IMG/VR virus record: IMGVR_UViG_3300025769_000070
Strand: one strand, 5' to 3'
DNA length: 64,000 bases
Source: a virus
Taxonomy: Duplodnaviria > Heunggongvirae > Uroviricota > Caudoviricetes
Shown: piece after piece, positions 1 through 64,000 of the stretch
Position numbering within the stretch: the stretch's first letter is position 1
How the letters are laid out: each line of letters opens with the position of its first letter
Notes under the pieces: generated by a model
Seen by the model: only the letters and a program-made list of their open reading frames with translations
Databases searched by the model: none
Told to the model about the DNA's origin: nothing
Made by a program: the position numbers and the translations under genes

Positions 1-3000
1 CCGTTATTACCAACTAGTTTGTCTACAGAATTAGAAAACATAGTATAAGATTCTGAACTATTTCCAAGTCCACCAACAGACCCACCATCTGCGTAATATC
101 CAACTCTTCCGCCTTTATTATACCCCTTAATCGAATTCAATCTGTTTAAATTATTTGTTCCTATAGCTTCTGCCGACTTTTTATTAATAACATATTCACC
201 ACGAGTTAACATAGCCGGATTAGCATCAACTCCCGGAACTCCACCAACTGGACCTCCGTTATTTAAATAATCTGCCGGGTTTATATGGTCTTTACCTAAA
301 GATGGCGGATTACTTTGGAATCCATAATCTAAGAAGTTCGCCCTTATTTTTGACAAATTCTTTTTAAAGTATGAGATATTTTTAGCATCTCTAGCACCTT
401 CTACATCTTTAATTTGACCGTTTTTAGCCCATAAGAAGAACAGTTTTTCGTCTTGACTTAAAACGCTAAGTTTGGGATTCTTAGTAAAGTTCCCACTCAA
501 TGTTAGAGAATCGGAAATAGGATTTCCAGTTAGAATAAGCTGTGCTTCACTCTCTTTGAACATACTGAGTTTAGATCCAGAAATCTTAGTTGGATTCACG
601 CCAGCATCTTTATAAGCCTTAATATAAGGTAGTGCGTCTGAACCCAAATTAGACTTTAAAAACTTAGCTAAGTTGGGAGCATTAAATGCTTGTTTTATAT
701 TGTAAATTTCTTGAGGACTAGATGGATAGTTCGATGAACCGGAGATCGATGGCTCATTCAGAATGGCTTCAGCTTTTTTAGCTTTGTTAGCTTTAAGTCT
801 TTCTTGGTTAGCCTTTCTTCGTTTAGCCCTTGCTTCTTCTTTTGCTTTTTGTTCAGCTTTAAGTTTTGCCGCCTTTTCGTTGGCGAGATCAGTTTCGCTT
901 TGCGGGCCAAAAACTACCCCTTCTGCTTTGTCTTTATTTAATCGACGATTTACTTCTTCGTTAATAGATCCTAAAAGTAATGCATCTTGGCGAGGATCTG
1001 GCCCATTTCCTAAGTTAGCTTGTAATGCATCTTGTTGAGCTTTTTGAGATTCGGTTTTGTTTTTAGACGCAGAATTGTATTCGTTTATTGCGGCGAATTC
1101 GGCTGCGGCTATTCCGCCACGTCTATCCGTTCTTCGATCTATTGAACCAGATACCGGGGCTTGTTCAAACTGTTTTTGTCTGTCTGTTGCATAATTCCTC
1201 GCTGCATCTTGAGCTTGAGCAGTTTGCTTGGCTTTTTCTTCCATTGCCCGCCCTGCTTCAGTTTGTCCCGGAGCTAATCTTCTCCGCCCCACTTCAGTTT
1301 GGCCTGGAGCTAATCTAAGTTTTTCTTCGTCTACAGGACCACCCGTAGCATAATTCCCCGCATTAATAGCTGATAACATTCCCGCTCCGTATTTATCAAC
1401 AGAGCTTTTCTTAATCACAAATTCACCAGGTGTCAGCATAGCTGGCACCGTATCGGTTCCTTTTGGTTGGTAGTTAACTAATTGACCAGTACTTGCGTAG
1501 ATTGGTCCACCAGTACTTTTTGGGGTAGCGGCTAATACATCCGCATCTAATTTCTTAGCAATGGTTCTAAGTAAATCATTACGAATTTCGTCTACAGTTA
1601 AATTATTCTCTATCTGTTTTAGTATCTTTTCTTCCGTAGGAACCATATCCGCCAAGACTTCATCGATTTGACTTTCGTTAAACCCTTGATTTCTTAAGAA
1701 GTTTCCGGTAAGATTCTTAATGACTTCTGCACCAGTTCTTCCACCAAAGACAGGAAGTTTTTCAAACCTTTTAAGAAGAGATAGGACATCTGCTCTTTTT
1801 TCTTCCGGTATAACTTCTGCCGATCCAGACTGAACAGCTAATTTGGTAAGTCCTAATGTCTGTTGGAAATTAAATCTAGATTCTTTTGTTCCAAAAGCTA
1901 ATTCTGTAGCTAATTCGCCCTTCTGCCTTCTCCCTTCTCTAGACTCATCTAATTTCTTTTGGAGAATAGCAGTCTCTTGTGTAGTATCAGACAAGAGTTG
2001 CATAGAATTTTCTAATTTATCCGCCTCTAATCCTAAGTCTTGAAGGGCACTTCTGGCAGATTTTTGCTGTTCTAGATTAAGTCTACCACTATTAATATTC
2101 TGTTGAAGTAGTTTTTGAGCATTTTTATTAATAGCAAGTTCGTTAGCAACTAAAGAAACATCTTTTGCAGCATTACCAGTTAAACTACCGCCTAAACCAG
2201 TACCGGCAAGTGCATTTCTACCACGAGCGGTTCTATCTACACCGGCTTGAAACAGAGAAGGATCGTCTCCACGGATTTCCGCTATCTTATTCTTAATATC
2301 CTGTTCTAATTTAAGAGACTCGACTCTACGATCATATATTCTTTGTTCTATAGTATTTCGTTTTTCCAATAACTCGCTATAGTTATCTAAAGACTCATTA
2401 ATCTGCTGACGACCTCTTTCCAGGGTTTCAGCAAATGGCCCAATAGCATCTTCGATAAGTTTCTTCTCCAAGGCTTTAGCCGCCGCAGGATCACCTTTAA
2501 AATCACTTTCAGAAATTTCTTTTTGAATTTGTGTTATCTGTTCATCACTAATTATTCCAGAAAGTCTTTTACGAATATCTCCAGAAACTTTTTGTAAATC
2601 TCCACCAGCTAAACTTTGAGCGAACCCATTAAATGCTCCGAGAACTCCCTGTATTTGATTAGCTTGATTAGCAAAGTCTGGACCTAAACGAGAAACTGCC
2701 CTAAGTCCCTCAGCGAATTTTGCTGTACCAGAACTATCAAAATCAGTCAGATTTGATCCGATTTCTTTTTTACCAACACTTCCGCTTATTGCAAAATCTA
2801 AATTAGCTAGACTATCTTTTTGTCTAGATAAAGCAGCATCAAAAGCTTCGAGAGAAGCATTAAGCCTAACTTGTATAGATAGTTGGGCTAGAAAAATAGA
2901 AATACTACGTTGTCTAGCCGCATTCTCCGAAGCTATAGCCGCAATAGCCGCTTGATTCACTTGAATCATCTGGTTCCAAATAGATTCGGCTTCACCCGGA

Positions 3001-6000
3001 GGAAGTGTGGCTTTAAACGCTTTTGCCAATTCCGGAGAGTCTTGAGCTAATTTTTGCAGAGATATGCCTTGTGCATTTGCTGCTTCTGCTAACTGATCAA
3101 ACGCATCTTTAACCTGCTGATCTGCCTGAGCAATAATTTCTGCTCTATTAGGAGCATCTTTGGATAATTGTATAGCCGCATCTTTTTGTGCTTTGGTTGC
3201 TTGTGCAAGTTTATTGGCTTCAGATGCAAATCCAGCAAAATTAGTTTTTGGATCTAAGTCTCTAGATGCATTTCTAAATTGGACGCCAATACCATCCAAA
3301 GCTTTTTGAATATTAGTAGTTTTGGCTTGTTCAACTCTCTTTTTCTCATTTTTGGCTAATGCTTCACTATATGTTTCCATTTGTCCAAAAAAACCAGTCA
3401 TATTAGCAAGACTAATAGCACCATCATAAATAGAAGTCTTTAATGATGATGCATATGTTGCCAATGTTCCAGCTATTGCTCCAACACCAGCACCAATTGC
3501 TGTTCCAACAACTGGTACAATAGTACCTATTGCTGCACCTGTGGCTGCCGCTCCTAAAATTATTGTTTTGTTTAATTTTGCTTCTGATTCTTGTCTAGCA
3601 GCAAGTGCTGCTTCTTGCACATCACCATTTTGTGCCGCAGACTCTGCTAAATTACCAAAAGAACCTATTATCTGATTTAAAATAGAATCTAATGACCCTA
3701 CAATAGCTGCTGTTGCAACTAAAGGATCTATTTTTGAAGCGACTGATGTTAAGCCTTTTTTAACACCCCTAGTAGCACCTTTAACAGATAGAAATCCTTT
3801 ACTAGCTTCAGTTTGTGCGTCTAGTTGTTTTTGCCTCTTTCTACTAGATTCTGATAAATCCCTTTGGTTTTGAACTAATTGATCATAAACCTGAGTAAGA
3901 GTATCTACAGATTGATTTTGTTTTCTTATAGCTTCTGCTGAATCTTTGACTTCCGCTAAATAAGCTTTTATTGCATCATTAGATGCTGTTGTAGCTTTTA
4001 TTTGATTGCCAACTTTTTTTCCAAACTTTCTTTGAAGATCTGTCGTCGCTCTTATAACCTCTGCGTTATTTGAGTAAGACCTAAGTAACTCTTTTGTTTT
4101 ACTGTCAAGTTTTTCTAATTTTGGCCCAGACGGACCAGCATAGCTCACTTGATTTTGTCCAGCAATTTCTCCTACAACCTGGCCTCTTCTACTACTACCT
4201 TTTTCTCCAGACGGATCACCTCCAATGAACTCAAAATCTTTTTGTAACACTTCAGCGGCTTGAGAAGCGTCTACTATTCTAGTTTGAAACGCATCAATTT
4301 TTTCCGCACCTTCTCTTAGGTTAATATCTAACATAAGACCAGCCTCAAAAAGCTTTTGTCTTACTGCTATAGACTTTTGATCTATACCTATAAGTTCTTT
4401 AAGTACAGAATTAGATTTACCCAATCCATCCTGAAACTGTTTAAAAGAACCCGATATCTGTTTAAGAGAAAATAATAAAACCCCAAATTCAGCAACGGCG
4501 GAAGTAATAAAACCAAATCCTCCAACTTCCCCACCGTCTGCAAATTTTTGAACACCTACAGGACCGCCCTTAGCATACTTATTTATCTTTTTAAGATTGC
4601 CATAACCATATGATTCAGCAGATTTTTTATTGATTACAAATTCGCCGGGGGTTAATAAGGCCGGGACGGTATCTGTTCCTACAGACCCGCCTTTCGCAAA
4701 TTTCGCTATATCTACACCACCATATTGCGTTTTGTCTTTATCTTTTCCGATTGAATATTTTTTAACAACAGCGGCCATAGATGATGGTTCATTAGTAAAA
4801 TAAGCACCAATATTGATATTGTCTTTATACTTACCGGCCCCAATGGTTTTAGCTAAGTAAGTTATAGGATTATTGCCCTTATTGTCGTTTAAAGAATAAG
4901 ATTTATTTTCTTTTAAAAATTTTGCATCACCCGGTTTTGCTGGATAGTCTAAAAATGCACCTCTACGTTTGTCTTGTCGTAATTTTCGAGAAGCGGCAAC
5001 CGCATCTTCAAATATCTCCCAAGTTTTTGTTTTGGATGGATAGTCTTTATTTTTTCTTGCGGCAGATATCATTCTAGCCATCAAAGCATTACTTTTAGTA
5101 GAGTATCTATTTGGTTCAATAACCCCTTTGTAAATTTTGTCTTCGTCTACATTAATAGTTTTGTATAAACTATTAATCTCTTTGCCAGAAGCCTCTACTC
5201 TCCCACCAATAGCATACTTATTAATATCAGCCAACTTGTCAGCACCAAACGCCTGAACAGCACTTTTGCGAATAACAAATTCCCCAGGCTCCAACATAGC
5301 TGGAACAGTATCACCATTCCCAGCACCTGGAACAGAACCTCCGCGATTAAATCCTAAAACAGTACCACCTTTAGCAAATGGTCTTTTGGTTCCTAAGCCT
5401 GGAGTAGTAAATCCAGTTTTAACCGCAGTAGAAAAAATGCCGCCTAGTTTAATAGAGCCAAGAAGGGCTATTAAAGGAATAAGGGGTTTAAGGGTGCGAG
5501 CGATCTCTAAGAATGCGTTAGCCATACTCAAAGCAATCTTAACTATCTCCTTAAAGCTCTGAGTTTGACTAATCTCACGAATTAATGCAGCAAAGTTTTG
5601 ACGAGTTCTCTCAATTGCCTGTGCTGTAGTCTCCTGTGCTTTAGCAACATCTTTATCTAACGAAACCCCACCAGCTAAAGCAACCTGTCTAGCTTCTTCT
5701 GCTTTTTTGAACTGTCCAAGCAATGGAATCACACGAGACACCTGGCGAATACCACCAAGCTGTTCTACGACCTCAGCAAACTTAATCTGCCCCGCTTTAA
5801 TTCCCGCTCTGTCCAATCCCTCACTTAATCTTTTAACAGCCTCAAAAGCACCAACGAAATTACCCTGACCATCTTCAAGTTGAATGTTTAATTCTTTAAA
5901 ATAGTCGATAACTTTTGGACGTTGTAATCTAGCGAAAATTGTACGAAAACCAGTAGAGATGGTCTCGGCGGATTCACGAGTGGTACTTCTAACAGCAGTG

Positions 6001-6746
6001 AAGAGAGAAATGAACTCATTAAATGTACCATTAGCGGCTTTAAAAGCACCACCACCACGACGCACTGCTTCAATGATATCACTAGACTCAACAGCAAATT
6101 TCTTAGATACGGCATTAATTGCACCTAATTGTGACTCTAATGACCCAACGCCTTCTTCAAATTGAGCGATGATAGCAACAGCACCTTCTGCCGTTTGAGC
6201 TATATTATCAAAAGTAGAAGCTAGAGTCGTTTTGGCTAATGAATTTAAAGCTATCTGGGTCTCTCTAGCAGTCAAACCAGACTGTGCTAAGACCACACTA
6301 GTTTTAGCAATAACATTAGCTGATAAGCCATACTGTTGAGATAATTCAGATATTTTATTACTCAAGCCTTCTAAGTTTTTGACATTAGTATCAAACACCT
6401 GGGCGAGTTTAACAAATTCTCTTTCAAACTTAATAGCATCTCTAGTTGCTCTAGATAAAGCTATACTAATTCTACCTAAAATTGCTACTGCTGAAGTATA
6501 AGCGGCGAAGTTTCGTCCAGCTATGCCAATAGCGTCACCAAAATCCTTAGTGTCTTTAGTAGATTTTTTAGTACTGGCACTAATTGCATTAAGCTGTTTA
6601 TTAGCAGTAGCCGCATTATTCAATTGGACATTGGCTTGAATATTCCCAAGTCCAGCTTGAATCTGTTGTCTCAAGGCTGAAACATTGCCGCCAGTTGGTG
6701 GAGTTAGTATTACCTGAAAAGTAAGGCCATTTGGCAATGATGACAT
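1..6746 (-). CDS. tail tape measure protein (3' end beyond window; >2,240 aa)
   Basis: Single uninterrupted minus-strand frame across 6.7 kb, with only short shadow ORFs in other frames. ATG at 6744-6746 is preceded by a GGAG SD. N-terminus reads MSSLPNGLTFQV.... Long Ala/Gln/Lys-rich coiled-coil stretches typical of tape-measure proteins. Four copies of a (G)TDTVPAMLTPGEFVI module. Lies at the distal end of the tail gene string. Confidence 0.8.
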   Translation of the reverse strand, partial: MSSLPNGLTFQVILTPPTGGNVSALRQQIQAGLGNIQANVQLNNAATANKQLNAISASTKKSTKDTKDFGDAIGIAGRNFAAYTSAVAILGRISIALSRATRDAIKFEREFVKLAQVFDTNVKNLEGLSNKISELSQQYGLSANVIAKTSVVLAQSGLTARETQIALNSLAKTTLASTFDNIAQTAEGAVAIIAQFEEGVGSLESQLGAINAVSKKFAVESSDIIEAVRRGGGAFKAANGTFNEFISLFTAVRSTTRESAETISTGFRTIFARLQRPKVIDYFKELNIQLEDGQGNFVGAFEAVKRLSEGLDRAGIKAGQIKFAEVVEQLGGIRQVSRVIPLLGQFKKAEEARQVALAGGVSLDKDVAKAQETTAQAIERTRQNFAALIREISQTQSFKEIVKIALSMANAFLEIARTLKPLIPLIALLGSIKLGGIFSTAVKTGFTTPGLGTKRPFAKGGTVLGFNRGGSVPGAGNGDTVPAMLEPGEFVIRKSAVQAFGADKLADINKYAIGGRVEASGKEINSLYKTINVDEDKIYKGVIEPNRYSTKSNALMARMISAARKNKDYPSKTKTWEIFEDAVAASRKLRQDKRRGAFLDYPAKPGDAKFLKENKSYSLNDNKGNNPITYLAKTIGAGKYKDNINIGAYFTNEPSSMAAVVKKYSIGKDKDKTQYGGVDIAKFAKGGSVGTDTVPALLTPGEFVINKKSAESYGYGNLKKINKYAKGGPVGVQKFADGGEVGGFGFITSAVAEFGVLLFSLKQISGSFKQFQDGLGKSNSVLKELIGIDQKSIAVRQKLFEAGLMLDINLREGAEKIDAFQTRIVDASQAAEVLQKDFEFIGGDPSGEKGSSRRGQVVGEIAGQNQVSYAGPSGPKLEKLDSKTKELLRSYSNNAEVIRATTDLQRKFGKKVGNQIKATTASNDAIKAYLAEVKDSAEAIRKQNQSVDTLTQVYDQLVQNQRDLSESSRKRQKQLDAQTEASKGFLSVKGATRGVKKGLTSVASKIDPLVATAAIVGSLDSILNQIIGSFGNLAESAAQNGDVQEAALAARQESEAKLNKTIILGAAATGAAIGTIVPVVGTAIGAGVGAIAGTLATYASSLKTSIYDGAISLANMTGFFGQMETYSEALAKNEKKRVEQAKTTNIQKALDGIGVQFRNASRDLDPKTNFAGFASEANKLAQATKAQKDAAIQLSKDAPNRAEIIAQADQQVKDAFDQLAEAANAQGISLQKLAQDSPELAKAFKATLPPGEAESIWNQMIQVNQAAIAAIASENAARQRSISIFLAQLSIQVRLNASLEAFDAALSRQKDSLANLDFAISGSVGKKEIGSNLTDFDSSGTAKFAEGLRAVSRLGPDFANQANQIQGVLGAFNGFAQSLAGGDLQKVSGDIRKRLSGIISDEQITQIQKEISESDFKGDPAAAKALEKKLIEDAIGPFAETLERGRQQINESLDNYSELLEKRNTIEQRIYDRRVESLKLEQDIKNKIAEIRGDDPSLFQAGVDRTARGRNALAGTGLGGSLTGNAAKDVSLVANELAINKNAQKLLQQNINSGRLNLEQQKSARSALQDLGLEADKLENSMQLLSDTTQETAILQKKLDESREGRRQKGELATELAFGTKESRFNFQQTLGLTKLAVQSGSAEVIPEEKRADVLSLLKRFEKLPVFGGRTGAEVIKNLTGNFLRNQGFNESQIDEVLADMVPTEEKILKQIENNLTVDEIRNDLLRTIAKKLDADVLAATPKSTGGPIYASTGQLVNYQPKGTDTVPAMLTPGEFVIKKSSVDKYGAGMLSAINAGNYATGGPVDEEKLRLAPGQTEVGRRRLAPGQTEAGRAMEEKAKQTAQAQDAARNYATDRQKQFEQAPVSGSIDRRTDRRGGIAAAEFAAINEYNSASKNKTESQKAQQDALQANLGNGPDPRQDALLLGSINEEVNRRLNKDKAEGVVFGPQSETDLANEKAAKLKAEQKAKEEARAKRRKANQERLKANKAKKAEAILNEPSISGSSNYPSSPQEIYNIKQAFNAPNLAKFLKSNLGSDALPYIKAYKDAGVNPTKISGSKLSMFKESEAQLILTGNPISDSLTLSGNFTKNPKLSVLSQDEKLFFLWAKNGQIKDVEGARDAKNISYFKKNLSKIRANFLDYGFQSNPPSLGKDHINPADYLNNGGPVGGVPGVDANPAMLTRGEYVINKKSAEAIGTNNLNRLNSIKGYNKGGRVGYYADGGSVGGLGNSSESYTMFSNSVDKLVGNN

Positions 6747-6765
6747 GCTATTACTCCATAAAAAA

Positions 6766-6806
6766 AGGGCGTACCTTGATTATTAAATCTTGATACGCCC
6801 CCTTCT
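6766..6806 (-). terminator. putative rho-independent terminator (7-bp GC stem, large loop, T6 tract on minus strand)
   Basis: GGGCGTA...TACGCCC stem followed by TTTTTT on the minus strand, downstream of the gene at 6822-7670. Confidence 0.3.
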
Positions 6807-6821
6807 ATATCATTAAATTAT

Positions 6822-7670
6822 TTATTTTACTGCTGTCTTTTTCCTTTTTGGGGGTTCTTCTTCCTTAATAGTTAATACACCTAAATCATCTTCAAACTCA
6901 GCCTTTTCTACATTATCATCTTTTTCTAAAATAGGAAGTTCATTAATATTAATTCTTTTGCCATCTTCATTTAATATATATCCAAATTCATCAAGACGAT
7001 TACCGTCACGGTCTATAGGTCTTCCATCTTTATCAATTAGTTGGTTTTTATCATCTACAAAATTGAATCGTTTAAGAAATCGGTTTTCTGTTAAAGAATT
7101 TTCATATTCTGGATCAATCTCATATACAAGTTCGCCAACGTGTTTTGCTGCATCCACACTAGCCTGATCATTCGACTTTTCCTGGTAATCATCGAAATCA
7201 GTATAAAAAGGCTTTTGGGACAAGAAATCTTTAGTACAAACAAAGACTAAATACGAGAATTTTTCTGCGTCAGCTTGTCCTTCTGCTGTCAAGTGATCTA
7301 GATTTTGTCTTTCAGAAATTAGGTCTTTAAATTCTTCACGCTTATCACGCAAAGACAAAGCCATTTCTTTAGCTTCACTAATCTTAAGCTTTTCGCCTTC
7401 TGTATTTTTCCCCTTATTTAGTTGATAATCTAGAAGATTAATCTCCTTAATAACATCAACATATTCTTTTTCTTGTTTATCTGTCCAAATACCTTGATCA
7501 ATCATATACATATTAAGCTTTTTACGCAGCATAGCACCTTCTTCCAGAGCCTGCCTAAAAGCTTTCTTGTATACTTTTTCCGCTTCCAAAGACTGCTTGG
7601 TAGTTGGAGTAGAGACAACAAGCTCTATTTCTTTACCATCTTTGTCTTTAGTTGTAAATCGTTTTTCCAT
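6822..7670 (-). CDS. hypothetical Lys/Glu-rich protein (tail assembly chaperone position)
   Basis: 282-aa ORF immediately upstream of the tape measure gene. Highly charged (K/E/D-rich). No recognisable motif. Confidence 0.4.
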   Translation of the reverse strand: MEKRFTTKDKDGKEIELVVSTPTTKQSLEAEKVYKKAFRQALEEGAMLRKKLNMYMIDQGIWTDKQEKEYVDVIKEINLLDYQLNKGKNTEGEKLKISEAKEMALSLRDKREEFKDLISERQNLDHLTAEGQADAEKFSYLVFVCTKDFLSQKPFYTDFDDYQEKSNDQASVDAAKHVGELVYEIDPEYENSLTENRFLKRFNFVDDKNQLIDKDGRPIDRDGNRLDEFGYILNEDGKRININELPILEKDDNVEKAEFEDDLGVLTIKEEEPPKRKKTAVK

Positions 7671-7681
7671 CTTACTTCTCC

Positions 7682-8005
7682 TTAGTTTTTAGTGAATTTA
7701 ATAGGCGTGACCGGAATTTGATATTTATATCTATTCCAAAGTACGTCATACGTAGACAACTCAGATTCTACATTTCGTATCTGAGTATTTCCTTTATCCA
7801 GAATTTCCGATCTAAGATCATCATAAATTTTTCTTATTTCTTCTTGATCTGTAGTTAGTGGCTCTTCTGAATTATGTCCCCATAAAAAGCCAAAATGATC
7901 TTCAATGCTACTTAGAGATCCAATCATTGTGGTTTTTATTTTTTTCTCTATTGCTAAAGATAATTTCTCTTTAGACTTTTTTTTATAATGTACGTCCTTC
8001 GGCAT
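7682..8005 (-). CDS. hypothetical protein (tail assembly chaperone position)
   Basis: 107-aa ORF tightly packed (3-nt gap) with the flanking tail genes. Confidence 0.4.
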   Translation of the reverse strand: MPKDVHYKKKSKEKLSLAIEKKIKTTMIGSLSSIEDHFGFLWGHNSEEPLTTDQEEIRKIYDDLRSEILDKGNTQIRNVESELSTYDVLWNRYKYQIPVTPIKFTKN

Positions 8006-8007
8006 TA

Positions 8008-9018
8008 TTATCCCCTCTTCTTAAGGCTTTCCGAAAGTAATTTATTTGCTTGCATTTTTAATTTAGTTTGCACATGAGAAAATTCATGTTCTTCTAAAGA
8101 ACCTTTTTCTTTTAACTCTTTCTCTCTAGATTGAATAGTAGCCTTTCCTTCTTGAGTATTCATATTATAAACGTTTTTAGCATCTTCTTTATTCTTTACC
8201 ATAACGAAAACTTCGCCTGTTTTTGGCAACGCATCCTTTGCTGACTGTTTTCTTTCATCATCCCTTTTATTCCTTTGAGCAGTAAACCATCCGTCTATAG
8301 CATAATCATCTTCAATAATTTCATCAGAAGGCATATCTGGAGATTCATATATACTATCATAAACTCTAGACCAATTTATCAACGACTTTTGCATATCGGT
8401 AAAATCACAAGCTGGAAAAGAGAAAAGGGCATTCCCGGTTTTTTTGGAGTTCCATATCAATCTCCATTCATGACTCTTGCTTACACGTCTAATCTCTTTA
8501 TCGTCTAACAATTCTTCATTATATTTTGAATAAATAAATTGAGGATTAAAATAATCTTTATCTAGTTTATTTCCGTATTGGTCAGTAGTGCATTCTTGAA
8601 TGATAAACATTGTATATGCATGGGTTTTTAGGCTTTCACATGTATAATTGAATAAACCATACTTAATACGCTGTAAATCTTCAAAGACAGACCCTAGCTC
8701 TTTAATAGCCTTTTTTGTTTTTTCTTTTTTCTCTGTTCTGAAAAAATTATTAAAGTAATCCACCTTCATAGCTTCTAATTGCTTAGGTATCTCAATTAGC
8801 ATAGTCTCTTGTTCATCAGTCCACCATTCATTTTTAATTATAAGATCTTCTAATTCTTCTTGAAGGAATACATTATCTTGAAAAGCCTCTTCATAAATCT
8901 GTTGAGCAAAAGAATCAGCCAGATACCTAGTTTGGGCATCTGGCTGATTTACAATTATCAATTGATCACGTAATTTTACAATGATTTTTCCAGAAAGTAT
9001 CTTATTTAATTCCTTCAT
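8008..9018 (-). CDS. hypothetical acidic protein
   Basis: 336-aa ORF in the tail module; E/D/K-rich; no motif recognised. Confidence 0.4.
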   Translation of the reverse strand: MKELNKILSGKIIVKLRDQLIIVNQPDAQTRYLADSFAQQIYEEAFQDNVFLQEELEDLIIKNEWWTDEQETMLIEIPKQLEAMKVDYFNNFFRTEKKEKTKKAIKELGSVFEDLQRIKYGLFNYTCESLKTHAYTMFIIQECTTDQYGNKLDKDYFNPQFIYSKYNEELLDDKEIRRVSKSHEWRLIWNSKKTGNALFSFPACDFTDMQKSLINWSRVYDSIYESPDMPSDEIIEDDYAIDGWFTAQRNKRDDERKQSAKDALPKTGEVFVMVKNKEDAKNVYNMNTQEGKATIQSREKELKEKGSLEEHEFSHVQTKLKMQANKLLSESLKKRG

Positions 9019-9097
9019 CTAGTCCCTAATCTGTTTGTACTCCGATAAAAGTGTCGAAGAAAACACCCGCCATAGCCGAAACTAATCTAGATTATGA

Positions 9098-10339
9098 TTA
9101 GAATTTATTACTCCAATAAGTACCGCCTACTCGAATAGGGTCTCCGCTATGGAGAATCACGAAATCATTAAAGTTAGAGAAGTTGTAAGTAATACTGGCA
9201 TTTCCTCCACCAGCGTCACCACCACCATAGGTAATAGAAGATATTTTATTCTTTTTACCAAGATGAATAACTGTTGAATCTTTAAGAGCAATACAGATTT
9301 CGTGATTATTCAAATTAGTTCGATTAGTTTCCACAGCGTCTACATTATCTCCAGCAATAGCAATAACTTCTATAGCAGAAGTAACTTCAGTTGGAAATGA
9401 TACATATCGATTATAAGGAATTTTTGTTCCAAGCTGATTAATGGATTCACGACCAAGATCTACAGAACAATTAAAAGATTGAATATGGGCTACATTAGTA
9501 TTCAAACGACCAGCGGAAGTTGGTGCTGTACTAGCCCAAACAGTTCCAGAGATAGTACCGTCTGCCTGAACCCCTTCAATAACAGATGGGAGTATTGTAG
9601 TGTATCTTTCAGAGGCGGAACTTCCACCAGTTACATCACCAGACGTTACAACGTCTTCGCGACGAAGAACATGTCCTGTGCTATAGTTAGGTGCATCATC
9701 ACCAAAAATTGAAGCAAAACCAGAACTGACCCCTCCAGATCCATTAATCAATACCAATTGACCATCAGCATCATCAGTAAGCCACTTTTTGTTATTACCA
9801 ACGAATGATACATCTTCAGTACAGTTTCCATCTGTAGGAATAGTATAGCTAATACTAGACACATACATACCGGAATTGTAGAGTTCAGAGACAGCACTAT
9901 CGCCAGATGTAACAGCTTCTTCTGTAGTAGCATTAATAACCATACGCATATCGGCACGGGTATCTGCTCTATTAGACAAAGTAGTAGATGTCCCAGATAT
10001 AGGATTACCATTTCCATCATACGATGAACCTAGATGGTAAATCAAAGGATATCCATCTAAAACCTTTTGCATCGAAACAGCAATTTCGGGGATATCTTCA
10101 ATGTTCTCATATAGAGACAATTGACCTAACTCAAATGCCTGTTCAAGGTTAAAGTTAGTATCAACACCGACACTTTGAACACCATGAACAATTGTGCTAG
10201 CACCTGTTTGAACTCCTCCTCCAGTTACCCATCCGTCAACTGGAGCACTAGTATTACCAATAGCCCCCAGCGTAACAGCTTGAGTGGCATAAAAAACTCT
10301 TGTATTACTATTTGAAAAACTTGCCATAATTATCTCCAA
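9098..10339 (-). CDS. putative major tail structural protein (tube/sheath-like)
   Basis: 413-aa ORF rich in G/S/T/V. N-terminus reads ...VFYATQAVTLGAIGNTS...VHGVQSVGVDTNFNLEQ. Sits between fibre/baseplate genes and the chaperone-like genes. Assignment is by position only. Confidence 0.35.
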   Translation of the reverse strand: MEIIMASFSNSNTRVFYATQAVTLGAIGNTSAPVDGWVTGGGVQTGASTIVHGVQSVGVDTNFNLEQAFELGQLSLYENIEDIPEIAVSMQKVLDGYPLIYHLGSSYDGNGNPISGTSTTLSNRADTRADMRMVINATTEEAVTSGDSAVSELYNSGMYVSSISYTIPTDGNCTEDVSFVGNNKKWLTDDADGQLVLINGSGGVSSGFASIFGDDAPNYSTGHVLRREDVVTSGDVTGGSSASERYTTILPSVIEGVQADGTISGTVWASTAPTSAGRLNTNVAHIQSFNCSVDLGRESINQLGTKIPYNRYVSFPTEVTSAIEVIAIAGDNVDAVETNRTNLNNHEICIALKDSTVIHLGKKNKISSITYGGGDAGGGNASITYNFSNFNDFVILHSGDPIRVGGTYWSNKF

Positions 10340-10363
10340 GGAAAAATGTTGTATTGCAATTTA

Positions 10364-11335
10364 TTATACACCTAAAATTACTTCAACGGAACATTTAACT
10401 GTTCCAACGTGTAAATTAGGGCTGAGGCTGTAGATAGAGTCAAATTTCATATTAAAAAGACGTAAGTTCTTGAATGGGTATTGTGTTATGAGTTCCGGAA
10501 AATGCAATGCCCCCGAAGCGGGAACACCTCTATGATCAAGGGGGAAGGCATTTGCCTCAGCAATTAGATTTAAATCATACATTTTAAAGTTTTTATCATT
10601 TTGATAAGTAACTATATCAAGTAGATTGTCTCTAATATAATCATCCTCAGATATACAATGAAATAATACATCTGTATATACATAAGAACTTCCGCCAAGT
10701 TGATATCCCTTAAAAGATCTATTATTAACCACTTCTATACCAAGAGCAGGTAATTGAAGTCTATTCTGGGATAATTGAGACCAGTCTCCTGAAGTAGTAT
10801 GGAATTGAGAGTTCTCCACACGCTCTGATTTTTTCTGTATCTCTTGAAACCAAGGCAATCCATCAGATTTTGTAACATTCACATATTTGTAGCTGTAGGC
10901 ACAAGTAACCGTACTAGTAGTTGGGATCGCTGTATCAAAAACTACTCTACCCTGTGGATGATCTACATAATGAGAATAAGTACCAGTTTCTGTTACAGGA
11001 TGAAATACATCATTGACATAAACCCCTGTGACTCCTGGGTTTGCATTGTCCGTACCAACCAAAGGTGGATCAAATTCAGTAGCTACCCCGCTCTGCCAAA
11101 CCCAATTACTTCGAAAACCTTCCCACACTTGACCAGCATTGTATCTAGGATCATTAACAAGCCTAAGCTGGTGTTCATTTCCACCATAATATCCACTAGA
11201 AGGTATAGATACGTTAATAAAGTTTTCTTTTTGCAGAAGTCCCCAATCAAAGAAAGAGATGAGATTCTCTCTTATGTCATTAGTAAGAGTCGAATCACCA
11301 ATCTTTTGAAAGCCTTTCAGATCAATATTTGCCAT
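10364..11335 (-). CDS. virion structural protein (tail/baseplate-associated)
   Basis: 323-aa ORF in the tail module; overlaps the next gene by 1 nt (11335). Confidence 0.4.
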   Translation of the reverse strand: MANIDLKGFQKIGDSTLTNDIRENLISFFDWGLLQKENFINVSIPSSGYYGGNEHQLRLVNDPRYNAGQVWEGFRSNWVWQSGVATEFDPPLVGTDNANPGVTGVYVNDVFHPVTETGTYSHYVDHPQGRVVFDTAIPTTSTVTCAYSYKYVNVTKSDGLPWFQEIQKKSERVENSQFHTTSGDWSQLSQNRLQLPALGIEVVNNRSFKGYQLGGSSYVYTDVLFHCISEDDYIRDNLLDIVTYQNDKNFKMYDLNLIAEANAFPLDHRGVPASGALHFPELITQYPFKNLRLFNMKFDSIYSLSPNLHVGTVKCSVEVILGV

Positions 11336-11970
11336 TATAATACCTTATTAATTTCTTCTTTTATGATATTCTCTATTGCTGTACGGCTTTCAGTAACTAT
11401 CCTCGTCAAAAAGTTATCATCTTTAGTTCCTGCAAATCTAGGATCAACACGAAAGCTATTACCTGACTTAAGCATAAATCCTAGACCACTCCTAGAGTTA
11501 TTAGCATTTACAGAAAAAACACTTTCAAATCCGCTTACAACAACTTGGGAACCTCTATTAAGTAACCAATCCATCCAGTTAATTATATAACCATTACTAT
11601 CATAAGAGCCGGAAGGTATATTTTGAATTGGACCAACAGGATCTATTTTTATTGAAATACCAGAAAATCCGGCACTAAAAATTTTTCCGCCTTTTAAGAC
11701 ATTTACAGAGACTGAACTTTCTATAGCCTGCAACATTTCATTAATTGCTTTATCGGCAACCTCTAGACTTAATCCAAAATCTAGAGCTAATTGTCCATGT
11801 CGTAATTCATCAAGAATTGGATGTGAAACTAATTGTTCAGTAATCAAAGATTTTATTCTCTGCTCAATAAAAACAGAAGCTTTGAGCATCTGCGGATCTA
11901 TTTTCTTAGCTAGTAAAGAGAAAACTTTAGCGGTAAATTGACGGTCTGTAGTAATTAATTTTAATCCCAT
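11335..11970 (-). CDS. hypothetical structural protein
   Basis: 211-aa ORF in the tail module. Confidence 0.4.
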   Translation of the reverse strand: MGLKLITTDRQFTAKVFSLLAKKIDPQMLKASVFIEQRIKSLITEQLVSHPILDELRHGQLALDFGLSLEVADKAINEMLQAIESSVSVNVLKGGKIFSAGFSGISIKIDPVGPIQNIPSGSYDSNGYIINWMDWLLNRGSQVVVSGFESVFSVNANNSRSGLGFMLKSGNSFRVDPRFAGTKDDNFLTRIVTESRTAIENIIKEEINKVL

Positions 11971-11977
11971 GTGACAC

Positions 11978-12199
11978 CTACTCGTTATCGCTATTATCTT
12001 CTTCTACTTCTTCTACTTCTTCAACCTTTTTAATTTTAGGCTGAAAATAAGAAATTTTTACTTCTGGAATACACACCTTACAAGTATCCCTAAAACCTAA
12101 TTTCCCAGAAACGTCTTTATCGAAGAATTCCAGACTGACAATTTTTCTTTGTCCACATGTTTTACATACTTTATTAGCCATGATTATTCCCTCTTCCAA
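11978..12199 (-). CDS. small zinc-ribbon protein with acidic (EEVEEVEE) tail
   Basis: Cysteine pairs CKTCGQ...CKVC; overlaps the upstream gene by 16 nt. Confidence 0.4.
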   Translation of the reverse strand: MEEGIIMANKVCKTCGQRKIVSLEFFDKDVSGKLGFRDTCKVCIPEVKISYFQPKIKKVEEVEEVEEDNSDNE

Positions 12200-12660
12200 A
12201 AGGTTATGATATAACGGTCGTGTTTAAACCCGTGAGGAACAGGTTCGGTAATTCTTGTATATCTAAATGTATCGTGCCCAGCTAATTCAGTATCTGTTAC
12301 TAAAGCTATTGCCCTGTTAATTTTGGTAAGATCGCTAAGATAGCCAATAGTTTGTATAGCTCCATCAGGAACATCTATTTGTCCTATCTTAATGAAGTCT
12401 TTTTTATTACGATAAACTCGCATTTTTATGGTATCAGAAGATTCTACAGTTTTAAATGTAGAAGTCCCCCGGCTAAAACCGGCTGATTCATTTCGATTCT
12501 GTATATTCAGGCTGCGTCTTTGCTTAACTGTAGGTACACTGTCTGTGATTACTTCGACCTGATGGGTATAAATTAAATTGCAGTTCACGCCAAAAGACGC
12601 AATCATCTCATCTGCAAATTCTTTATATTTAGTAAATATGTCAGAAGGAATAGATACCAT
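12184..12660 (-). CDS. hypothetical protein
   Basis: 158-aa ORF in a compact operon. Confidence 0.4.
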   Translation of the reverse strand: MVSIPSDIFTKYKEFADEMIASFGVNCNLIYTHQVEVITDSVPTVKQRRSLNIQNRNESAGFSRGTSTFKTVESSDTIKMRVYRNKKDFIKIGQIDVPDGAIQTIGYLSDLTKINRAIALVTDTELAGHDTFRYTRITEPVPHGFKHDRYIITFWKRE

Positions 12661-12668
12661 AATTTCCC

Positions 12669-12851
12669 CTATGCGGAATAGTAGTCGTAATCATCAAATC
12701 TCCCAGTTAAATAACCGCTCTGTGCGATAATTTCTGATCGATTAAATTTAGGGGCTGTATTATAATAATTCCCCAGTTCATCAGCACCTACAACAACACC
12801 GCCATTCACAATGTCATTAGCTGGTTTTATTTTCTGAAATACATCAGCCAT
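12669..12851 (-). CDS. hypothetical small protein
   Basis: 60-aa ORF, Gly-rich, within the operon. Confidence 0.3.
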   Translation of the reverse strand: MADVFQKIKPANDIVNGGVVVGADELGNYYNTAPKFNRSEIIAQSGYLTGRFDDYDYYSA

Positions 12852-12963
12852 TATAGCCTCTTTTCTTTAAAAGTCTACGAACATGATAAAAGGAGATGAA
12901 TAATATGCATAGCCTTTTCCAATTTTATTAACTTGATTATCTTCGAAAAAATGAAACATTATA

Positions 12964-14892
12964 TTAACCTAAATTCTGAGCTAGTACCATTCCGTCATAG
13001 TGATTTCCGGATGTACATAGAAATCCAAAAAGGTCAGCCCTATTTCCAGAAGTACTAAGAGTTGGTGTTGTAGCTCCATCCCACTTGATTGTATTGAACC
13101 AAGTAACCGTTCTATTTCCAGTTCCATCTTGTTGCAGTCTCAAAATAAACTTTTGCCCCACTGTAGGATTGCTAACAGCAATAATTCTATTGGCTCCTCC
13201 TAAAGTTGCATAATGAGTATTAGATTCATTTAAGTCAAATGTGATAGTAGCACCGTCAGGATTACTTTTAATACTAGTTTTAACAGCTTTATTAGTAGTT
13301 AATACACCGCCAACATTCCCTGAGTCACTGAGAACTAAAGCATCAAAATATCCTGTTCCTGCTGTAGAAAACTCAGATCCATTTAAAGCCAAGCCCGTCC
13401 CCGCAGTATAAGTAGTATCCGTCCCGTTAATAGTCAATACGTTGGTAGAAGTATTATAACTGGTAGTTACAGATCCAGTTCCACTAGCATATACACTATC
13501 ACCAGATGCAATAGTTTCTGTATTCCCGCTACCGTCTCCGAACACCCAATCATAACCTGCACCACCACCACCACCACCACCTTGTGAAACTCCGCTACCA
13601 TTAAAGTAAAGAACGCCTCCTACATTATATAGTTTGTTAGTAGTTACATCGGGAGTTCCGGCCAATAATTGTACGCCGCTTCCAACAGTTATGGTGCGAC
13701 CAAAGTTTCCACTATCTGTCACAACCATTGATGGAGCTGTAAATAACGAATTGCCACTATCGTATGTAAAGCCTACAACTGTGTGGATAGCTACATCGTT
13801 GCCGCCCTTTGCTATAATGAAGGGGACACCGCTCAACTGTGTCCCTGAATTACTAACTTGACCACCGCCAAATCTCGGACCTGTAGGTCTTAAAAATATA
13901 GATCCTGTTGAGGCATGACTTCTGACCACAGTTCCAACAGCTACTGAATAATTTGGCAACCCTGGTTTTGATGAACTTAATACTCCAGAAGATGTGGGGG
14001 ATAAATACGCAAGCTCTCCTTCAGTTAGTGCCGAAGTGTCTATATTTCTGACAAGTCCAAAAGTTGTGATATAACCAAAAGATGAGTCCTCTATATCATG
14101 AGTCGCAAGCCCAAGAATATTCGAGTCTATAAAAGAAGAAGCTATGGCCCTACTAATTTCCATATTACTTCCTTGTACCCCACTAACTATCACTACCGTT
14201 CCATTAGTAATTGTTGAACCCGTATTATTCCTAACTCTAACCCAATTTTCTTGTCCTACTTGAAGACTAATATCAGATTCATCATTATAGAAGGCTAATG
14301 ATTTATTGTCAGTGTCATAAAACAGCCGCCCCTCTTTATAAGGAAGCGTTCCGGTAGTTGCTAAATCTATTGCTGAAAAGTTTCCCGTGCCTTCCGTATA
14401 AATTTGTGAACCACTAATGGTCAATCCACTTCCAGCAGTAGAGACATAACCAGCATCATTCACAGCTTTTGGTGTTAAGGCTTTATTCTGTGATGCGTCT
14501 ATAGTATTTGTTAATATTGTCACACCTGTGACAGAAGTTGACGCGGTCAAAGCATTAAATACAGTCCCAGATAGTTGTAATCCAGTGCCAGCAGTATAGG
14601 TCGTTCCACTACCACCACTACCACCACTAACCCCAGACCATTGTACCCCATTATAAATCTTTAACCCATTGTCGTAGACAAGGTAGCCCGTTGGAGTTGG
14701 AGTAATTACATTTCCTGTTGGTAATACCTTAACGCCATAAACACCAGAAGCGTCATAAGGGATTAGAGAGTCCGCAATATGTTGGTGCATATTACGAAAA
14801 TCAAGTGGAGAAATGTCTCCATTTATATTGTCTATAAACGTTCCAGTAGAAAATACCACTAATTCTGAGGCTGTCTTAAAAGCCATTACCAA
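12964..14892 (-). CDS. tail fibre protein (paralog 1)
   Basis: 642 aa. G/S/T-rich with TYTAGTGLxLxGTxF fibre repeats, a poly-Gly stretch and a TTNKLYNVGGVLYFNG motif. Its C-terminal ~110 aa (KAVKTSIKSN...SNPTVGQKFILRLQQDGTGNRTVTWF...ADLFGF) are shared with the 17212-19422 product. Confidence 0.65.
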   Translation of the reverse strand: MVMAFKTASELVVFSTGTFIDNINGDISPLDFRNMHQHIADSLIPYDASGVYGVKVLPTGNVITPTPTGYLVYDNGLKIYNGVQWSGVSGGSGGSGTTYTAGTGLQLSGTVFNALTASTSVTGVTILTNTIDASQNKALTPKAVNDAGYVSTAGSGLTISGSQIYTEGTGNFSAIDLATTGTLPYKEGRLFYDTDNKSLAFYNDESDISLQVGQENWVRVRNNTGSTITNGTVVIVSGVQGSNMEISRAIASSFIDSNILGLATHDIEDSSFGYITTFGLVRNIDTSALTEGELAYLSPTSSGVLSSSKPGLPNYSVAVGTVVRSHASTGSIFLRPTGPRFGGGQVSNSGTQLSGVPFIIAKGGNDVAIHTVVGFTYDSGNSLFTAPSMVVTDSGNFGRTITVGSGVQLLAGTPDVTTNKLYNVGGVLYFNGSGVSQGGGGGGGAGYDWVFGDGSGNTETIASGDSVYASGTGSVTTSYNTSTNVLTINGTDTTYTAGTGLALNGSEFSTAGTGYFDALVLSDSGNVGGVLTTNKAVKTSIKSNPDGATITFDLNESNTHYATLGGANRIIAVSNPTVGQKFILRLQQDGTGNRTVTWFNTIKWDGATTPTLSTSGNRADLFGFLCTSGNHYDGMVLAQNLG

Positions 14893-15368
14893 CTCCTATA
14901 ATTTCTATCTTGTTGCCTTAATGAATAAGGGGATAGAACAGCTTCTCCAATATTACCACCGGCTTGATATTGAAGTTTCGCGTTCTCGTATTTTTCTTTA
15001 ATATCTTCGTATACTATTTTTAGTCCATTTAATGTTGCGGTCATATTAATACTTGATGGACCGTCGCTAATACTAATCAAATTTGCACCCGCAGTTTTAA
15101 TCTCGCTACCTAATATAATACACCCTGCTCGTAAAGAGACAAGGTTTATAAAGGCGTTGTCTTTAGTCTCAACCGTAGGATCTGGCGATAAAGAACACCC
15201 ATCCACATCAATAGTATAGACTTTTCCGAAATTTATTTCATTGTTCATTAATTGTGCGGCGACCAATATAGAAGTTTCCAATCTTGAATTTGTAAAAGTT
15301 GGATCAGATATATCAGTATCATTAATTAAATGTCTTACTATTGTTGTCATTTCGCTCTGCCACGCCAT
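14886..15368 (-). CDS. hypothetical protein (fibre/baseplate-associated)
   Basis: 160-aa ORF overlapping the fibre gene by 7 nt. Confidence 0.4.
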   Translation of the reverse strand: MAWQSEMTTIVRHLINDTDISDPTFTNSRLETSILVAAQLMNNEINFGKVYTIDVDGCSLSPDPTVETKDNAFINLVSLRAGCIILGSEIKTAGANLISISDGPSSINMTATLNGLKIVYEDIKEKYENAKLQYQAGGNIGEAVLSPYSLRQQDRNYRSW

Positions 15369-15377
15369 AATTATCTC

Positions 15378-15689
15378 CTAAGACAAATTCTTATAAACTC
15401 TAAATGTACTTATATCTGAATAAAATTCATTAACGCCAAAGTCAACAAATGCTTGAATTTTCCAAGTTCCAACAACATCTAAATCTCCTGATGCTGAAGT
15501 ATATGTGATTATTCCATCTGTTCCGTCTGTATAAAAAGAGGCGTTTTTAGACACAACGGTATTATCCGGCTTACTGAATCTAATATAATTAGTAGCTGAA
15601 GAAACATCTACGGCAGTCCCACTCTCTAGAACTGTCACTCTGAATTCTGTACCTACGTTATTTTGATGAATTTCATTCGCGGCCATTAC
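15378..15689 (-). CDS. small beta-rich structural protein
   Basis: ORF track gives 15378-15740; the likely start is the internal Met (MAANEIHQ...). T/S/V/G-rich. Confidence 0.35.
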   Translation of the reverse strand, partial: VMAANEIHQNNVGTEFRVTVLESGTAVDVSSATNYIRFSKPDNTVVSKNASFYTDGTDGIITYTSASGDLDVVGTWKIQAFVDFGVNEFYSDISTFRVYKNLS

Positions 15690-15742
15690 ATAGCCTTTCT
15701 TTTTTACTAGAAATTTTACTTCTTCTACAATAAGATACACCC

Positions 15743-17212
15743 TTAAGTCAATAATAGCATGAATGCTGGATGTGCTGTATTAACAATAGGTACAGTTATT
15801 ACTTCTAATTCTGGAGAAAAAGAAGATCCTTGCTCTGCATAATAATTACGGTAAAAATGAGTTACATTAGAAGCCCATGTGGGAGTAGCGACATCTAGAT
15901 CGTATGTACTTAATATTGAAACAAATCTGGATAATCCAGAAGTATTTACAGCCGCTCTACCAGCGGCATTCATTGTAAAAGTGTTATAACCAGCCGAATT
16001 TACACTTCCTGAAGTTATTTCCGTCGCTAAAGGAGTAGACTGAACAGCTTGAAAATCTGAAGTTGTTGGAACCGTAGTATTTGTAGAACTAGAACCATAA
16101 ATATTTAAAGAGCTAGACCAGAAGGGGCTTGGGTTGGAAGAAGAGAAAATATAATATTTTAATAAACATGATGTTACTAATCCAGATAATGAAGATGTAT
16201 CAAAGAAAAAATTAGCTCTATTCAGCAAATTAAATCTATTTGTTGTAGTATCAGATCTCATTCTTATATATCCGCTAGTATTACTAGCACTAGCTCCATT
16301 CCCATTTCCTGTACTCAATTGCGTCCATGTTTGTCCAGCTACAGATCTTTGTGTCCAAAAATCCATACTTGTAGTTTCTGGATCTGCATCTGGAACAAAT
16401 GTAATATCTGTTCTTAAATAAGATCCATCAGAAAAAGCATTTAGAATAAGTTGTCTAGGAATAAATTTTGTACAACGAACAGTCTCCTTATCTGATAAAA
16501 GCTCAAAATTAACTTTTACATTATGTCTGATAATTTCTCCCTGCTCGTCATACCACCAGCAAACTGGATTTTTAATTAATACGCCTCTAATTTTGGAATC
16601 TCCAAGAGACACAAAAGCTTGAGTATTGTACAAATCTACAGAAGCAGTTGTTTTTCCATCCCAAGGTCTAATACCTTCAGAACCTCCAACCCAGGCTTTT
16701 GCATTTGAAGACCTTAGTAAAAAAGAATATTTTACATATTCTTCGTCTCCTGAAGGCACTTCTCTTATATGCACAACCTTTTCAATTCTGGTAGATAAAC
16801 CTCTCCATAACCCCAATACTAAATCAGCACCATTCCAAGCATTTTTATAGATAATACTACTAGGATGATTTTCGTCTATAAAACCTTCTATATTACGTTC
16901 TGCCTCAATGCATAATGATAATGAAAAATTTGGTTCGGCATTAAACCCCAAACTCACAGGGTCTTCTATAGCTCTTTTTATAGAATAAGAAGAATCAAAA
17001 ACAAAGTCCGACCATTCTTGTGAAGATTTTGCAAAATCAGCACTAGCTGGAAAAGAAGAAACAGTAAAGTCAGGAAGAATTCTTTCATCTATACTAGTCC
17101 ATACTCCTTGTTTTCTAAAATTACGCCATCCTATACTTATTTTTGAAATAATAGTTTTACTGTCTTTTCTGACACTATCTATGTTCCAACCTTGCTGTAA
17201 AAAATTAGTCAT
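15743..17212 (-). CDS. baseplate/tail-fibre-associated structural protein
   Basis: 489-aa ORF. Its start overlaps the stop of the upstream fibre gene at 17212. S/T/N-rich. Confidence 0.45.
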   Translation of the reverse strand: MTNFLQQGWNIDSVRKDSKTIISKISIGWRNFRKQGVWTSIDERILPDFTVSSFPASADFAKSSQEWSDFVFDSSYSIKRAIEDPVSLGFNAEPNFSLSLCIEAERNIEGFIDENHPSSIIYKNAWNGADLVLGLWRGLSTRIEKVVHIREVPSGDEEYVKYSFLLRSSNAKAWVGGSEGIRPWDGKTTASVDLYNTQAFVSLGDSKIRGVLIKNPVCWWYDEQGEIIRHNVKVNFELLSDKETVRCTKFIPRQLILNAFSDGSYLRTDITFVPDADPETTSMDFWTQRSVAGQTWTQLSTGNGNGASASNTSGYIRMRSDTTTNRFNLLNRANFFFDTSSLSGLVTSCLLKYYIFSSSNPSPFWSSSLNIYGSSSTNTTVPTTSDFQAVQSTPLATEITSGSVNSAGYNTFTMNAAGRAAVNTSGLSRFVSILSTYDLDVATPTWASNVTHFYRNYYAEQGSSFSPELEVITVPIVNTAHPAFMLLLT

Positions 17213-19422
17213 TATAAATTATACCCTATTCCAAATCCGTCATATTGTCCACCAGAAGTACAGACAAAACCAAATAAATCCGCCTTATTACCAGTAGAAC
17301 TTAATGTAGGTACAGTATTATCGGGCCATCTTATTGTTGAAAACCAAGTCACTGTTCTATTACCAGTTACATCCTGTTGTAACCTAATAGCAAACTTTTG
17401 ACCTACTGTAGGATTTGATAATGCAAGAGTTCTATTTCCTCCTAGTGTAACAGTATGGAAATTAGATTCATTTAAGTCAAATGTTATAGTTGTAGAGTCA
17501 GCATTAGATTTATTAGAAGTCTTAATAGCTTTTGATACTGTTACTATTCCGCCAGTAATATTTCCGGTTGTAGATATCCCCGCAGAAGTAATAACTCCTG
17601 TAGTTGTATCATTAGCATCATTTCTTAGGTAGTTATCTTGTACATTAAAAGTGGTTCCAGCAAGCTGCAATCCGCTTCCGGCTGAATATGTGGTATCTGT
17701 ATCAGTTACTGTTTCTGTCGCTGTACTAATACTAGTCACATGACCATTACTATCCAACAAAATGTCTTGAATATAAGTTCTACCGGAATTATTTGAACTA
17801 GAAGCCGCTGAGATAGCAGGATGTGCATTTAGATATCCTGAATCATTGACAAACTGACTAATATTGCCACCGCTACGTGCTACTGTGCTATCGACACTAA
17901 AAGTAGTAGTGGCTAGATTTAGACCATCTCCCGCAGAATATGTAGTATTAGTATCTGTATTTACTGGATTTCCATTAAAATATAATGTGCCTCCGCTGTT
18001 GTATAATTTGTTAGTAGTGACAGATGGAGTAGAGGAAGATATTAATATGCCAGTATCTACAGCTACTAAATTATGAACTCTTAAGCCCGTATCATTAACA
18101 TTTAATGATATTATTTCGACTGTGGCATTAGGGTTTAAAGTAGATACCCCGACATTACCCAAAGCTACTCTTCGTGTCGAACTATCGCCAGTGATTAACT
18201 TTTGAATATGAACCTTGTTATCGGTATTATTAAGAATGCTAGTGTTAGCACCACTGTTAACAATCTCTAAATTATTATAACCATCAGCATTATACCCGGC
18301 CTGAAAACCTATATAATTGTTGTGATGACCACTAGAAGATTCTCCCGCATAATATCCAACAAAATTACAAAATTCTGCATCTCTAGATAAACTACCGGCA
18401 TATTCTCCAATCATAACACTTCGAATAGAATTTAAAGATTCATCTCCAGCGTTTCTTCCACCCATGAACACAGTATCACAACCTACAGCATTCGCCCCAG
18501 CGGCCTTTCCTAAGAACTGGCTGTAGGAACAATTATTAGCATTAAAACCCGCCGTAGTTCCAATACATATAACACTGGTTAAAGAAGTACTCTCTTCGCC
18601 TGCCTCAGAGCCAATAAAATCACAACTATCAGCATTCAGGGCATTATAACCAGCATAATCTCCTAACATATTTGTAGAAATATTGCCACTGGATTCCCGT
18701 CCAGCATAACTTCCAATCATATTTGTAGCTCTATTGCCACTGGATGCCCGACCCGCAGTATTGCCAATCATAGCTACATTAGTATTCCCGCTTGACGCCC
18801 ATCCAGCAGACGATCCAATCATTGAAACATTTGTATTGTTTTTATTATAGGCTCCAGCGTAACTACCAATATATTCGACAGAGGCGGGTCCGATAGAATC
18901 AAGTCCCGCATTGTCTCCAATACTAATAAAATCGGCATCTCCAAATGTTATATTTTTAAAATTACCAGTATCTGCTGTATAGAACTGAGTCCCGTTAAGT
19001 CTTAATCCAGTTCCTGCTGTATATGACGTAGCCGCTGTAGTTTGTACGGTAGAATCAGAGAATATTACTCCGGAGCTAGTTAAGACTACTTGATCATTCG
19101 CATTCCTATAAACAGATTTTTCAGCAGGATAAGTTAAGAATACGGTATGCGTACCAGTAGATAAAGTAACGATACTATCCGCATTACTACTTGCTAAAAT
19201 AGTATTACGTGTTAAAGTATCAGGAGATGCGTCAGTTATAGTTCCAATACCAACTTCCCAATCCGTTCCATTTGCATCCTGGATAGCATAGTAACAAGTA
19301 TTTCCATTACCGACAGCAGACACAAAACCTTCGAATCCAGCAACAGCACCGTCTAAATCCAAGGTGCCTGTACCTGTCGTCGAAGATGTTTCTTTTACTC
19401 TGTCTTTTAATATTAAAGCCAT
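17212..19422 (-). CDS. tail fibre protein (paralog 2) with beta-helix-like repeats
   Basis: 736 aa. Central tandem ~15-aa repeats (IGxxAGxASSGNxNxxM), also visible as DNA repeats at 18270-18900. SYTAGTGLRLNGTQF and TTNKLYNSGGTLYFNG motifs. C-terminal domain shared with the 12964-14892 product. Confidence 0.65.
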   Translation of the reverse strand: MALILKDRVKETSSTTGTGTLDLDGAVAGFEGFVSAVGNGNTCYYAIQDANGTDWEVGIGTITDASPDTLTRNTILASSNADSIVTLSTGTHTVFLTYPAEKSVYRNANDQVVLTSSGVIFSDSTVQTTAATSYTAGTGLRLNGTQFYTADTGNFKNITFGDADFISIGDNAGLDSIGPASVEYIGSYAGAYNKNNTNVSMIGSSAGWASSGNTNVAMIGNTAGRASSGNRATNMIGSYAGRESSGNISTNMLGDYAGYNALNADSCDFIGSEAGEESTSLTSVICIGTTAGFNANNCSYSQFLGKAAGANAVGCDTVFMGGRNAGDESLNSIRSVMIGEYAGSLSRDAEFCNFVGYYAGESSSGHHNNYIGFQAGYNADGYNNLEIVNSGANTSILNNTDNKVHIQKLITGDSSTRRVALGNVGVSTLNPNATVEIISLNVNDTGLRVHNLVAVDTGILISSSTPSVTTNKLYNSGGTLYFNGNPVNTDTNTTYSAGDGLNLATTTFSVDSTVARSGGNISQFVNDSGYLNAHPAISAASSSNNSGRTYIQDILLDSNGHVTSISTATETVTDTDTTYSAGSGLQLAGTTFNVQDNYLRNDANDTTTGVITSAGISTTGNITGGIVTVSKAIKTSNKSNADSTTITFDLNESNFHTVTLGGNRTLALSNPTVGQKFAIRLQQDVTGNRTVTWFSTIRWPDNTVPTLSSTGNKADLFGFVCTSGGQYDGFGIGYNL

Positions 19423-21425
19423 TATAAGGCTACCTCAAAGGCTGTATCTATTTCTGTCATGAATTCTGTAGACTGATTTAGATTCATATTTAAAATACTA
19501 TCAGATTCTACATAACTATCTATATTGTTTATACTATGTACATTTAAGTTAAAGGGCTGAGTAGTAACTAAGCTTAAATCAAATTCACATAGAGACTTTT
19601 GTTCTAGTAAAGAAGATAGGCCAGTTGAAAGTTTTGATAGTGAGAATGTATGTTGTCTTCTGATGTTGCCATCAAACAGCACAAGTGATTTAGATTGACC
19701 TCCTATTGATGTTCGGCTCAATAGGGATTTTAGAGTAACTTGTTGTAATCTATTTATATACAGTGGGAAGTTAACAACTTCTGTTCTACCAACTAATACA
19801 CCATTTCCGGTGATTCTAGAACTAGAAGCAAGACTTGCTGACAGTGTCTGAGTTACAATATTGCCATTTATAGCAGCAGATCCGAAGATACTAGCTGAAC
19901 TAGCAGATAACAAACTTCCTACAGCAGACAGGGTAGATGATCCACTGACTAATGAAATTCCGTCAGTAAAAGAATTAGCGTTAGTTATGTTTGAATTTAG
20001 TGTGCTTTGGGCGGAAAGCGACCCATTAATGCTTACTTCTTTACTAGACGTACTTTCCAGTATAGATCGATTAGCTAAACCTGCATTAATAGATAGTATA
20101 ACACCAACATCTGCTGATACTTCAGATGATCCAATTATAGTCTTTTGACTCGTTAAGCTGACTGATCCTATAGCTGTAAGAGTAGAACTCGCCCTAAGAG
20201 ATGAACTCCCTGGTAACTCTTGTCCCCCTTGGGATATTTCCCCAATCAAACGACCTTGTCCAGCAAATAGTAATGGTTTATTTACTATGCTAAAACCGTT
20301 ATTAAACGCCTCTGAAAATGATCCAGGAGAATATCCGCCATTTATTATTAAGCTATTATTAGATCTAATTCTTGAAGAAGATATTAAAGATGTTGAGTTA
20401 CTTATAGTATTGACTATAGTACCAGTAAGTTCTGCCTGTGAGCCAAAACTAGAACCTACAGATAATATCAAACTATTGTCAGGAACTATTGAAGCTTTAC
20501 TACTTAAATTAGCACTATTAGAAGTAGATAGACTGCCTACAGAAAATACTCTAGAAGTACTTGACAACGATACAGAACCGCTTGAAATATTCGTAACGTT
20601 TACGTCTACTCTAGATGTAGAGGCTAAGGAAGCCCTTCCTCCAATACTTACATTAGCACTGCTAGAGACAGTAGCAGAAGCTGAGATAGTCGCTGCTATT
20701 ATTTTTGTTAAGGAGCCATTGACTACTGAAGTATTATTTGATACAATAGAGGAGTTGCCGGAGATTATTAATGACGGATCTCCAACTAGACTACCCGTAC
20801 CAGACATCGTCAATACAGGGTTGCTTGTAGTCAATTTTCCGTCTGACCGTACTTCACTGGATGTAGATAGAGTTTGATCTCCATCAATAATTATACTTCC
20901 TTGACTATCCAAAGAAGCACTTCCGGTAAGTACAGAAGATATCTGCTTAGATATATTTCCTTCGCCACTAAGAAAAGAACTAGCACTTAGTGAAGAAGAT
21001 ATGGCCTTAGATGAACTTCCTTGACTATTGAGAGAAGAGTTCTCTGCTAATGAAGCATCTACCGAGCCAGATAAACTTCCCTGACTTTCTAGAGAGATAT
21101 TCGAAGCTAGTGAGGAAGATATCGAGCTAGATAAACTCCCCTGGCTTTCGAGAGAAGCATTCGATACAAGTGAAGAATATATCGATTGAGATATACTTCC
21201 TGTAAAATTAACTTCAGAAGAGGCTGGTAAAAAGGCAGGGCTGGATAATACAAAAGAAGCCTCAGACACTAATGTAGCTTGAGAAGCTAGACTAATATCT
21301 GAGGCTTTAATGAAGCTTGGTCCGGCACTTATAGTTGACGTGGCAGACAGTGTAGACGCACCATCCTTGAATCCACCACCAAGTGATGAAAATGGTAACG
21401 TGCTAAAGGCTTCAATACTAAACAT
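19422..21425 (-). CDS. Ser-rich low-complexity repeat structural protein
   Basis: 667 aa, about 30% Ser, with recurring SSSLASNxSLESQGSLS modules. Start overlaps the stop of the next gene. Sits in the structural operon. Confidence 0.5.
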   Translation of the reverse strand: MFSIEAFSTLPFSSLGGGFKDGASTLSATSTISAGPSFIKASDISLASQATLVSEASFVLSSPAFLPASSEVNFTGSISQSIYSSLVSNASLESQGSLSSSISSSLASNISLESQGSLSGSVDASLAENSSLNSQGSSSKAISSSLSASSFLSGEGNISKQISSVLTGSASLDSQGSIIIDGDQTLSTSSEVRSDGKLTTSNPVLTMSGTGSLVGDPSLIISGNSSIVSNNTSVVNGSLTKIIAATISASATVSSSANVSIGGRASLASTSRVDVNVTNISSGSVSLSSTSRVFSVGSLSTSNSANLSSKASIVPDNSLILSVGSSFGSQAELTGTIVNTISNSTSLISSSRIRSNNSLIINGGYSPGSFSEAFNNGFSIVNKPLLFAGQGRLIGEISQGGQELPGSSSLRASSTLTAIGSVSLTSQKTIIGSSEVSADVGVILSINAGLANRSILESTSSKEVSINGSLSAQSTLNSNITNANSFTDGISLVSGSSTLSAVGSLLSASSASIFGSAAINGNIVTQTLSASLASSSRITGNGVLVGRTEVVNFPLYINRLQQVTLKSLLSRTSIGGQSKSLVLFDGNIRRQHTFSLSKLSTGLSSLLEQKSLCEFDLSLVTTQPFNLNVHSINNIDSYVESDSILNMNLNQSTEFMTEIDTAFEVAL

Positions 21426-21446
21426 GACTTAACCTATTTAAAAGGA

Positions 21447-21863
21447 TTAGTCAAATTTAATATCAAGATCTGATATATTGAACCGGAATGTATCTCCCAA
21501 TAAAACATCTCTAGGGGTTGTTAAACCACCCTTAAAGAAGATATTACCGCCACTTAGAGCATCTGCAATAATAACTCCACTAGCATATCCCCAATTCCCT
21601 GCGGCAGTAGGGAAAGTAATAGCTGTATTATTAGAGACAAGTTGACCGCTACCATCTACCGTTGGTGGATCAAAATTACCAGTTGGGACGTGAACTCGTG
21701 CATATCCATTTCCAGTAATTTCATTGGCTGAAGGATTTGATTCGCTAGGATAGTCAGAAGTTAAACCAATATAAACACCTGTAGAAGGAAGAGTAAAAGA
21801 TTGACCCCTAAAAATAGCCGATAATAGGCCGGATTCAAAATAGTCGGTCATCGCATTGCTCAT
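21447..21863 (-). CDS. hypothetical structural protein
   Basis: 138-aa ORF between the homing endonuclease and the Ser-rich protein. Confidence 0.4.
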   Translation of the reverse strand: MSNAMTDYFESGLLSAIFRGQSFTLPSTGVYIGLTSDYPSESNPSANEITGNGYARVHVPTGNFDPPTVDGSGQLVSNNTAITFPTAAGNWGYASGVIIADALSGGNIFFKGGLTTPRDVLLGDTFRFNISDLDIKFD

Positions 21864-21913
21864 GACGACTCCTTATTATTTTTGTGTAATGAATTAACAA
21901 GCTATACAATCTA

Positions 21914-23524
21914 TTACACCTTATTATAGGTTTTTACCCATTTAGCCTGACCACAATCCCAAATCTTGTTCATACCGTGTTCATATCCAGTATTTGAGGG
22001 GAATTTCATACGGTGGTAGGTAGACTGAGTGTCTGTCCACTTAAAACTTTTGTAACACGATTGACAAGAAAATCCTAAATCAGACAAATATTCTCCAGAT
22101 CCGTATCTTTTATCAATAAATGTCGTAATACTATCTGGATTGTTCTCTAGTTCAAAAGATTTTAATAATCTAGAGAACCCCCCAGGAATAGAATACCCCT
22201 TCTTTGGACAGAATCTACTAATTTCCCAATTATTATCTTTTTTTCTTCTGACTCTCATAGCACAATAAACGATTTTGTCATTATGTAGTGTATATGTTAG
22301 CCCCTGACCTTTTCCCATTAAATGGTTATCTTCAAAAAACATTTTTGATAATGAAGCACCCATTTTTCCAATTTTTAGTTTCCTAGCATAAATAGTATCG
22401 CTGATTGATAGTTTGTTATTGATAATAGATTCAACAATTTCAAATTTATTCAATAACTCGTCTTCTAAAAAGAAAAGGGACTTATAGCCAAGTGCTTCAT
22501 AAGCGTCTTTTTTATTTATATGATATCTGTCATCCTGTTGAATTTTATCTGAGTGCCAAAATAACCCGTCCGTTTCAATAATTAAACTAAATTCCGGAAT
22601 TACAAAGTCAGGGTAAAATCTATCTAATTTTTTATTGTAATCAAAATCTATTCCTTTCTCTTTTAATAGATTAAAAATTAAAGTTTCGATGTTAGTCATA
22701 CTCTTTTTGTAATTAATAGCATAGTCCCATCCATGCTGATTTGCTAATGTCGCAAAGTAACTTCTAGAAATACCTATCCTTTGAGACCATTCTGTCTTGT
22801 TCATGCCCTTATGAGTTTCTATCTGCCCCATTTCTGTTTTTGTTTTTAGGGACTTAGCATTGATAGCACAGGCATTTTCCGGCACCTGCATATAGTATTC
22901 TTTTCCATATCTATCTAGACAGGTTTGTCTTGATTTCTTTCTAACTTCTTCTAATTGGAAAACGTTATCAACTCCAAACTTTTCTTTTGATAATTTTTTA
23001 CATGATTCCGAAGCTAAATAGTATTCATGACCATATAATTTTTTGTTAGTGTTTTTCCTTTTTTCTTTGAATTCATCAACAGAAGATACGTTCTCTACAC
23101 CATATCTTTTCATACAAGTTTCTTTATATTTACTCTGTACTTCTTGAGATTGTACAGCAAACTCTACTCCGTATTTTTTTAAGCAGGTTTCTTTAGATCT
23201 ATTCTGGACGCTTTTATTCATCATAGGATGTTCAGCTCCATATTTTTCCAAATTAGTTTCTTTTATTTTATCTTTAATGTCTTTTCTTTGGAATGGATTA
23301 GACACCCCATGTTTCTGTATAGATATCTCTTCCCTCTTTTTATCACGACATTTTTTACAACAGTCTTTTGGTAATTTATCTCTACCAGTACTATATATCT
23401 TCATTGTTGTTTCATAGGTATTCTCACAGTAATCACAGAGGGCTAATATTTTTTTACGAGAGAACTTACTTAGGTTTTTGACTTCATATCCAAATTTTGA
23501 TTTAGTTTGTTCGTTTAAAAACAT
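21914..23524 (-). CDS. free-standing homing endonuclease (Vsr/DUF559-type PD-(D/E)xK domain, HEF-like)
   Basis: C-terminal IIETDGLFWHSD...D motif typical of the Vsr-like/DUF559 endonuclease core. N-terminal CxxC pair plus tandem ~30-aa E(T/S)xxKKYGV repeats, probably DNA-binding modules. Inserted between the capsid and tail modules. Confidence 0.55.
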   Translation of the reverse strand: MFLNEQTKSKFGYEVKNLSKFSRKKILALCDYCENTYETTMKIYSTGRDKLPKDCCKKCRDKKREEISIQKHGVSNPFQRKDIKDKIKETNLEKYGAEHPMMNKSVQNRSKETCLKKYGVEFAVQSQEVQSKYKETCMKRYGVENVSSVDEFKEKRKNTNKKLYGHEYYLASESCKKLSKEKFGVDNVFQLEEVRKKSRQTCLDRYGKEYYMQVPENACAINAKSLKTKTEMGQIETHKGMNKTEWSQRIGISRSYFATLANQHGWDYAINYKKSMTNIETLIFNLLKEKGIDFDYNKKLDRFYPDFVIPEFSLIIETDGLFWHSDKIQQDDRYHINKKDAYEALGYKSLFFLEDELLNKFEIVESIINNKLSISDTIYARKLKIGKMGASLSKMFFEDNHLMGKGQGLTYTLHNDKIVYCAMRVRRKKDNNWEISRFCPKKGYSIPGGFSRLLKSFELENNPDSITTFIDKRYGSGEYLSDLGFSCQSCYKSFKWTDTQSTYHRMKFPSNTGYEHGMNKIWDCGQAKWVKTYNKV

Positions 23525-23551
23525 TCTATGATTCCTAAAGAGACTATTTTC

Positions 23552-23588
23552 AATAAAAAAAGAGAGGCGGGCCGAAACCCGCCTCTCT
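23552..23588 (-). terminator. rho-independent terminator after the capsid gene
   Basis: Minus-strand hairpin AGAGAGGCGGG-uuucgg-CCCGCCUCUCU followed by a U7 tract. Confidence 0.6.
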
Positions 23589-23605
23589 ATTATAGCAAAA
23601 ATATC

Positions 23606-24616
23606 TTAGAAACTAGCCGCAATTACACGTCGAGAATCCAATACCCCAAAACCTAGCTCACTAAATCCGTAAAAACCCATCTTCTGATGACGATGCAGCA
23701 TCTCATCTTCGAAGATAGTAACTTCTTGTTTAACTGGCATAACAAAGCTATCGCTAGCCTTGAGGTCAAGACCGATAACCAGTTCTACATCACCATTAGG
23801 ACCAAGTGCCCCACCAAGATTGTTAGTGAAGTAGTTCTGATATTCTTGGCTCTGTCCGAGTTCATCAAGAGCATGAAGATTAACATTGAACAAGCGAGAA
23901 AGTGCTCCACTTTCATCATTAGCGACATGAACTTCTCGACGACTAGTGTCATCAAGCTGATCAACGCCCCAGTTTCGCATGTCCTCAATTCCTTCAGGAC
24001 TCAGATAAGCATCGGTCAATTGACCACGATTCATAGAACCAGAGTTACCGCCACCATTACGTCTCATAACGGTCTTCATCAGACTTACGAGTCGTTTGGT
24101 GAACTGACCAGGAGCCGCATCAGTATCGAACAGCAAGATATTACGATCAACAGTAGCAGCCAAAATAGTATGCCAACCATCATCGTTCATCTTCTTGACG
24201 AAACCAGCTTCCAGGGCTTGAGCGGCACGATTCACAACGTCCCAACGTGCTTCGCGAACATATCGAAGAAGCATATCGATTGAGTTAGTAATTGAGTACG
24301 TAGGAATCGTCACATAGTCGCCTTCAACAGTCCGCTCAGGCACACGACCATGACCAGGATTGGTGTAAGCGACAAATTCATCTTCTTCTCCTGGAGCAAT
24401 AAGATCCAGAGGAAATTCAGTTGAAGTACCTGGCTCCATAGGAATGCGTTCAAAGATACCACCAAGGATATCTCCAACAAGAACGCCTTCTCGGAGAGGC
24501 AATTCAATAGCTTTAGCCAACTGATGCTGTGCGACAAGAGCTTCCGGCTTATTAGAACTACCGGCCCTTTTGATCAGTTCGATAAAGTCAGGACTAGGTT
24601 TAGTAAGAATAGACAT
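23606..24616 (-). CDS. major capsid protein
   Basis: 336 aa, immediately downstream of the scaffold and decoration genes and followed by a strong terminator. Composition and size fit an HK97-fold MCP. Assignment rests on synteny. Confidence 0.55.
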   Translation of the reverse strand: MSILTKPSPDFIELIKRAGSSNKPEALVAQHQLAKAIELPLREGVLVGDILGGIFERIPMEPGTSTEFPLDLIAPGEEDEFVAYTNPGHGRVPERTVEGDYVTIPTYSITNSIDMLLRYVREARWDVVNRAAQALEAGFVKKMNDDGWHTILAATVDRNILLFDTDAAPGQFTKRLVSLMKTVMRRNGGGNSGSMNRGQLTDAYLSPEGIEDMRNWGVDQLDDTSRREVHVANDESGALSRLFNVNLHALDELGQSQEYQNYFTNNLGGALGPNGDVELVIGLDLKASDSFVMPVKQEVTIFEDEMLHRHQKMGFYGFSELGFGVLDSRRVIAASF

Positions 24617-24641
24617 TTATTTTACCCCTAAGAAAAGTTTG

Positions 24642-25091
24642 TTAGACGTTGACAGCGACCTTGGCAAAGCCATCGGCGTTCTTCGTTGATAGAAATTGAC
24701 CAATTTTTGGAGCCGTACCATCCTGCGTAGCAGAGCAGTTGCCCGAATCAGCCAAATAACAATCTTGGCCTGCCGTTGGAGTACCAGAAATCTGGTCCGT
24801 AACGACCCAACCTTTTCGCAAGAGGGTAACTTTACCTCCCTGCTGAACTTCATCTTTCTGCCAATTAATATGATAACGAGACTGATCAATATTAACGACA
24901 TCATTTAAAAGAATACCAGCAAACTTCGCACCACTTGCTTCTGCTGCAACTGTAACAACAGCGTTGCTGTTATCCATTGCGGAACCAGAACCAGCAGTAC
25001 TGATACTCATGAACTGACCTTTTTCAGCCGTTTCGTTAATGAAAAAACTAATGTCAGTATCAAGTTCGTTTCGATCACCTTTAAGAGCCAT
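24642..25091 (-). CDS. head decoration-like protein
   Basis: About 149 aa (start MALKGD with an AGGGG SD). Located between the scaffold and capsid genes, the usual position and size for a decoration protein. Confidence 0.4.
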   Translation of the reverse strand: MALKGDRNELDTDISFFINETAEKGQFMSISTAGSGSAMDNSNAVVTVAAEASGAKFAGILLNDVVNIDQSRYHINWQKDEVQQGGKVTLLRKGWVVTDQISGTPTAGQDCYLADSGNCSATQDGTAPKIGQFLSTKNADGFAKVAVNV

Positions 25092-25106
25092 TGTAAACAC
25101 CCCTGA

Positions 25107-26456
25107 TTATTTAAGGTTTTGAGTAGTTTTAAGAACATTTCTAAAATAACTAGCAGTAGAAGCAAACGTATCTGTCAGATCTTCTGGAGTAGAAATAAGA
25201 GCGGCTTCCGCTTCTTGTTCAACTTCCTCAAGTTCTTCAGCAACACTTTCTTCTACTTCTTCTACTTCTTCTTCTACCGCTTCAGCAATAACTACTTCAG
25301 GAGTAGCCTGTGGCGTATGGACCAATTCCAACATCGCTGCAAAAGCTTCATCATCTACAGAGTCGAACTTTTCTAAAAGATTGCCGACTTTGTCTTCAGT
25401 AATACCAACTTCAAGAGCCTGCTTAGTACGATTCAACGTGCGAATAGTAGCAACAGCCTCAGTGAGTTTAGTCTTGGAAGCATCTAGTTCAGATTTGACC
25501 GTAGCCAATTCTGTACTAAGAGCTTTTTCAGTTTCTACATGCTGTGCGATAGTTTCATTAAGTTCAGCAATCACAGCATCTTTTTCATTTTTCACATTTT
25601 CAAGTTCTGTAAGAGTAACGGAAGCTACGGCAGCTTCCAATTCAGGACTCGTGACCGATTGAGCATCGGACATAGCAAACTCCTTAATTTTAAAAGGTTG
25701 AGTTTCTTGCTCGAATACATCTTGGTTCGAATCAAGAATGATACTTCTAGGATTAGCAGGTTGATTAACTAAGCCTTTACCAGAAAAAGAGATATTACGC
25801 AATAATCTACCAACTTTGTATCCATTCCATTTACCTTCGCCTCCATAAACCCGGAGATGTTTTGTTAAGAATGCAGAGTCTTCATCTCTAACAACTACAT
25901 TTATTTTACCTTCTGGACTAATCACAGAATAATCAAAGTCAGAAAATAGACACTCCATAGAGACTGCCCATTTTCCTTCATCAATCTCTTCAGTCAAAGA
26001 TTTAATTCTTTGACGGAGTTCTGGATCACTCCAGCTTTTATAAATAACAGCCGAAGTAATAATATCGAATACTTCTGGTCTTTCTTCAGATACAACCTTC
26101 GACCCATCTTGATCAACAACAATAGAACCAGTTATATGCCCAATGATATCAGTTTCATTATGCATATAGTTAAATTGCTTATCTACCGGAGTATCTCTTG
26201 CCGCCCAAACTTCATCAGGATCAAAAACATCGTCGTTTTTATTCCATCCAGTAGAGACAAGGATTGAGTTCAGATAATATAAATCAATCTGGTCAGGATT
26301 TGAATTACCAAAACCAGCAATAGTCTTTTGAATATCTTCTTTAGAAGGATGGGTATAGTCAGCATCAAGAAGAATTTTTGCTTCTAGTGCCACACTAGCA
26401 CTAGACTTAACTATATCACTTAAACCATCTAAAATTTCTTGTTCATATATTTTCAT
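25107..26456 (-). CDS. scaffolding protein (N-terminal globular domain, possible prohead protease fusion)
   Basis: 449 aa. The C-terminal half is a coiled-coil, Ala/Glu-rich region with EEEVEEVEE acidic repeats. Lies between the portal and decoration genes. Confidence 0.5.
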   Translation of the reverse strand: MKIYEQEILDGLSDIVKSSASVALEAKILLDADYTHPSKEDIQKTIAGFGNSNPDQIDLYYLNSILVSTGWNKNDDVFDPDEVWAARDTPVDKQFNYMHNETDIIGHITGSIVVDQDGSKVVSEERPEVFDIITSAVIYKSWSDPELRQRIKSLTEEIDEGKWAVSMECLFSDFDYSVISPEGKINVVVRDEDSAFLTKHLRVYGGEGKWNGYKVGRLLRNISFSGKGLVNQPANPRSIILDSNQDVFEQETQPFKIKEFAMSDAQSVTSPELEAAVASVTLTELENVKNEKDAVIAELNETIAQHVETEKALSTELATVKSELDASKTKLTEAVATIRTLNRTKQALEVGITEDKVGNLLEKFDSVDDEAFAAMLELVHTPQATPEVVIAEAVEEEVEEVEESVAEELEEVEQEAEAALISTPEDLTDTFASTASYFRNVLKTTQNLK

Positions 26457-26487
26457 ATAGTCACCTCGTTTTATTATACACCAAATT

Positions 26488-28578
26488 TTATAATTCGGCG
26501 TCTTTTATTTGAACGTATGCAAAACAATAAATTTGACGCATCTCTTCTAGTGATGGTTCTTTAGAGTTTGAATTGAAGAAATCTTGCTTAAGACTAGCTA
26601 TTTCAGATAGTATTAAGGGGGTGAGATTTGGTTCACTTTCCAATATACCAAGAATTACTTCATCAGTAATCTCTTGAAATAGTTCCAAATGTGATAATAC
26701 ACTTAGTTTTAAAAGTTCAAACTCATTAGACTGAGACTTTGTTAATGTCCTTGAATCTTTCTTATTGCAATGAGCTAGAAAAGAAGGAAGCAGGGAGTCG
26801 GCAATTTTCTTCTGTGCCGATATTGCCCATATTAAGGCAGATGCTTTCCCAGGATTTGTCCTTGGATTGACCCTTCTTTGTTTTCTAGGTTTTGTATCCC
26901 TGGCATTTTTAGGTCTGCCATTTTCCGGACTTGGTTGTTTAGGATTTTCTGACTTTGGATTAGTTCCTGGCTCTTGACCTATAGGAGCTTGGGGGTTACG
27001 TTTTACTCTAGATACTTGCTCAATGCTGATCTGATCCTTATTAAGAGCAATCTTGTTGAACTCATCTTCCTGTTGGGCATTATGATAAGGACCAGCTTTA
27101 GGAGGAATCTTATAGCTTTCTCGTGCTCTGGATTCTCTTTTGACTCTAGCTGTTTCAATCTCTTCATTTTCTCCAAACCTTTCTCTAACTGTTTCGAGAG
27201 AAATAACATCTCTATCAGCTAGTTGTATTAACAAGGCTTTTTCTGAAGAATCATCAGATAGAATCATATGGTCAAAATGTATATAGGCGGGATTCTTGAA
27301 CCCCATAGCTTTCTGGACTTTTCGGATTTCTCCATTCCAGAATTTAGAGAGCATATTTCTACCGTATTCAAGTCTCTCAATTAATGTTTTGAGAGAGATG
27401 AAATTATTAGTAAATCCGCCGCTCTGTCCAGCAATTCCGGTTAAAGTTGGGGGAATACCCAATCCGGCATATATGCTATTTAATACAGGACCATACTTTT
27501 CATTACCTAAGAATTTATAAACCTGGCTATTACTCTCTTTGAAGTCAATTTCCGGACCCCAAACCAGATCCATTGTTCCTCCACCAACGTTAGTAGCTAA
27601 GACATCTCGCAATTTATCAATTGCTGCCTTTGTTGGGAGAATTTTGTGCTCAAGATCTCCTAGACGCCAAAGACGAATATTAGATATAGCACCATCTAGA
27701 GCAGACATATCAGCGAGCTTCATCTTCTCAAGCATCGTGATATCGTCAAGTATTGGGTTAATCATGGGATATGCCCATAATTGCCAATCGTCTTTCTTAT
27801 AATGAAAGACTTCTATAGTTTCTGGTTTTAGCTCAATCCTTTCCTGATTATTTTTTAATGCGTTAATTATATCAACTGGAAGATTTTTGAGTGTCGAATT
27901 TTTCTTTTTAAATTCATCTCGTATCTTTTTAGAGATTTTCACAAAATATTTTTTATCGCCAGAAAATAAAGCAGTCTCACCACCATCTACTTCTATAGTA
28001 GTTGGATTAAGAAAATTGTATACAAAAGGAATTCTACGAGTAGACATTTTCTCTTCGAGGTATTTAAGATCTTCATCACCCTTTGTTAAAGTTCTTTGAT
28101 TTACTTTAGTAAGTTTTACATAACGACGTTTAACAATAACGTTTCCGGTACGAAATAAATTATTTAAGAAACGCTCAGATCGTTCAGACCCACCAATTTC
28201 TTCCCACCAACGACGATAGAATTTTTGGGCATTAGGATCACTATGAACCAAACTAATCCCTTGTGAGCCAAAATCGCCCATCAAGTCGATAACGTTTTTT
28301 ATAATCCCAACTTTATCATATGCAGACATACATCGCTGCATAATATCCTGTTGATGATTGGGAGGTTCTTCCCCCGGTCTGAATCCATAATAACTATTTT
28401 TACTATAGCTATCACGAACAGAAAGACCTGGCTCCATACTGAGGAAGGTCCGGCTTGAAGCACTAGCGGACATCATTCCTTGATATGAAGATAAATTTTC
28501 AGATGCTCTTTCTAAAGCATCTTTATCATTCATATCTATATATAGATTTTTAGCTGTACTAAGATTTTCTTCAGACAT
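26488..28578 (-). CDS. portal protein
   Basis: 696 aa, immediately downstream of the terminase large subunit, with a basic/Pro-rich C-terminal tail. Assigned by synteny. Confidence 0.55.
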   Translation of the reverse strand: MSEENLSTAKNLYIDMNDKDALERASENLSSYQGMMSASASSRTFLSMEPGLSVRDSYSKNSYYGFRPGEEPPNHQQDIMQRCMSAYDKVGIIKNVIDLMGDFGSQGISLVHSDPNAQKFYRRWWEEIGGSERSERFLNNLFRTGNVIVKRRYVKLTKVNQRTLTKGDEDLKYLEEKMSTRRIPFVYNFLNPTTIEVDGGETALFSGDKKYFVKISKKIRDEFKKKNSTLKNLPVDIINALKNNQERIELKPETIEVFHYKKDDWQLWAYPMINPILDDITMLEKMKLADMSALDGAISNIRLWRLGDLEHKILPTKAAIDKLRDVLATNVGGGTMDLVWGPEIDFKESNSQVYKFLGNEKYGPVLNSIYAGLGIPPTLTGIAGQSGGFTNNFISLKTLIERLEYGRNMLSKFWNGEIRKVQKAMGFKNPAYIHFDHMILSDDSSEKALLIQLADRDVISLETVRERFGENEEIETARVKRESRARESYKIPPKAGPYHNAQQEDEFNKIALNKDQISIEQVSRVKRNPQAPIGQEPGTNPKSENPKQPSPENGRPKNARDTKPRKQRRVNPRTNPGKASALIWAISAQKKIADSLLPSFLAHCNKKDSRTLTKSQSNEFELLKLSVLSHLELFQEITDEVILGILESEPNLTPLILSEIASLKQDFFNSNSKEPSLEEMRQIYCFAYVQIKDAEL

Positions 28579-28632
28579 AATCTAACCTTGTTATGATTAC
28601 AATTAAACTACGTCTGTTTAATACACCGTTTT

Positions 28633-31600
28633 TTAATAAACCCCATTCATTTTTTCTGTATACCAGTTAGGACCAAGAAAAACAGCCTCGGTTTTTTTAT
28701 TACTATCTGGCACGGAAGCAAAGCCTCCATAAATTTCATAAGAGTCTTGAATGCGGGCGTTACGAGCTTGTCGAGCAGCCATATTAGCCATTAAAAGTGC
28801 TGAATATCGGTCTTTTCTCAGTCTATCTTTCTTGCCCACACCTGTCTTAACTTCTGGTGTATTCCACTGATCTCTACCTGTAGGAGTCTGACGAATTTCT
28901 ATAAGACACAGTTCATCCTTCAATGCCTCAATTTCCATCACACAATCTTCCAAAGTATCATAAGTTCTGTTACTGGCTTTATCCTGTTCAATAGACAATC
29001 CAATTGTAATAGGATCAAATCTGGGGAATAGAAGAACTTTATCTTCCAGATCTTTTCTTAGACCATGATTAGCCTCAGAGAGCCAGTCATATTTCGCAAA
29101 CTGGCATAATTCTAATATATGAAGACCCTGTTCGTCGTCAGTATCTTTTTCCTTGTCTTCATCGATAACAGGCCAAATAGGAAGTTCTCCTGGTAGAAGC
29201 CTAACAGGATCATGTAAAGCTTCAGCTACAGCAATTCCGCCACCTTGAGCATCCATTGCGATATGAATAGTTGGAAAAGCCCCCATTAGATCACGAATAC
29301 GTCTGGCACAATATGCGTAGAAGTCCCCTTCTTCTGTTAATCCGCGTTTTAATCTCTCATTATACTCTTTTCTTGTAGTAGTCCAAACATGAGCTATTCT
29401 TCTATGATCTGAGTTTACTTCTAATACAACAATCGAAAAATTATCGACTTCAGATGCAGGGTCTACACCAATAATATATTGCTTATCAATTTGCCCCTTT
29501 AGTGAGGGGTCAAAGTATAAGTCGCCAGAAGGTAACTTGATTGGTTTTTGCTCAGAACCCGTACATGCTTCAATCAAACTTCTCTTAAAGAATCCTGCAC
29601 TATCTGTACAGAAAACAGCACTAAATTCCATCAGATAAATGCCGTTATGTACGGTAGCCTTAGAACGGGCTACTTGAGCGTCATCCATAAATCCTTTAGG
29701 AATTAACTCAAAAGGCATTCTAATAACTGAATAATCTTTCCAGTTGAAACTATCCGGCACTTTTTCTTCGCCAAAAGTCTCTTTAAGCTTGACAGGATCG
29801 CCCTTAGAGTTTATAATTGAACGCCATCGTTTCCAATATGTTGAGAAATGATTAAAGTCATAATAAGCTGTTCCTGATAAAACAATCTGGTTACCAAAGT
29901 CTTCATTGGCAAAGTTTTCTTGTAAAAGAGAAAGGTCATATCCTCTTTGTTTTGCAAGATTTTTAGCTGCGGCTAATTTGACGCCTTCGGACGGTGATGA
30001 GGAAACGGCACCAAAACCGGCAATAACGTTTTCGAATATGTCACGGGACTGTGAAGCAAATTCGTCTGCAATGATATCATTTGCTCTTAGTCCACGAATC
30101 TTTTGACCATCACCCACAGGAATAGCGGTTACTGTACTGCTATTTATAATCATTCGGCACATGTCTACATCACGACGAGGCCCGCTATTAGAATCACATA
30201 AATCTCTTAATATAGGAGATTTCTTCCAGATGGTTTCCATATATTCATGAAGAAATTTAGACTGACGAAAAGCTGCTCCAATAACTACAACTTTTCGTTC
30301 AGGCATAATTAATGCACGCATTAATGAATAAAGGGATAGGAGAAAGGTATTGTGAGTTACAATATAGTCTTTAGTGATGTATGTATGATCAGGACTATCC
30401 ACTGAGATACATTGCATCTCTTCAAATTCATTTACATATTCCGCAGATATTAAAGAAGTATATTTCTCACGAGAAGTCTGGTTATTTTTTAACCTCTCTA
30501 CTTTTCTAGGTAGCTTAAAAACCTGTTTAGAGGTGTTGATAAAGACTCTATAGTAAGGATTACGTGGGATTTGTTTTCCACGAATTTCGGAATAACTACC
30601 TGATCTATCGTCAATCTTCAATTGGCAGCTAATTCCTAAACTTCTTAAGACTTCTATTAAATCTTTAACCAGTTTTTCGCATGAATTAGTAAATTCAATA
30701 GCTCCATTTTTATTACAAGACCCATCCGTATCTAACAGACCTCTAACAATCTCCATCCTCTGCTCTACCGATGAAGTCTTATATTCTTCTGGAATAAATT
30801 TATCTTTACATCCTACATTTAATTTCATTCCTTCAATTATACTAACTAATCGATTACCATCTCTTTTATAGAATGATTTGCCCTTTTTAGAAAATCTTTT
30901 ATTTAGTTGTTTATCTATGTCAACGATTGTGTAGTTGTTATTACTAGAATCTTTCTTAATTTCAAATCCGTCTAATCTAGTTCTAAACTGCTCAATAATG
31001 AACGCATCGTCACTGGCAATTTTTGGCGTTCTGGTTGTCATACATCCATCACCAAGTAGACATCCCAATATATATGGATCTAAAGGTAGTTGTTTTTCTT
31101 CATACTGAATTGGCTCAGTCAGTGGAAGCTTATACTTATAAGCCCATTTACCAGGAGACGAATAAAATCTAACCCCGTCATTAATAATATCTTTGGTAGA
31201 TACCGTAACTTCCTTCTGTTGTTTTTTCATTACCCATAAATGATCTTCGCAGCAATCAATCTCTCTACCATCTGCAAATTTTAATCTACAAACTTGTTTC
31301 TTGCCTTGTGGATAAATACCAACTATATTACATAATTTTCCGTTCCTGGAATACACTTTATGATTATAAGTAATATCGCCCATACGAACCCATCCTTGGT
31401 CAGTAAGCAATGGTTCTGTACATTTAGTTGCTTTCCCAACGCCACGACTACCAATCAGCATGGGAAACTTTCGCTTCCAGATTTCCTCAAGCATAAGTCC
31501 TTGAAAAGGGACAAGGTCTATATTCAATATGTTCTTACAGAGAAAACAGAAGTACTCAGGCTGTATCATTAGCCAGGTAAACGTCTTGTAAAATTCCTCT

Positions 31601-31716
31601 GGATCGTCTGTAGTGAGTAAATCGAAAGGCTTACATAACTCATTTTTATTATAATTAATATTAAGCCAAGCATCATTAAGTTCGGATAATATTTCTACTC
31701 TTAAGCGTTCAGTCAT
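28633..31716 (-). CDS. terL: terminase large subunit interrupted by an intein
   Basis: Walker A GSRGVGKATK is split after K98 by an insertion starting with Cys. The extein carries Walker B DIIADE and the nuclease motifs GVDPA and IAMDAQGGG. Total 1027 aa, about 669 aa extein plus 358 aa intein. Confidence 0.85.
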   Translation of the reverse strand: MTERLRVEILSELNDAWLNINYNKNELCKPFDLLTTDDPEEFYKTFTWLMIQPEYFCFLCKNILNIDLVPFQGLMLEEIWKRKFPMLIGSRGVGKATKCTEPLLTDQGWVRMGDITYNHKVYSRNGKLCNIVGIYPQGKKQVCRLKFADGREIDCCEDHLWVMKKQQKEVTVSTKDIINDGVRFYSSPGKWAYKYKLPLTEPIQYEEKQLPLDPYILGCLLGDGCMTTRTPKIASDDAFIIEQFRTRLDGFEIKKDSSNNNYTIVDIDKQLNKRFSKKGKSFYKRDGNRLVSIIEGMKLNVGCKDKFIPEEYKTSSVEQRMEIVRGLLDTDGSCNKNGAIEFTNSCEKLVKDLIEVLRSLGISCQLKIDDRSGSYSEIRGKQIPRNPYYRVFINTSKQVFKLPRKVERLKNNQTSREKYTSLISAEYVNEFEEMQCISVDSPDHTYITKDYIVTHNTFLLSLYSLMRALIMPERKVVVIGAAFRQSKFLHEYMETIWKKSPILRDLCDSNSGPRRDVDMCRMIINSSTVTAIPVGDGQKIRGLRANDIIADEFASQSRDIFENVIAGFGAVSSSPSEGVKLAAAKNLAKQRGYDLSLLQENFANEDFGNQIVLSGTAYYDFNHFSTYWKRWRSIINSKGDPVKLKETFGEEKVPDSFNWKDYSVIRMPFELIPKGFMDDAQVARSKATVHNGIYLMEFSAVFCTDSAGFFKRSLIEACTGSEQKPIKLPSGDLYFDPSLKGQIDKQYIIGVDPASEVDNFSIVVLEVNSDHRRIAHVWTTTRKEYNERLKRGLTEEGDFYAYCARRIRDLMGAFPTIHIAMDAQGGGIAVAEALHDPVRLLPGELPIWPVIDEDKEKDTDDEQGLHILELCQFAKYDWLSEANHGLRKDLEDKVLLFPRFDPITIGLSIEQDKASNRTYDTLEDCVMEIEALKDELCLIEIRQTPTGRDQWNTPEVKTGVGKKDRLRKDRYSALLMANMAARQARNARIQDSYEIYGGFASVPDSNKKTEAVFLGPNWYTEKMNGVY
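30349..31422 (-). mobile_element. intein with LAGLIDADG homing endonuclease domain inside terL
   Basis: Starts with Cys after the P-loop and ends ...IVTHN followed by Thr. Two LAGLIDADG motifs (LGCLLGDGC and GLLDTDGS). Classic P-loop insertion site for terminase inteins. Confidence 0.75.
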
Positions 31717-32153
31717 TTAGGTTCACCTAGATTTATATCAATTCCGGTATGGAGTATTGAATACCCGGAAATAAAAGATGTAATTTGCACTCTTTTAACA
31801 CTAATTCCATATTCTTGCATTCTTCGATGAACCAAACCTGTGATTTCCCTATTCATTTTTGTCCGGTCATCCATTAACTCTTTTAATTCTTTTCTAGCTA
31901 CATAACGACAGATTAGACCCATAGTTTCATCGTCAATCTGGTCTGTTACTTCGTAGGCTTTCGCTATCGCTGTCATAACGTCATCGACCTCGTAAGACAC
32001 CACAGACCTTAGTTTGAGTGGTTTACCATCTAACGTCATTAAGTCTTGTTCAAGCGTATACAGAGACTGTCTGACAACAGGTAATAGATAGTAAGTTGAG
32101 AAAAAAGGGATATACCAGTAACGACCTGGTAAAAGAAGAAGGGATGTGTGCAT
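31713..32153 (-). CDS. short SPFH/band-7-like protein with N-terminal hydrophobic segment
   Basis: The segment LEQDLMTLDGKPLKLRSVVSYEVDDVMTAIAKAYEV...LKELMDDRTKMNREI...EYGISVKRVQITSF resembles the SPFH core. The N-terminus YWYIPFFSTYYLL is hydrophobic. Overlaps the terL start by 4 nt. Confidence 0.4.
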   Translation of the reverse strand: MHTSLLLLPGRYWYIPFFSTYYLLPVVRQSLYTLEQDLMTLDGKPLKLRSVVSYEVDDVMTAIAKAYEVTDQIDDETMGLICRYVARKELKELMDDRTKMNREITGLVHRRMQEYGISVKRVQITSFISGYSILHTGIDINLGEPK

Positions 32154-32265
32154 ACCTTTGAATTTTACGCCTTGATGGGTTGGTTCGACTAGAATTCGAC
32201 GGGGGATTAAATCCCCTATCAGTTTTACTAGCTCACCAAGCCATTCTAGATATGCAAAAATTTTA

Positions 32266-32760
32266 TCATTCCTTAGAATTATGTTCTACCCATGTATCCC
32301 TAATTAATTGTGCCGCATATTTTTCAGCTTCTATCTTGTTCTCACAATACACAAATTCAATGTCGTAATTATCCATAACCTCATGAATTAATTTCCGGAA
32401 AAACCCGGAACCACCTCTTATATATTTCTTTTTACATTCTGGAATTCCGGAGTCATTAGGAAAACTAAAGATATGGGACTCCGGAAATTCACACAATATG
32501 ATTGCTTTCTGAATCTTTGAGAGCTTATCAAGCTCTCTATAAAAACGCTCTTTCATTGATGTCTTCGCTAAGTTACCATATAGCTCACCACTAGTTGACT
32601 TTCTTTCAATAGCTAGAATATGTTCCATGCCTTCTATCGAGTAATCTCCCGCGTCTAGTTTCCGGAACTCTGTCTTCATATACTCTCCGGTAGACAAGTA
32701 TGGTGCTACCTCAAAGAAAGGCTTTTGCTCACGAGTATCTATCAATATATTTATAGTCAT
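32266..32760 (-). CDS. ERCC4/XPF-type nuclease domain protein
   Basis: ILIDTREQ...GDYSIEG...ILAIERKSTSGELYGNL matches the ERCC4 metal-binding signature (DxRE...GDx...ERKxxxD). Confidence 0.55.
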   Translation of the reverse strand: MTINILIDTREQKPFFEVAPYLSTGEYMKTEFRKLDAGDYSIEGMEHILAIERKSTSGELYGNLAKTSMKERFYRELDKLSKIQKAIILCEFPESHIFSFPNDSGIPECKKKYIRGGSGFFRKLIHEVMDNYDIEFVYCENKIEAEKYAAQLIRDTWVEHNSKE

Positions 32761-33035
32761 TTTTTTTCATTTTTGGCAATGATTTGTTTGAATAGTCCTA
32801 CATAATGGGCTTCTTTTCCATTAATTGATTCATGACACTCTTTACAAAGAGTAATTAGATTAAATACTTCATATCTTAGCCAAGAGGCATCAGACCAACG
32901 TTCAATATGATGGACATGTAATTTTTTACGGCTCTTGCATCCTGGCATTTGGCACGTTCGTTTATCCCTCTTTAAGGTTTTTAACCTAGCGTCTTTATAA
33001 ATAGGGCAGTCATAATGTCTTCTAACCATTCTCAA
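32757..33035 (-). CDS. HNH endonuclease
   Basis: CxxC...HVHHI...N...TLCKECH HNH/zinc-finger motif. 92 aa. Overlaps the downstream gene by 4 nt. Near the terminase, as is common for packaging-associated HNH proteins. Confidence 0.8.
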   Translation of the reverse strand: MRMVRRHYDCPIYKDARLKTLKRDKRTCQMPGCKSRKKLHVHHIERWSDASWLRYEVFNLITLCKECHESINGKEAHYVGLFKQIIAKNEKK

Positions 33036-33181
33036 ATGACCAATCTTAGTCTAGTAATATATTTTGATTGTTATGTAAAACTAAGAAGATAAACAGATTC
33101 ATATAATATGTCATTGTTTATGCCTTCATTAATTTTTAATTCAAAGTATGAACATAATATCTTTATAGCTTATTCTACAAA

Positions 33182-33646
33182 TTATTCGTAACTATAAGAG
33201 CCTGTATTAGGATCGGTTGTTTTTATTGATAGTTGATCTTTTACCCGGATTACTTGATATATACACCTACCGTTCTCAATCATTTGTCTAATTTTTTTTT
33301 GACGATCAGTTTCTCTTGATTCCCCCGTCTTAAATTCTATTAGAACAATCTGGTCACCTTTAAAATCAAAAACAACCATATCAATAGGAGAACCTAGAAA
33401 TCGTACATCTTTCGGATCATATGGAAACCCATCTAGGTACGGAGCAAATTGTTCCGCTATCTGCCCTGTTCTTACTTCTGTTGATTTTAACTTGGATTTT
33501 ATCTCGGAAATCTCTCTCCTAAGTTTTTGATTAGTAGATTGCTCTCTTTTTAAGTTATCTATTAAAATTTTAAATAAGATAAAGAGAATAATCGTAAAAC
33601 CAAGTACAACAAAAGTAAACAACAATGTATTATAATTCATACTCAA
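33182..33646 (-). CDS. membrane-anchored Hjc-like/PD-(D/E)xK nuclease-domain protein
   Basis: N-terminal TM helix (LLFTFVVLGFTIILFILF), then a coiled coil, then a C-terminal GSPIDMVVFDF...IVLIEFKTGESR D-E-K motif. Confidence 0.4.
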   Translation of the reverse strand: MSMNYNTLLFTFVVLGFTIILFILFKILIDNLKREQSTNQKLRREISEIKSKLKSTEVRTGQIAEQFAPYLDGFPYDPKDVRFLGSPIDMVVFDFKGDQIVLIEFKTGESRETDRQKKIRQMIENGRCIYQVIRVKDQLSIKTTDPNTGSYSYE

Positions 33647-34718
33647 CCATTTCCTTTACAAGTTCTTCAAAACTATAGGATGGTGCCCATCCAAAGGTTT
33701 CTTGTGCTTTTTTACATGATCCTCTCAAGTAATCCACTTCTGCCGGACGGTAGAATTCCGGGTCAGTAACTACAAAGGGTTCCCAATCATCAATATCTAT
33801 ATGCTTGAAAGCTACTGTTAGGAATTCCCTAATAGTTCTGGTTTCACCAGTACATATAACGAAATCATCTGATTTTTCCTGTTGAAGAATACTATGCATT
33901 CCCTCAGCATAGTCTTTTGCATGACCCCAATCTCGACTTGCATCTAGATTACCTAAACGTAATTTAGGAAAACCTTGTTTATCGTATGGTGAAAAGTAAA
34001 TGATATCTGGATCATCATCCATTCTTAACTGACCCTGCTCAAAACCCTGCTGGGTATCCATCCATCTTGAAAACTCACCAATCCATTTGGTAATCTTTTT
34101 CGTAACAAACTTATCACCTCTGCGAGGTGATTCGTGATTGAACAGGATTCCTGCCGCAGCATAAATACCATATGACTCACGATACAAGCGTACAAGGTGG
34201 TGTGCCCCCAGCTTTGCTACGGCGTATGGGGATTGGGGCATCATTTTTGTATTTTCGTCTTGATATTTCTCGACAGATCCTATACCATGCTCTGTGTAGG
34301 CTATAGACTGATAGGTATCATAACTTGATCCAAACAGTTCACTCGTGCTTGCTTGGTAAAATTTAGTTGTTGGAGATAGTTCCTTAATACAATTAAGGAT
34401 ATTCAAAACTCCTTCATAATTAATCTTACTCGTAACCACTGGCTGCTTAAACGATGTAGCTACATGAGATTGGGCCGCTAAATTATAAAATTCAGATACC
34501 CTATACTTAGTCAACAAAGACGTAATATAATGGGCATCACAAATATCGCCTTCCTCAAACTGAAAATTAGGATTAGTCAATAAATGTTTGATTCTATCAG
34601 AGGTATCTACAGAAACCCGACGAGAGAAGCCAATTACAAAATAGCCTTTCTTTAGCAAAATTTCAGCTAGATAAGATCCTGTTTGTCCTGTAACTCCAGA
34701 AATGACTGCTACTTGCAT
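33630..34718 (-). CDS. gmd: GDP-mannose 4,6-dehydratase
   Basis: Rossmann motif SGVTGQTGSYLAEILLKKGY, catalytic S...YxxxK (YAVAKL), and the C-terminal GMD-specific region. 362 aa. Confidence 0.9.
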   Translation of the reverse strand: MQVAVISGVTGQTGSYLAEILLKKGYFVIGFSRRVSVDTSDRIKHLLTNPNFQFEEGDICDAHYITSLLTKYRVSEFYNLAAQSHVATSFKQPVVTSKINYEGVLNILNCIKELSPTTKFYQASTSELFGSSYDTYQSIAYTEHGIGSVEKYQDENTKMMPQSPYAVAKLGAHHLVRLYRESYGIYAAAGILFNHESPRRGDKFVTKKITKWIGEFSRWMDTQQGFEQGQLRMDDDPDIIYFSPYDKQGFPKLRLGNLDASRDWGHAKDYAEGMHSILQQEKSDDFVICTGETRTIREFLTVAFKHIDIDDWEPFVVTDPEFYRPAEVDYLRGSCKKAQETFGWAPSYSFEELVKEMVEYEL

Positions 34719-34788
34719 TTGTTATCCTAGAAAAATAATAAGGTCAGGTAAGCTAACAATTTATTATATCCCAAATAAGAAAAAATAT

Positions 34789-35208
34789 ATGTCCTCAGTG
34801 AAAATTCGCAAAGTTTATCAACGTTCCGTAGAAGCCCGAAATAATTGCTGTCTCCCCGCCTGCATTAGTTCTTTAACAGGTATTCCTATGAGGGAGATAC
34901 CTTATCAGAAGAGACATATCAGAAAAAACTGGTTTACCGCCATGAATAAGTTCTTAGACTCTAAAGGTTTTGAGTTGAGAATCGTTCTTGCGGAACTTGT
35001 TAAACCTGATAAACCATATATTAAATGTTATGAGTTCAAGATTGACGGTGGGAACATAGGTTCACATTCCGTTGTGAATGTTGGATTCAAGACAATACAT
35101 GATCCGTCAAAGTTTCTTCAAAAGAAGATAAAGCCAAAAGGATTCAATATGTCCTACAAAGAGACATATTATCTGGAAATATCTAGAAAAAGGACAAGGC
35201 CCATATAA
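34789..35208 (+). CDS. hypothetical protein (lone plus-strand gene in a minus-strand block)
   Basis: ORF 34702-35208 with a probable start at MSSVKIRK. Cys-rich N-terminal region. Confidence 0.35.
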   Translation: MSSVKIRKVYQRSVEARNNCCLPACISSLTGIPMREIPYQKRHIRKNWFTAMNKFLDSKGFELRIVLAELVKPDKPYIKCYEFKIDGGNIGSHSVVNVGFKTIHDPSKFLQKKIKPKGFNMSYKETYYLEISRKRTRPI

Positions 35209-36000
35209 TTAATCAACAGTATCAGCACTGAGTAATGGCCTGTCTATCATTCCATCAGCATATTGATGATAATCCCCCAGGCGGGCCTTTTCTTGTTGAA
35301 CAGCAAGCCGGAATTTTTCCATATATTGGTTTTGTTCATCTAGCCATTCAGGATCGCGTAGAACCTTTTGAACCAGTCCGTCAAATGTCTCCCTATTATT
35401 TTCCAGCTTTTGAATACGTTGTTCTCTAGTACCTTTTAAGTCTTTAAACATCTTAGACTTTTTATCTTGTAAGTCCTTGAATTCTTTTGAGATAGATTCT
35501 TTAGCCGCACGTAATGTGGCTATTTGTCTTTCCAGATTAAAGATTTGTTCAACATCGCGATCCTCTATTGGCTTCCGTTTTTCATTAACAATTAACTGTT
35601 CAAATTCCGCCACAGTTTGCATAGAGCTTTGTTGTTCCCGTAAAGCCCTGTTCATCAGAATCTCAAGTTTAATCACGTCAATAATCTGAAGTTCTTCAGT
35701 GGGCAGAATATCCTTACGGAATTGCCCCACAATCTGTGACCAGTGATAAAGGAACAATTTGAGTTCCTCTTCGGAAAATTGGGCTTGCAATTCGCTCCAA
35801 TACGGCCTGCTCTTTAAATCATAGGCCGCTTGTACTTCAAAATTCTTCTTAGTACTTGGCCCCTTACCTATCTTACTCAAATGCTTCAGAATAGGATCAA
35901 TCGCCCGATCTAAATTTTCCGCAATTTCTTCTGCCGTAAGTTTATCACAGTTAGTTTCGATATAGTCCCATTCCGCTTTTGATAGTCTTCCTGTTTTCAC
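35209..36000 (-). CDS. coiled-coil regulatory/DNA-binding-like protein (N-terminal HTH-like segment)
   Basis: The N-terminus LSKAEWDYIETNCDKLTAEEIAENL looks HTH-like. A long Q/E/K-rich coiled coil follows. Sits upstream of the sigma-like gene. Confidence 0.35.
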   Translation of the reverse strand: MKTGRLSKAEWDYIETNCDKLTAEEIAENLDRAIDPILKHLSKIGKGPSTKKNFEVQAAYDLKSRPYWSELQAQFSEEELKLFLYHWSQIVGQFRKDILPTEELQIIDVIKLEILMNRALREQQSSMQTVAEFEQLIVNEKRKPIEDRDVEQIFNLERQIATLRAAKESISKEFKDLQDKKSKMFKDLKGTREQRIQKLENNRETFDGLVQKVLRDPEWLDEQNQYMEKFRLAVQQEKARLGDYHQYADGMIDRPLLSADTVD

Positions 36001-36479
36001 CAGTCTTCCCCCAGAATTTCTTTGACAGAATCAATTACCGCTTGTCTACGACCTTTTGTAATAACCACCCCGTTAGACATACGTAAGAAGTCGTTTTTAA
36101 TTAAAGGACTCATTTTTGATAGCAGAAAATCCACCGAATCCTGATTATCAATGCTCTCTTCTGTAAAAAGAGAAAGGGGCTGGATAGAGATGGGTCGCAT
36201 AAGGTTTCTTTTTGTCTCATTAGACTTTTGTCTTTTTTGAGACGATTCCTCTAATCCCAAACGAAAGAAATTGTCGCGTTTAAAGTTTTTGAGTCTATTA
36301 GACATATGGACAGAAATAAAATTTTCTAAAGGCCGGGTTTGATCCCATCTTTCATAAGCCTCTAATCCAAAAATTATTGCTTCCTGTTCTATGTCTTTTA
36401 CATCAAAATAGCCGAAGACGTACTTAGTCGCTAACCTCTTCGCTATCGTCTGGATCATGTTCAGATGTGTCTGGTTCAA
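35997..36479 (-). CDS. sigma-70-family-like transcription factor (probable late-gene regulator)
   Basis: DIEQEAIIFGLEAYERWD...FISVHMSNRLKNFKR resembles sigma region 2. The C-terminal LIKNDFLRMSNGVVITKGRRQAVIDSVKEIL resembles a region-4 HTH. Confidence 0.45.
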   Translation of the reverse strand: MNQTHLNMIQTIAKRLATKYVFGYFDVKDIEQEAIIFGLEAYERWDQTRPLENFISVHMSNRLKNFKRDNFFRLGLEESSQKRQKSNETKRNLMRPISIQPLSLFTEESIDNQDSVDFLLSKMSPLIKNDFLRMSNGVVITKGRRQAVIDSVKEILGEDW

Positions 36480-36639
36480 GTATAGCCTTCGCTTTCATTA
36501 AACATGGGTCTGGTATAAGAAGTTCTAAAGTCACGGCTTTCTTTAACTCTTCAGTTTCTTTTATGAGCATAAAAACTCTCCAGGTAAGGGTATAATCTAT
36601 TATATCCAATTTCTTCTCCAAAAGGTTAATACACCAAAA

Positions 36640-37077
36640 ATGAATTATTTACAAATAGCACTATCGGGAAAAGCGGGAGCGGGAAAATTCGCCAAAGTCT
36701 CAAAAGAAGATTATGGGATGCTGATTCGCTACTCATGGAACTACAGAGATGGTTATGCAATTACTAAGATTAACCGTAAAGAAGTGCGAATGCATCGACT
36801 CGTATTAGGGGTTGAAGATCCCGAAATACTAGTAGACCATAAGGATAGAGATCGACTCAATAACCAAAGGACAAATCTCCGGACATTTACACATACCCAG
36901 AACTCTAATAATAGAACTACCTCTCGTTATATTATAGCTTTTGGCGAGAAGCAGACTGTGGGCGAGTGGGCGGTAGACCCAAGATGCGGATGCTCCTATA
37001 ATGTTTTATTAAAGAGACTGGATAAGGAAATTGATCCAGAGATTGCTATATTGGCTCCTGATGATTCAGGTTCTTAG
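36640..37077 (+). CDS. HNH homing endonuclease
   Basis: HRLV...VDHKDRDRLNNQRTNLR is an HNH_3-type motif. Sits at the boundary between the late and early modules. Confidence 0.7.
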   Translation: MNYLQIALSGKAGAGKFAKVSKEDYGMLIRYSWNYRDGYAITKINRKEVRMHRLVLGVEDPEILVDHKDRDRLNNQRTNLRTFTHTQNSNNRTTSRYIIAFGEKQTVGEWAVDPRCGCSYNVLLKRLDKEIDPEIAILAPDDSGS

Positions 37078-37288
37078 CGGGGTAGTAAGGGTGAGACAAT
37101 TTGGAGAGTGGTTTGGCGAATTTTGTTTGAACCCCCCCGGCCAACAGATTCCTACTACTCCCGAACAAATTACAAGATAAAACCCCCTGTCCTGTCCCCC
37201 TAAGTGTCCTGTCCGAAAATTCAAAAGAATTGAAAATTGATAAACCCTTTGGTAGTAACGACTTAGGTAAAAACCGAAAATTTACCTC

Positions 37289-37316
37289 TTGATAACAAGA
37301 ATCGCCAGCCTATAAT
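37289..37316 (+). promoter_or_regulatory. sigma70-type promoter (TTGATA-16-TATAAT) at start of early module
   Basis: Near-consensus hexamers with a 16-nt spacer, about 45 nt upstream of the first early gene. Confidence 0.5.
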
Positions 37317-37362
37317 TAGGTGCAAGACGGAAACGACACCAAAAACAAAGGAAAAAAGTAAG

Positions 37363-37587
37363 ATGATCACAGTTTGCCTCAATGATGGTCATGTAGTGTA
37401 CGAATTCAACACAGTCACTGAATTCGTCGATGCGTTCCCTGATGGTCTGGACCAGGACAATCTCGACCAGGGCTGTTATGTCAACTGTTCTATCCGTCAG
37501 GCTCAGGAAATAGCTTGGGAGCGAGAAGACCGGAAACGTCGATACAATACCAAGTTGCCATTCGTTGGTCAGCGTTGTCGAGACTAG
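37363..37587 (+). CDS. small early protein, paralog A
   Basis: 74 aa, about 88% identical to the 37995-38219 product (MI(T/K)VCL(N/K)DGHVVYEFNT...). Preceded by a GGA-rich leader. Confidence 0.55.
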   Translation: MITVCLNDGHVVYEFNTVTEFVDAFPDGLDQDNLDQGCYVNCSIRQAQEIAWEREDRKRRYNTKLPFVGQRCRD

Positions 37588-37662
37588 GCTTGACGTTGCT
37601 TGCCAGGTCTGATACAATCGGGCCTGGCTGTTTCCCACTGTCTGATCTCAAGGAATGTTTGA

Positions 37663-37899
37663 ATGCGAAAATCAGTATACCAACTGTCAGCAGGTGATGT
37701 TGTTCGCTGCTTCAATGGTACTGGTGATCAGGTTGTCAGTTGTACGGATATCGTACAACATAACAAGAAGAAGCGAATACTTGTTCTAGTGAACAAGAAG
37801 ACAGGGGTAAGGCGGCGTGTGGTATGGGGCTACTATACAAAGGTCTCCATGCAGCCCATCATTCCAAGTACTGCACCTGCGATCAGTATACGAAAGTGA
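37663..37899 (+). CDS. hypothetical small early protein
   Basis: 78-aa ORF with an AGGA SD; followed by palindrome GCCACTAGTGGC and leader element copy 1. Confidence 0.45.
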   Translation: MRKSVYQLSAGDVVRCFNGTGDQVVSCTDIVQHNKKKRILVLVNKKTGVRRRVVWGYYTKVSMQPIIPSTAPAISIRK

Positions 37900-37911
37900 G
37901 CCACTAGTGGC

Positions 37912-37971
37912 ACCGGCGGAAGCCGAGTCGTCTCACTCACCGCAGGTGTGAGTGAGCGAGACGCAACGGAA
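37912..37971 (+). repeat. conserved intergenic stem-loop/leader element, copy 1
   Basis: ACCGGCGGAAGCCGA-GTCGTCTCACTCAC-CGCAGGT-GTGAGTGAGCGAGAC-GCAACGGAA. Inverted repeat of 8 bp or more, followed by GGA motifs and an ATG about 25 nt downstream. Confidence 0.8.
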
Positions 37972-37994
37972 TAAAATCAACGGAGAATCGAGCG

Positions 37995-38219
37995 ATGATC
38001 AAGGTTTGCCTAAAAGATGGTCATGTAGTGTACGAATTCAACACCATCCCCGAATTTGTCGATGCATTCCCTGATGGCCTAGACCAGGAGAATCTGAACC
38101 AGGGCTGTTACGTGAACTGCACTATCCGTCAGGCTCAAGAGATTGCCTGGGAGCGTGAGGACAGGAAACGTCGATACAATACCAAGCTCCCATTCGTTGG
38201 TCAACGTTGCCGGGACTAG
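37995..38219 (+). CDS. small early protein, paralog B
   Basis: 74 aa, paralog of the 37363-37587 product. Confidence 0.55.
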   Translation: MIKVCLKDGHVVYEFNTIPEFVDAFPDGLDQENLNQGCYVNCTIRQAQEIAWEREDRKRRYNTKLPFVGQRCRD

Positions 38220-38275
38220 GGGCTAGGCTACGGGTTGCAACTTCCGCTTTCTTTTATTCAGGATGGAGTTCTAAA

Positions 38276-38500
38276 ATGAAGCCAATCACTCAGCGACCAA
38301 TCCCAGAGGGTTACACTACTGAATGGGATAACACTATCTGGAATGTGGGTATTGTTTTCCTGTGGTCAGATATTTTCGACGATTATTTGCAATGCGGTCG
38401 AATCACTGTGAAGCCCGGAGATACTTTGGCCGAAGCGTTCGAACGTGAAATGAATGAACCAATGTGGACAGAATTTGAAGTTTTCTTCGTCAACGAATAG
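38276..38500 (+). CDS. hypothetical small early protein
   Basis: ORF 38207-38500; probable start MKPITQRP with a GGATGGAG SD. Confidence 0.45.
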   Translation: MKPITQRPIPEGYTTEWDNTIWNVGIVFLWSDIFDDYLQCGRITVKPGDTLAEAFEREMNEPMWTEFEVFFVNE

Positions 38501-38505
38501 ACAGG

Positions 38506-38706
38506 ATGGAACCAGTGGACCCACGTATCACATATATGGCTATTTTCAATGCCATGTCAATCGGTGACTTCACAATGGCGAGAGTTCACGCCACCGACCT
38601 GAAAGAATGGTTGGACAAAGGTGGATTCTATCCCGACACCTATACAAAAGTGGAGGTGGACGCCTATCTCGCGAGCGTATTGAGACGTACAGTAGGGTAT
38701 GAATGA
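38506..38706 (+). CDS. hypothetical small early protein
   Basis: 66-aa ORF in the operon. Confidence 0.4.
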   Translation: MEPVDPRITYMAIFNAMSIGDFTMARVHATDLKEWLDKGGFYPDTYTKVEVDAYLASVLRRTVGYE

Positions 38707-38721
38707 TCAAAAGCGAAGGCG

Positions 38722-38790
38722 GTCGTGTTGCCCGTTCTTCGCCGGTCGTCCCACTCACAGCAGGTGTGAGTGAGCGGGACGCAACGGAAA
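38722..38790 (+). repeat. conserved intergenic stem-loop/leader element, copy 2
   Basis: ...GGTCGTCCCACTCACAGCAGGTGTGAGTGAGCGGGACGCAACGGAAAC.... ACGGAG then ATG follow downstream. Confidence 0.8.
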
Positions 38791-38814
38791 CAAAACACTA
38801 AACGGAGAACGGCG

Positions 38815-39027
38815 ATGCTTGACATCAAATTGACATCATACGAAAAGCGAATCATCGGCACACTGACCGATGAAGGGCACACACTTTATGTAACCGGAGA
38901 CGGTTGGATCTTTGAAGAATCTTGCGGAGATAAGCACACTTTCCAGTCTTTTCGAAAGTTCTTTGAGTTCTGCGAGTATCGTGAGTCGCAATTGCTGCTC
39001 GTGCGAGAAATGCAGGAGACTTTTTAA
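38815..39027 (+). CDS. hypothetical small early protein
   Basis: MLDIKLTSYEK...; the start follows element copy 2 and a GGAGAACGG SD. Confidence 0.45.
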   Translation: MLDIKLTSYEKRIIGTLTDEGHTLYVTGDGWIFEESCGDKHTFQSFRKFFEFCEYRESQLLLVREMQETF

Positions 39028-39057
39028 ATAACGCCCTTTAGACGGAGATTGAAGAGA

Positions 39058-39236
39058 TGAACGGACCAGAAGCAATCGAGTTTTTCGTAGCGAACGCAAA
39101 TGTCTACAACGAATGGTCAGAAGCTGCTATGTGGCAGCATGTCAGCCACGTCGTTAGAAAATCCCACAAAGAACCAAATCGGGTCTGGACAGTGGAAGAA
39201 CTATCCGCTATGATAGCACAAGCGGAGAACCAGTAA
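39058..39236 (+). CDS. hypothetical small protein (59 aa, below ORF-track cutoff)
   Basis: ATG preceded by GGAGATTGAAGAG. Reads MNGPEAIEFFVANANVYNEW.... Confidence 0.35.
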
Positions 39237-39251
39237 CCCATATGCGAGGTA

Positions 39252-39321
39252 CGGGTGTGTTACCCGTGCTTCGCGGGTCGTCTCACTCACCGCAGGTGTG
39301 AGTGAGCGAGACGCAACGGAA
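39252..39321 (+). repeat. conserved intergenic stem-loop/leader element, copy 3
   Basis: ...GGGTCGTCTCACTCACCGCAGGTGTGAGTGAGCGAGACGCAACGGAAAAC.... Followed by AAGGACGGAAACG then ATG. Confidence 0.8.
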
Positions 39322-39349
39322 AACAACTCAAAACAAAAGGACGGAAACG

Positions 39350-39478
39350 ATGGACGATTTCGATGATGTGACGTGTGAAGAGTTTTTCGACGACGAAAAG
39401 TATTACCGCAGTGTGCCAGATGCTGAGTTTGAGCAATCGGTTCCCTTCTCGTATCAGGTATCACTTTTCTTCGAATAA
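39350..39478 (+). CDS. hypothetical acidic mini-protein (42 aa)
   Basis: MDDFDDVTCEEFFDDEKYY...; the ATG follows element copy 3 and an AAGGACGGAAACG SD. Confidence 0.3.
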   Translation: MDDFDDVTCEEFFDDEKYYRSVPDAEFEQSVPFSYQVSLFFE

Positions 39479-39482
39479 CCGC

Positions 39483-39510
39483 TTGACATTCTCTGTCAAT
39501 GGGCTACAAT
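39483..39510 (+). promoter_or_regulatory. sigma70-type promoter (TTGACA-16-TACAAT)
   Basis: Consensus -35 box and 16-nt spacer. Confidence 0.5.
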
Positions 39511-39551
39511 CCACTTCTCAAACGGAAACTGTCTTTTAGAAGGAAAACACT

Positions 39552-39848
39552 ATGTCGCACACAATCTTCGAAAACGCTTTTGGTAAGATTTCCCATGAAG
39601 TTCGAAGGGATTATGTTATCTCTGATGAAGAACTGTTCGGGATGGTCAGCCGGGACTTCTACAAATCCTTGAACAATCCAGAAGTGACGGGAACGAAATC
39701 AATGCTCAAAAGTCTGGCAAAAGAACAAGGCCAGGTTGTGGAAGAAACACCAGAAGAAATTGCGATTCGCGAAGCAATGGAACGTGAGCAGAGGATTCTT
39801 GCCCATATCAGACGGGTTCAAATCGAATTGCAATGCTGTGAAGATTGA
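39552..39848 (+). CDS. hypothetical small early protein
   Basis: 98-aa ORF preceded by a GAAGGAAAACACT SD. Confidence 0.45.
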   Translation: MSHTIFENAFGKISHEVRRDYVISDEELFGMVSRDFYKSLNNPEVTGTKSMLKSLAKEQGQVVEETPEEIAIREAMEREQRILAHIRRVQIELQCCED

Positions 39849-39901
39849 AGATTGAAGATTGAAGAGGACGGAAACAATCCCCAGAAAAGAAGGAAAGAAC
39901 G

Positions 39902-40066
39902 ATGAAAGACGCTGAACGCCTGATGATCATCCGTGCCCTGGCATTAAATTGTCGGGACAACGCAAAGAATGGGGCAGATGAGGACAATCGTCCACTTCTG
40001 GACCTGATCCATGAGTTAGCGTTTCAGATGGATGTTGAGTACACAAATTTTTCGCTGGGGGAGTAA
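39902..40066 (+). CDS. hypothetical small protein (54 aa)
   Basis: ATG preceded by GAAGGAAAGAACG. Reads MKDAERLMIIRAL.... Confidence 0.35.
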   Translation: MKDAERLMIIRALALNCRDNAKNGADEDNRPLLDLIHELAFQMDVEYTNFSLGE

Positions 40067-40165
40067 TGCTAATAAACGCAATCCAAGACGCGACCCCCTA
40101 CGTAATTGGAACAGGTCTGTTCCTGTTCATAATGACACTTCTAGAAAAGAATGGAAGACTTTAGG

Positions 40166-40345
40166 ATGCTAGTACTGTCAAGAAAAAAAGACGAAAAGAT
40201 CACAATTCAGATTCCCGGAAAACCGGATATCGAAATCATGATCATCGAAACGGGCATCAAGACGCGGGTGGGGATTAAAGCTCCACAAGAATACCAGATC
40301 GTCAGAAACGAACTGATTGGAACGTCAAGAGGGCTTCCAAAATAG
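40166..40345 (+). CDS. csrA: carbon storage regulator CsrA homologue
   Basis: MLVLSRKKDEKITIQ...IMIIETGIKTRVGIKAPQEYQIVRNELI aligns to the CsrA/RsmA consensus MLILTRRxGE...V..GNQVRIGI.APKEV.V.REEI, with a short insertion. Confidence 0.8.
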   Translation: MLVLSRKKDEKITIQIPGKPDIEIMIIETGIKTRVGIKAPQEYQIVRNELIGTSRGLPK

Positions 40346-40437
40346 GTTTCTTGATATCGGTTCTTTGATATGGGGCGGGTGGGGAAATTGTCCCTGCCTG
40401 CCTTTATCTTTTACCAGAAAAATAGCCTGTCTGTTTT

Positions 40438-40497
40438 ACCGGCGGAAGCCGAGTCGTCTCACTCACCGCAGGTGTGAGTGAGCGAGACGCAGCGGAA
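40438..40497 (+). repeat. conserved intergenic stem-loop/leader element, copy 4
   Basis: ACCGGCGGAAGCCGAGTCGTCTCACTCACCGCAGGTGTGAGTGAGCGAGACGCAGCGGAA; about 60 nt near-identical to copy 1. Confidence 0.8.
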
Positions 40498-40616
40498 AAC
40501 AAGACACAAAGGAAAACCAAAAAGTCAGAATTTTCAGCTTGCAAGCCACAATGATTGTGTTACAATGCTCTCTCAATGGAACGGCGACCAACTTTTTCTT
40601 TCATGGGGATGAACGA

Positions 40617-41879
40617 ATGACTAAATGGATCAAGATGCACAATGATGGTGAATTCGACGTTATTACCGCAATTGGTATGCTGGGGGCGTCGGTGAAGATG
40701 GGTGAAGATCCCATTGGTCTCTATGGTTCTGGTATCAAGTACGCTATGGCTCAGGCTTTGCGTATGGGTATCTCGCTGAAGATTTCCGACAAGGGAAATC
40801 TGTACACTCTCACGTCCTTCGAAACTGAGTTTCGGGGGCGACAATTTCAAAGTGTCGGTCTCAAGACAAAGACCGGAAAGATCCATAAAACTGGAATCAC
40901 TACTGATTTCGGTAAAGAAGACTGGACAGATATTTGGTTCATCTTCCGCGAATTTTATTCGAACTGCCTTGATGAAGGCGGATTTCTGGAAATCGTGGAC
41001 GGTATACAAACCAGCGAGTCAGGCGTTGACGTTTTTATCCCGTATACTCCATTCAAGGAAATCGTTGATAACCTGAGTGATTACTTTTGTCCTAAAGATT
41101 TTAAGCTAAAAGTCGGCACGGGACGAGTATTCAAAAAGGGAGTATGGGTTGGGAATATGTCGGTCGATACAGGCTTGGACTTCCAGTCTGATTACATCGA
41201 AATTACTGAAACCCGAACGCTCAACCAATATTGTGCTTGGAGGCGTTTAGAAGGCATTATCGAAAGCTACGCAGAAAAAGAACATTTGGTCGAACTGCTC
41301 AAGCATGAAGAATGTTGGACAGAAATGCCGAACCTATGGTTGTGCGGCGAGAAATGCGAGGAGCATTTGCACGCAGCCCTAGTCGAAGTATATGGCAAAG
41401 ATTATATGATCTGTCCAAATGTGGATTGGATTATCAAAGATGCCATAGAAGTCTACGGAAGGAATCCGGTAGTATTTCCATCGGAATGGAAATTGCCAAC
41501 ATCAAAAATTCAAACGATGCAAGATCTGGCGAATAGTATCATCTTCCGCGATGCGACAGAAGCAGAGCAAAAAGTCATTGATAAAGGAATGAAGGCTTTA
41601 GCATGGATGGACGATGTTCCTAATCCTTTTGATTCCCTTTATAGTGTCAGGATAAAAGACATCAAAGTCAGAATCCTGAAGACAGACGAGAATTGTGGCG
41701 GATTGGCTAAACAAGGTTCCACCGAAATTGCCATCAATTCATCAGTGGTGAGCGGAGATTTTAAGAAGTTTTTGCAAACCCTGATGCACGAGTGCGTTCA
41801 CGCCATCACTGGCGAACAAGACTATACCAGAGGATTCGCTAGCTTCATGGAAAGAGCTTTAGTGTCCTTCTCTGTTTGA
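40617..41879 (+). CDS. hypothetical protein with C-terminal HExxH (metallopeptidase-like) motif
   Basis: ORF 40539-41879; probable start MTKWIKMH with a GGGGA SD. LMHECVHAITGEQDY. A G-rich GLYGSGIKYA motif is also present. Confidence 0.45.
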   Translation: MTKWIKMHNDGEFDVITAIGMLGASVKMGEDPIGLYGSGIKYAMAQALRMGISLKISDKGNLYTLTSFETEFRGRQFQSVGLKTKTGKIHKTGITTDFGKEDWTDIWFIFREFYSNCLDEGGFLEIVDGIQTSESGVDVFIPYTPFKEIVDNLSDYFCPKDFKLKVGTGRVFKKGVWVGNMSVDTGLDFQSDYIEITETRTLNQYCAWRRLEGIIESYAEKEHLVELLKHEECWTEMPNLWLCGEKCEEHLHAALVEVYGKDYMICPNVDWIIKDAIEVYGRNPVVFPSEWKLPTSKIQTMQDLANSIIFRDATEAEQKVIDKGMKALAWMDDVPNPFDSLYSVRIKDIKVRILKTDENCGGLAKQGSTEIAINSSVVSGDFKKFLQTLMHECVHAITGEQDYTRGFASFMERALVSFSV

Positions 41880-42112
41880 TTCCATCCCCGTGGATTGAGT
41901 GGCGGGCATGATGCCCGCTGCTCAATATTTTGACTGGAGGCGAAATGTTCTGCATGTATCTTTCACCGGCAGGAAAACAATTCAATAGAATTGTAAGGGT
42001 TACTGGCGAAGTCGCCGTATGTATTGCGACAGGAAAGAAACGGTTCATTGACCCGATGTTTCTGAGACCAACAGTTTCCGCAGATTGGCAACTCTGAGAT
42101 AAAGGGCTTGAA

Positions 42113-42134
42113 GAGGCCGCTACGGAGCGGCCTC
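42113..42134 (+). terminator. GC-rich hairpin (member of repeated GGCCGCTACGGAGC family), terminator-like
   Basis: GAGGCCGCT-ACGG-AGCGGCCTC, a 9-bp stem. No clean U tract follows. Confidence 0.35.
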
Positions 42135-42205
42135 TGAGGGCCGCTCTGATGTAGACTAACCTGTACGGATGATCGAACAATCTTTGATAATTAAGCTCAA
42201 TTAAG

Positions 42206-42233
42206 TTGCAATGGTCTGCCGATATGATATACT
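42206..42233 (+). promoter_or_regulatory. sigma70-type promoter (TTGCAA-16-TATACT), TTGCAATGG family
   Basis: Shares the TTGCAATGG...GTGACATGAG architecture with the promoters at 44071 and 45353. Confidence 0.45.
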
Positions 42234-42296
42234 AGTGACATGAGACGCGGGGGCAATCAGCCCAACACGGGGTTTTTTCTTCAAAGGAGAATTGTG

Positions 42297-43193
42297 ATGC
42301 AGAATGTTCTTTCAAGTGACGTTGCTGAAACAGTCAAAAAAGAGTTCGATTTCCAGGTCAACAAGTTCCCCTTGTCTGGTCCCGATGGAATGAAGACTCC
42401 CTGTTATGGTCTGTTCCGGTCTGACAATGCGTCTTTCGTTGGTTCTTGCAACAATGCCAAAAGTCGGAACTATATTCCACACCAGACTGACGATGTCATT
42501 GCTCTGGTTGAAGCGTCTTCCACGCTGTTTGATGGTGAAGTCGATGTCACCTGTTTCTTCAATCAGGGGCACTATGTGTCCGTTCAACCAACAATGGACA
42601 AACGCAAAGCCGTGTTCGGCCAAAAGGATAACGTCTTCCCGCGAATCATTATTAACGCGGGATATGATGGTCAGGCTTTCAAAGCGAACATGGGCTACTA
42701 TCGTGACGTTTGCAAGAATCTGAGTATCATGAGAATGGTCAAAGGTACGACTGTTTCGATTCGTCACATGAGCAACCTACGCTCCGAGATGGATGAATTG
42801 ATTGAAACGTTCGGCGTTCTTGGCGAATCGTGGGAAGCTCTGGGGCAAAGAATTGATGCTCTTGAACAAACCAAAGTCTCTTTGGTAGGATTCCTGGAAG
42901 ATGTTTTTGGACCAGTCCCAGAAGAAACGGGACGGGGAAAAACGGTCGCGGAAAATCGTATTGAGAAGATTGTTGGTCGTCTTCTCAACGAACGATTCAA
43001 AACGGGACGACCATTGAGTGAAGGCGTGGCCCCGGAATATTCTGGATGGGAGCTTGCAAATGCTGTGCAGGGATATACTCAACATGATAAGCCCCGGCAT
43101 GGTAATCCTACTGAGTTTCAACGTGCTATCATGGCAATGAATGATCAACACGTCAATAAAGCATTCGAATTGCTTTTATCAATGAGTGCTTAG
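42297..43193 (+). CDS. DUF932-like (phage/plasmid-like) protein
   Basis: ORF 42240-43193; probable start MQNVLSS with an AAGGAGA SD. Reads ...CYGLFRSDN...HQTDDVIALVEA...IIINAGYDGQAFKANMGYYRDVCKNL..., recalled DUF932 signatures. Confidence 0.5.
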   Translation: MQNVLSSDVAETVKKEFDFQVNKFPLSGPDGMKTPCYGLFRSDNASFVGSCNNAKSRNYIPHQTDDVIALVEASSTLFDGEVDVTCFFNQGHYVSVQPTMDKRKAVFGQKDNVFPRIIINAGYDGQAFKANMGYYRDVCKNLSIMRMVKGTTVSIRHMSNLRSEMDELIETFGVLGESWEALGQRIDALEQTKVSLVGFLEDVFGPVPEETGRGKTVAENRIEKIVGRLLNERFKTGRPLSEGVAPEYSGWELANAVQGYTQHDKPRHGNPTEFQRAIMAMNDQHVNKAFELLLSMSA

Positions 43194-43205
43194 AATTGGT
43201 AAGGT

Positions 43206-43240
43206 GGGGGGATGGCGGAAACCCGCCATTCCCCTATCCC
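43206..43240 (+). repeat. palindromic direct repeat flanking HNH gene (left copy)
   Basis: GGGGGATGGCGGAAACCCGCCATTCCCCTAT. Confidence 0.6.
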
Positions 43241-43854
43241 AAAGTCTGAAGTATGTATTGGGCAAAACTTCTTAATTCATCGGGGCTAGCGTCAGATTTC
43301 ATTCGATTGGCTTTATGGCTCAGAATTTGGACATTGCCAATAATATAACCTTTTGTGTTGTCTATTCTGTCAATTGTTGCAGATTCTGATACAATTCGAC
43401 TAGTACCACCATAAGACAGTTCAATTCCCAATATCGGGCAGAACGGAACGTAGATGGAATCTAGATGCTCGCGAGTCAGATTAAACTCCCATCCTTTTTC
43501 TTTTGCTCGCTTTTTTGCGTTTTTCAACCTACCCGCCCATTTGTCATCTTTTTTTCTTTGGGCAATTTGAGCCTTGTTCTTCTCATAATATTCTCTTTGA
43601 TACTTGTCATAAGCTTCTTTTGAGGCATAGCCGTTACGCTGCCAAGCTTCTAACATGGAACGTCTCTTCTTTTGATAAGTTACACGGTTTTCTTTAGCCC
43701 TTTCTTTAGTGTCCAGCAGTTCACAATCATAACAGATAGTCTTTTGATAGTCGTAAAATTCTCCGGTTTTGACCTTGTTAACAATCCTTGGTCGTTGTAT
43801 AATCCTGAAATCTGAGAGGGGTTTATCGACTTGACATTTTCTACACTTTTTCAT
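43234..43854 (-). CDS. HNH-family endonuclease (free-standing, opposite strand to its neighbours)
   Basis: N-terminal CRKC...CYDC zinc finger. C-terminal ATIDRIDNTKGYIIGNVQILSHKANRMK is an HNH_3-like motif. Lone minus-strand gene in the plus-strand module. Confidence 0.6.
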   Translation of the reverse strand: MKKCRKCQVDKPLSDFRIIQRPRIVNKVKTGEFYDYQKTICYDCELLDTKERAKENRVTYQKKRRSMLEAWQRNGYASKEAYDKYQREYYEKNKAQIAQRKKDDKWAGRLKNAKKRAKEKGWEFNLTREHLDSIYVPFCPILGIELSYGGTSRIVSESATIDRIDNTKGYIIGNVQILSHKANRMKSDASPDELRSFAQYILQTLG

Positions 43855-43922
43855 TGTAAATACCCTTGAAAAGAAAATTTGTTCTCAAGGTTATATACAC
43901 CCTTTTCGATTCAAAAAGGACA

Positions 43923-43957
43923 AACGGGGATGGCGGATTTACGCCATTCCCCTATGC
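43923..43957 (+). repeat. palindromic direct repeat flanking HNH gene (right copy)
   Basis: GGGGATGGCGGATTTACGCCATTCCCCTAT. Confidence 0.6.
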
Positions 43958-44070
43958 GAGAGTATATCCTCCATCTTATAAATGGTAGAAAGATTAATTG
44001 GTTCATGTGCGTTCGATTCGCACCTCTCGCACTGACACTGAGTTTTTTCAAAAACTCTAAAGATAACGCT

Positions 44071-44098
44071 TGCAATGGTCGATAATTACAGTACAATG
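44071..44098 (+). promoter_or_regulatory. sigma70-type promoter (TTGCAA-16-TACAAT), TTGCAATGG family
   Basis: TTGCAATGGTCGATAATTACAGTACAATGGTGACATAAAG, near-identical to the promoter at 45353. Confidence 0.5.
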
Positions 44099-44170
44099 GT
44101 GACATAAAGCGATCAGCTTGACCTACAACCAGGCCATCATCTTGGCCGAATCAATCCTGGAGGCTTTGAA

Positions 44171-44458
44171 ATGAAAGACATTATGGTTGGCGGATTCTTT
44201 GTTCTTTTTATTATTGGGGCATTGTTTATTGGTGCAACTAATGTACCACTAGAGCAAGAACCACCAACAGAGCTTCAACAACTACAAACTGAGGTGCGGT
44301 CTTTACGCAACGACCTGAACCAGTTAATCCTTGCATTGCCCGAAGATCCGACCATCATTGTAGATGGTCAAGTGGTAGACGAACATTTTGACTGGAACGT
44401 GTTTCATAACGTGCCGGGGAAAACAGATGATCAAAAAACCAGCGTTTTACCAGATTGA
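44171..44458 (+). CDS. small membrane-anchored protein
   Basis: N-terminal TM helix GGFFVLFIIGALFIGA; Q/L-rich. Confidence 0.45.
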   Translation: MKDIMVGGFFVLFIIGALFIGATNVPLEQEPPTELQQLQTEVRSLRNDLNQLILALPEDPTIIVDGQVVDEHFDWNVFHNVPGKTDDQKTSVLPD

Positions 44459-44837
44459 CCAGTGGAACATGCTTTCACTACTGGAACCGTTTCAAAAGGT
44501 GGACGTATACCGGAACTTGACTTCTGGTCTGTGGAGTGTCAGGCAGAATGGGATTGTTATACTACACGCTGAGTGTATAGCAATTTACAACCCCGAATTT
44601 ATCGTCAGTCAAAAGGGAAGGGCGAGGGTAATTCGGGAACAAAAGAAATACATCCATGCTTATGTTCGGGGCTTTCCTACATTTTTATCTGGGAAAAGGA
44701 CAGGGCCAGTTAATCCAACGGTTTTGACTTATAATCCCTACATTCACGAGAGTTTTGTGGACGAACGGGGGAATCCGGTATATAATGCTGGCATGTGTGT
44801 GTTGCGTCCGGATCATAAAGTTGAGGTAGTCAGATGA
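44427..44837 (+). CDS. hypothetical protein
   Basis: ORF 44388-44837; likely start MIKKPAFYQ with a GGGGAAAACAG SD. Confidence 0.4.
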   Translation: MIKKPAFYQIDQWNMLSLLEPFQKVDVYRNLTSGLWSVRQNGIVILHAECIAIYNPEFIVSQKGRARVIREQKKYIHAYVRGFPTFLSGKRTGPVNPTVLTYNPYIHESFVDERGNPVYNAGMCVLRPDHKVEVVR

Positions 44838-45003
44838 ATGAATATTGGGTAATCATGAAGGCGGCAGGTATTCAACCCTCTTACGTGTATGGTCCATTCA
44901 CATATCAAGAGGCCAGAAAAGAGTATGACCGGCGAACTGATCTGTACGAACAAAACAACCGGGAATTCACAATTCGATTGACAAAGACCGAAATTCTGGC
45001 GTA
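44836..45003 (+). CDS. hypothetical mini-protein (55 aa)
   Basis: ATGA start/stop overlap with the upstream gene. Reads MNEYWVIMKAAGIQPSYVYGPFTYQEARKEY.... Confidence 0.3.
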
Positions 45004-45266
45004 AGCCAGTTGGTATGAGAAAGCTCCTCATACTGTAAAGTGGTAAACGGTGAAGCACGGTCCACTATAATAAAACGGGGTTTCACCATACAATATGGAG
45101 TAGGGGCCACTATTGATAACTGTGGCAGTCAGACCGCAATATCTGACCGGGTTTGCTTTCTTCTTTTCTAGGGAGATTTAAGCACAGAAGAGTAATTAAC
45201 TTCTGAATACCCATGCGGGTTCAATTCCCGCCTACTCCTGCCTTATTCTTTTACTAGGCCGCTACG

Positions 45267-45288
45267 GAGCAGCCGCTGGCGGCTGCTC
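45267..45288 (+). terminator. GC-rich hairpin (GGCCGCTACGGAGCAGCCGCTGGCGGCTGCTC family)
   Basis: GAGCAGCCG-CTGG-CGGCTGCTC, a 9-bp stem. Confidence 0.35.
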
Positions 45289-45352
45289 TGATGCGTGTAT
45301 TCCAGTGAACGTATGTCTTTCTGTTCTTTTTCGGTTTTCTCAAGGTTGGTGC

Positions 45353-45380
45353 TTGCAATGGACGATAACTATAGTATAAT
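45353..45380 (+). promoter_or_regulatory. sigma70-type promoter (TTGCAA-16-TATAAT), TTGCAATGG family
   Basis: TTGCAATGGACGATAACTATAGTATAATGGTGACATAAGAG. Confidence 0.5.
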
Positions 45381-45461
45381 GGTGACATAAGAGACAACGG
45401 GAAAAAAAGCAGAATGGACATTATGACTCAGCAAGCAATTCCATTTGGGGGATGATTCGGC

Positions 45462-45758
45462 ATGAAAAAATATCAACTACGCAATCAGTTAGACTCATCC
45501 AAAACTAGGATACGTGAACTGGAAGCTCAATTAGTTCATCAGCATCATTTTGCTGATGCTAACATCGACAAATGTTCTACTGAGAAATTGTTGGGTTCTG
45601 CTGTCATCCTGGAATTAACTGCTTTAGGTGGCAGAACTATTGTAGCACCTATTGCTATAAGTGACGGGCTATCTCTAGAGACAATTGAAGCATTGAAGGC
45701 CGACATATGCCGATCCTACAAGAATCGTGTTGAGTTCAAACCAAAGGGGATGGAATGA
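45462..45758 (+). CDS. hypothetical protein
   Basis: 98-aa ORF with a GGGGGATGATTCGGC SD region. Confidence 0.45.
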   Translation: MKKYQLRNQLDSSKTRIRELEAQLVHQHHFADANIDKCSTEKLLGSAVILELTALGGRTIVAPIAISDGLSLETIEALKADICRSYKNRVEFKPKGME

Positions 45759-45988
45759 GATCGAAGCCTGTTCCTCACCACACTTTTCCCGGTGGGTATC
45801 CAATGTTCTACTACGTGAAGTCAGATGATGGTCACCTACACAGTTGCCCATCATGTGTCAATCAGAATCGTGTGGGTAGGAATGTGACGAAAGTTGAAGG
45901 TCACATTAACTATGAGGACGACAGTCTAACTTGTGATGTTTGTGAAAAGCGGATAGAATCCGCCTATGGGAGGGAGAATGAAAACTGA
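45755..45988 (+). CDS. zinc-ribbon small protein
   Basis: CPSC...CDVC cysteine pairs. ATGA overlap with the upstream gene. Confidence 0.45.
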   Translation: MRSKPVPHHTFPGGYPMFYYVKSDDGHLHSCPSCVNQNRVGRNVTKVEGHINYEDDSLTCDVCEKRIESAYGRENEN

Positions 45989-46199
45989 AGTTTGGTATCA
46001 ATGGAAAGAATTGATCGAAGGGCGATTGGTTGATGCCGAGTCTAATCCAATGCATAGCGAGACTCCTATAGGCGATTTTCTATTTGATTCACCGGAAGAT
46101 GCGAGGGATTACCTTGACGAATCCTTTGAAGACGAAGTCAAACCGGACTGGATTCTTGTTCGCACAACTTATGATCCCATAGGGGGTTACAATGGCTAA
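45978..46199 (+). CDS. hypothetical acidic protein
   Basis: ORF 45966-46199; probable start MKTEVW after a GGGAGGGAGA SD. Confidence 0.4.
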   Translation: MKTEVWYQWKELIEGRLVDAESNPMHSETPIGDFLFDSPEDARDYLDESFEDEVKPDWILVRTTYDPIGGYNG

Positions 46200-46242
46200 T
46201 AAAAAGAAAAGGCAGGTTTTTAACTAAAATCGCCAAAATACC

Positions 46243-46270
46243 TTGAAATCTCTCTGAGACATGGTACAAT
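46243..46270 (+). promoter_or_regulatory. sigma70-type promoter (TTGAAA-16-TACAAT)
   Basis: Hexamers with a 16-nt spacer. Confidence 0.4.
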
Positions 46271-46567
46271 TGACACAGCGGTGATCTAGTGATGACGATT
46301 ACAATATGATCACCAATGTTGGCTTGACCGCCAGTGTTTGACCGGCAACACAAAAAGTCCGTCTGAGATGTTTCCCAGTTCTTTAAGCTAGACGTTAAAC
46401 GATAGAATGTGGCGTAGAATGTTATAATAGTGTTCACCAGGTTCTGAATCTTTTACAACGTCAGAGAAAGATAAATGATCCGGCGTGTCAACGAAAGTTG
46501 TTAAATTGTTCCACTGCGGTGAGTTCAAACACGTAATCTATCAGTTTTGGTCGTTTACTGAGGTAAC

Positions 46568-46652
46568 AACTAAACGGCCACAGGGGATTTGGTGTATTTG
46601 GTAACACGCCGCTATTTAAGCGAGGCACATCGGTTCGATTCCGATTTTAGTT
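46568..46652 (+). other. tRNA-like element (class-II-like, non-canonical anticodon arm)
   Basis: Perfect 7-bp acceptor pairing AACTAAA/TTTAGTT. T-arm ATCGG-TTCGATT-CCGAT. D-arm GCCA...TGGT with GG. The anticodon arm has only a GTGT/ACAC stem with an 8-nt loop. Confidence 0.3.
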
Positions 46653-46673
46653 TGGAACGCCTGAAATTGAGAA

Positions 46674-46699
46674 GTGAGGTTCGAATCCTTACAATCCCA
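46674..46699 (+). other. tRNA 3'-half-like fragment (T-arm GGTTCGAATCC + acceptor-like tail)
   Basis: TGAGG-TTCGAAT-CCTTA then CAATCCCA. No matching 5' half at tRNA distance. Confidence 0.25.
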
Positions 46700-46718
46700 T
46701 TTGGTATCCTGATTTTGC

Positions 46719-46746
46719 TTGACTGTTCGTGTCAACGTGGTACAAT
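46719..46746 (+). promoter_or_regulatory. sigma70-type promoter (TTGACT-16-TACAAT)
   Basis: Upstream of the gene at 46811. Confidence 0.45.
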
Positions 46747-46810
46747 TCGCATATGAAAAACGTGCTCATCACAGCACTGATTTTGGGCTTCCTTTTGGAG
46801 TGGTTTAGAG

Positions 46811-47086
46811 ATGAAGATTAGCAGAGCAAAAGCGTTAAAACTTATTAAGGCTTCTAACGGGAAGACTTTTGGAGTTGGTTTCATTAAAAAGAACGGGGAG
46901 CAAAGGAATATGAATGCCCGTCTGGGTGTTAAAAAGGGAGTTATTGGTGTGGGGATGAAATACGATCCATCAGAACATGATTTGATCACCGCTTTCGATA
47001 TGAAGAAAGACGGTTTTCGTATGATCAACCTTAACACTCTTTTCAGACTTTCAACCAAAAAGAAAACTTACGAAATCGTAGATTAG
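46811..47086 (+). CDS. hypothetical basic protein
   Basis: 91-aa ORF with a GGAGTGG SD. Confidence 0.45.
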   Translation: MKISRAKALKLIKASNGKTFGVGFIKKNGEQRNMNARLGVKKGVIGVGMKYDPSEHDLITAFDMKKDGFRMINLNTLFRLSTKKKTYEIVD

Positions 47087-47091
47087 GGGGG

Positions 47092-47316
47092 ATGGTGGAA
47101 GAAGAACTTGAAGAAATCAGAGAAAGAATAAAAAGGCAGCACCTTAACTATCTATGGCAAGAAGATCACATGATGGAAATCATCATGCAAATTTGTCGAG
47201 AACAGGATGATGATCGAGAAGCTGTTAAAAATGTTATCAAGTCTACTATCTCTTTGGCATATTCGACAGGAGCCGCTGACGCCACTGAGATGACTATTGA
47301 ATTACTCAATAAATAG
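47092..47316 (+). CDS. hypothetical acidic protein
   Basis: 74-aa ORF with an AGGGGGG SD. Confidence 0.45.
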   Translation: MVEEELEEIRERIKRQHLNYLWQEDHMMEIIMQICREQDDDREAVKNVIKSTISLAYSTGAADATEMTIELLNK

Positions 47317-47328
47317 GATCAGATTGAA

Positions 47329-47362
47329 GCCTCAGATTGCATCAGTAATCTGGGGCTTTTTT
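47329..47362 (+). terminator. rho-independent terminator
   Basis: CAGATTGCATCAGTAATCTG hairpin followed by GGGGCTTTTTTG. Confidence 0.4.
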
Positions 47363-47381
47363 GTATTCATAGGGTGCAACA

Positions 47382-47411
47382 GAGCAGCCGCTGGCGGCTG
47401 CTCGTTTGTGT
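47382..47411 (+). terminator. GC hairpin family member with U-rich tail
   Basis: GAGCAGCCGCTGGCGGCTGCTC followed by GTTTGTGT. Confidence 0.45.
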
Positions 47412-47464
47412 ATCTGCCTATACGGGTGAATTCGGCTATTTTTCACTTTTTAGACTTAAGACTA

Positions 47465-47492
47465 TTGCAATCAACTGTCGATATATTATAAT
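47465..47492 (+). promoter_or_regulatory. sigma70-type promoter (TTGCAA-16-TATAAT)
   Basis: TTGCAATCAACTGTCGATATATTATAATAGGGACATGAAG. Confidence 0.5.
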
Positions 47493-47538
47493 AGGGACAT
47501 GAAGGGGAGAGAACGAAACACTAAACGGGGGAGAGAGA

Positions 47539-47724
47539 ATGAAGTTTAGAGTGACAATGAAGAATCCTGATTGTGTGTCGCAGGCTATCGACGACGCCAT
47601 TGCTGATGATCCTCATCAGGAAGACGATATCAGATCAGCTATCTCTAGGTGGTTCAAATACGAGGATTATTTGGAAGTAGAGATTGACACTTCTGTCGGA
47701 ACTTGCGTGGTGATCAAACCATGA
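47539..47724 (+). CDS. hypothetical small protein
   Basis: 61-aa ORF with a GGGGGAGAGAGA SD. Confidence 0.4.
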   Translation: MKFRVTMKNPDCVSQAIDDAIADDPHQEDDIRSAISRWFKYEDYLEVEIDTSVGTCVVIKP

Positions 47725-47888
47725 ACAATCAAAGAGCTATACTTGAACAGTTGCGGGATGCGTTAGCGATTGTGTCTGAAGCGTATATCGAATGTCCACA
47801 TTGTGTTTGTGGGCCGGTATTGCAAGCCAAACAGAGTCTTGAGGATGCTGTCCATAGACTAGAAAAAAACATTGAAAGTTCAAACTAG
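47703..47888 (+). CDS. hypothetical small protein (CxxC...CxC)
   Basis: 61-aa ORF overlapping the upstream gene by 22 nt. Confidence 0.4.
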   Translation: MRGDQTMNNQRAILEQLRDALAIVSEAYIECPHCVCGPVLQAKQSLEDAVHRLEKNIESSN

Positions 47889-47921
47889 TAAAAAGGAAGG
47901 CAGATTAACGCAAGAAAACAC

Positions 47922-47949
47922 TTGACACGGCCAGTAACTAAGTTATAAT
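47922..47949 (+). promoter_or_regulatory. sigma70-type promoter (TTGACA-16-TATAAT)
   Basis: Perfect consensus hexamers. Confidence 0.55.
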
Positions 47950-47978
47950 ACGGAAGTCAACTCACACGGGGGAAAACG

Positions 47979-48722
47979 ATGATTACATTTTCAGAAGCGA
48001 ACAGTAAACTCAAAAAATTGCAAGCCGTTACTGGTCGAACTGTTTTCAGCTTCGACCTATTGTCGGGGCACACTTGTCCCGGTGCGAAGGATTGTTTCAC
48101 CAAAGTTGTTTATGATTGGCTGACAGATACTTATTCGCTGTTCGATGGTCCTGATCAGGAGTTTCGTTGTTACGCTGCAAGCCAAGAGCAACAATATACA
48201 GGCGTTTACAATAAGCGTCTCGAAAACTGGACTATCCTGGAAAGAATGTCCAGTCCGAACATAATGGCAGCAGCTATTGAAGCTGCTATGCCTAGTCACG
48301 CGGCGACTATTCGGATTCATTCAGGCGGCGACTTCTTTAGTATGTCTTATTTCAAGGCATGGATACTTGTTGCCAAACGCAACCCGCTAAAAAGATTCTA
48401 TGCGTACACTAAGTTTCTGCCAGCATGGGTTAAATTTATGGGGATTATTCCCGCAAATTTAATTCTGACGGCATCGCGTGGTGGGCGTTATGATCATCTG
48501 ATCGACAAACACGGTCTGAGAGAAGCTAAGGTGATCTATGACGAGTCTGAGGCTAACGGTCTGGCGATTGATGTTGACGATTCTATTGCCGCCGATCCTG
48601 ATCGGAGAAATGAGGATTTCTGTCTGCTGATCCACGGACAAGGGCAAGCGGGTTCTGATCAGGCAAAGATTCACAGTGAACTAACACGGGCAAAACGAAA
48701 CGCCAAACTAATCTCTAACTAG
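47979..48722 (+). CDS. hypothetical protein (GHTCPGAKDC motif)
   Basis: 247-aa ORF with a GGGGGAAAACG SD. Confidence 0.5.
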   Translation: MITFSEANSKLKKLQAVTGRTVFSFDLLSGHTCPGAKDCFTKVVYDWLTDTYSLFDGPDQEFRCYAASQEQQYTGVYNKRLENWTILERMSSPNIMAAAIEAAMPSHAATIRIHSGGDFFSMSYFKAWILVAKRNPLKRFYAYTKFLPAWVKFMGIIPANLILTASRGGRYDHLIDKHGLREAKVIYDESEANGLAIDVDDSIAADPDRRNEDFCLLIHGQGQAGSDQAKIHSELTRAKRNAKLISN

Positions 48723-48735
48723 GGGGACCAAACCT

Positions 48736-49038
48736 GTGACTATTGAAGAACAAATTGCTGTAATGGACGCTTTCCGTAATGGGTTTTGTATTGATTCCCG
48801 CCTAAAATCCCCGCCGGGAGTTGTAAAGTCTTGCTGGTGCTGTAATGAGAGTCCGGGTTGGGATTGGGTTAACTATGAATATCGGGTTCGACCTGTGCCA
48901 AAAATTACTCGTCAAAATTTAATTGACGATATAATCACGGTGTGCCGCAATGCGGAGAATCGTATGTTAGCGGCGAACCACCGTCATGTTACTGGTAGCC
49001 AAGTTTTCTGGGATGAAGACGAATTCTCAGAAAACTAG
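48736..49038 (+). CDS. hypothetical Cys/Trp-containing protein
   Basis: 100-aa ORF. Confidence 0.45.
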   Translation: MTIEEQIAVMDAFRNGFCIDSRLKSPPGVVKSCWCCNESPGWDWVNYEYRVRPVPKITRQNLIDDIITVCRNAENRMLAANHRHVTGSQVFWDEDEFSEN

Positions 49039-49048
49039 AAGAAACGAC

Positions 49049-49076
49049 TTGCATTAGCTTTAGCTTATGCTATAAT
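49049..49076 (+). promoter_or_regulatory. sigma70-type promoter (TTGCAT-16-TATAAT)
   Basis: Hexamers with a 16-nt spacer. Confidence 0.45.
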
Positions 49077-49110
49077 TTGGAAAAGACCAGGCATGTGACC
49101 TGGCAACATT

Positions 49111-49464
49111 TTGACCGGGAACAAAGTTCCCCTTTTTGAAAAGAGGTTTGCTATGGAAGACACGACTTTTGTGGAAATGTGGATTGACACTCACGCTGAA
49201 GGTGGCACCATCAATGACATGGTTAAAAACTATCGTCAGGCGGTGCCGGAATGTACCGCGAGCGATGCAAGTCTGAAGACTGCACTCTCGACCCGAGCTA
49301 CTAAAATCAGGGCAGAACTGATTGCTCTGGGAAAAACTGAAGATGAAGTCACGAAACTCTTCCCAAAGTTCCCGCGAGCCACCAAAACCAAGCAGAATCT
49401 CCAGTCTGCTGTTGCCCGTATCCTTGAAATGGCAGGAGAAAAAGCTGAACCGGAAGGAGAATGA
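49111..49464 (+). CDS. hypothetical protein
   Basis: 117-aa ORF with an AAAGAGG SD. Confidence 0.45.
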   Translation: MTGNKVPLFEKRFAMEDTTFVEMWIDTHAEGGTINDMVKNYRQAVPECTASDASLKTALSTRATKIRAELIALGKTEDEVTKLFPKFPRATKTKQNLQSAVARILEMAGEKAEPEGE

Positions 49465-49556
49465 AAACACTCCTGATCATTGGATTTTGTGTAGGATTCA
49501 TGCTATCCTTCGTGTCTGATGAGTAGTTCAAGTGGGGGAGAAATCCCCCACTATTT

Positions 49557-49640
49557 GCGGGCGTGATGTAATTGGCAGCCATATTCCGCTTAAACCGGAA
49601 TGGGAACAATCCCGTGCAGGTTCGAATCCTGTCGCCCGTA
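49557..49640 (+). tRNA. tRNA-Leu(UAA), class II
   Basis: Acceptor GCGGGCG/CGCCCGT (G1-U72 wobble). 3-bp D stem ATG/CAT with GG in the loop. Anticodon stem TTCCG/CGGAA with loop CTTAAAC, giving anticodon UAA. Long variable arm GGGAACAATCCC. T-arm GCAGG-TTCGAAT-CCTGT. Discriminator A. Confidence 0.7.
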
Positions 49641-49692
49641 TTATAGTTGAAAACCTGGTAAAAAGACAAGGCCAAATAGGGGGAATCTTCTT

Positions 49693-49953
49693 ATGAGGAT
49701 TATTGAAGCCAGCTTATGTTTGAGATTTTACCGATCAAACGGCTGGACGCGAGAAGCCGTTCGGGAACTGTTATCCGATGATAAACGTCTGTCGCGAGTA
49801 TGTCCAAGGTATTTTGACGACCGTGACAGAGTTGGGGTAGAAGATGATCTGCCCCATGATGATTGTGATTACTTCGCAGTCTATGATTGTGGAGATCCAT
49901 TCTCAAAGGATGCAATCGCGAAACATGAACTGATACCGTTCATGCTGGGCTGA
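49693..49953 (+). CDS. hypothetical protein
   Basis: 86-aa ORF with an AGGGGGAATC SD. Confidence 0.4.
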   Translation: MRIIEASLCLRFYRSNGWTREAVRELLSDDKRLSRVCPRYFDDRDRVGVEDDLPHDDCDYFAVYDCGDPFSKDAIAKHELIPFMLG

Positions 49954-49969
49954 GGCTGATTCTTCCAAA

Positions 49970-50043
49970 GGCAAGAGGGGTTGTATTACCCCTTCTTGCC
50001 CGCTTCCGCAGCGTAGCTGCGGGTAATTGACCGTCTTTTTTCG
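49970..50043 (+). terminator. tandem hairpins + T-tract (end of GC-richer early module)
   Basis: GGCAAGAGGGG-ttgtatta-CCCCTTCTTGCC (11 bp), then CCGCAGC-gta-GCTGCGG, then TCTTTTTT. Confidence 0.5.
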
Positions 50044-50474
50044 TCGCTAGGGCACGGGATAAAATGCAAATACATGGTAATGTACCTTGCTTTAAATTAG
50101 ATTTTATATTCAATCTTTGGTTTAGTAACCAGATCTCTCTAGCTCTTAAGTATAGATTACAAACTCTTGCCCAAACTGGCATTGCAGAAGTATCTGTTAA
50201 TATAAAGAAAGCTTATATTGAATCGCCTGTATAAGCTTGCTCCCCGCCATAAGTGGCGGATTAAACACATCTTTCCTTTGCCAAGGTACGTGATTAATGA
50301 GTCGTACTAAGAATTTATACTCGCTTTTAAACCAAGTACATAAATGTGTTCCAAGAACTAACCTTCTAGCCCATTTACCCATTATTGAATTTGAGTTAAT
50401 CTTTGATCATGAGTTTATGAGTGCAAAACGCAATAACTCTTGGCAAATTTATGAAATTGTTTTAGGATTCTATA

Positions 50475-51173
50475 ATGCATCAGATTGCAGATCTCCAGAA
50501 CCGCCTAGATTCCGCTTACAAAGTTTTGACGGAAGATTTAGACAAACAGAAGTATCTGAATGAGCTACAACAGATCCAAAATGAGTTCCCTGATCTGGTA
50601 AAAAAGGAATTCCTCAGTCGTCAGGACAAACGAACATTCTTGGAATTTGGGGAATCTATAGCAGACCATATACGGGGAGAGCGGGAAATTGCCGATTTTT
50701 GGATGGGGAACTATGGGGAACAATGGTTTGGCACAAAAAGTTACCAATATAAAGGCGTGGATTCTAGGGGAAGATTAATTTGTGCTAGTTTGAAATTACG
50801 CTCAACTTTCAAAGAGCCAGATTTAGTCATAAATTCCAATACTGAAGAAGAAGAGTATGTAGAGCTAAAAACTTGCCGCGTATTATACAAAGCTACCTAT
50901 AAAGAGGCTGATATCCGCCATTATGGTAAGCTAGGCAATGTAAACATAGTGACACTCCACGCCACCGGCCAGTTCTCTCTTAATAAAGTTGGCTACTATA
51001 CACTACTCACTCCGAATGGCCTTTCTCTTTTACTAGATAAAATGGATTCAGGAGAGGTCCAAGTAGAACCTAGACCTGAATTTGGGGGCAGAAAATGCAT
51101 CAATTTCACGAGAGAACAGCTTAAAAACCACTTCTACGTTGAAGATATCGACCTAAAAAATGTGCAAATATAA
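50475..51173 (+). CDS. hypothetical protein
   Basis: 232-aa ORF. Confidence 0.45.
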   Translation: MHQIADLQNRLDSAYKVLTEDLDKQKYLNELQQIQNEFPDLVKKEFLSRQDKRTFLEFGESIADHIRGEREIADFWMGNYGEQWFGTKSYQYKGVDSRGRLICASLKLRSTFKEPDLVINSNTEEEEYVELKTCRVLYKATYKEADIRHYGKLGNVNIVTLHATGQFSLNKVGYYTLLTPNGLSLLLDKMDSGEVQVEPRPEFGGRKCINFTREQLKNHFYVEDIDLKNVQI

Positions 51174-51350
51174 ACAAATCGGCTTTTTAGCAATCTTGAT
51201 ACTCCACTGGCGGCAGATTTTATGAATGAAACTGCCCGTCTTTTGTAAGTTATTGGTACTAAAGGACTTAGAAAATGGGTCTTTTTGTGCCAATTTTTGA
51301 AAAAGTGGCGAGCCAGATGCTAATTTGAACAAATATGGAGCATACATCAC

Positions 51351-51378
51351 TTGACAAGAGTCATTCTTGTGGTATAAT
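51351..51378 (+). promoter_or_regulatory. sigma70-type promoter (TTGACA-16-TATAAT) preceding ~380-nt untranslated region
   Basis: Perfect hexamers; the next start codon is at 51763. Confidence 0.5.
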
Positions 51379-51762
51379 GGTCCTAGTTGTCATCGACAGG
51401 CAGATAACTGGTCTATGAGCGGAGTGTATGAGTTGAACACATAAAAAGACGTATCTGGTAGAATCTTGTAGGATTTTAACAGGTTCAGGTGTATTAGTAG
51501 TGTAATACACTAAGCGTGTTGTGTGGTGACCTGGTTCAAAAAATCCCCCATTTCCCACACTCTCTACCACTCTCTCTCTTCTATTACTCTATGTATATAG
51601 TATATTAGTTTAGTTTGTTTGTTTTTTATTTTAAGGGTAATTTTTATAAGTTGTGTTGTTTTTTGTAAATACGCCTCGAAAAAAATAGAAAGCAAGAAGA
51701 AAAATTTAACATTCTATTTATTAACGCGGTTATTTTATACACAAATACCATAGGATCAAGCA

Positions 51763-52143
51763 ATGAACGAAGAAATACAAAATAAGCTGTTAGGTTACCT
51801 ATCAAAGGTTGAAAATAGTATTAATGATGTGGTGGACTTTGGGTCTGACCAAGTGCCGCTTTTAGTCCAAGAAATCTTAATTTATACGGGGATAGAAGCT
51901 GCACTATATGCCACGCTCCAGATCATCTCTTCCTTATTTTTCTTGTATATAGGGAAGAAAATGTCTTTAGCTATAAAAGAAGTAATTAACGATGAACAAC
52001 ATTATATCCCCATAGTATTTTCACTGATGATATCTACACCATTTTTATGTTCTGCTCTAGAAAACATACTAATAGTCTTAAAGGTGTATTTTGCCCCTCG
52101 TATATTTCTGTTGGAATATATTCGGGAGATTATCAGAAATTAG
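51763..52143 (+). CDS. small membrane protein (2 TM helices; holin-like size)
   Basis: Hydrophobic segments IYTGIEAALYATLQIISSLFFLYI and IPIVFSLMISTPFLCSALENILIVL. Confidence 0.4.
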   Translation: MNEEIQNKLLGYLSKVENSINDVVDFGSDQVPLLVQEILIYTGIEAALYATLQIISSLFFLYIGKKMSLAIKEVINDEQHYIPIVFSLMISTPFLCSALENILIVLKVYFAPRIFLLEYIREIIRN

Positions 52144-52254
52144 CCAAAGTATACAATAGGAAATTTAACCCCGAAAATTTAGTAATTTAGAACCCTCCAG
52201 TCATTCATTTGGTTGGGGGTTTTCTTTTATCCTTTTAAAAAGAGAAGGCCCAAA

Positions 52255-53469
52255 ATGCAGAAACTTCAAACAATGGTAGATAATCTTAAAGCAACGAGTT
52301 CTCGTAATAATAAGATACAAATTCTTAAAGACAATCCTTGGTCTAAAGATATTCTCTTTCGTATATACAACCCGGATATTCTTTATGGGGTAAAATCGGG
52401 AAAATGCCGGAAATTATCACACCTAAAAGGTCTCCATTCTAATGACCTTTATCATTTACTAGACCAATTGATTAAACACAGTGGTCATGATTGTGTAAGG
52501 CTTGTTAATCAGTTTGTTCTGGACAACCCTAATTATGAAGAATTGATTTATAATGTCGTGGACAAGTCTTTAAAATGTAGGATTGATGATACAGTTATTA
52601 ATTCCGCATTCCCTGGACTTATTCCTACGTTTAATGTCGCTTTAGCTGAACAATATGATAAATACTCTGATAGAGTCAAACCCGACTGGCTTTGGTCAAG
52701 AAAATTAGACGGGGTACGTCTGATAGCGACCAAGAGAGGCTCAGACGTAACTTATCAATCCAGAGAGGGTAAGTACTTCACAACGCTAGACGCCCTCACA
52801 GAGCAGATTAGAGGTATTGAGGGCGACTTTGTCCTGGATGGTGAAATTTGTGTGATGAAAGACGGTAATGAGGATTTTTCTGGTATTGTGGGGGCTGTTA
52901 AAAGAAAAGGCCATACAATTGAAAATCCTAAATTCTTCGTATTCGACATCTTGACTATTGAAGAGTTCGAATCGCGGGAATCCACGTCTGTACTGAAAGA
53001 AAGGCTTGCCAGACTGGAATTTTCCGGTAAAATTGAGAAATTAGAACAGAGGGAGATTGGAGATGGGGGATTATTTGATTACCCCGATACTTGGGAAGGT
53101 TTGATTCTTAGGGCGAATGTTCCCTATGAAGGCAAGCGTACCTCAAATATGCTCAAGGTAAAGAAATTTCAAGACGATGAATATGTCGTGGAATCTTTAG
53201 AAATTGGAGACTTTCAGATCGTAGAAGACGGTCGGGAAAAAATTATTGAGACTGTAACCAATGTCTCCTTTTCTCATAAGGGTGAGAAGGTAAGTGCCGG
53301 ATCTGGATTTAGCCTTGACCAAAGAAAAGAATATTATGCCGATCATAGTAAGATTATCGGTAAAGTTGTAACAATCAAACACTTTGGAGAGAGCAAAGAT
53401 AAAAACGGTAAAATCTCTTTAAGGTTTCCTACTATTAAAATAGTACATGGTGATCATCGTAAAATCTAA
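52255..53469 (+). CDS. ATP-dependent DNA ligase
   Basis: Motif I KLDGVR, motif III LDGEICV, motif IV EGLILRAN, motif V LKVKKF. ORF 52213-53469; start MQKLQT with an AGAGAAGG SD. Confidence 0.85.
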   Translation: MQKLQTMVDNLKATSSRNNKIQILKDNPWSKDILFRIYNPDILYGVKSGKCRKLSHLKGLHSNDLYHLLDQLIKHSGHDCVRLVNQFVLDNPNYEELIYNVVDKSLKCRIDDTVINSAFPGLIPTFNVALAEQYDKYSDRVKPDWLWSRKLDGVRLIATKRGSDVTYQSREGKYFTTLDALTEQIRGIEGDFVLDGEICVMKDGNEDFSGIVGAVKRKGHTIENPKFFVFDILTIEEFESRESTSVLKERLARLEFSGKIEKLEQREIGDGGLFDYPDTWEGLILRANVPYEGKRTSNMLKVKKFQDDEYVVESLEIGDFQIVEDGREKIIETVTNVSFSHKGEKVSAGSGFSLDQRKEYYADHSKIIGKVVTIKHFGESKDKNGKISLRFPTIKIVHGDHRKI

Positions 53470-53475
53470 TCAATT

Positions 53476-53967
53476 ATGATAAATAAATTTAGACACATTC
53501 AATACACTGATGATGGATGCGATGAATATCAGTGTTTAAGCTGCTATGGAAAGTTAGAAATCCGGTATATCAATAATTGGAAATTCTGCCCAATGTGTGG
53601 TATCGAGTTTTCAGGTGAATTAGAGTGTAGGGAACATAACACGCCGTCGTGGCTGTACAAGCTTGATCTGGATTACCATGATCAGTATGAGCTTAAGAAA
53701 AAGCTCTGGAAAACTAAGAAGTCAGGATGGGTAATTGAATATAGGGATATTTGGTTTAATAAGTCAGATAGCGGAGAAATTTTATATAGACACGATCATT
53801 TTGCTTCAACTAATTGGGCTGTCTATAGAGATAATAGGTCTATAAATATTACAGCTATTGAAATTTTTAAACATCTTAAAGATTTAAGGTTTCAGAGTCG
53901 AATAGACTATAATATTTTAGATTATGGTCTTATTACTGAATATAGAGGAAGATATGTCTCGAATTGA
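53476..53967 (+). CDS. zinc-ribbon-containing hypothetical protein
   Basis: CxxC...CxxC near the N-terminus. 163 aa. Confidence 0.45.
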   Translation: MINKFRHIQYTDDGCDEYQCLSCYGKLEIRYINNWKFCPMCGIEFSGELECREHNTPSWLYKLDLDYHDQYELKKKLWKTKKSGWVIEYRDIWFNKSDSGEILYRHDHFASTNWAVYRDNRSINITAIEIFKHLKDLRFQSRIDYNILDYGLITEYRGRYVSN

Positions 53968-54095
53968 ATTAGACTTATTTATTAGTGGTCTAGAATATTC
54001 CTTTTGGATTCAATGTTTAATGTTTAATGATGAATTCATCGTGTTTGTCCCCAGATATATTACTGATTTAGAAAGTGTAGTTAGTAGGTGTTATA

Positions 54096-54359
54096 ATGAG
54101 TAATTTTGTATTCTCTAGTATGCTACACTCGCAGTTAAACTCGCAGTTACACTGGCATTTATACTCAGAGTTAGACTCGCAGTTACACTCGCAGTTAAGC
54201 TCACAGTCACACTGGCAGTTATACTCGCAGTCACACTGGCAGTTATACTCGCAGTTAAGCTCGCAGTTACGCTCGCGGTTACACTCGAAGTTAATCTCGC
54301 AGTTAGGCTCGCAGTTATACTGGCAGTTAGACTCGCGGTTGGAGAGAGATAGTGAATAG
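54096..54359 (+). CDS. lead mini-ORF of array A (MSNFVFSSMLH + (SQLx)n ...QLERDSE), coding status uncertain
   Basis: Real ATG with an AGGTG SD and a unique N-terminus. Downstream blocks re-start at GTG inside the punctuation with a GGAGAG SD. Punctuation carries stops in two plus-strand frames. Confidence 0.3.
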   Translation: MSNFVFSSMLHSQLNSQLHWHLYSELDSQLHSQLSSQSHWQLYSQSHWQLYSQLSSQLRSRLHSKLISQLGSQLYWQLDSRLERDSE

Positions 54360-55793
54360 ATCGCAGTTACACTTGCAGTTAAACTTGCAGTTACGCTCAC
54401 AGTCAAACTATCAGTTACGCTCGCAGTTAAACTCGCAGTTACACTTGCAGTTAAACTTGCAGTTACGCTCACAGTCAAACTATCAGTTACGCTCGCAGTT
54501 AAACTCGCAGTTATACTCGCAGTTAAACTCGCAGTTATACTCGCAGCTAAACTCGCAGTTATACTGGCAGTTATACTCGCAGTTACGCTCACAGTTGGAG
54601 AAAGATAGTGAATAGATCCCAGTTACACTCGCAGTTAATCTCGAAGTTAGGCTCGCAGTTATCCGGGGTGTTATACTCGCAGTTATACTCGCAGTTACGC
54701 TCGCGGTTACACTCGAAGTTAATCTCGCAGTTAGGCTCGCAGTTATACTGGCAGTTAGACTCGCGGTTGGAGAGAGATAGTGAATAGATCGCAGTTACAC
54801 TTGCAGTTAAACTTGCAGTTACGCTCACAGTCAAACTATCAGTTACGCTCGCAGTTAAACTCGCAGTTACACTTGCAGTTACACTTGGAGTTACACTGGC
54901 AGTTAGACTCGCAGTTATACTCGCAGTTATACTTGCAGTCAAACTTACAGTTACGCTTGCAGTTAGACTCGCAGTTACGCTCACAGTTGGAGAGATAGTG
55001 AATAACTTACAGTTAGACTCACAGTTACGCTCGCAGTTAAACTCGCAGTTACACTTGCAGTTACACTTGGAGTTACACTGGCAGTTAGACTCGCAGTTAT
55101 ACTCGCAGTTATACTTGCAGTCAAACTTACAGTTACGCTTGCAGTTAGACTATCAGTTACACTCCCAGTTAGAGAAAGATAGTGAATCCCAGTTGGAGAG
55201 AGATAGTGAATAGCTCGCAGTTATCCGGGGTGTTATACTCGCAGTTATACTCGCAGTTACACTCGGACTTACGATCACAGTTACAATTTCGGTTAGACTC
55301 GCAGTTATACTGGCAGTCATACTCACAGTTAGAATCGCAGTTATACTCACAGTTGGAGAGAGATAGTGAATAGATCGCAGTTAATCTCGCAGTTACTCTC
55401 GCAGTTATACTGGCAGTTATGCTCGCAGTTAGGCTCGCAGTTATACTGGCAGTTAGACTCGCAGTTACGCTCGCAGTTACGCTCACAGTTAGGCTCGCAG
55501 TTATACTGGCAGTTAGTCTTGCAGTCAAGCTCGCAGTTAGACTCGCAGTTACGCTCACAGTTGGAGAGATAGTGAATAACTTACAGTTAGACTCGCAGTT
55601 ATACTCGCATTTAAGCTCGCAGTTACACTCGCAGTTACACTCGCAGTTAAACTCACAGTTACGCTCGCAGTTAGACTCTCAGTTATACTTTCAGTTATAC
55701 TCGCAGTTATACTCACATTTAGACTCTCCGTTATACTGGCAGTCATTATCGCAGTTATACTGGCAGTTGGAGAGAGATAGTGAAGTGTATTAC
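54121..55793. repeat. array A: ~125 tandem 12-bp units (consensus ACTCGCAGTTAN) in 8 blocks separated by 25-bp punctuation GTTGGAGAGAGATAGTGAATAGATC
   Basis: Read directly. Punctuation copies sit at 54341, 54594, 54766, 54986 (short variant ...GAGATAGTGAATAACTTAC), 55168/55192 (tandem), 55352, 55562 (short variant) and 55766. Higher-order 72-bp and roughly 200-bp duplications. The variable positions within the 12-mer are 1, 4, 5, 10 and 12. Confidence 0.9.
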
Positions 55794-55910
55794 TGGCAAT
55801 ATCCCGATCAGCCGTAAAAATGGAAATTACCACTTGACGCCACCTCAGAGCTTGGTATGATGTGACCTGTTGAGAGCCAACAAAGCTATAACAAGTAGAG
55901 AGTAGATAAA

Positions 55911-56105
55911 ATGATACACAATGCATATAAAAGTGCATTCCTGGAAATAATTAGAAGATACAATATGGTGTATAAAGACACGATGAATGCTGAAGACATA
56001 TATAATGTCAAAAGATTAATTTCTTCAGGTATCGGTTTTTGGGAATCTGGAGAAAAAGGCCGAAAATACTATCTTTTTCCTTGCACGCCGCCGATAACCA
56101 AGTAA
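55911..56105 (+). CDS. hypothetical small protein
   Basis: 64-aa ORF. Confidence 0.4.
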   Translation: MIHNAYKSAFLEIIRRYNMVYKDTMNAEDIYNVKRLISSGIGFWESGEKGRKYYLFPCTPPITK

Positions 56106-56121
56106 AATGGGAGCATAAGAC

Positions 56122-56445
56122 ATGACATGCGAAATCAAATCTAAACCCGAATGTGAAGTAAAATCTTCAAAAAAGTCTGGTAAAGAGGTAAGGCTCTATA
56201 CTGATGAAGCTTTACTAAGACTGACGGGAACTGTCAAAAATCACCTGAAAACTGATGTGATCAATCTTTTTGACAATCGTTACCGTATTAATGTCTGGAC
56301 TGAAGAACGAAGATCAGACAGACTTATCAGTCACTTTCAGATACCAAAAAGTTTTTTCGCTTCTCTTGAAGATGGGGAATTTATTGACAGAACTATTCAA
56401 CCAAAACCAAAACCTGTTGGGAAAATTAATCTGTTCTCTGAATAA
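56122..56445 (+). CDS. hypothetical protein
   Basis: 107-aa ORF with a GGGAGCATAAGAC SD. Confidence 0.45.
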   Translation: MTCEIKSKPECEVKSSKKSGKEVRLYTDEALLRLTGTVKNHLKTDVINLFDNRYRINVWTEERRSDRLISHFQIPKSFFASLEDGEFIDRTIQPKPKPVGKINLFSE

Positions 56446-56493
56446 CCAAACATTGACGTTTAACTACTTTTATTTACTTTTGAACTGAGGATT

Positions 56494-57330
56494 TTGAATA
56501 TGGCTAAAGCTAAAAAGCAATCTTTTACCCCAGAAGAAGAAGCTCTTATTCCGGAATTCTTCGAAAAGTATCTTAAACAACAGACGGAACAAGCGTCTCT
56601 TGAAGATATTACGAAGGCTGTGAATACAATCTGGGCGGACATGGGGCAACCGCCGCCAGAAATTAAGGTGATGGACTCTCCTATCGCCTGTAAGAAAGAT
56701 TGCCCAAATCTTAAAGATTTTGCTTCTCCTTATTGGAGTATTTGGTTTAACTCATACGCAGCAATGTATGATTTTGCCAACACTATTGGTCTTGAAATGG
56801 ACCAAGAGAAACTTGAGAAATTTCTTTTATGGACTCGTTGCTGCCCCTTTATCCTTTTCAAGGATGATTTTGTTTACGTAAGTCGTAAACCTATCAAACT
56901 TGGATTCAATGATGCGGGACAGCTTCATTGTGACGATGGACCGGCTTGTCTCTATGCGGATGGATGGTCAATCTGGTCTCTGAACGGTGTAGCCGTTACA
57001 GAGCAAATCGTAATGAGACCAGAAACTTTGACTCTCGAACAGATAAAGAACGAAGAAAACGAAGAAGTTAAGCGTTTGATGATCGAGCGTTATGGTTTCG
57101 AACTATACCTTGCACAAGTTAATGCGGAATTGATTGATCGTCGAACAAACGATATTGAAGGAACTAGAGAGCTTCTGTATAAAGCAGACGGTATGCAGTT
57201 CCTACTGTGCATCTGTCCAAGCACTGCTAAAGAATTCTGCCTGGAAGTAGAAAACGGAATTAAAACATGTGCAGAGGCACAAAAATATCTGTCTAGTGGA
57301 TTATCAGACAGAATCATTAGTGCTTCTTAA
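56494..57330 (+). CDS. hypothetical protein (Cys-rich central region)
   Basis: 278-aa ORF with a GAGGATTTTGAAT SD. Confidence 0.5.
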   Translation: MNMAKAKKQSFTPEEEALIPEFFEKYLKQQTEQASLEDITKAVNTIWADMGQPPPEIKVMDSPIACKKDCPNLKDFASPYWSIWFNSYAAMYDFANTIGLEMDQEKLEKFLLWTRCCPFILFKDDFVYVSRKPIKLGFNDAGQLHCDDGPACLYADGWSIWSLNGVAVTEQIVMRPETLTLEQIKNEENEEVKRLMIERYGFELYLAQVNAELIDRRTNDIEGTRELLYKADGMQFLLCICPSTAKEFCLEVENGIKTCAEAQKYLSSGLSDRIISAS

Positions 57331-57369
57331 ATACGGAAATTCAAAAAAGCCAATTCGACAAAAATAAAC

Positions 57370-57397
57370 TTGACTCCGGCCTCAGACCGGATATAAT
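57370..57397 (+). promoter_or_regulatory. sigma70-type promoter (TTGACT-16-TATAAT)
   Basis: Precedes the GAGGAG SD of the gene at 57433. Confidence 0.5.
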
Positions 57398-57432
57398 CTG
57401 ACTGTAACGTTACTACTTTTTCTTTTGAGGAG

Positions 57433-57855
57433 ATGAAGATGGCTGTTGAAAGTTTTCAAGAAAATCTGGCTGAACTGCGTTCTTCTGTAGAAGGGCTGAA
57501 CGCCGCAAAAACCGAGCGAATTAGTGCTCCTTCATTGGGAGATGTCGTTCGCCAGGGAGACATCTACTTGGTATGCCTTAATGCTCTACCATCAGGCAAG
57601 CCGACAAAGGACACTCAGCTTGCCCCTGGCAACACTCAGGGTAGCCGACATATCCTTGTCGGAGACGCTACAATCGTTAAGGAAGTTACCTTCCGAGACA
57701 TTAATAGCGTACTCACTGGACCTGCTTTTAAGTGCAACAGTGACGTTGAAGTCACGCACCCAGAGCATGGAAACCGGATTCTGCCGGAAGGCACTATCTG
57801 GCAAGTTGTTTATCAACTTTCCCACAGTGAAGAAGTTAAGCGTGTGCAAGACTAG
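57433..57855 (+). CDS. hypothetical protein
   Basis: 140-aa ORF with a strong GAGGAG SD. Confidence 0.5.
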   Translation: MKMAVESFQENLAELRSSVEGLNAAKTERISAPSLGDVVRQGDIYLVCLNALPSGKPTKDTQLAPGNTQGSRHILVGDATIVKEVTFRDINSVLTGPAFKCNSDVEVTHPEHGNRILPEGTIWQVVYQLSHSEEVKRVQD

Positions 57856-57924
57856 ACTTAGTTAAAAGGGTCTTACAAGGGGTTGGAGTCACATCCAGCC
57901 CCTTATTTTTTGGATAAATGAATT

Positions 57925-58155
57925 ATGAAAATTAAAAAATTGGATAATAAACTGATTCTTAGAGATTATAAAGAAAAATTGTATTATGTCTTGAACTCTT
58001 TGGATAGTCAGTTGTATAAAGATGTTAATACCAGTTTTTTTTATTTTCCTTATCTTACAAAATATTATAATTCAGAACAGGTGTCACTAAATAGAATAGC
58101 CCATGATATGAACGATATGGTGCGTGATCAGTTCTGGAGTGATTGTAATGAATAA
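57925..58155 (+). CDS. hypothetical protein
   Basis: 76-aa ORF; its stop overlaps the start of the array B lead ORF. Confidence 0.4.
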   Translation: MKIKKLDNKLILRDYKEKLYYVLNSLDSQLYKDVNTSFFYFPYLTKYYNSEQVSLNRIAHDMNDMVRDQFWSDCNE

Positions 58156-58315
58156 TTTCCAGTTCAACCATCATTTATATTCGGATTTAGACTCGCAATT
58201 GTCATTGCAGTTATACCCTCATTTACAACACAAGTTATACTGGATGTTACGTTCTCAAATACGTTCGCAGTTACACTCGCAGTTAGAATCGCAGTTGGAG
58301 AAAGATAGTGAATAG
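58124..58315 (+). CDS. lead mini-ORF of array B (MNNFQFNHH + tetrapeptide repeats ...QLEKDSE), coding status uncertain
   Basis: ATG start overlapping the upstream stop. N-terminus similar to the array A lead ORF (M-x-N-F-x-F). Confidence 0.3.
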   Translation: MISSGVIVMNNFQFNHHLYSDLDSQLSLQLYPHLQHKLYWMLRSQIRSQLHSQLESQLEKDSE

Positions 58316-58545
58316 ATCGCAGTTACACTTGCAGTTATACTCGCAGTTAAACGATCATTTTTACTCGCAGTTACGCTCGCAGTTAAACTCGCAGTTATAC
58401 TTACAGTTACACTCGCAGTTACACTCGCAGTTATACTGGCGGTTACACTCCCAGTTGGAGAGAGATAGTGAATAGCTCGCAGTTACACTTGCAATTATTC
58501 TCGCAGTTAAGCTCGCGGTTATACTGGCAGTTGAACTCTCAGTGC
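58175..58545. repeat. array B: second copy of the 12-bp repeat/punctuation architecture (~30 units, 2 punctuation motifs, degenerate 5' block)
   Basis: Punctuation at 58294 (GTTGGAGAAAGATAGTGAATAGATC) and 58454 (GTTGGAGAGAGATAGTGAATAGCTC). The 12-mers are ACTCGCAGTTAN. Confidence 0.85.
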
Positions 58546-58667
58546 TTATTCCCTTTATACAAGGAGTTATTATCACAATTATCCACTCAGACTCAAACAT
58601 ACTCAGATTTGAATGAATGGAATGATAAATATTAATAAAAGGGTGTATAATTATCAGGAGGTGTATT

Positions 58668-58925
58668 ATGCACGAAATGCCAAAAGTAACCAACTCGACA
58701 CTAGACTCTACTCTAGCAACATTACGGCATGAAGAAGAATATAGTAGAAAAACTATACATGATTTAAAAGAGAATAATCCTGTCCTCTATTCTTTACTAG
58801 AAATAATTGTTAGCTCTGATAAAGACCCCGAATATATCAAAGGATTTTTATTAGGAGCTACTCAATTTTATACATTAATATCACGTCAAATTGTTTCCGA
58901 TGAATTTGAAAGGACTTGGGGATGA
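58668..58925 (+). CDS. hypothetical protein
   Basis: 85-aa ORF with a CAGGAGGTG SD. Confidence 0.5.
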   Translation: MHEMPKVTNSTLDSTLATLRHEEEYSRKTIHDLKENNPVLYSLLEIIVSSDKDPEYIKGFLLGATQFYTLISRQIVSDEFERTWG

Positions 58926-59101
58926 AAAAAACATCAATATTTAGTTTTTATAATGCTATAGATCTTCCTACTGAACAGAAGTGGGCGGTGTATTCCCTAC
59001 TCCGTAATAATATTGCAGGAGAACCTTTTAAAGGAATAGAGGATAGACTTGATATTCAACTAGAATCTATTTTACAAAGAAAATATAGAGATGTTAATTG
59101 A
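58916..59101 (+). CDS. hypothetical small protein
   Basis: 61-aa ORF overlapping the upstream gene by 10 nt. Confidence 0.4.
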   Translation: MGMKKTSIFSFYNAIDLPTEQKWAVYSLLRNNIAGEPFKGIEDRLDIQLESILQRKYRDVN

Positions 59102-60219
59102 GCGGGGTTAACACTAACCTGACTAATCAGGTGATTACAGGATCAGGAACTGTAGGTTCCAGCTCTGCATTGCTGGAGTTAAACACTACTGCAACAACTT
59201 CTTCTTCAGCCCAATTGACCTCTTCACGATTCCTGAAATACCGTCCCGGACAAGGAGCGTTAGGCAGGTTCACAGCTTTGTTTACGACAGGTGCTGCAAA
59301 TTCTAAACAGTACGCAGGTCTAGGCACTCCGTCTTTGGATAACGGATTCTTCTTTGGTTATGACGGTGCTACTTTTGGAATCTGCCATATCAATGATAGC
59401 AGTGAAGTCTGGGTTGCTCAATCATCCTGGAATGTAGATGTGTGTGACGGAACAGCGGGGTCTACTAACAAGAGTGGGTTCGACCTAGACCCTACCCAAG
59501 GAAACATCTACCAAATCAAATACCAATATCTTGGATTTGGCAACATTAAGTTCTATGTTGAGAACTCAGATGACGGAGAATTTATTCTTGTTCACGTTAT
59601 TAAGTATGCCAACTCAAATACAGCCACTAGTCTTTCTCAGCCATCTCTCAACCTGCTGTGGAACGTCACAAACACTACAAACAATACTGACATTGCTATC
59701 AAAGCAGGCTCAGGTGCTTTGTTCGTTGAGGGAATCAAAAAAAGACTAGGATCAAAATACAGTAGAGACAACTCAAAAGGGGCGATCACTACTGAGACTA
59801 ATATCATCTCTATCCGAAACGCTACAACATACAACGGAATAACAAATGCTGCTCCTATTGTGATAAATACTTTGTCAATAGCGTCTAACAAAAGCGGTTC
59901 CATTGCTGGGACGGCGATTGTCCGACTAAAAAAAGGCGTATCGCTTGGTGGCAGTCCCTCATTTGCAGCAAATGATGGATCGACCGCAGACAATGGAGTG
60001 ACTATTACAAGTGGACAATCAACCGTATCATACGATACGGCAGGTACGACTATTACTGGAGGCACGCAGATTTATGCAGCCTGTATCGTAGTTGGCGGTA
60101 ACGATGTGATTCCATTAGAAGGGATAGAAATAGAACCTGGCGAGACACTAACCATATCAGCACAATCAGATGATTCGTCAACGGTTCAGGTTGCGGTCGA
60201 TTGGGTGGAGGAAGTCTAA
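59098..60219 (+). CDS. beta-rich structural-like protein (G/S/T/N-rich); Met-free ORF with TTG start overlapping upstream stop (TTGA)
   Basis: 373 codons with no internal ATG. The frame opens at TTG 59098, overlapping the TGA of the upstream ORF. Composition resembles a fibre or capsid-accessory protein. Confidence 0.45.
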   Translation: MSGVNTNLTNQVITGSGTVGSSSALLELNTTATTSSSAQLTSSRFLKYRPGQGALGRFTALFTTGAANSKQYAGLGTPSLDNGFFFGYDGATFGICHINDSSEVWVAQSSWNVDVCDGTAGSTNKSGFDLDPTQGNIYQIKYQYLGFGNIKFYVENSDDGEFILVHVIKYANSNTATSLSQPSLNLLWNVTNTTNNTDIAIKAGSGALFVEGIKKRLGSKYSRDNSKGAITTETNIISIRNATTYNGITNAAPIVINTLSIASNKSGSIAGTAIVRLKKGVSLGGSPSFAANDGSTADNGVTITSGQSTVSYDTAGTTITGGTQIYAACIVVGGNDVIPLEGIEIEPGETLTISAQSDDSSTVQVAVDWVEEV

Positions 60220-60386
60220 TGTGGCCGTCATTACTGAATATTCTGGGCAAATTACCTCCTGCATCAGGTAACTCGTTTACGTCATTATCGGCTATGGGGA
60301 CTCCTGGTCGATTTCAGTCATTCTCTCCAAAAGGACAGACAGCAGAATTTCTTTCAATTAATTATTTTCTTAATTTAAGATTTGAA

Positions 60387-60872
60387 TTAGACCCTATCTT
60401 TATCAAGCTCTTTAAGAAGCGATGAACTATACTTCTTTTCCATAGGTAAAAAGACCATTTTTATCCCCAGCTTATTGCAAACTTCTTCTTCTTGTTTGTT
60501 ATAAGTCTGGGGATTTCTATCGCCACTATTAAAAAATAGGAATCTGTCTTTATTTAAAAAAGAAAATATTCCCCCAGTCCTTTCTTCTTTTATCCGCTTT
60601 ACCAAAGAATATAATGTCTTAGATACACTAGAATCTTGATCAAAAGATATAAAAGCTTCATCAACAACTTTTAAAGCCTGTACAATCCGGTGTCTATGTT
60701 CTTCGTCCATAAATACTTTTGAACCTTTAATATCTACCTGATGATCATTATTTACAATGACAATCAAATAATCACATTGAGACTTAGCTCCTTCTAAATA
60801 GTCAAGATGACCAGCATGAAGAGGGTTTGCGTACAAACTAGCTATACCATATCTATATTTCATATTATCCAA
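60387..60872 (-). CDS. HIGH-motif nucleotidyltransferase (cytidylyl/adenylyltransferase-like, sugar-phosphate activating)
   Basis: IASLYANPLHAGHLDYL matches the (T/H)xGH nucleotidyltransferase signature. Confidence 0.55.
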   Translation of the reverse strand: MDNMKYRYGIASLYANPLHAGHLDYLEGAKSQCDYLIVIVNNDHQVDIKGSKVFMDEEHRHRIVQALKVVDEAFISFDQDSSVSKTLYSLVKRIKEERTGGIFSFLNKDRFLFFNSGDRNPQTYNKQEEEVCNKLGIKMVFLPMEKKYSSSLLKELDKDRV

Positions 60873-61143
60873 TTCAAAATTATATTAAGTGTAATGAATA
60901 GATTAGTTATAATAGCTTGCAATACAAGAAAAGTTCGTATAAAAGCTATATTATCACTTTCCTTTGTAGAAATCCCAGATTTTTCCCCTATGGCTTTACA
61001 CCATAATCTCCATAGACTCATTGCATCCCCTGAATTATAGGTAAAGGATCACAATCATACAACCCAGAACAAGTAAAAGAATTCAATAGCTGGTAAAAGA
61101 ACAAGGCCAATTTAGCAAGTAGTCGCTAAACGGCCCATAATAT

Positions 61144-61494
61144 TCACTGCATTTTGTGAATACCGGAATCTCTTTCAATAGAATACGCTATGGCAGTAAT
61201 TGTCCCATCAGGTTTTGTGTCGTTCACAAGGACTCTCGGACCCGATGTCAGCCCCATGACAAGCTGATCGTAAAAGATTCCGACACTGTGTAACTGCCTC
61301 TCTGTGAGTGATCTCAGCCCCTCTGGGCGAGCGGTGGTGATGACGATGTAGTGTCCATCAGCCCGCCACTTTAACAAAGTCTCCTGTGTACCTTGTATTG
61401 GTCTTGGTTCCCCCATCATCATGCCATACAGATCATTTCCGTGATGAAGAAGTGTACCGTCAATATCTAAGAAGTATGTATTATTTGAACTCAT
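61144..61494 (-). CDS. HAD-superfamily phosphatase (GmhB/KdsC-like size)
   Basis: FLDIDGTLL motif I and IVITTARPE motif II. 116 aa. Confidence 0.65.
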   Translation of the reverse strand: MSSNNTYFLDIDGTLLHHGNDLYGMMMGEPRPIQGTQETLLKWRADGHYIVITTARPEGLRSLTERQLHSVGIFYDQLVMGLTSGPRVLVNDTKPDGTITAIAYSIERDSGIHKMQ

Positions 61495-61637
61495 TATATT
61501 CTATACTTTCTATAATGAAGAGTGCTTGTTCTATTAAGAAAATTTTATCTTCAAAAGGAGACGGGTCTTCTACTATATCAAAATAGTCTTCAATAAAAGT
61601 AAGAAGAAGTTTCTCTATTTTATTTCTTTTAATAGCA

Positions 61638-62609
61638 TTATACATATTGATTAATTATTCTAGATCCATATGGATCGACGCTAAAGTCAATAAAGTTTTT
61701 CCTGTATTTTTGTTTAAAATCGTTCTTATTTTTAGAACTATCAATTAATCCAAATATAAACCCGCTACCACCGCTACCAATTAACTTGCCCCCAATCATC
61801 CCCTCATCTTGCAGACGGTTATACATCTGGTCAATTTCATAATTACTTACAATGTTTGATATCTTTTTCTTTTCCAGCCAAGAGTTATGTAATAAACGAG
61901 CAATACAATCAATGTCAGAGTTTAAAAAATAATCATATGCTTTGTGTGCAAACTCTTTAATGCGATGCTTGGATTCAATATTATCAGAATTTTTGTGAGA
62001 CTCAGCAATATTAAATGATTTTCTTGACCTGCCCGTATAAATAAGAATTGCCCTATTAAAGAATTCCCTCTGAAACTCTTCACTAATGGGCATTGGTTTA
62101 ACTTTAAAATCATTATCTGCAATATGTATAGAGTTAAATCCTCCGTAACTAGCCCATATTTGGTCTTGTATCCCCCCAGCCTCACCTAATAGGTCTCGCT
62201 CTATATAAATAGCCTCTTTAGCAAGCCTCTTATTACTTATAGAATCTCCAGAAAGTCTATAAAATGAATTTAGTAGACCAACTATAAAAGATGAAGAAGA
62301 CCCAATGCCTGTTTGCGAGGGAAGATCTGATAGGTGAACAATCTCTACTCCTTCACGCACATTAAGGAAGTCTAAGACCCCACGAACACCATTATGTTTT
62401 ATTTCTTCGTTATTATCAACTATCTCTGTCTTAGCATAACAAATCTTAGTTTTATAATCAAGAATTCCTGGAGTCATTCTAACATTAGTATAACAATACT
62501 TGTCTATAGTAAAACCTATAAGCAATGACCCATATCGATTGTAGTAATTTTCATAATCAGTAGAACCACCAAACATAGAGATTCTAAACGGTGTTTGAGA
62601 TATAATCAT
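61638..62609 (-). CDS. GHMP-family sugar kinase (heptose-7-P/galacto-kinase-like)
   Basis: LPSQTGIGSSSSFIVGLLNSF matches the GHMP PxxSGLGSSAA motif. The C-terminal GGKLIGSGGSGF motif is also present. Confidence 0.75.
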   Translation of the reverse strand: MIISQTPFRISMFGGSTDYENYYNRYGSLLIGFTIDKYCYTNVRMTPGILDYKTKICYAKTEIVDNNEEIKHNGVRGVLDFLNVREGVEIVHLSDLPSQTGIGSSSSFIVGLLNSFYRLSGDSISNKRLAKEAIYIERDLLGEAGGIQDQIWASYGGFNSIHIADNDFKVKPMPISEEFQREFFNRAILIYTGRSRKSFNIAESHKNSDNIESKHRIKEFAHKAYDYFLNSDIDCIARLLHNSWLEKKKISNIVSNYEIDQMYNRLQDEGMIGGKLIGSGGSGFIFGLIDSSKNKNDFKQKYRKNFIDFSVDPYGSRIINQYV

Positions 62610-63120
62610 CTAGTTGTTTTCTAAAAACCGATTTTCCTCGACCAATATTAGCTTTCCAATCACTTGAGGATTCTTTATTCACATAATCTGTAACAAATTT
62701 ATAACATACAAATTTAATGTTATACTTCTTACACACAGAAGCAATAGCGAATGCTTCCATGTCTACTAAATCAGGTTCTAGATGACCATCACCCTTCACT
62801 CGTTTAAAAGAATACTCATCTAAGAACCTATCTCCTGTCGAACAGATACATCCTGTTTCGTCTGTTGTAATTATGTTCGGACTAAATTCACCGACAAGAT
62901 CTCTGTCTTGAAATATCCCGCACTTATACAAACCAGACATGGATGGTTTTAAAGCACCGCAAGTTCCGAAATTGATAATAACTTCTGGATCATAATTATC
63001 TATAACTTCCATTGCTGCTATTGCAGCATTTACTTTGCCAACACCGCTATAGTATATCCTATTTTTATATTTTGGATAATCAAATTCTTCTTCTAAGGCG
63101 GTTACTATCCTGAATTCCAT
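62584..63120 (-). CDS. MTA/SAH-nucleosidase-like (PNP/UDP phosphorylase family) protein
   Basis: GVGKVNAAIAAMEVIDNYDPEVIINFGTCGAL and DMEAFAIASVC match MTAN signature regions. Likely start MEFRIV. Confidence 0.6.
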   Translation of the reverse strand: MEFRIVTALEEEFDYPKYKNRIYYSGVGKVNAAIAAMEVIDNYDPEVIINFGTCGALKPSMSGLYKCGIFQDRDLVGEFSPNIITTDETGCICSTGDRFLDEYSFKRVKGDGHLEPDLVDMEAFAIASVCKKYNIKFVCYKFVTDYVNKESSSDWKANIGRGKSVFRKQLDDYISNTV

Positions 63121-63121
63121 T

Positions 63122-64000
63122 TTAATAATTCCTGCATCTTTCTGCATCGTTAGGAGACATTAAGTCATAGAATCTAGACATTTCGGCAATTCCGTATTCT
63201 AATGTATAGTTTGGTCTATATCCTAAATTATAAAGTTTACCACTAGACACATTATAATCACGTTTGTCAGGATCAGTCCTATCTGTAACAACAGAGTAGG
63301 TAGCACCAAGTTCTTTACAGACTAATTTGACTAATTCCATTTTAGTAGTATTTAGATTGTCATTACCTAAATTATAGACCTGTCCTTTCATATACCTTTG
63401 TTCTTCAATAGCAAAGTCAAACCCTCTTACAATATCCTTGACGTGTATATAGTTACGTCTAAATTGAGGATCAAAGACAGTAATATTTCCTTCTTCTTGT
63501 GCTACTTTTACTAAATTATTCACCAACAGATCTGTACGCGGTCTATAAGACCATCCGAATACAGTGGCTAATCTAAAACATACTGTATTTCGATATCCGC
63601 TAATAAGCGTATCTTCTGCCGCCTGTTTTGTCCTAGCATATAAAGAAAGAGGGTTTGATGGAGTTTCTTCTGTACATATTTCCTCTCCAGTAGAACCATA
63701 GCCAGAATTAGTGTTAGGGTATATAACTAACTGATTATTCAAATAAGGAATTAGTTCAGAAAACCAATCCTGATTTAAAGCTTTTGTAACGTATTGATAC
63801 TTATCGCATAGTGGTGCTCCAACTAAAGCCGCTAATGGAATAATTACATCGGATGTCTTAATATGATGTATTAAGTTATCAGACCAATTAGTAACATCTT
63901 CTATATAAAGTTTGCCACCTTTATCACAAAAAACACTACTTACTAATGTCCCCTGATCATACCATAGATTATCAAATCCTACAACTTCATTACCCATAGA
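63122..64000 (-). CDS. NAD-dependent sugar epimerase/dehydratase (extended SDR), 5' end beyond window
   Basis: Catalytic LYARTKQAAE (YxxxK). Typical epimerase C-terminal region. The ORF runs off the window edge. Confidence 0.7.
   Translation of the reverse strand, partial: SMGNEVVGFDNLWYDQGTLVSSVFCDKGGKLYIEDVTNWSDNLIHHIKTSDVIIPLAALVGAPLCDKYQYVTKALNQDWFSELIPYLNNQLVIYPNTNSGYGSTGEEICTEETPSNPLSLYARTKQAAEDTLISGYRNTVCFRLATVFGWSYRPRTDLLVNNLVKVAQEEGNITVFDPQFRRNYIHVKDIVRGFDFAIEEQRYMKGQVYNLGNDNLNTTKMELVKLVCKELGATYSVVTDRTDPDKRDYNVSSGKLYNLGYRPNYTLEYGIAEMSRFYDLMSPNDAERCRNY

Follow-up and report, generated by a model that had tools for sequence, protein, structure and literature searches.

In coding minisatellites (in-frame VNTRs), the repeat unit is a multiple of 3 and copy number changes in frame by slippage or unequal recombination. 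Translationally coupled genes overlap through stop-start arrangements of the ATGA or TAATG type. Very short periods occur in the pentapeptide-repeat proteins (A(D/N)LXX; PF00805), which have a period of 5 and form a right-handed beta-helix. Finally, the analysis showed that many homologues in the DUF6745 family carry a tetrapeptide repeat after a 'DSPxAC' motif. This repeat can be S-Q-L-X, with a hypervariable fourth residue and a 12-bp period at the DNA level, and within a single protein it is inserted after an N-terminal module and before the DUF6745 domain.

In the window (the whole stretch of 64,000 nt that was analysed), the same repeat takes the form of 11 separate mini-genes, each having a start and a stop of its own, and is missing from the DUF6745 protein. 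As in coding minisatellites, the units are homogenised within a genome and differ between genomes; known minisatellites, however, lie within one gene, whereas here the amplified unit includes the gene junction (stop, RBS and start), giving a chain of ORFs. As in coupled genes, the stop of each mini-ORF overlaps the next start with the RBS in the upstream ORF, but here nearly identical paralogues overlap in this way 7+2 times in succession, and the coupling is deduced from sequence. With the pentapeptide repeats the mini-ORFs share a very short period, a central conserved Leu, variable flanking residues and long uninterrupted runs. They differ in having a period of 4, a helical AF2 prediction and no Pfam match, PF00805 included.

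We consider it probable, with roughly three chances in four, that the array codes for protein, as a minisatellite arranged on the + strand into a series of mini-genes whose translation is coupled. Such amplification of a coding minisatellite into coupled mini-genes is a variant, so far undescribed, of kinds already known. No paper mentioning DUF6745 or the repeat peptides turned up in a literature search, nor one on a similar phage array of 12-bp units, in keeping with an earlier sequence-only reading of this DNA, which knew of no described phage element with this architecture.

Two arrays of mini-ORFs

The features of the locus are collected in Table 1. TRF run on the window gave a period of 12 and 135.1 copies spanning 54124-55768 (array 1). 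The sequence-only reading had reported the array as ~125 copies over 54096-55800; the array stands and the figures are corrected. Its hierarchical organisation also stands. The eight blocks bounded by a conserved motif, with a short variant and one tandem pair, were all recovered (start-to-start spacing 256, 256, 172, 218, 184+24, 160, 206 and 208 nt), as was the 72-bp super-repeat inside blocks, seen as an exact 81-nt run at lag 72 beginning at 54361. The duplication of blocks is real, though partial and not of whole blocks as claimed, the exact shared segments being 92 nt (B1/B3), 102 nt (B2/B4) and 130 nt (B4/B5). A second array with the same unit and punctuation, overlooked earlier, lies at 58148-58635. 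The GC content is 0.43 in array 1 against ~0.35-0.39 in the flanks, as expected from the earlier description of a GC-rich repeat in AT-rich surroundings.

Variation in the 12-mer unit TCGCAGTTANNC is restricted, as had been proposed, but not to five positions: it falls mainly at four (2-3 and 10-11), while 8, 9 and 12 vary to a lesser degree. Among 154 units the X positions are saturated and the synonymous sites almost invariant, position 12 being C in 132 of them; synonymous third positions in general are unusually uniform.

Table 1. Features of the two arrays and their surroundings (window coordinates)
Feature	Position	Strand	Start	Length (aa)	Remarks
tRNA-Leu(UAA) of the phage	49556..49641	+			reads TTA, a Leu codon used ~141 times in the arrays
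Array-1 leader ORF	53924..54103	+		59	8-nt overlap between its stop and the mini-ORF 1 ATG (ATGAGTAA)
Mini-ORF 1	54096..54359	+	ATG	87	MSNFVFSSMLH(SQLX)n…LERDSE; TAGG RBS-like motif ~11 nt upstream
Mini-ORF 2	54352..54615	+	GTG	87	MNRSQLH…QLEKDSE; holds an exact 72-bp (24-aa) internal duplication
Mini-ORF 3	54608..54787	+	GTG	59	
Mini-ORF 4	54780..54998	+	GTG	72	ends at the short junction …LER-TAG; the G of TAG also opens the next GTG
Mini-ORF 5	54998..55213	+	GTG	71	passes the degenerate junction (TAG to TCC), ends …EKDSESQLERDSE
Mini-ORF 6	55206..55373	+	GTG	55	alternative upstream GTG at 55182
Mini-ORF 7	55366..55572	+	GTG	68	
Mini-ORF 8	55572..55817	+	GTG	81	final junction stop lost, giving 10 extra codons of unique sequence
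Junction cassette GTTGGAGAGAGATAGTGAATAGATCG	54338..54363	+	GTG		upstream ORF ends L-E-R-D-S-E-TAG; GGAG at -11; overlapping GTG (GTGAATAG)
Further array-1 junctions	54594-54619, 54766-54791, 55192-55217, 55352-55377, 55766-55787	+			
Short-variant junctions	54986-55008, 55560-55582	+			TAGTG overlap
Degenerate junction	55168-55190	+			tandem pair with the 55192 copy
Non-repeat ORF	55780..55860	+	GTG	26	begins at the GTG of the last array-1 junction
DUF6745 (PF20530) gene	56494..57330	+			E=8.6e-20; between the arrays; no tetrapeptide repeat
140-aa gene	57433..57855	+		140	conserved pair, being found after DUF6745 genes in many phages
Intrinsic-terminator-like hairpin and T-run	57877..57904	+			marks off the array-2 module from the DUF6745 pair; L028 has the identical sequence
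Array-2 leader ORF	57925..58155	+		76	8-nt overlap between its stop and the array-2 mini-ORF 1 ATG (ATGAATAA)
Array-2 mini-ORF 1	58148..58315	+	ATG	55	GGAG at -12
Array-2 mini-ORF 2	58308..58475	+	GTG	55	
Array-2 mini-ORF 3	58468..58635	+	GTG	55	repeat decays to a unique C-terminal tail
Array-2 junctions	58294-58319, 58454-58479	+			

The variable NNC codon, in which the first two positions vary and no stop is possible, is like that of DGR variable regions. A DGR target was rejected, A5 and A9 being invariant in 145/154 and 140/154 units, with no template/variable repeat pair. Pfam and PHROGs found no reverse transcriptase among the ~25 window ORFs scanned, which are part of a genome of ~140 kb. 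A CRISPR array, already excluded by the sequence-only reading, was also rejected: the 12-bp units are contiguous, the stretches between punctuations are the repeat itself and not unique spacers, and the neighbours scanned include no cas genes.

Overlapping ORFs of 55-87 aa, each in the SQLX register, cover all of the + strand of array 1. Each block starts at a junction GTG, or at ATG where the ORF is the first in its array, and ends with the stop of the next junction, and each mini-ORF consists of (Ser-Gln-Leu-X)n over 55-87 codons, X being the hypervariable NNC codon. There are eight such mini-genes at 54096-55817 and three more at 58148-58635, 2.3 kb downstream, with the DUF6745 gene between them. 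It had been stated that no long ORF exists in any frame; this is misleading, as the minus strand has ORFs of 129-174 aa in addition to those on the + strand. The exact mini-proteins, with V or M start, were not found in a collection of 15 billion proteins. No homology was found between the leader ORFs of the two arrays. That of array 2 occurs as an exact protein on 12 public contigs (cluster look-up), and the membership of the 59-aa array-1 leader in the module is uncertain. The 26-aa ORF after array 1 is probably vestigial.

The array is not an assembly artefact, since contigs L139-L146 from several other samples (JGI 3300025759, 3300007234, 3300022183 and 3300006916; ENA ERZ27275026/34/36) carry identical mini-ORFs. 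Across 4.5 kb of flanks, L139 and the window agree exactly; they differ only by a 182-nt indel within a perfect repeat of ~131 nt. Through this polymorphism two intact ORFs become a single one, also intact: L139, L141 and L142 have one 83-aa recombinant in place of ORFs 4 and 5. The relative L028 differs from the window by indels of 12, 60 and 24 nt, all of which keep the frame, and the unit content of the two is mosaic. The unit number is 7.1 vs 8.9 in L128 and L129, again with the frame kept. Length variation thus preserves either the frame, as in L028, or the gene structure, as in the 182-nt polymorphism.

The SQLX frame and its peptide

Over the 11 blocks of both arrays there are 0 stops in the SQLX frame; the five remaining phases have 50, 6, 169, 19 and 2. 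From the array's own substitution spectrum 17.1 stops are expected, or 12.1 without duplicated contexts, and zero was reached in 0/5000 simulations in either case. When distinct 9-mers are counted once, the most conservative way of counting, 5.7 are expected and 0 observed (zero in 2/5000 simulations), so that one frame is open beyond chance under all three counts. The same avoidance is seen in individual codons. TCG→TTG (18) and TCG→TGG (17) are common and →TAG is absent; where position 2 is A, position 3 is T (TAT); and TTA→TCA is seen 10 times, TAA and TGA never. The codons are rare for the phage, with TCG making up 58% of Ser in the arrays vs 5% in large ORFs, and CAG 94% of Gln vs 36%. 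The tRNA-Leu(UAA) of the phage is possibly linked to the use of TTA in the arrays.

Sixteen protein matches have the N-terminal module followed by (SQLX)n. A profile built from the 11 mini-ORFs matched 384 representative clusters, and a DUF6745-family domain was present in 129/145 newly retrieved top matches. Pfam gave no match on the mini-ORFs themselves, which are not DUF6745 members and share the repeat module alone with the family; with Pfam, PHROGs and PADLOC run on the mini-ORFs and their neighbours, DUF6745 and phrog_31813 were the only matches. The repeat copy number in the family ranges from 0 to ~90 units, one example (P0116) being 719 aa long. The tetrapeptide differs by lineage (SQLX, SQVX, GQLX, DSVX, AATX, GAVX…) and the fourth residue is always hypervariable. 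The sequence-only reading had held that this is not a normal coding repeat. That judgement fails: the SQLX frame is kept open, and the peptide occurs in frame in DUF6745-family proteins.

The peptide is kept among relatives with differing codons. The repeat is written AGC-CAG-TTG in L002, TCG-CAG-CTC in L004 and TCT-CAG-CTT in L005, the window and L001 use TCG-CAG-TTA, and free-standing single mini-genes in relatives of the phage use TCA-CAG-CTA (L132, 56 aa) or TCT-CAG-CTA (L129, 48 aa). This retention of SQLX through codon change across lineages indicates conservation at the peptide level and not at the DNA level. The mini-gene is absent from the relatives L126, L130 and L136-L138, and the mini-genes are therefore dispensable.

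The cultured-phage member of the family, gp174 of Ma-LMM01, is repeat-less and named 'hypothetical protein', and a scan of a genome collection for DUF6745 returned two MAG loci only. IMG/VR searched with the DUF6745 protein of the window and a virion protein gave no close relatives, GenBank phages had no DNA similarity to the flank, the array or a structural protein, and Rfam found nothing over 52-60 kb.

These comparisons bear on the possibility of a neutral or selfish expansion from a DUF6745-type gene, in which the peptides would be functionless and the frames would be open only because an early stop would break the coupling of translation or exert polarity on the genes downstream, or because the expansion is recent. 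The low synonymous diversity and the long exact duplications do point to a recent expansion, and both the rare codons and the absence of mini-genes from several relatives would suit it. Compared with L028, counts of the dN:dS kind are close to neutrality (the orthologous mini-ORF has 5 nonsynonymous and 3 synonymous changes, its leader ORF 10 and 3), so that purifying selection at the amino-acid level is not demonstrable at this short range. We nevertheless regard such a neutral or selfish expansion as unlikely. Free-standing (SQLX)n genes persist with synonymous turnover and intact frames in relatives whose DUF6745 proteins are 67-85% identical, the stop deficit is still significant after duplicates are collapsed, and the RBS and start of the junction are conserved in L028 despite ~5% divergence.

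The sequence-only reading preferred a protein-binding DNA array (centromere, pac, ori or decoy). Acting at the DNA level, the array would consist of dense 12-bp sites (ACTCGCAGTTAC)n, also written (ACTCGCAGTTAN)n, for a phage or host DNA-binding protein, in the manner of iterons for example, with the ORFs incidental. The extreme regularity of the array, its GC content, atypically high for the genome, its uniform third positions and its rare codons are all compatible with this. Moreover, the unrelated phage L001 (IMG/VR UViG_3300033067_000471) has an identical DNA unit, TCGCAGTTA, which would allow for horizontal transfer or for some factor acting on DNA or RNA. In L001 that unit encodes an in-frame SQLX repeat within an ORF (9569-10645) matching DUF6745 at E=5e-8, and elsewhere too the repeat lies within ORFs of 300-700 aa. 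In relatives the DNA word changes (TCACAGCTA, TCTCAGCTA, AGCCAGTTG, TCGCAGCTC) and the peptide is kept; no conservation of the word independent of coding was found. Stops are avoided specifically in one frame, and the junctions hold RBS, start and stop in register. Regularly spaced conserved motifs are a feature of CRISPR, iteron, parS and pac loci as well, but here the units are contiguous, it is the peptide that is conserved, and the scanned neighbours include no cognate cas, rep or par genes. Pfam and PHROGs found no adjacent gene of the Par, Rep or terminase-small type, several neighbours being unannotated small ORFs. A binding-site array is therefore disfavoured, and we rate it as very unlikely. 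A mini-ORF array, offered earlier as a secondary suggestion, is favoured instead by the ORF tiling, the stop avoidance and the junctions.

Junctions and strand

We read the 25-bp punctuation as a stop/RBS/start gene junction, not as a spacer motif, and it would reset each block to the SQLX frame. The motif GGAGARAGATAGTGAAT, allowing <=2 mismatches, occurs nine times in the window (seven in array 1 and two in array 2) vs 0 in shuffles; two short variants in array 1 bring its punctuations to nine in all. At every junction an RBS-spaced start overlaps or abuts the upstream stop. The overlap is 8 nt (GTGAATAG) or, in the short variant, 1 nt (TAGTG), and the RBS, GGAG at -11 from the GTG, lies inside the upstream ORF. 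SD-like motifs at -16..-7 precede 11/25 genes of the phage, against a background of 9%. The punctuation motif had 0 matches in IMG/VR. In metagenomes it matched at least 117 stretches, essentially all single chance matches, and among those fetched L028 alone was relevant.

The strand has also to be considered. Public gene callers are inconsistent over the array and sometimes call the minus strand, as in L139. The ORFs on that strand, of 129-174 aa, are the longest of the region and encode (Val-Thr-Ala-Ser)n followed by a Cys-rich (Asn-Cys-Glu-X)n. It is highly improbable that these are the real genes: their NCEX phase is broken 19 times, they start at arbitrary GTG or TTG codons within repeat units with no conserved RBS, every flanking gene is on the + strand, the L129 unit (TCT-CAG-CTA-TAC), reverse-complemented, gives TGA in the antisense phase of every unit, and of the peptides it is SQLX that recurs in relatives, neither NCEX nor VTAS being seen there.

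The long and short junctions have frame offsets of +1 and -1, and both place GTG after GGAG, which fits re-initiation and not frameshifting. One long polypeptide, produced by programmed frameshifting or stop recoding at each punctuation, is scarcely credible, even though the junction is 25 = 24+1 nt and recalls the prfB +1 frameshift site in having an SD-like element upstream of the stop codon: the junction (GAA-TAG) lacks a slippery codon, the two junction types would need opposite shifts with the GTG well placed from GGAG in both, TAG read as sense would lead to TGA at the next junction, and the phage has no suppressor tRNA, tRNA-Leu only.

Origin and possible role

For a chain of coupled mini-genes, we hypothesise the following origin. 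The repeat would be a module that many DUF6745-family proteins carry internally and that this lineage carries as free-standing mini-genes, single in the relatives. Here unequal recombination or slippage, both between 12-bp units and between whole genes, would have multiplied it and rearranged the copies. The repeat-less DUF6745 gene between the arrays gives a Rosetta-stone context for the mini-genes and DUF6745, suggesting that the mini-proteins may act with the DUF6745 protein or in its process.

A more specific proposal is a recombination-driven diversification independent of RT, in which 12-bp cassettes that differ in the NNC codon of residue X alone are shuffled, duplicated and exchanged between arrays by unequal recombination, so that new surfaces would keep arising on an elongated scaffold of repeats. 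The repeat would be a variable stalk in cis in DUF6745 proteins, split here into 10-11 co-expressed mini-proteins that engage changing host targets, on the defence or the receptor side. The lineage-specific tetrapeptides, the mosaic units of L028, and the saturated X positions with invariant synonymous sites would fit such a scheme, which we put forward as speculative and, on balance, improbable. If true, it would be a new route of protein diversification in phages, based on a variable binding surface; otherwise the locus is a clean case of a coding minisatellite amplified together with a gene junction. In practical terms, a regular array that looks non-coding is most probably a set of genes, which automatic callers annotate inconsistently or on the wrong strand. 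The lineage-specific period-4 repeat with its hypervariable fourth residue is an undescribed trait of a widespread phage family, and the combination of a repeat-less DUF6745 protein with 11 free mini-proteins offers a handle on the role of the repeat in trans, apart from the domain.

The products would be elongated repeat proteins. The 140-aa neighbour, compared with PDB sequences, matched only phytoplasma SVM effectors (E≈0.07, not significant), and for the repeat there was no PDB fold match, nor any hit in a PDB sequence search with the mini-ORF profile. AF2, run on the repeat in a fused homologue, predicts an antiparallel helical hairpin (pLDDT 53-72), a fold that we propose with modest confidence; the hydrophobic moment of the repeat peaks at 180° rather than 100°. 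It is worth adding that two unique tails are seen on the repeat ORFs, VYYWQYPDQP and STQTQTYSDLNEWNDKY.

Junctions and mini-ORFs of the two arrays

The element is most likely a coding minisatellite that has multiplied along with its gene junction to give a chain of putatively coupled mini-genes. Its repeat module is one found in DUF6745 (Pfam PF20530), a family of uncharacterised phage proteins. L and P numbers below denote, respectively, other phage, metagenome or MAG loci and homologous proteins. All genes flanking the arrays are on the plus strand.

Features of the repeat region (window positions unless a locus is named)
Feature	Position	Strand	Remark
ATP-dependent DNA ligase gene	52213-53469	+	
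Gene after ligase	53476-53967	+	
Array 1	54124-55768		Period 12, 135 copies (TRF)
182-nt presence/absence polymorphism	54839-55152; L139 3038-3289		8 ORFs (window, L140) vs 7 ORFs (L139, L141, L142)
DUF6745 gene	56494-57330	+	
Terminator	57877-57904	+	Strong, conserved; precedes array 2 module
Array 2 leader ORF	57925-58155	+	76-aa protein
Array 2	58148-58635	+	Same 12-bp unit and punctuation as array 1; three coupled SQLX mini-ORFs (TRF, motif search)

A 12-bp array with a 25-bp punctuation had been described from the sequence alone. This is borne out by TRF and by the motif GGAGARAGATAGTGAAT, which with up to two mismatches occurs nine times in the window compared with 0 in 100 shuffles. Array 1 falls into eight blocks. 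Its nine punctuations comprise six long ones, two short variants, and a degenerate copy that forms a tandem pair with one of the long ones. The 72-bp super-repeats were also recovered, as an exact run of 81 nt at lag 72 from 54361, and the blocks have exact segments of 92–130 nt in common. The first array had been correctly located, but the second was overlooked, as was the tiling of the plus strand by ORFs.

The absence of a long ORF had been taken to speak against coding. This does not hold, because overlapping ORFs tile the plus strand without gaps. Array 1 holds eight of them (55–87 aa) and array 2 three (55 aa each), all of the form (Ser-Gln-Leu-X)n, or SQLX. The punctuation is their junction. 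Its long form, G TTG GAG AGA GAT AGT GAA TAG on the plus strand, reads ...L-E-R-D-S-E-stop and overlaps the start GTG AAT AGA TCG CAG (M-N-R-S-Q...), while the short form reads ...L-E-R-TAG, the G of the stop doubling as the first base of GTG. GGAG sits 11 nt upstream of the junction GTG, which is the usual place, given that SD-like motifs are found at -16 to -7 in 11 of 25 other genes of the phage against a background of 9%. The first ORF of each array opens with ATG and has an 8-nt overlap with the stop of an unrelated leader ORF; the two leaders are not homologous to each other. Translation would be coupled along the chain by termination-reinitiation. Frameshifting or recoding at the junctions is unlikely, since the two junction types shift frame in opposite directions and yet place GTG behind GGAG in both, which favours re-initiation.

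The phage encodes a tRNA-Leu with anticodon UAA, reading TTA (49556-49641, plus strand). There are 186 TTA per 1000 codons in the mini-ORFs and 25 in large ORFs; the tRNA may supply the arrays, or its presence may simply go with codon usage in an AT-rich genome.

Maintenance of the SQLX frame

Stops were counted in all six phases over the 11 repeat bodies. The SQLX phase has none. The other phases, named by their peptides, have 50 (RSYT) and 6 (LAVX) on the plus strand, and 169 (antisense TAA), 19 (NCEX) and 2 (VTAS) on the minus strand. Yet stops should arise easily in the SQLX frame, where a single step separates each of the codons TCG, CAG, TTA and TAC from a stop codon. When the array's own 143 substitutions were redistributed in 5000 simulations, 17.1 stops were expected in this frame (12.1 without duplicated contexts), and zero was reached in 0/5000; with each distinct 9-mer counted once, 5.7 were expected and zero was reached in 2/5000. 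By position, TCG becomes TTG 18 times and TGG 17 times but never TAG, A at unit position 2 always occurring with T at position 3 (TAT); TTA becomes TCA 10 times and never TAA or TGA; and CAG never becomes TAG in the arrays.

Public gene calls over the array clash, with minus-strand ORFs of 174, 129 and 92 aa called in L139 (2326-3909) and plus-strand mini-ORFs in L141-L146 (sizes called outside L139 being 55, 68, 81 and 83 aa). The minus-strand ORFs are unlikely to be real genes, in view of the NCEX and VTAS stops and their lack of conservation.

A cluster look-up placed the exact 76-aa leader protein on 12 public contigs, and eight places carrying it were fetched (L139-L146). All contain mini-ORFs identical to those of the window, and the array is therefore genuine and not an assembly artefact. 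The 140-kb contig L139 has 4.5 kb of flanks identical to the window, the sole difference being a 182-nt indel with its ends in a perfect repeat some 131 nt long. Where the window and L140 have ORFs 4 and 5, a single intact 83-aa ORF is present in L139, L141 and L142. The two forms could represent real heterogeneity or short-read collapse.

The repeat in DUF6745-family proteins and in relatives

A search with one mini-ORF found 16 proteins, 12 of which begin with a DSPMAC-type N-terminal module followed by (SQLX)n; many of the 16 stop inside the repeat. When 1.84 billion proteins were searched with a profile of the 11 mini-ORFs, 384 representative clusters matched, and 129 of 145 newly retrieved top matches contain a DUF6745-family domain. 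In the IMG/VR contig L001, 15 copies of the window's 12-mer lie in the SQLX frame of a 358-aa ORF, between the N-terminal module (...DSPMAC...) and the DUF6745 domain. SQLX is encoded elsewhere by AGC-CAG-TTG (L002), TCG-CAG-CTC (L004, a Bryobacteraceae MAG) and TCT-CAG-CTT (L005). At the same site, other DUF6745 lineages (P0059-P0107) have SQVX, GQLX, DSVX, xNLX, AATX, SATX or GAVX, the fourth residue being hypervariable in every case. Among the loci with SQLX, it is the peptide that is conserved, while the codons vary.

Copy number of the period-4 repeat among homologues ranges from 0 to about 90 (P0116), and in L134, a Nitrosomonas MAG locus, the DUF6745 match includes a period-12 repeat of 33 units (4202-4601). 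Neither the window's own DUF6745 protein nor the homologues closest to it, of about 275 aa, carry the repeat. It is also absent from the cultured-phage homologue Ma-LMM01 gp174, annotated as hypothetical, whose gene adjoins that of a uracil-DNA glycosylase and is separated by a few genes from that of the DNA polymerase. A literature search found no mention of the family or of the repeat.

Free-standing mini-genes occur singly in relatives: after the ligase gene in L132 (DUF6745 85% identical; 56 aa, MVNQLYSQLHLQLHSQL..., codons TCA-CAG-CTA), and after a 141-aa gene and terminator in L128 and L129 (67% identical; 7.1 and 8.9 units), that of L129 being 48 aa (MNNSQLHSRLYSQL..., codons TCT-CAG-CTA). 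L126, L130 and L136-L138 have none. In the close relative L028, which covers array 2, the leader ORF recurs, along with four or more coupled mini-ORFs joined in the same way as in the window. Frame-preserving indels of 12, 60 and 24 nt and a mosaic unit content set L028 apart. Codon differences between the two number 3/112 in the adjacent 140-aa gene, 13/77 in the leader ORF (10 nonsynonymous) and 8/56 in the first mini-ORF (5 nonsynonymous). The array 2 module evolves fast, and short-range purifying selection on its residues is not evident.

A gene of about 120–143 aa ('...QGD[IV]...') lies directly 3' of the DUF6745 gene in the window (57433-57855, plus strand), L001 (10655-11014), L126, L130 and L136-L138, and further downstream in L128/L129; this recurring adjacency marks a conserved pair. 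Its only match among PDB sequences was non-significant (E≈0.07, phytoplasma SVM effectors). The upstream neighbour of the DUF6745 gene is T4 rIIB-like in L136 (7091-8819), and thioredoxin, NAMPT or ligase in other relatives. In L005 (6249-6482), a 1-nt insertion in the repeat splits the DUF6745 gene into called ORFs 6001-6384 and 6332-6820. The split may come from an error in sequencing or mark a pseudogene, or it may be an intermediate on the way to a repeat gene that stands alone.

Origin, products and other features of the window

The sequence-only reading preferred protein-binding DNA sites, with a mini-ORF array as its alternative. Two observations that coding does not explain favour binding sites, namely that L001, an unrelated phage, has the identical DNA unit and that third positions are uniform (C at unit position 12 in 132/154 units, a low synonymous diversity). 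Codon turnover among relatives nevertheless speaks against binding sites, as does stop avoidance specific to one frame, and it is the alternative that gains support, from the ORF chain, its maintained frame and the conserved peptide. An expansion that is neutral or selfish, its peptides being incidental, has a low probability.

The codons of L001 (9806-9987) are TCG-CAG-TTA-NNC, exactly as in the window, although its DUF6745 domain is only 25% identical and the window's closer relatives use different ones. Chance (about 1 in 72), a repeat acquired by horizontal transfer and a preference at the DNA or RNA level are all candidate explanations.

We hypothesise that the mini-genes arose when the repeat module separated from a DUF6745-type gene, and that unequal recombination between junction-containing units amplified them. 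The low synonymous diversity, saturated X positions and codons rare for this genome make the expansion look recent and cassette-wise, from few founder units. A DGR reading was rejected, as adenines outside X are essentially invariant and no RT was found among the roughly 25 window ORFs scanned against Pfam or PHROGs.

The mini-proteins are rich in Leu (23.5%), Ser (18.7%) and Gln (18.5%), with a pI of 4.7 to 9.9 that varies with the X residues. In the AF2 model of the fused homologue P0059, the repeat is predicted to form an antiparallel helical hairpin (H79-117 and H122-171, pLDDT 53-72) that juts from the globular domain. The hydrophobic moment has its maximum at 180° and almost vanishes at 100°, so that the helical fold is tentative. 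The products would be elongated repeat proteins, working with DUF6745 or in its pathway.

Elsewhere in the window, GC is 0.41-0.48 at 37000-50000 and 0.32-0.39 outside, with positive GC skew in this region, which coincides with a plus-strand gene block starting near 36.6 kb. A 536-aa HNH/homing-endonuclease ORF (21914-23524, minus strand; phrog_3339, E=1.7e-70) lies among structural genes. Tandem repeats of 51 bp (18649-18772) and 60 bp (21009-21200) occur within large minus-strand ORFs (17212-19422, with tail-fibre PHROG matches, and 19422-21425), and a 1027-aa ORF (28633-31716, minus strand) has terminase-large-subunit PHROG matches over residues 85-557 only.

Follow-up and report, generated by a model that had tools for sequence, protein, structure and literature searches.

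Results

Two Arrays of Predicted Overlapping Mini-Genes

The window, i.e., the whole stretch of 64,000 nt of viral DNA that was analyzed, contains two phage arrays of overlapping predicted mini-genes, which are built from the 12-nt unit CAGTTAnnCTCG. Array A (54096–55817, plus strand) comprises about 120–135 copies of the unit and is organized in eight ORFs that are split by punctuations of 26–28 nt. It had been proposed to end at 55586, but it extends to 55817. Array B (58148–58635, plus strand) contains three further ORFs. The predicted mini-genes and the neighboring features have the following window coordinates:

53954..54103, plus strand: lead ORF of array A (MSRIELD...SRCYNE and stop); its TAA overlaps the ATG of A1 (ATGAGTAA), and the ORF from MSRIELD is kept in the relative L080
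54096..54359, plus strand: mini-gene A1, 87 aa, ATG; unique N-terminus MSNFVFSSMLH, then SQLx repeats, end ERDSE-TAG; present in contig L084 with 1 nt difference
54352..54615, plus strand: mini-gene A2, 87 aa, GTG; 8-nt overlap with A1
54608..54787, plus strand: mini-gene A3, 59 aa, GTG; 8-nt overlap
54780..54998, plus strand: mini-gene A4, 72 aa, GTG; end SQLER-TAG at a 26-nt punctuation variant
54998..55213, plus strand: mini-gene A5, 71 aa, GTG; 1-nt overlap with the preceding TAG (TAGTG), reads through the stop-less half punctuation EKDSESQLERDSE
55206..55373, plus strand: mini-gene A6, GTG at 55206 (55 aa); with a start at another in-frame GTG (55182), the product would have 63 aa
55366..55572, plus strand: mini-gene A7, 68 aa, GTG; end SQLER-TAG at a 26-nt punctuation
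55572..55817, plus strand: mini-gene A8, 81 aa, GTG, 1-nt overlap; ends with the unique tail EVYYWQYPDQP-TAA at the C-terminus, which is conserved in L080 and L076
55834..55861, plus strand: promoter-like site TTGACG-16-TATGAT with TG, directly after array A, putatively serving the downstream genes
56500..57330, plus strand: DUF6745-family gene without repeat module (Pfam PF20530, E 8.6e-20)
57433..57855, plus strand: 140-aa gene, which in relatives always follows the DUF6745 gene
57877–57904, plus strand: intrinsic terminator 3′ of the 140-aa gene
57925..58155, plus strand: lead ORF of array B, 76 aa; the stop codon TAA overlaps the B1 start codon ATG (ATGAATAA); 10 nonsynonymous and 3 synonymous differences to L076
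58148..58315, plus strand: mini-gene B1, 55 aa, ATG; N-terminus MNNFQFNHHLY
58308..58475, plus strand: mini-gene B2, 55 aa, GTG; 8-nt overlap
58468..58635, plus strand: mini-gene B3, 55 aa, GTG; ends with the unique C-terminal tail ...CLFPLYKELLSQLSTQTQTYSDLNEWNDKY-TAA, of which L076 and L083 have a nearly identical version

The predicted mini-proteins of the arrays have lengths of 27–87 aa and consist almost wholly of the tetrapeptide x1-Q-L-x2, with S, W, L, or Y as x1 and a hypervariable residue, such as Y, H, R, N, or D, as x2. Their N-terminal head is short and common to them (M-N-[RSN]-S), and their tail is acidic (E-[RK]-D-S-E); the heads of the mini-ORFs comprise 3–11 and the tails 5–30 residues. 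As had been proposed, the first ORF of each array has an ATG and a unique N-terminus (MSNFVFSSMLH and MNNFQFNHHLY, respectively), and array B is coupled to the upstream gene by the overlap of the B1 ATG with the upstream stop codon (ATGAATAA); the same was found for array A (ATGAGTAA). The original prediction also stated that each ORF ends with ...SQLE(K/R)DSE-TAG, which applies to most of them, while two end with ...SQLER-TAG and the last one with ...ERDSEVYYWQYPDQP-TAA.

The program TRF detected a 12-bp tandem array at 54124–55768 with 135 copies and the consensus TACACTCGCAGT, and a second 12-bp tandem array at 58265–58538. Parsing in the nucleotide register yielded 118 clean CAGTTAnnCTCG units in array A and 22 in array B; apart from the N-terminal leader, the punctuation, and a few variant units, no stretch deviates from the unit. 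The units are heavily diversified, and 140 distinct unit sequences were counted. An analysis of the per-position entropy revealed variable first and second codon positions; within the arrays, hardly any variation was seen at the third position of the codons for Q, L, and x. The variable positions of the unit include 5, 8, 11 (C/G/T), and 12 (G/A/T). The arrays use codons that are rare in this phage: TCG represents 5.5% of the Ser codons in the genes of the window, CGC 5% of the Arg codons, and NAC about 26%. A segment of 300 nt is repeated with 91% identity, and many blocks are recent duplicates, so that the conservation of the punctuation inside one array is partly due to descent.

Two independent contigs reproduce large parts of the locus with 99.9% identity. 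One of them (L084) matches 49389–54382 and thus one end of array A, and the other (L077) matches 55029–58959, which includes the other end of array A and the complete array B. For the central part of array A (54383–55028) this window is the only support, and therefore the exact order of the blocks could be affected by the assembly.

The Plus-Strand SQLx Frame Is Maintained in Relatives

The original prediction held that coding versus non-coding could not be decided from sequence. This is true for this sequence by itself, but a comparison with relatives was decisive. The unit CAGTTAnnCTCG is read in frame as SQLx inside complete genes that encode an N-terminal domain, the repeat, and a DUF6745 domain, i.e., L062 (358 aa), L071 (409 aa), L073, L082, and L074. 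This agrees with the plus-strand S-Q-L-x frame that had been proposed. Furthermore, two relatives (L066 and L065) have a single mini-ORF of 48 or 40 aa (MNNSQLHSRLYSQL...) at the site of array B, in which the tetrapeptide is encoded by TCT-CAG-CTA-NAC. A 56-aa mini-ORF in L096 uses TCA-CAG-CTA-NAC, L091 uses TCG-CAG-CTT, and L099–L101 use TCA-CAG-CTA. Across these lineages with synonymous codons SQLx is the only one of the six frames that remains unchanged.

The avoidance of stop codons was quantified at four non-redundant loci using 2000 column shuffles. The SQLx frame contains no stop in 274 in-register units, compared with 21.8 ± 2.7 in the shuffled columns, and none of the 2000 shuffles was as low as the observed value. 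The stop counts of the other five frames equal the expectation. At the Ser position TAT is present and TAG or TAA never occurs; TGG was found 53 times and TGA never. Stops are depleted in the SQLx frame only. A dN/dS-type comparison of the orthologous unique heads and tails, which had been proposed, gave little information: the tails hardly differ, and most of the differences in the repeats are nonsynonymous. The orthologous blocks thus do not exhibit ordinary purifying selection, and the evidence for selection consists of frame preservation and stop avoidance, and not of a low dN/dS ratio. The identical 12-nt unit in distant phages indicates that descent, transfer, and concerted evolution also shape the sequence at the nucleotide level.

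An exact look-up of ten mini-proteins in 15 billion predicted proteins retrieved none of them, which indicates that gene callers do not call the mini-genes. When A1 was used to search a set of 5.8 billion proteins, only seven truncated fragments with the N-terminal domain and SQLx were obtained. At the RNA level, a search of Rfam gave no match beyond one with E = 0.51 outside the arrays, and folding revealed no excess structure (z-scores of +1.41 for the plus strand and +0.67 for the minus strand). The tRNA-Leu(UAA) of the phage was considered as support for a translation of the TTA-rich arrays, but the argument is not specific, because a relative with a CTA mini-ORF also has that tRNA.

Stop and Restart Codons Overlap at the Punctuations

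The punctuation core GATAGTGAA occurs nine times in array A (54348, 54604, 54776, 54994, 55178, 55202, 55362, 55568, and 55776) and twice in array B (58304 and 58464); it was not found on the other strand. In the arrays of the window, a GGAG is located 5–7 nt upstream of the GTG restart codons. The overlap of consecutive ORFs had been given as 4 nt, but the actual value is 8 nt, written GTGAATAG in the window (stop/start sequence of the coupling NTGNNTAG), or, at the two punctuation variants of 26 nt, 1 nt (TAGTG).

Altogether 22 junctions from five arrays were compared. The overlap is 8 nt at 19 of them and 1 nt at two, while one junction has a gap of 13 nt. GTG is the restart codon in 21 cases and ATG in one, and a GGAG is present within 18 nt upstream at 19 of the 22 junctions. 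The architecture is kept in the 28-nt form, in the 26-nt form, which has a different frame shift, and in the relatives L076 (ATGAATGA, with ATG and TGA) and L080 (GGAGATAAAAAGTGAATAA). The proposed combination of a stop, a Shine-Dalgarno motif, and a GTG restart in each punctuation is therefore well founded, as three variants of the punctuation differ in sequence and nevertheless retain the overlap. In addition, the restart in the window (GTGAATAACTTACAGTTA) matches a true start, namely the ATG of the single mini-gene of L066 (ATGAATAACTCTCAGCTA). The arrays are always located on the coding strand and are coupled to the upstream gene in four contexts, i.e., both arrays of the window, L096, and L070, in which the array follows a 209-aa gene (junction ATGAATAG).

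Spacings of −8, −4, and −1 nt are enriched in prokaryotic coupled gene pairs (PMC12548453), and two of these three, −8 and −1 nt, are found in the window. The arrays have co-directional ORFs and a Shine-Dalgarno motif inside the upstream coding sequence in common with translationally coupled pairs. However, such pairs usually join two different genes, whereas in the window the junction itself is repeated, up to seven times in a row, between paralogous mini-genes.

Taken together, the SQLx frame, the depletion of stops, the overlaps at the junctions, and the stand-alone mini-ORFs in relatives agree with the tandem array of mini-proteins that had been proposed. The comparative evidence from frame, stops, and junctions establishes, at the level of sequence, the frame and the gene boundaries and shows that the arrays are tandem duplications of a mini-gene. 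It is likely that both arrays are coding and that their mini-genes are translationally coupled, and from the comparison with related phages we infer that the mini-genes are actually translated.

The Repeat Is a Module of DUF6745 Proteins

As many as 99 homologues of DUF6745 (PF20530) were retrieved. Tetrapeptide repeats are present in 17 of them, about one in six, and always at one insertion site. Their designs include SQV[WER], [DA]SV[RGW], [DG]QL[RWG], and xAAT, i.e., a semi-variable first residue, a fixed Q/S/N/A, a fixed L/V/T, and a hypervariable fourth residue. The arrays of the window have the same type of module ([S/W/L/Y]-Q-L-[Y/H/R/N/D...]). The SQLx peptide, and often also the identical 12 nt in the identical frame, is common to the arrays and the repeat-containing DUF6745 proteins (L062, L071, L073, L082), but both the N-terminal domain and the C-terminal DUF6745 domain are missing from the mini-ORFs, which matched no Pfam or PHROG family. 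A local HMM that was built from A1 had its only match in the window at 56464–57327. The window's own DUF6745 gene is located between the arrays, with 0.7 kb separating it from array A on its upstream side and 0.8 kb from B1 on its downstream side. In contrast to the repeat-containing homologues its product has no repeats, and thus the module exists here in the form of free-standing genes. The AF2 model of this protein has a pLDDT of 91. A sequence search of the PDB yielded no solved relative of DUF6745, and Foldseek gave no match with E < 1e-3. PADLOC and NCBIfam returned low-complexity noise only, and the literature on DUF6745 and on tandem arrays of small genes contained nothing directly relevant.

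The mini-proteins are composed of 23% L, 18% S, 18% Q, and 7% Y. The peptide SQLNSQLYSQLNSQLYSQLNSQLYWQLYSQLR is an example of a predicted tryptic peptide. A single-sequence AF2 model of A1 was a helical hairpin of moderate confidence (pLDDT 81). The mini-proteins are probably alpha-helical hairpins, in which Leu and Gln make up the core and the variable residues x a ridge on the surface. Prion-like or condensate-forming domains are typically disordered, rich in Q/N/S/G/Y, and contain few aliphatic residues; such properties, which had been suggested, are not favored in view of the high fraction of Leu and of this predicted fold. A comparison with the tetrapeptide-repeat modules of phage proteins rests on firmer ground, and the closest characterized analogue is the counter-defense protein gp54 of mycobacteriophage Tweety (PMC2884959, PMC9262239).

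The gene for Tweety gp54 has a 12-bp unit that encodes a tetrapeptide. Its third codon positions are invariant, and particular codons vary at the first two positions, a pattern that was interpreted as selection for variation (PMC2884959). Che8 gp57 and PMC gp51 are grouped with Tweety gp54; the number of repeats varies among close relatives (48, 26, and 15 copies), and the gp54 gene is non-essential and absent from a close relative (PMC2884959). Changes in the repeat number tune the counter-defense against Phrann gp29/gp30 (PMC9262239). All sequence-level features of gp54, including the 12-bp unit, the codon-position pattern, and a copy number that is variable among close relatives, were also found in the arrays of the window. 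However, gp54 is one protein of 374 aa with AAxx repeats between unique N- and C-terminal regions, whereas the predicted products of the window are free-standing SQLx peptides of 27–87 aa, which have no flanking domains and are encoded by up to eight coupled genes. The mini-ORFs contain no regions homologous to the unique flanks of gp54, and gp54 has no Pfam domain. A homology between gp54 and DUF6745 was rejected, as the only profile match had an hhalign probability of 0.25%. The VR2 region of bbp36 of the Bordetella phages BMP-1/BPP-1, an in-frame tandem repeat with 9–20 copies in a non-essential gene, has been mentioned as analogous to the repeat of Tweety (PMC2884959); it differs from the arrays in having a 24-bp unit, in residing inside one gene, in the missing stop/restart punctuation, and in its unrelated sequence. 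The NNC codon of x raised the possibility that the arrays are targets of a diversity-generating retroelement. This was rejected because the variable positions are not adenine-specific, as positions 11 and 12 vary too; other repeats of the family vary as NGG, unlike the AAC to NNC change of these elements, and no reverse transcriptase domain was detected among the ORFs that were scanned.

Rapid Turnover and Mobility of the Arrays

The relative L063 has the same gene order and a DUF6745 protein that is 82% identical, but it has an array at neither site, and an equivalent of the promoter downstream of array A directly follows the lead ORF. Two further relatives, L080 and L076, have flanks that are 91–98% identical and contain 7 and 6 blocks, compared with 8 and 3 blocks in the window. 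The repeat number also differs between L065 and L066 and between near-identical DUF6745 proteins (P0077 and P0079, P0090 and P0091, and the paralogues of L100). In contrast to the low similarity of its proteins to those of the window (25–31% identity), the phage L070 has an array of three blocks with the same design and unit, and its DNA is 70–81% identical. Judged from these sequences, the array has been transferred to an unrelated phage, and both the turnover and the mobility of the arrays are evident from the comparison. When the region was compared with the genomes of 50,697 cultured phages by megablast and blastn, no match and thus no cultured relative was found. Searches of IMG/VR yielded only single chance matches to a 15-nt punctuation sequence and, with a single-protein pattern for the DUF6745 gene, nothing.

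The absence of the arrays from a close relative is compatible with little or no function. Together with the quickly shifting block numbers, the segmental duplications, the rare codons, the mostly nonsynonymous differences between orthologous blocks, and the ORFs that gene callers do not call, it would fit a selfish or neutral runaway expansion of a cassette that stems from a DUF6745-type gene or a mini-gene. Translation would then be incidental or missing, and the open frame would reflect recent coding descent. This explanation is improbable, as 140 distinct units have accumulated without a single stop, although about 22 would be expected, and as the start/stop overlaps are kept at changed junctions, including one at which GTG changed to ATG together with a change of TAG to TGA. 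Moreover, single mini-ORFs persist in distant relatives with other synonymous codons, and the cassette was retained after the transfer into an unrelated phage.

Discussion

Alternative Roles of the Repeat

It could also be envisaged that the repeat acts as DNA or RNA, e.g., as an array of sites of the iteron, centromere, or packaging type to which a phage or host protein binds, as an RNA sponge for a protein, or as a recombination hotspot, and that coding is secondary. In favor of such a role, distant phages and genes have the identical 12-nt unit in common, including its synonymous positions, and the near invariance of the codons for Q, L, and x at their third positions and the use of codons that are rare in this phage point in the same direction. 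However, the proven coding repeat of Tweety gp54 also has invariant third positions (PMC2884959), other lineages keep the peptide and change the nucleotides (TCT/TCA, CTA/CTT), and in DUF6745 relatives the tetrapeptide design is maintained although the sequences are entirely different. The avoidance of stops is specific for the SQLx frame, the arrays are always co-oriented and start/stop-coupled with their neighbors, and neither an RNA structure nor an Rfam family was found. A primary role as nucleic acid is thus very unlikely.

Likewise very unlikely is the idea that each array encodes one long polyprotein, which would require programmed frameshifting or hopping, similar to prfB, at every punctuation. 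The 28-nt and the 26-nt punctuations would need different shifts (+1 versus −1/+2), whereas both of them have a start codon in the outgoing frame. The GGAG 5–7 nt upstream of the in-frame stop superficially resembles the RF2 +1 frameshift site, but no slippery codon precedes the stop, and a single conserved shift at such a codon, as in prfB, was not found at the junctions. The start codon at the junctions aligns with the real ATG of stand-alone mini-genes, and one junction has ATG and TGA and another one a 13-nt gap.

Coding by the minus strand, i.e., of (V/I/L)TAS and Cys-rich NCEx repeat proteins, can virtually be dismissed, although it offers long ORFs of 127–174 aa with 4-nt overlaps and the variable unit positions 5, 8, and 11 are the third codon positions of its VTAS frame: the CNCE frame has 34 stops, compared with 35.7 expected by chance, each ORF fuses two frames across a punctuation, VTAS turns into VAES, VAVS, or EAAS in other codon lineages or stops are gained, the neighboring genes, the promoter-like sites, and the terminator are all on the plus strand, and no family member uses the frame, in line with the original prediction, which had seen no evidence for minus-strand translation.

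Proposed Expression and Function of the Mini-Genes

According to the mini-gene explanation, arrays A and B have arisen by tandem duplication of a small protein-coding gene, and each punctuation is the junction of two copies, made of the tail and stop of one copy, an embedded GGAG ribosome binding site, and the GTG of the next copy 8 or 1 nt before the stop. The arrays would be transcribed into one plus-strand mRNA together with the neighboring early genes, and termination–reinitiation coupling would yield a set of related but non-identical microproteins. The repeat corresponds to the module of many DUF6745 phage proteins, in which it is located in a loop between the N- and the C-terminal parts. 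The array would be a dispensable, fast-evolving, and horizontally mobile accessory locus, which could offer a variable protein-binding surface in phage–host or phage–phage conflicts, and its amplification would raise both the dose and the diversity of variants.

The analogy with Tweety gp54 makes a counter-defense-like role of the mini-proteins conceivable, but this assignment is tentative. It is tempting to speculate further, with even more reservation, that the products of the arrays are a library of helical-hairpin microproteins, which are co-expressed as free-standing proteins, represent the detached "stalk" of DUF6745 proteins, and, by variation of their length and of the ridge of x residues, act as a tunable multi-variant set of counter-defense proteins or decoys. 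The variants might bind or jam different alleles of host or prophage sensors, or they might complement the repeat-less DUF6745 protein in trans, and tandem amplification of the genes together with recombination at the level of units would generate the repertoire.

Standard gene callers miss these genes completely, while the comparative evidence argues that they are real. The locus is thus a concrete example of the microprotein "dark matter" of phages, i.e., of repeat-built genes that are discarded by pipelines. It links the widespread and uncharacterized DUF6745 family of phages and bacteria with Tweety gp54, the only tetrapeptide-repeat phage protein with a known role. The occurrence of the repeat module in isolation represents a natural experiment on the role of the repeats themselves, apart from that of a spacer between domains. 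In addition, up to eight paralogous genes that are chained by an 8-nt stop/start overlap could serve as a model for termination–reinitiation.

Organization of the repeat arrays

TRF detected two arrays of a 12-bp tandem repeat in the window, one at 54124-55768 (135 copies) and the other at 58265-58538. When the arrays were parsed by nucleotide register, 118 clean units of CAGTTAnnCTCG were counted in array A and 22 in array B; apart from these there is nothing but a leader of 24 nt, a small number of variant units and, between ORFs, a punctuation of 26-28 nt. The punctuation reads CAGTTGGAGA(GA)GATAGTGAATA(GATCG/ACTTA), and its core GATAGTGAA has nine copies in array A and two in array B, all in plus-strand orientation. 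The ORFs of the original prediction were found on this strand as described, tiling both arrays; the arrays and neighbouring features are listed below:

52213-53469: gene for an ATP-dependent DNA ligase
54096-55817, plus strand: array A, eight tiling ORFs
56500-57330: DUF6745-family gene between the arrays (Pfam E 8.6e-20)
57877-57904: strong terminator upstream of the array B lead ORF
58148-58635, plus strand: array B, three tiling ORFs

In the window, each array ORF shares 8 nt with the next (GTGAATAG), except at the two 26-nt punctuations, where the overlap is 1 nt (TAGTG). A small lead ORF precedes either array, and its stop overlaps the ATG of the first array ORF. Independent metagenome contigs (L084, L077) contain array B in full and array A at its two ends, at 99.9% identity. 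Because these contigs break inside array A, the block order in 54383-55028 depends on one assembly, that of the window.

Coding potential of the S-Q-L-x frame

Four lines of sequence evidence, namely synonymous codons, stop avoidance, the junctions and restart homology, establish the S-Q-L-x frame of the stand-alone arrays as coding. A six-frame translation of four consensus units showed that this frame is the sole invariant one, the others changing residues or gaining stops. In the related contigs L066 and L065, whose DUF6745 is 67% identical to that of the window, a single mini-ORF of 48 or 40 aa (MNNSQLHSRLYSQLDYQL...) with the codons TCT-CAG-CTA-NAC lies at the array B position, downstream of a 141-aa gene and its terminator. 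In contig L096 (85% identical) a 56-aa mini-ORF (MVNQLYSQLHLQL...) between the ligase and the next gene uses TCA-CAG-CTA-NAC, and the repeats within the DUF6745 genes of L091 and L099-L101 use TCG-CAG-CTT and TCA-CAG-CTA.

To quantify stop avoidance, 274 in-register units were taken from four non-redundant loci: arrays A and B of the window, and contigs L080, L076 and L070. The S-Q-L-x frame contained no stop, where column-preserving shuffling gave 21.8 +/- 2.7 and not one of 2000 shuffles came as low; the stop counts of the remaining five frames matched expectation. At the serine codon TAT was seen and TAG/TAA never; TGG occurred 53 times and TGA never. As the ORFs cover the arrays without gaps and the register-only parse is likewise stop-free, the result is no artefact of ORF choice. 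The synonymous-codon lineages and the frame-specific stop avoidance thus bear out the predicted frame, and the minus-strand reading fails: its CNCE frame has 34 stops with 35.7 expected, and the minus-strand ORFs are two-frame chimeras with stops at chance level. As to a role as RNA, neither strand showed excess folding (z +1.41 and +0.67), and Rfam gave no match. A diversity-generating retroelement was rejected, the variable positions not being adenine-specific and no reverse transcriptase being found among the ORFs scanned.

Junctions between the mini-genes

A comparison of 22 junctions from five arrays revealed an 8-nt overlap in 19, a 1-nt overlap in two and a 13-nt gap in one. Restarts use GTG in 21 junctions and ATG in one, and GGAG lies <=18 nt upstream in 19/22. 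Three overlap classes are enriched in coupled prokaryotic gene pairs, and those of -8 and -1 nt are among them (PMC12548453). The 26-nt and 28-nt punctuations shift the frame differently, yet both stop the incoming frame and start the outgoing one. The variants include ...TTATGAATGA in L076, with ATG start and TGA stop, and GGAGATAAAAAGTGAATAA in L080; GATAGTGAATAG provides stops in two frames and a start in the third. The predicted architecture of stop, Shine-Dalgarno and GTG restart is kept through sequence change. A prfB-like frameshift polyprotein would require different shifts for the different punctuation lengths, and single-ORF versions exist.

In an alignment, the window restart GTGAATAACTTACAGTTA corresponds to the ATG with which the single L066 mini-gene begins, ATGAATAACTCTCAGCTA. 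The punctuation is therefore the point where the tail of one mini-gene copy meets the head of the next in a tandem duplication. The boundaries of the mini-genes and their origin by tandem duplication of one mini-gene can be regarded as established at the sequence level, and they are probably translated and translationally coupled.

The DUF6745 family and its tetrapeptide module

An exact search with two adjacent units detected the array unit in other viral and metagenomic contigs. Five of them (L062, L071, L073, L082, L074) have it within a gene, complete or truncated, where it is read S-Q-L-x and separates an N-terminal domain from the DUF6745 domain. A tetrapeptide-periodic segment at one shared insertion point was present in 17 of the 99 homologues retrieved with the window DUF6745 protein, so that the module is a trait of the family. 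The repeat types are SQV[WER], [DA]SV[RGW], [DG]QL[RWGQ], NNV[WGE], [DA]NL[RG], xAAT, xSAT and xAV[DRH], and repeat number varies between near-identical homologues (P0077 versus P0079, P0090 versus P0091). The design of one semi-variable, two fixed and one hypervariable residue fits the window unit [S/W/L/Y]-Q-L-[Y/H/R/N/D...].

On the model of the window protein (pLDDT 91), the insertion point falls in an inter-helix loop near residues 70-81, which would fit a protruding repeat hairpin in the relatives. No solved or annotated relative of DUF6745 was found by PDB sequence search, Foldseek (none at E < 1e-3), PADLOC or NCBIfam, and a literature search found nothing on it.

IMG/VR contig 2199034002_000002 (L100) carries two tandem full-length N-domain/SQLx/DUF6745 paralogues (94-3054, minus strand), one with about 25 tetrapeptide units and the other with about 55, and thus repeat-bearing DUF6745 genes also duplicate. 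A DUF6745 gene with the unit CTCGCAGTTAnnCTCGCAGTTA on a Planctomycetales MAG contig (CAYXSY010000029.1, 5886-6958) may hint at a prophage or a host.

Turnover and transfer of the arrays

Both the A and the B site lack an array in contig L063, which shares the gene order of the window and has a DUF6745 protein 82% identical; there a promoter directly follows the lead ORF. In three relatives (L080, L086, L076) the flanks match the window at 91-98% identity; they contain seven blocks in A and six in B, compared with eight and three in the window, and their arrays align at only about 75%. A diverged three-block array of the same design, in which one junction is the canonical GATAGTGAA and the other a GGTAGTGAA variant, was found in L070, L075 and L078, phages with a backbone of only 25-31% protein identity to the window, where it is start/stop-coupled (ATGAATAG) to an unrelated upstream gene. 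The array uses codons that are rare in the window phage: TCG makes up 5.5% of Ser codons, CGC 5% of Arg codons and NAC about 26%. Where orthologous blocks differ, the changes are mostly nonsynonymous and located at x positions. Taken together, array absence, changing block number, transfer, rare codons and x-position changes indicate a dispensable, horizontally mobile cassette, which evolves through unit and block duplication, with defined residues diversifying on a fixed Q-L scaffold. The comparisons establish rapid turnover, horizontal transfer and kinship with the DUF6745 repeat module.

Genome surroundings

The window represents a tailed phage encoding terminase-like, tail-fibre-like and virion structural proteins, and a blastn/megablast search of the region against 50,697 cultured phage genomes found no close relative. 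The arrays sit within a plus-strand block of early-type genes, and a promoter-like site is predicted downstream of array A. The window DUF6745 gene is followed by a 140-aa gene, a partner kept in every relative examined; DUF6745 and a 138-143-aa gene form a conserved two-gene module (window 56500-57855; L063, L066, L092-L095), and in L062 a 119-aa gene, similar by eye, occupies the partner position.

The array B lead ORF (57925-58155, 76 aa) contains an LDSQLY motif; with 10 nonsynonymous and 3 synonymous codon changes relative to L076, it is either fast-evolving or no constrained gene. A 163-aa Cys-rich, zinc-ribbon-like gene (53476-53967) comes after the ligase and before the array A lead ORF; its counterpart in L080 (5920-5960) and L086 has shrunk to a 9-codon stub, MLNKFRHVQ*, with flanks 97-98% identical to the window. 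The sole tRNA gene, tRNA-Leu(UAA) (49556-49641), reads TTA, present once per 12-nt unit; it also occurs in L080, L084 and L065, and as the L065 mini-ORF has CTA, it is not specific to arrays.

Sugar-nucleotide enzymes are also encoded: GDP-mannose 4,6-dehydratase (33630-34718), GHMP kinase (61638-62609) and epimerase (63122-63997); L065 and L066 likewise have GHMP kinase, epimerase/dehydratase-type and further sugar-nucleotide genes. A 536-aa ORF among the virion genes (21914-23524) matches homing/HNH endonuclease families (phrog_3339, E 1.7e-70). The identity of a 1027-aa ORF (28633-31716) is ambiguous, as terminase large-subunit and DnaC-like/primase PHROG families match the same P-loop region. 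Tandem repeats of 51 bp (18649-18772, in a tail-fibre-like ORF) and 60 bp (21009-21200) lie within large minus-strand ORFs. G+C rises from about 36% to 42-47% at ~36000-50000, and at about 36 kb the GC skew changes sign, coinciding with the minus-to-plus gene strand switch.

Product structure and possible role

AlphaFold2, run with the single sequence, predicted a helix-turn-helix hairpin (pLDDT 81) for A1, the product of the first array A ORF, and the mini-proteins may share this fold. Their composition (L 23%, S 18%, Q 18%, Y 7%) does not look prion-like, and that part of the original prediction is not favoured; its observation and core interpretation hold. The one characterized analogue is mycobacteriophage Tweety gp54, with a 12-bp unit in which the third codon positions are invariant and the first and second vary; close relatives have 48, 26 and 15 copies, and phage Llij lacks it (PMC2884959). 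Its counter-defence against the Phrann gp29/gp30 (p)ppGpp-synthetase system is tuned through changes in the number of repeats (PMC9262239). However, gp54 is homologous neither to DUF6745 nor to the mini-ORFs, and the arrays might work like it without belonging to its family; by this analogy, they could have a role in phage-host or phage-phage conflict. The mini-proteins are invisible to annotation pipelines (ten looked up, none among 15 billion predicted proteins). Tetrapeptide-repeat phage proteins were known before; what is new here is the repeat module in the form of free-standing, chained microprotein genes.

Follow-up and report, generated by a model that had tools for sequence, protein, structure and literature searches.

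Tandem arrays of probable overlapping mini-genes for x-Ser-Gln-Leu peptides in an uncultured estuarine phage

In coupled cistrons of bacterial and phage operons, the start codon of one cistron and the stop of the cistron before it are at most a few nucleotides apart, ATGA and TGATG overlaps being examples. Two repeat arrays, A and B, in a 64,000-nt stretch of a tailed phage genome (the window) appear to share this arrangement at every junction, with an 8-nt overlap, GTGAATAG, and a putative ribosome-binding site about 7 nt upstream. Unlike in the usual coupled cistrons, the cistrons joined are paralogues, and as many as nine copies of the junction follow one another.

Tandem amplification of a gene under host pressure is known from poxvirus K3L ('genomic accordions'). 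The window resembles these accordions in its head-to-tail copies of a predicted small gene, the number of which differs between near-identical genomes (3 versus 6 blocks). In contrast to accordions, the window alleles are not transient but persist from sample to sample, the copies are by now diverged paralogues, and no PADLOC family, for defence or anti-defence, is matched by the blocks, by the DUF6745 protein of the window, by orf107 or by orf140; PADLOC gave weak, repeat-driven matches for P0002 and P0119 only. In phage T6, loci that act against host defence are reported to undergo segmental amplification (PMC13096335). Variable-number in-frame tandem repeats inside a gene are reported for tolA of E. 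coli (PMC3477136). The tolA tract shares with the window a repeat unit that is a multiple of three, a copy number that differs among close relatives and a predicted helical product, whereas in the window a second-order repeat, the junction, divides the tract into separate cistrons, and the tolA tract lies within a larger protein.

TALE-type repeats have a 34-residue unit with a repeat-variable residue. The arrays embedded in phage DUF6745 genes that encode x-Ser-Gln-Leu (xSQL) resemble TALE repeats in sequence pattern, in that 10 of 12 nucleotides are invariant, synonymous sites included, and all variation falls in the first two bases of the x codon; the unit has four residues, and the free-standing arrays of the window are much less regular. 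With a short conserved element every 170-260 nt or so, the arrays also look superficially like CRISPR. Their intervals are 12-mer repeats, not the unique spacers of a CRISPR array; Rfam returned no CRISPR or other RNA family, and no cas gene was found among the nearby ORFs scanned. The searched literature yielded no description of the DUF6745 family or of such arrays.

Layout of the two arrays

Array B runs on the + strand from an ATG at 58148 to a TAA at 58635. It is built from a 12-mer, CTCGCAGTTAnn, and two copies of a punctuation element, GTTGGAGA(G/A)AGATAGTGAATAG, both of which motifs also make up array A. In array B, Tandem Repeats Finder picks out 58265-58456 and 58476-58538 as arrays of period 12/24/36, and the two punctuation copies read GTTGGAGAAAGATAGTGAATAG (58294-58315) and GTTGGAGAGAGATAGTGAATAG (58454-58475). 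With up to two mismatches allowed, the pattern TTGGAGARAGATAGTGAA has nine matches in the 64 kb, all within 54339-55784 or 58295-58472, against a shuffle expectation of 0.01; GATAGTGAA occurs 11 times in the window and nowhere outside the two arrays.

Read on the + strand as the four codons nnC-TCG-CAG-TTA, the 12-mer specifies xSQL, and the 22-nt punctuation reads as an intercistronic junction, in which a purine-rich ribosome-binding site, GGAGAGAGA, precedes a GTG start by about 7 nt. This start comes 4 nt ahead of the TAG that ends the cistron before it, so that the junction encodes both a C-terminus, -L-E-(K/R)-D-S-E, and an N-terminus, M-N-(R/S)-S-, each of them conserved. We infer that the array is probably a set of back-to-back mini-genes for xSQL peptides, three of 55 aa each in array B.

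An intrinsic-terminator-like hairpin with an 11-bp stem, six G-C pairs and a T run (57877-57914, +) closes the upstream operon just before array B. Next in the ORF list is a 76-aa leader ORF (57925-58155, +) ending in ..DCNE*, whose stop overlaps the start of B1. It differs from its L040 counterpart by 10 non-synonymous and three synonymous codon changes and matches no Pfam or PHROG family; whether it is a gene is doubtful, and it could instead be a leader that is not translated. The first cistron, B1 (58148-58315, +; 55 aa, MNNFQFNHHLYSDLDSQLSLQLYPHLQHKLYWMLRSQIRSQLHSQLESQLEKDSE), is preceded by a GGAG ribosome-binding-site-like motif at 58136-58139, 8 nt before its ATG. It is called as a gene on 15 public contigs and forms a diverged 5' anchor block with a hydrophobic residue (L, F or I) at every fourth position. 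Junction 1 (58294-58315, +) holds a GGAG at 58297-58300, the GTG of B2 at 58308-58310 and the TAG of B1 at 58313-58315. B2 (58308-58475, +; 55 aa, MNRSQLHLQLYSQLNDHFYSQLRSQLNSQLYLQLHSQLHSQLYWRLHSQLERDSE) is an interior block that appears exchangeable. It ends in junction 2 (58454-58475, +), where the GTG of B3 (58468-58470) precedes the TAG of B2 (58473-58475). B3 (58468-58635, +; 55 aa, MNSSQLHLQLFSQLSSRLYWQLNSQCLFPLYKELLSQLSTQTQTYSDLNEWNDKY) is the 3' anchor block and carries a unique tail. The next gene (58668-58925, +; 85 aa) begins 32 nt after B3 with its own AGGAGG ribosome-binding site.

Array A (54096-55817, +) comprises eight cistrons of the same family, of 55-87 aa: A1 54096-54359, A2 54352-54615, A3 54608-54787, A4 54780-54998, A5 54998-55213, A6 55206-55373, A7 55366-55572 and A8 55572-55817, all on the + strand. 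It contains nine junction copies, one of which (55169-55186) is degenerate and has lost its stop. Its leader ORF (53954-54103, +; 49 aa, ending in ..CYNE*) also has a stop that overlaps the first ATG, that of A1, and shows five synonymous and four non-synonymous codon changes against L045.

Much of what the preliminary description said of this layout stands. The repeat scan and motif counts confirm that the 12-mer and two punctuation copies recur in array B, and the five intervening genes agree with the ORF list (ORFs starting at 55911, 56122, 56500, 57433 and 57925), the last being the doubtful leader. The extent given, 58124-58560, needs correction to the coordinates above, 58124 being an upstream in-frame GTG. 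The contrast drawn between a decayed edge and near-perfect distal blocks holds for the first block, in which the stretch quoted, ttagactcgcaattgtcattgcagttataccctcattta, occupies 58188-58226; the last block decays as well (58500-58635), and the middle is not near-perfect. At the edges the sequence has indeed diverged, but reading frame and the pattern of Leu at every fourth residue are kept. The repeat and punctuation are read here as four codons and a junction of ribosome-binding site, start and stop, and not as a non-coding satellite.

Junctions, reading frames and the satellite alternative

All 21 distinct junctions have GGAG about 7 nt before an [AG]TG and a stop 4 nt after that start, which fits the layout of a translationally coupled polycistron. 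Where a start or stop triplet has changed, it is still a start or a stop: GTG became ATG once, TAG became TAA in two distinct junctions (three blocks), and TAG became TGA once, a double change (ATGAATGA). The base right after the stop, unlike these triplets, is variable in 7 of the 21. In three independent contexts the ATG of the first cistron overlaps the stop of an unrelated upstream ORF (ATGAGTAA, ATGAATAA, ATGAATAG), and all arrays are co-oriented with their flanking genes.

In the SQL frame, ORFs cover the arrays end to end: the 29 distinct blocks from the window, L040, L045, L018 and L039 contain no frameshifting indel and a single premature stop, 6 codons early. The argument from open frames rests on this complete tiling and makes no use of stop avoidance among single-base variants of the core, which would be partly circular, the blocks having been defined as ORFs. 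The LAV frame is also mostly open within blocks. Blocks, like units, arose by copying from each other, so that recent duplication, and not selection, could account in part for the conserved junctions and open frames.

The blocks translate as M-N-x-(SQLx)n, a tetrad repeat in which 428 units give phase counts of 237 for S, 297 for Q and 352 for L. Anchor blocks compared with their orthologues in the SQL frame have a pooled pN/pS of 0.34 and no stops (p = 1e-6), against 1.0-1.3 and 11-16 stops in the other + frames. This signal shifts with the alignment method; for B3, the ratio is 0.16 when the alignment is guided by protein and 0.49 (p = 0.065) when nucleotides are aligned. The last block of L040 keeps Leu at position 4 by way of CTA, CTG and TTA. 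The x codon is poor in Cys, Gly and hydrophobic residues (TGC 3 versus TAC 81; first base by second base, chi-square 39, p = 2e-8). AlphaFold2 predicts a single helix for an 87-aa block (residues 3-86, mean pLDDT 93.8), a straight helix being common AlphaFold2 output for low-complexity repeats, and the strict 4.0-residue Leu period is a poor fit to a canonical coiled coil. A predicted tryptic peptide of the array products is SQLHLQLYSQLNDHFYSQLR.

The arrays could instead be a non-functional satellite, neutral or selfish, formed when a piece of an (xSQL)n gene or a mini-gene was amplified by slippage and unequal exchange, with frames, starts and stops merely inherited. We regard this as unlikely, while noting that several observations favour it. 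Codon usage in the arrays is foreign to the phage and opposite to that of its genes: TCG makes up 58% of Ser codons versus 5% in genes, CAG 94% versus 36% and NAC about 80% versus about 25%. The window arrays, with a perfect 9-nt core in 130 of 428 units (about 30%), are far more degenerate than the repeats of L024, L035 and L005, where the Ser codon is kept in 25/25, 41/41 and 14/15 units, respectively, and the Gln and Leu codons are invariant. Array B lies between a strong terminator, 20 nt before its leader, and the promoter-like site of the next gene; no convincing promoter was found between terminator and array, where reading by eye gives one candidate, TTGAAC (57991-57996) and TATAAA (58015-58020) spaced by 18 nt. 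Distant relatives also have no array near the ligase, the nucleotide-alignment pN/pS is only weakly below 1, and public gene callers disagree: in array B they called B1 alone, and in array A some of their calls are minus-strand ORFs.

Other features argue against a satellite. The 29 blocks are free of frameshifts despite 12-25% substitution divergence, with one in-frame register shift of a codon, and start and stop triplets are exchanged solely for other starts and stops, even by the double change. The decayed edge blocks retain their hydrophobic residue at every fourth position, and Cys, Gly and hydrophobic codons are depleted at x. Finally, the junction is preserved in an unrelated phage and a different gene context, and the 3-block allele of array B is identical in 12 contigs from several samples.

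DUF6745 proteins and further alternatives

The same DNA 12-mer is read in frame within long DUF6745 ORFs of L005, L024, L035, L036 and L047, where runs of 15 to more than 41 xSQL units sit at one conserved insertion point. At least 500 proteins match an L024 query, and PF20530 is found in 103 of the 120 listed. All 12 of the matches fetched carry a tetrad repeat; 11 have xSQL, and P0066 has x(N/S)E(V/I). A full HMMER search with a block profile retrieved 384 cluster representatives, mostly of 300-530 aa and mainly DUF6745-type; among 11 proteins fetched from the top 150 of these matches, none was a free-standing mini-protein. Blocks themselves match no Pfam or PHROGs family, and a word-indexed protein search with B2 gave seven candidates, none significant.

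The xSQL segment of DUF6745 proteins shares the peptide motif with the window arrays and, in L005, L024 and L035, also the 12-mer nnC-TCG-CAG-TTA; like the arrays, it has variable copy number and a variable residue x. The form nnCTCGCAGTTA is identical in those three phages, and blastn aligns their repeats with the window arrays at 78-83% over 200-500 nt, which points to shared descent of the repeat DNA. In the DUF6745 proteins, however, the repeat is internal to one protein of 300-700 aa, whereas each window block has its own start and stop, spans 55-87 aa and has no PF20530 match. Free-standing arrays were found only in the window lineage and in one other phage, L039. The DUF6745 gene of the window (56500-57330, +; PF20530, E = 8.5e-20) sits between the two arrays and is itself repeat-free, while L039 has an array and no DUF6745 gene within the fetched locus. 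The window protein, which AlphaFold2 models well (pLDDT 87), has no (xSQL)n insert; when it is aligned with the L005 protein and viewed in the model, the insert of homologues falls at its low-confidence loop, about residues 68-78. No close relative of this protein was found in IMG/VR.

The xSQL peptide is not always written in the same way. L062 and L063 use nnC-AGC-CAG-CTC, and the tetrad of a Mycobacterium prophage protein is x(G/D)QL. Judged by these sequences, it is the peptide, not the DNA, that is conserved across lineages. This bears on a second alternative, which we consider very improbable, that the 12-mers (CTCGCAGTTA) are cis-acting DNA or RNA elements, such as iteron-like, partition, packaging or regulatory sites bound by a protein of phage or host, or an RNA sponge, and that coding is incidental. 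A 10-nt core is kept at synonymous sites, not just inside arrays but also from phage to phage where the DUF6745 proteins share only about 25-33% identity, codon choice is unusual, the direct copies are many and both arrays flank a five-gene cassette, all as such an element would have it. Yet the peptide is encoded by another core (AGCCAGCTC) in some lineages and replaced by other tetrads in others, with no common DNA motif, and the most conserved part of the arrays is the start/stop junction, not the 12-mer. One-frame ORFs cover the arrays fully, a pattern unlike that of protein-binding DNA repeats, and the sequence has neither an Rfam match nor palindromic or AT-rich origin-like features.

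A third alternative, scarcely credible, follows the annotation that some callers gave to array A and places the genes on the minus strand, with Cys-rich (C-E-x-N)n and (T-A-S-x)n proteins as products. Two minus frames are open over long stretches, public calls of 129 and 92 aa exist, and the -1 frame has a pN/pS of 0.46, which is low because its wobble positions are shared with the SQL frame. But each junction shifts the frame, such that every ORF would be half TAS-type and half NCE-type and would overlap its neighbour; no ribosome-binding site or start lies at block ends; the common unit variants TAT and TCT make stops in the NCE frame, and aligned anchor blocks contain 14 stops; the + strand holds all neighbouring genes and all promoter-like sites; and DUF6745 genes read the repeat on that strand.

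The prfB gene has a +1 frameshift site with a ribosome-binding-site-like stimulator before the stop. A single long (xSQL)n polyprotein made by programmed frameshifting at each junction is suggested superficially by the GGAG-rich element a few nucleotides before every in-frame stop, and is hardly tenable: the junctions come in two lengths, 28 and 26 nt from CAG to CAG, which would need +1 and -1 shifts, respectively, no slippery codon precedes the stop, and a start in the correct frame, the very feature that variants preserve, is present in 21 of 21 junctions.

Array evolution, proposed mechanism and significance

Array B exists as two alleles, of 488 nt with three blocks (the one identical in 12 contigs) and of 1145 nt with six, between flanking genes that are 96-100% identical; these copy numbers come from short-read assemblies, which are often broken in the arrays. 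The first and last blocks are orthologous between alleles (B1 is 95% identical to its L040 orthologue and B3 86% to block 6 of L040), and block gain and loss by unequal exchange is supported by alleles of three and six blocks with orthologous edges. The nearest blocks to B2 are A8 and A2 of array A (88%), and no array B block is closer to it than these. Recent segmental duplications are evident within array A (A1 and A3, 93%; A2 and A4, 94%; A4 and A5, 95%). In a relative, L045, array A has seven blocks of other lengths rather than the eight of the window, and A8 is 96% identical to L045 block 3, a different rank. The features of a coding repeat subject to unequal exchange are thus present: copy number varies within conserved flanks, and the edges are orthologous and diverged while the interior is shuffled or homogenised.

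These comparisons agree with the preliminary description, which had proposed expansion and contraction by slippage or unequal exchange and had called for an alignment of array A and array B blocks; here whole blocks are gained and lost. Its view of a propagated module, not a one-off, gains from the recurrence of the architecture in a third genomic context, in the unrelated phage L039. The L039-type array (L021, L039, L042) shows nine differences, too few for classification of SNPs. As to presence and copy number in related phages, which it had also wished to see compared, copy number does vary, and arrays of this kind are missing around the ligase in 66 distant relatives, in which that protein is 38-45% identical, so that the arrays are accessory to the wider group; no close relative without arrays was seen. 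Searches further afield returned little: the exact punctuation has four single matches in IMG/VR with no 12-mers nearby, which are therefore chance matches; the inter-array cassette has no blastn match among 50,697 cultured phages; and the best terminase matches, in jumbo phages and cyanophages, reach only about 25% identity.

We propose that array B is a run of three translationally coupled + strand mini-genes of the same family as the eight of array A. Ribosomes ending one cistron would re-initiate on the next, yielding a set of paralogous peptides of 55-87 aa. These peptides would be free-standing versions of the variable-length (xSQL)n segment that lies between the N- and C-terminal domains of hundreds of phage DUF6745 proteins. 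Unequal homologous recombination at junctions and 12-mers would lead to blocks being gained, lost and exchanged, while the first and last blocks, anchored in unique sequence, would escape homogenisation and diverge, keeping frame and Leu periodicity.

As to function, our preferred guess is that the peptide is helical and either assembles with itself or binds the xSQL segments of DUF6745 proteins, copy number setting its dose and diversity. A more elaborate and very improbable idea treats the xSQL tetrad as a programmable module with x as the sole specificity residue, in the manner of the repeat-variable residue of TALE repeats. The eleven mini-proteins might then form a diversified library that pairs with or poisons the DUF6745 xSQL segments of competing phages or of prophages resident in the host, or that reads out nucleic acid, and block gain and loss might be an accordion-like adaptation.

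For annotation, the arrays carry a warning: gene callers split them between strands or skip them, and short-read assemblies break there. Without expression, they would amount to a satellite of unusual order that descends from a coding repeat. If they are expressed, this uncultured 140-kb estuarine phage, present in Delaware/Chesapeake Bay samples such as JGI 3300006802 and 3300025759, would make up to eleven paralogous peptides composed solely of a four-residue motif and would provide a further example of copy-number evolution acting on whole mini-genes. The naturally isolated segment would then be a simple handle on the function of the motif in hundreds of uncharacterised DUF6745 proteins.

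Architecture of the arrays and their junctions

Arrays A (54096-55817) and B (58148-58635), both on the plus strand, most likely form polycistronic sets of mini-genes, each for a free-standing, predicted helical xSQL peptide, and are related by descent to a repeat segment of DUF6745 (PF20530) proteins. Reading of 54500-59500 and 53300-54560 shows two arrays of one 12-mer, with consensus CTCGCAGTTAnn, both broken up by a conserved 20-22-nt punctuation element, GTTGGAGA(GA)GATAGTGAATAG. Tandem Repeats Finder places the repeat at 54124-55768 in array A (period 12, about 135 copies) and at 58265-58456 and 58476-58538 in array B. All 11 occurrences of the core GATAGTGAA in the 64 kb fall within the two arrays, and the longer punctuation pattern has nine matches against 0.01 expected from shuffles.

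The preliminary description correctly identified the 12-mer and two punctuation copies at array B, which are confirmed in the sequence (58294-58315 and 58454-58475). It placed the locus at 58124-58560 with a decayed first block; that block is indeed degenerate, but the real bounds are 58148-58635 and the last block is degenerate too. Its implicit treatment of repeat and punctuation as non-coding fails, since the blocks tile as plus-strand ORFs with start/stop junctions. In the ORF list, every block reads M-N-(R/S/N)-S-Q-L-(x-S-Q-L)n-E-(R/K)-D-S-E-stop, the 12-mer corresponding to the four codons nnC TCG CAG TTA. Array A contains eight such cistrons of 55-87 aa (A1-A8), and array B three of exactly 55 aa each (B1-B3; 58148-58315, 58308-58475 and 58468-58635).

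Within the punctuation, a purine-rich GGAG motif lies about 7 nt 5' of a GTG, and the TAG stop of the previous ORF follows 4 nt 3' of this GTG (GTGAATAG). In a shorter junction variant, GGAGAGATAGTGAATAA, the upstream stop has moved to another TAG and the GTG is still in phase with the downstream SQL frame. The first cistron of each array starts with an ATG that overlaps the stop of a small upstream ORF, ending ..CYNE* with ATGAGTAA in array A and ..DCNE* with ATGAATAA in array B. Among 21 distinct junctions, the start triplet is altered in one (GTG to ATG) and the stop is changed to TAA in two (three blocks) and to TGA in one, a double change giving ATGAATGA and accompanied by a weakened ribosome-binding site; the base after the stop is variable in seven. 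Two copies of the junction are spaced 24 nt apart at 55169-55213; in the first of them the stop is lost (GAATCC vs GAATAG), so that cistron A5 reads through and ends ..EKDSESQLERDSE.

Promoter-like sites at 55834-55861 and 57370-57397 are on the plus strand, as are all neighbouring genes. No terminator was predicted between the ligase operon and array A downstream of it, and a strong terminator-like hairpin (57877-57904) lies just 5' of the 76-aa leader ORF of array B (57925-58155). Compared with its counterpart in the close relative L040, this leader ORF has 10 non-synonymous and 3 synonymous codon changes, against 2 and 26 in the adjacent DUF6745 gene; given this excess, the ORF is perhaps not a real gene, or else it evolves very fast. 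A 163-aa Cys-rich (zinc-ribbon-like) ORF just 5' of the array A leader (53476-53967) is missing from the close relatives L045 and L053, in which 53504 is joined directly to 53939. Three other tandem repeats in the window (21009-21200, 18649-18772 and 1248-1316) have periods of 60, 51 and 36 nt, respectively, all multiples of three, and lie inside large minus-strand ORFs.

Coding signal in the free-standing arrays

The ORF chain is continuous across 29 distinct blocks from four sources, with no frameshifting indel. Each block starts 7 nt before the end of the previous one or overlaps it by 1 nt, the single exception being in L045/L040, where CAG has become TAG six codons early; in L040 B5, a one-codon register shift keeps the frame. 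When anchor blocks were compared with their orthologues by protein-guided alignment, the SQL frame gave a pooled pN/pS of 0.34 without stops (p = 1e-6). The other plus-strand frames gave 1.0-1.3 with 11-16 stops, and the -1 frame, which has wobble sites in common with the SQL frame, 0.46 with 14 stops. Nucleotide alignment of the last block gave only 0.49 (p = 0.065), so the pN/pS test is suggestive rather than decisive.

The degenerate blocks retain the tetrad spacing of hydrophobic residues: the last block of L040 reads SSQL RLNL QLYL ESQL ESAL YWQL, its fourth-position Leu coming from CTA, CTG and TTA, and B1 keeps L, F or I at each fourth residue while its S and Q positions are changed. 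The x codon is TGC in 3 cases vs TAC in 81, with GGC, NTC and NCC rare, and its first and second bases are associated (chi-square 39, p = 2e-8); the periodicity and x-codon tests are weakened because the units are not independent. For an 87-aa block, with an alignment of the window's 11 blocks as input, AlphaFold2 predicts one helix over residues 3-86 (pLDDT 93.8, pTM 0.45), to be taken with caution because the sequence is of low complexity. The minus strand has two open frames, (C-E-x-N)n and (T-A-S-x)n; genes there were rejected because the frame shifts at each junction, leaving ORFs that overlap one another and lack start signals.

Distribution and turnover of the blocks

The exact punctuation was not found elsewhere in IMG/VR, where four matches are due to chance. 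A search with the 12-mer dimer returned one IMG/VR contig (L005), 39 metagenome loci and 11 genome contigs, ten of these with a single match and the eleventh, L008, with two. We sorted the informative loci into four classes: same phage, close relative, unrelated phage and gene-embedded arrays. The first comprises L049 (99.9% identical to 49389-54382), L041, L056-L061, L065-L067, L069, L072 and L073, one of its contigs reaching 139,963 bp. The close relatives, L040, L053 and L064 (contig Ga0208019_1000295) with L045, L048, L068 and L018, have flanking genes 96-100% identical to the window's at the DNA level. Their array B is 1145 nt long with six cistrons, vs 488 nt and three in the window, and their array A consists of seven cistrons whose lengths differ from those in the window. 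The unrelated phage (L039, L021 and L042, from a 65-kb contig) carries three cistrons with the same junction 3' of a 209-aa gene ending ..RTNE*, the first start overlapping that gene's stop (ATGAATAG) as in the window's arrays; its array ends 9 nt 5' of the next gene. In the fourth class (L005, L024, L035, L036 and L047), the same DNA 12-mer, without punctuation, encodes (xSQL)15 to more than 41 in frame inside long ORFs.

No tetrad run lies within 6 kb of the ligase in 66 IMG/VR loci whose ligase is 38-45% identical, which indicates that the arrays are a lineage-specific accessory. A 1027-aa minus-strand ORF (28633-31716) holds a large-terminase region that shares just about 25% identity with its counterparts in jumbo phages (RaK2-like) and Synechococcus phages B3 and B23; the window's phage is without a close cultured relative.

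The expansion and contraction of a modular array put forward in the preliminary description hold, with 3- vs 6-block alleles and shuffled interior blocks. The outer cistrons B1 and B3 have their orthologues at the first and last positions of the 6-block allele (95% and 86%), and B2 is no closer to any B block than to A8 and A2 (88%). Within array A, A1 and A3, A2 and A4, and A4 and A5 are 93-95% identical, and A8 shares 96% identity with block 3 of the seven in L045. Twelve contigs from several JGI and ENA samples share an identical 488-nt array B allele; two contigs (four loci) have the 1145-nt form, and L018 is a third variant. Together, block orthology and allele distribution support unequal recombination as the way in which blocks are gained, lost and exchanged, and array B alleles are stable rather than hypermutable.

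The region right 3' of array B is mosaic: at 59098-60219 the window has a 373-aa ORF, 6-block-allele contigs have four genes of 126, 93, 497 and 340 aa (L064 3924-7211, L068, L070), and L061 has a 512-aa gene. The promoter-bearing intergenic segment 5' of orf140 (57331-57432) is only 81% identical between the window and L064, with 14 gap columns, against 96-99% for the two flanking genes.

Relation to DUF6745 proteins and codon usage

The long ORFs of the gene-embedded class are DUF6745 proteins, L024 matching PF20530 with E = 4e-15. The plus-strand ORF between arrays A and B (56500-57330) also encodes a DUF6745 protein (E = 8.5e-20), 28% identical to that of L005. It lacks the repeat, which L005 has as an insertion C-terminal to the SP(I/M)AC..KD motif; in its structure model, the repeat position of the homologues is a low-confidence loop (residues 68-78) between two helices. 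With the L024 protein as query, a database search gave at least 500 matches, and PF20530 is present in 103 of the 120 listed. All 12 proteins fetched from this search carry a tetrad repeat at the same insertion position, 11 of them having 6 to more than 60 xSQL tetrads and P0066 having x(N/S)E(V/I); the sole cultured-phage match is a Mycobacterium prophage protein with x(G/D)QL. A profile built from the window's 11 blocks yielded, in a full HMMER search, 384 cluster representatives, mostly of 300-530 aa, in which the matches start near residue 70-120; of 11 proteins fetched from the best 150 matches, none is a free-standing mini-protein of the window type. L008, a 23.5-kb Planctomycetales MAG contig (CAYXSY010000029.1), carries an L024-type DUF6745::(xSQL)n gene (5886-6958) whose N- and C-terminal domains are the same as in L024; its binning is possibly a host clue for the L024-type phage, or possibly an artefact.

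At L062 and L063, xSQL is encoded as nnC-AGC-CAG-CTC, and no single-step path leads to Ser AGC and Leu CTC from TCG and TTA. It is thus the peptide, not the DNA motif, that is conserved between lineages. These two DNA dialects, TCG-CAG-TTA and AGC-CAG-CTC, do not follow protein similarity, as L063 uses the other dialect from L024 despite resembling it more closely than L005 does. Within each DUF6745 gene's repeat (L005 9806-9987; L024 1213-1512; L035 about 11900-12393; L062; L063), 10 of 12 nt are invariant, synonymous sites included, and variation is confined to the first two bases of the x codon. The array codons are rare in the phage's own genes in the window: TCG makes up 5% of Ser codons in phage genes and 58% in the arrays, CAG 36% and 94% of Gln codons, and NAC about 25% and about 80%. 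This codon usage is what fits least well with a simple 'ordinary gene' reading, and it points to concerted evolution or lateral spread of repeat DNA. The frozen 10-nt core, foreign codon usage and hypervariable x codon make an odd combination.

A defence-system profile search gave no match, and the DUF6745 family is mentioned in no paper of the literature library. The arrays combine known kinds of element, namely a variable-number repeat that is probably coding, a tandem array of paralogues and cistrons that are probably coupled. Block number would set the dose and diversity of the xSQL peptides, which would probably work by associating with themselves or by pairing with xSQL segments.
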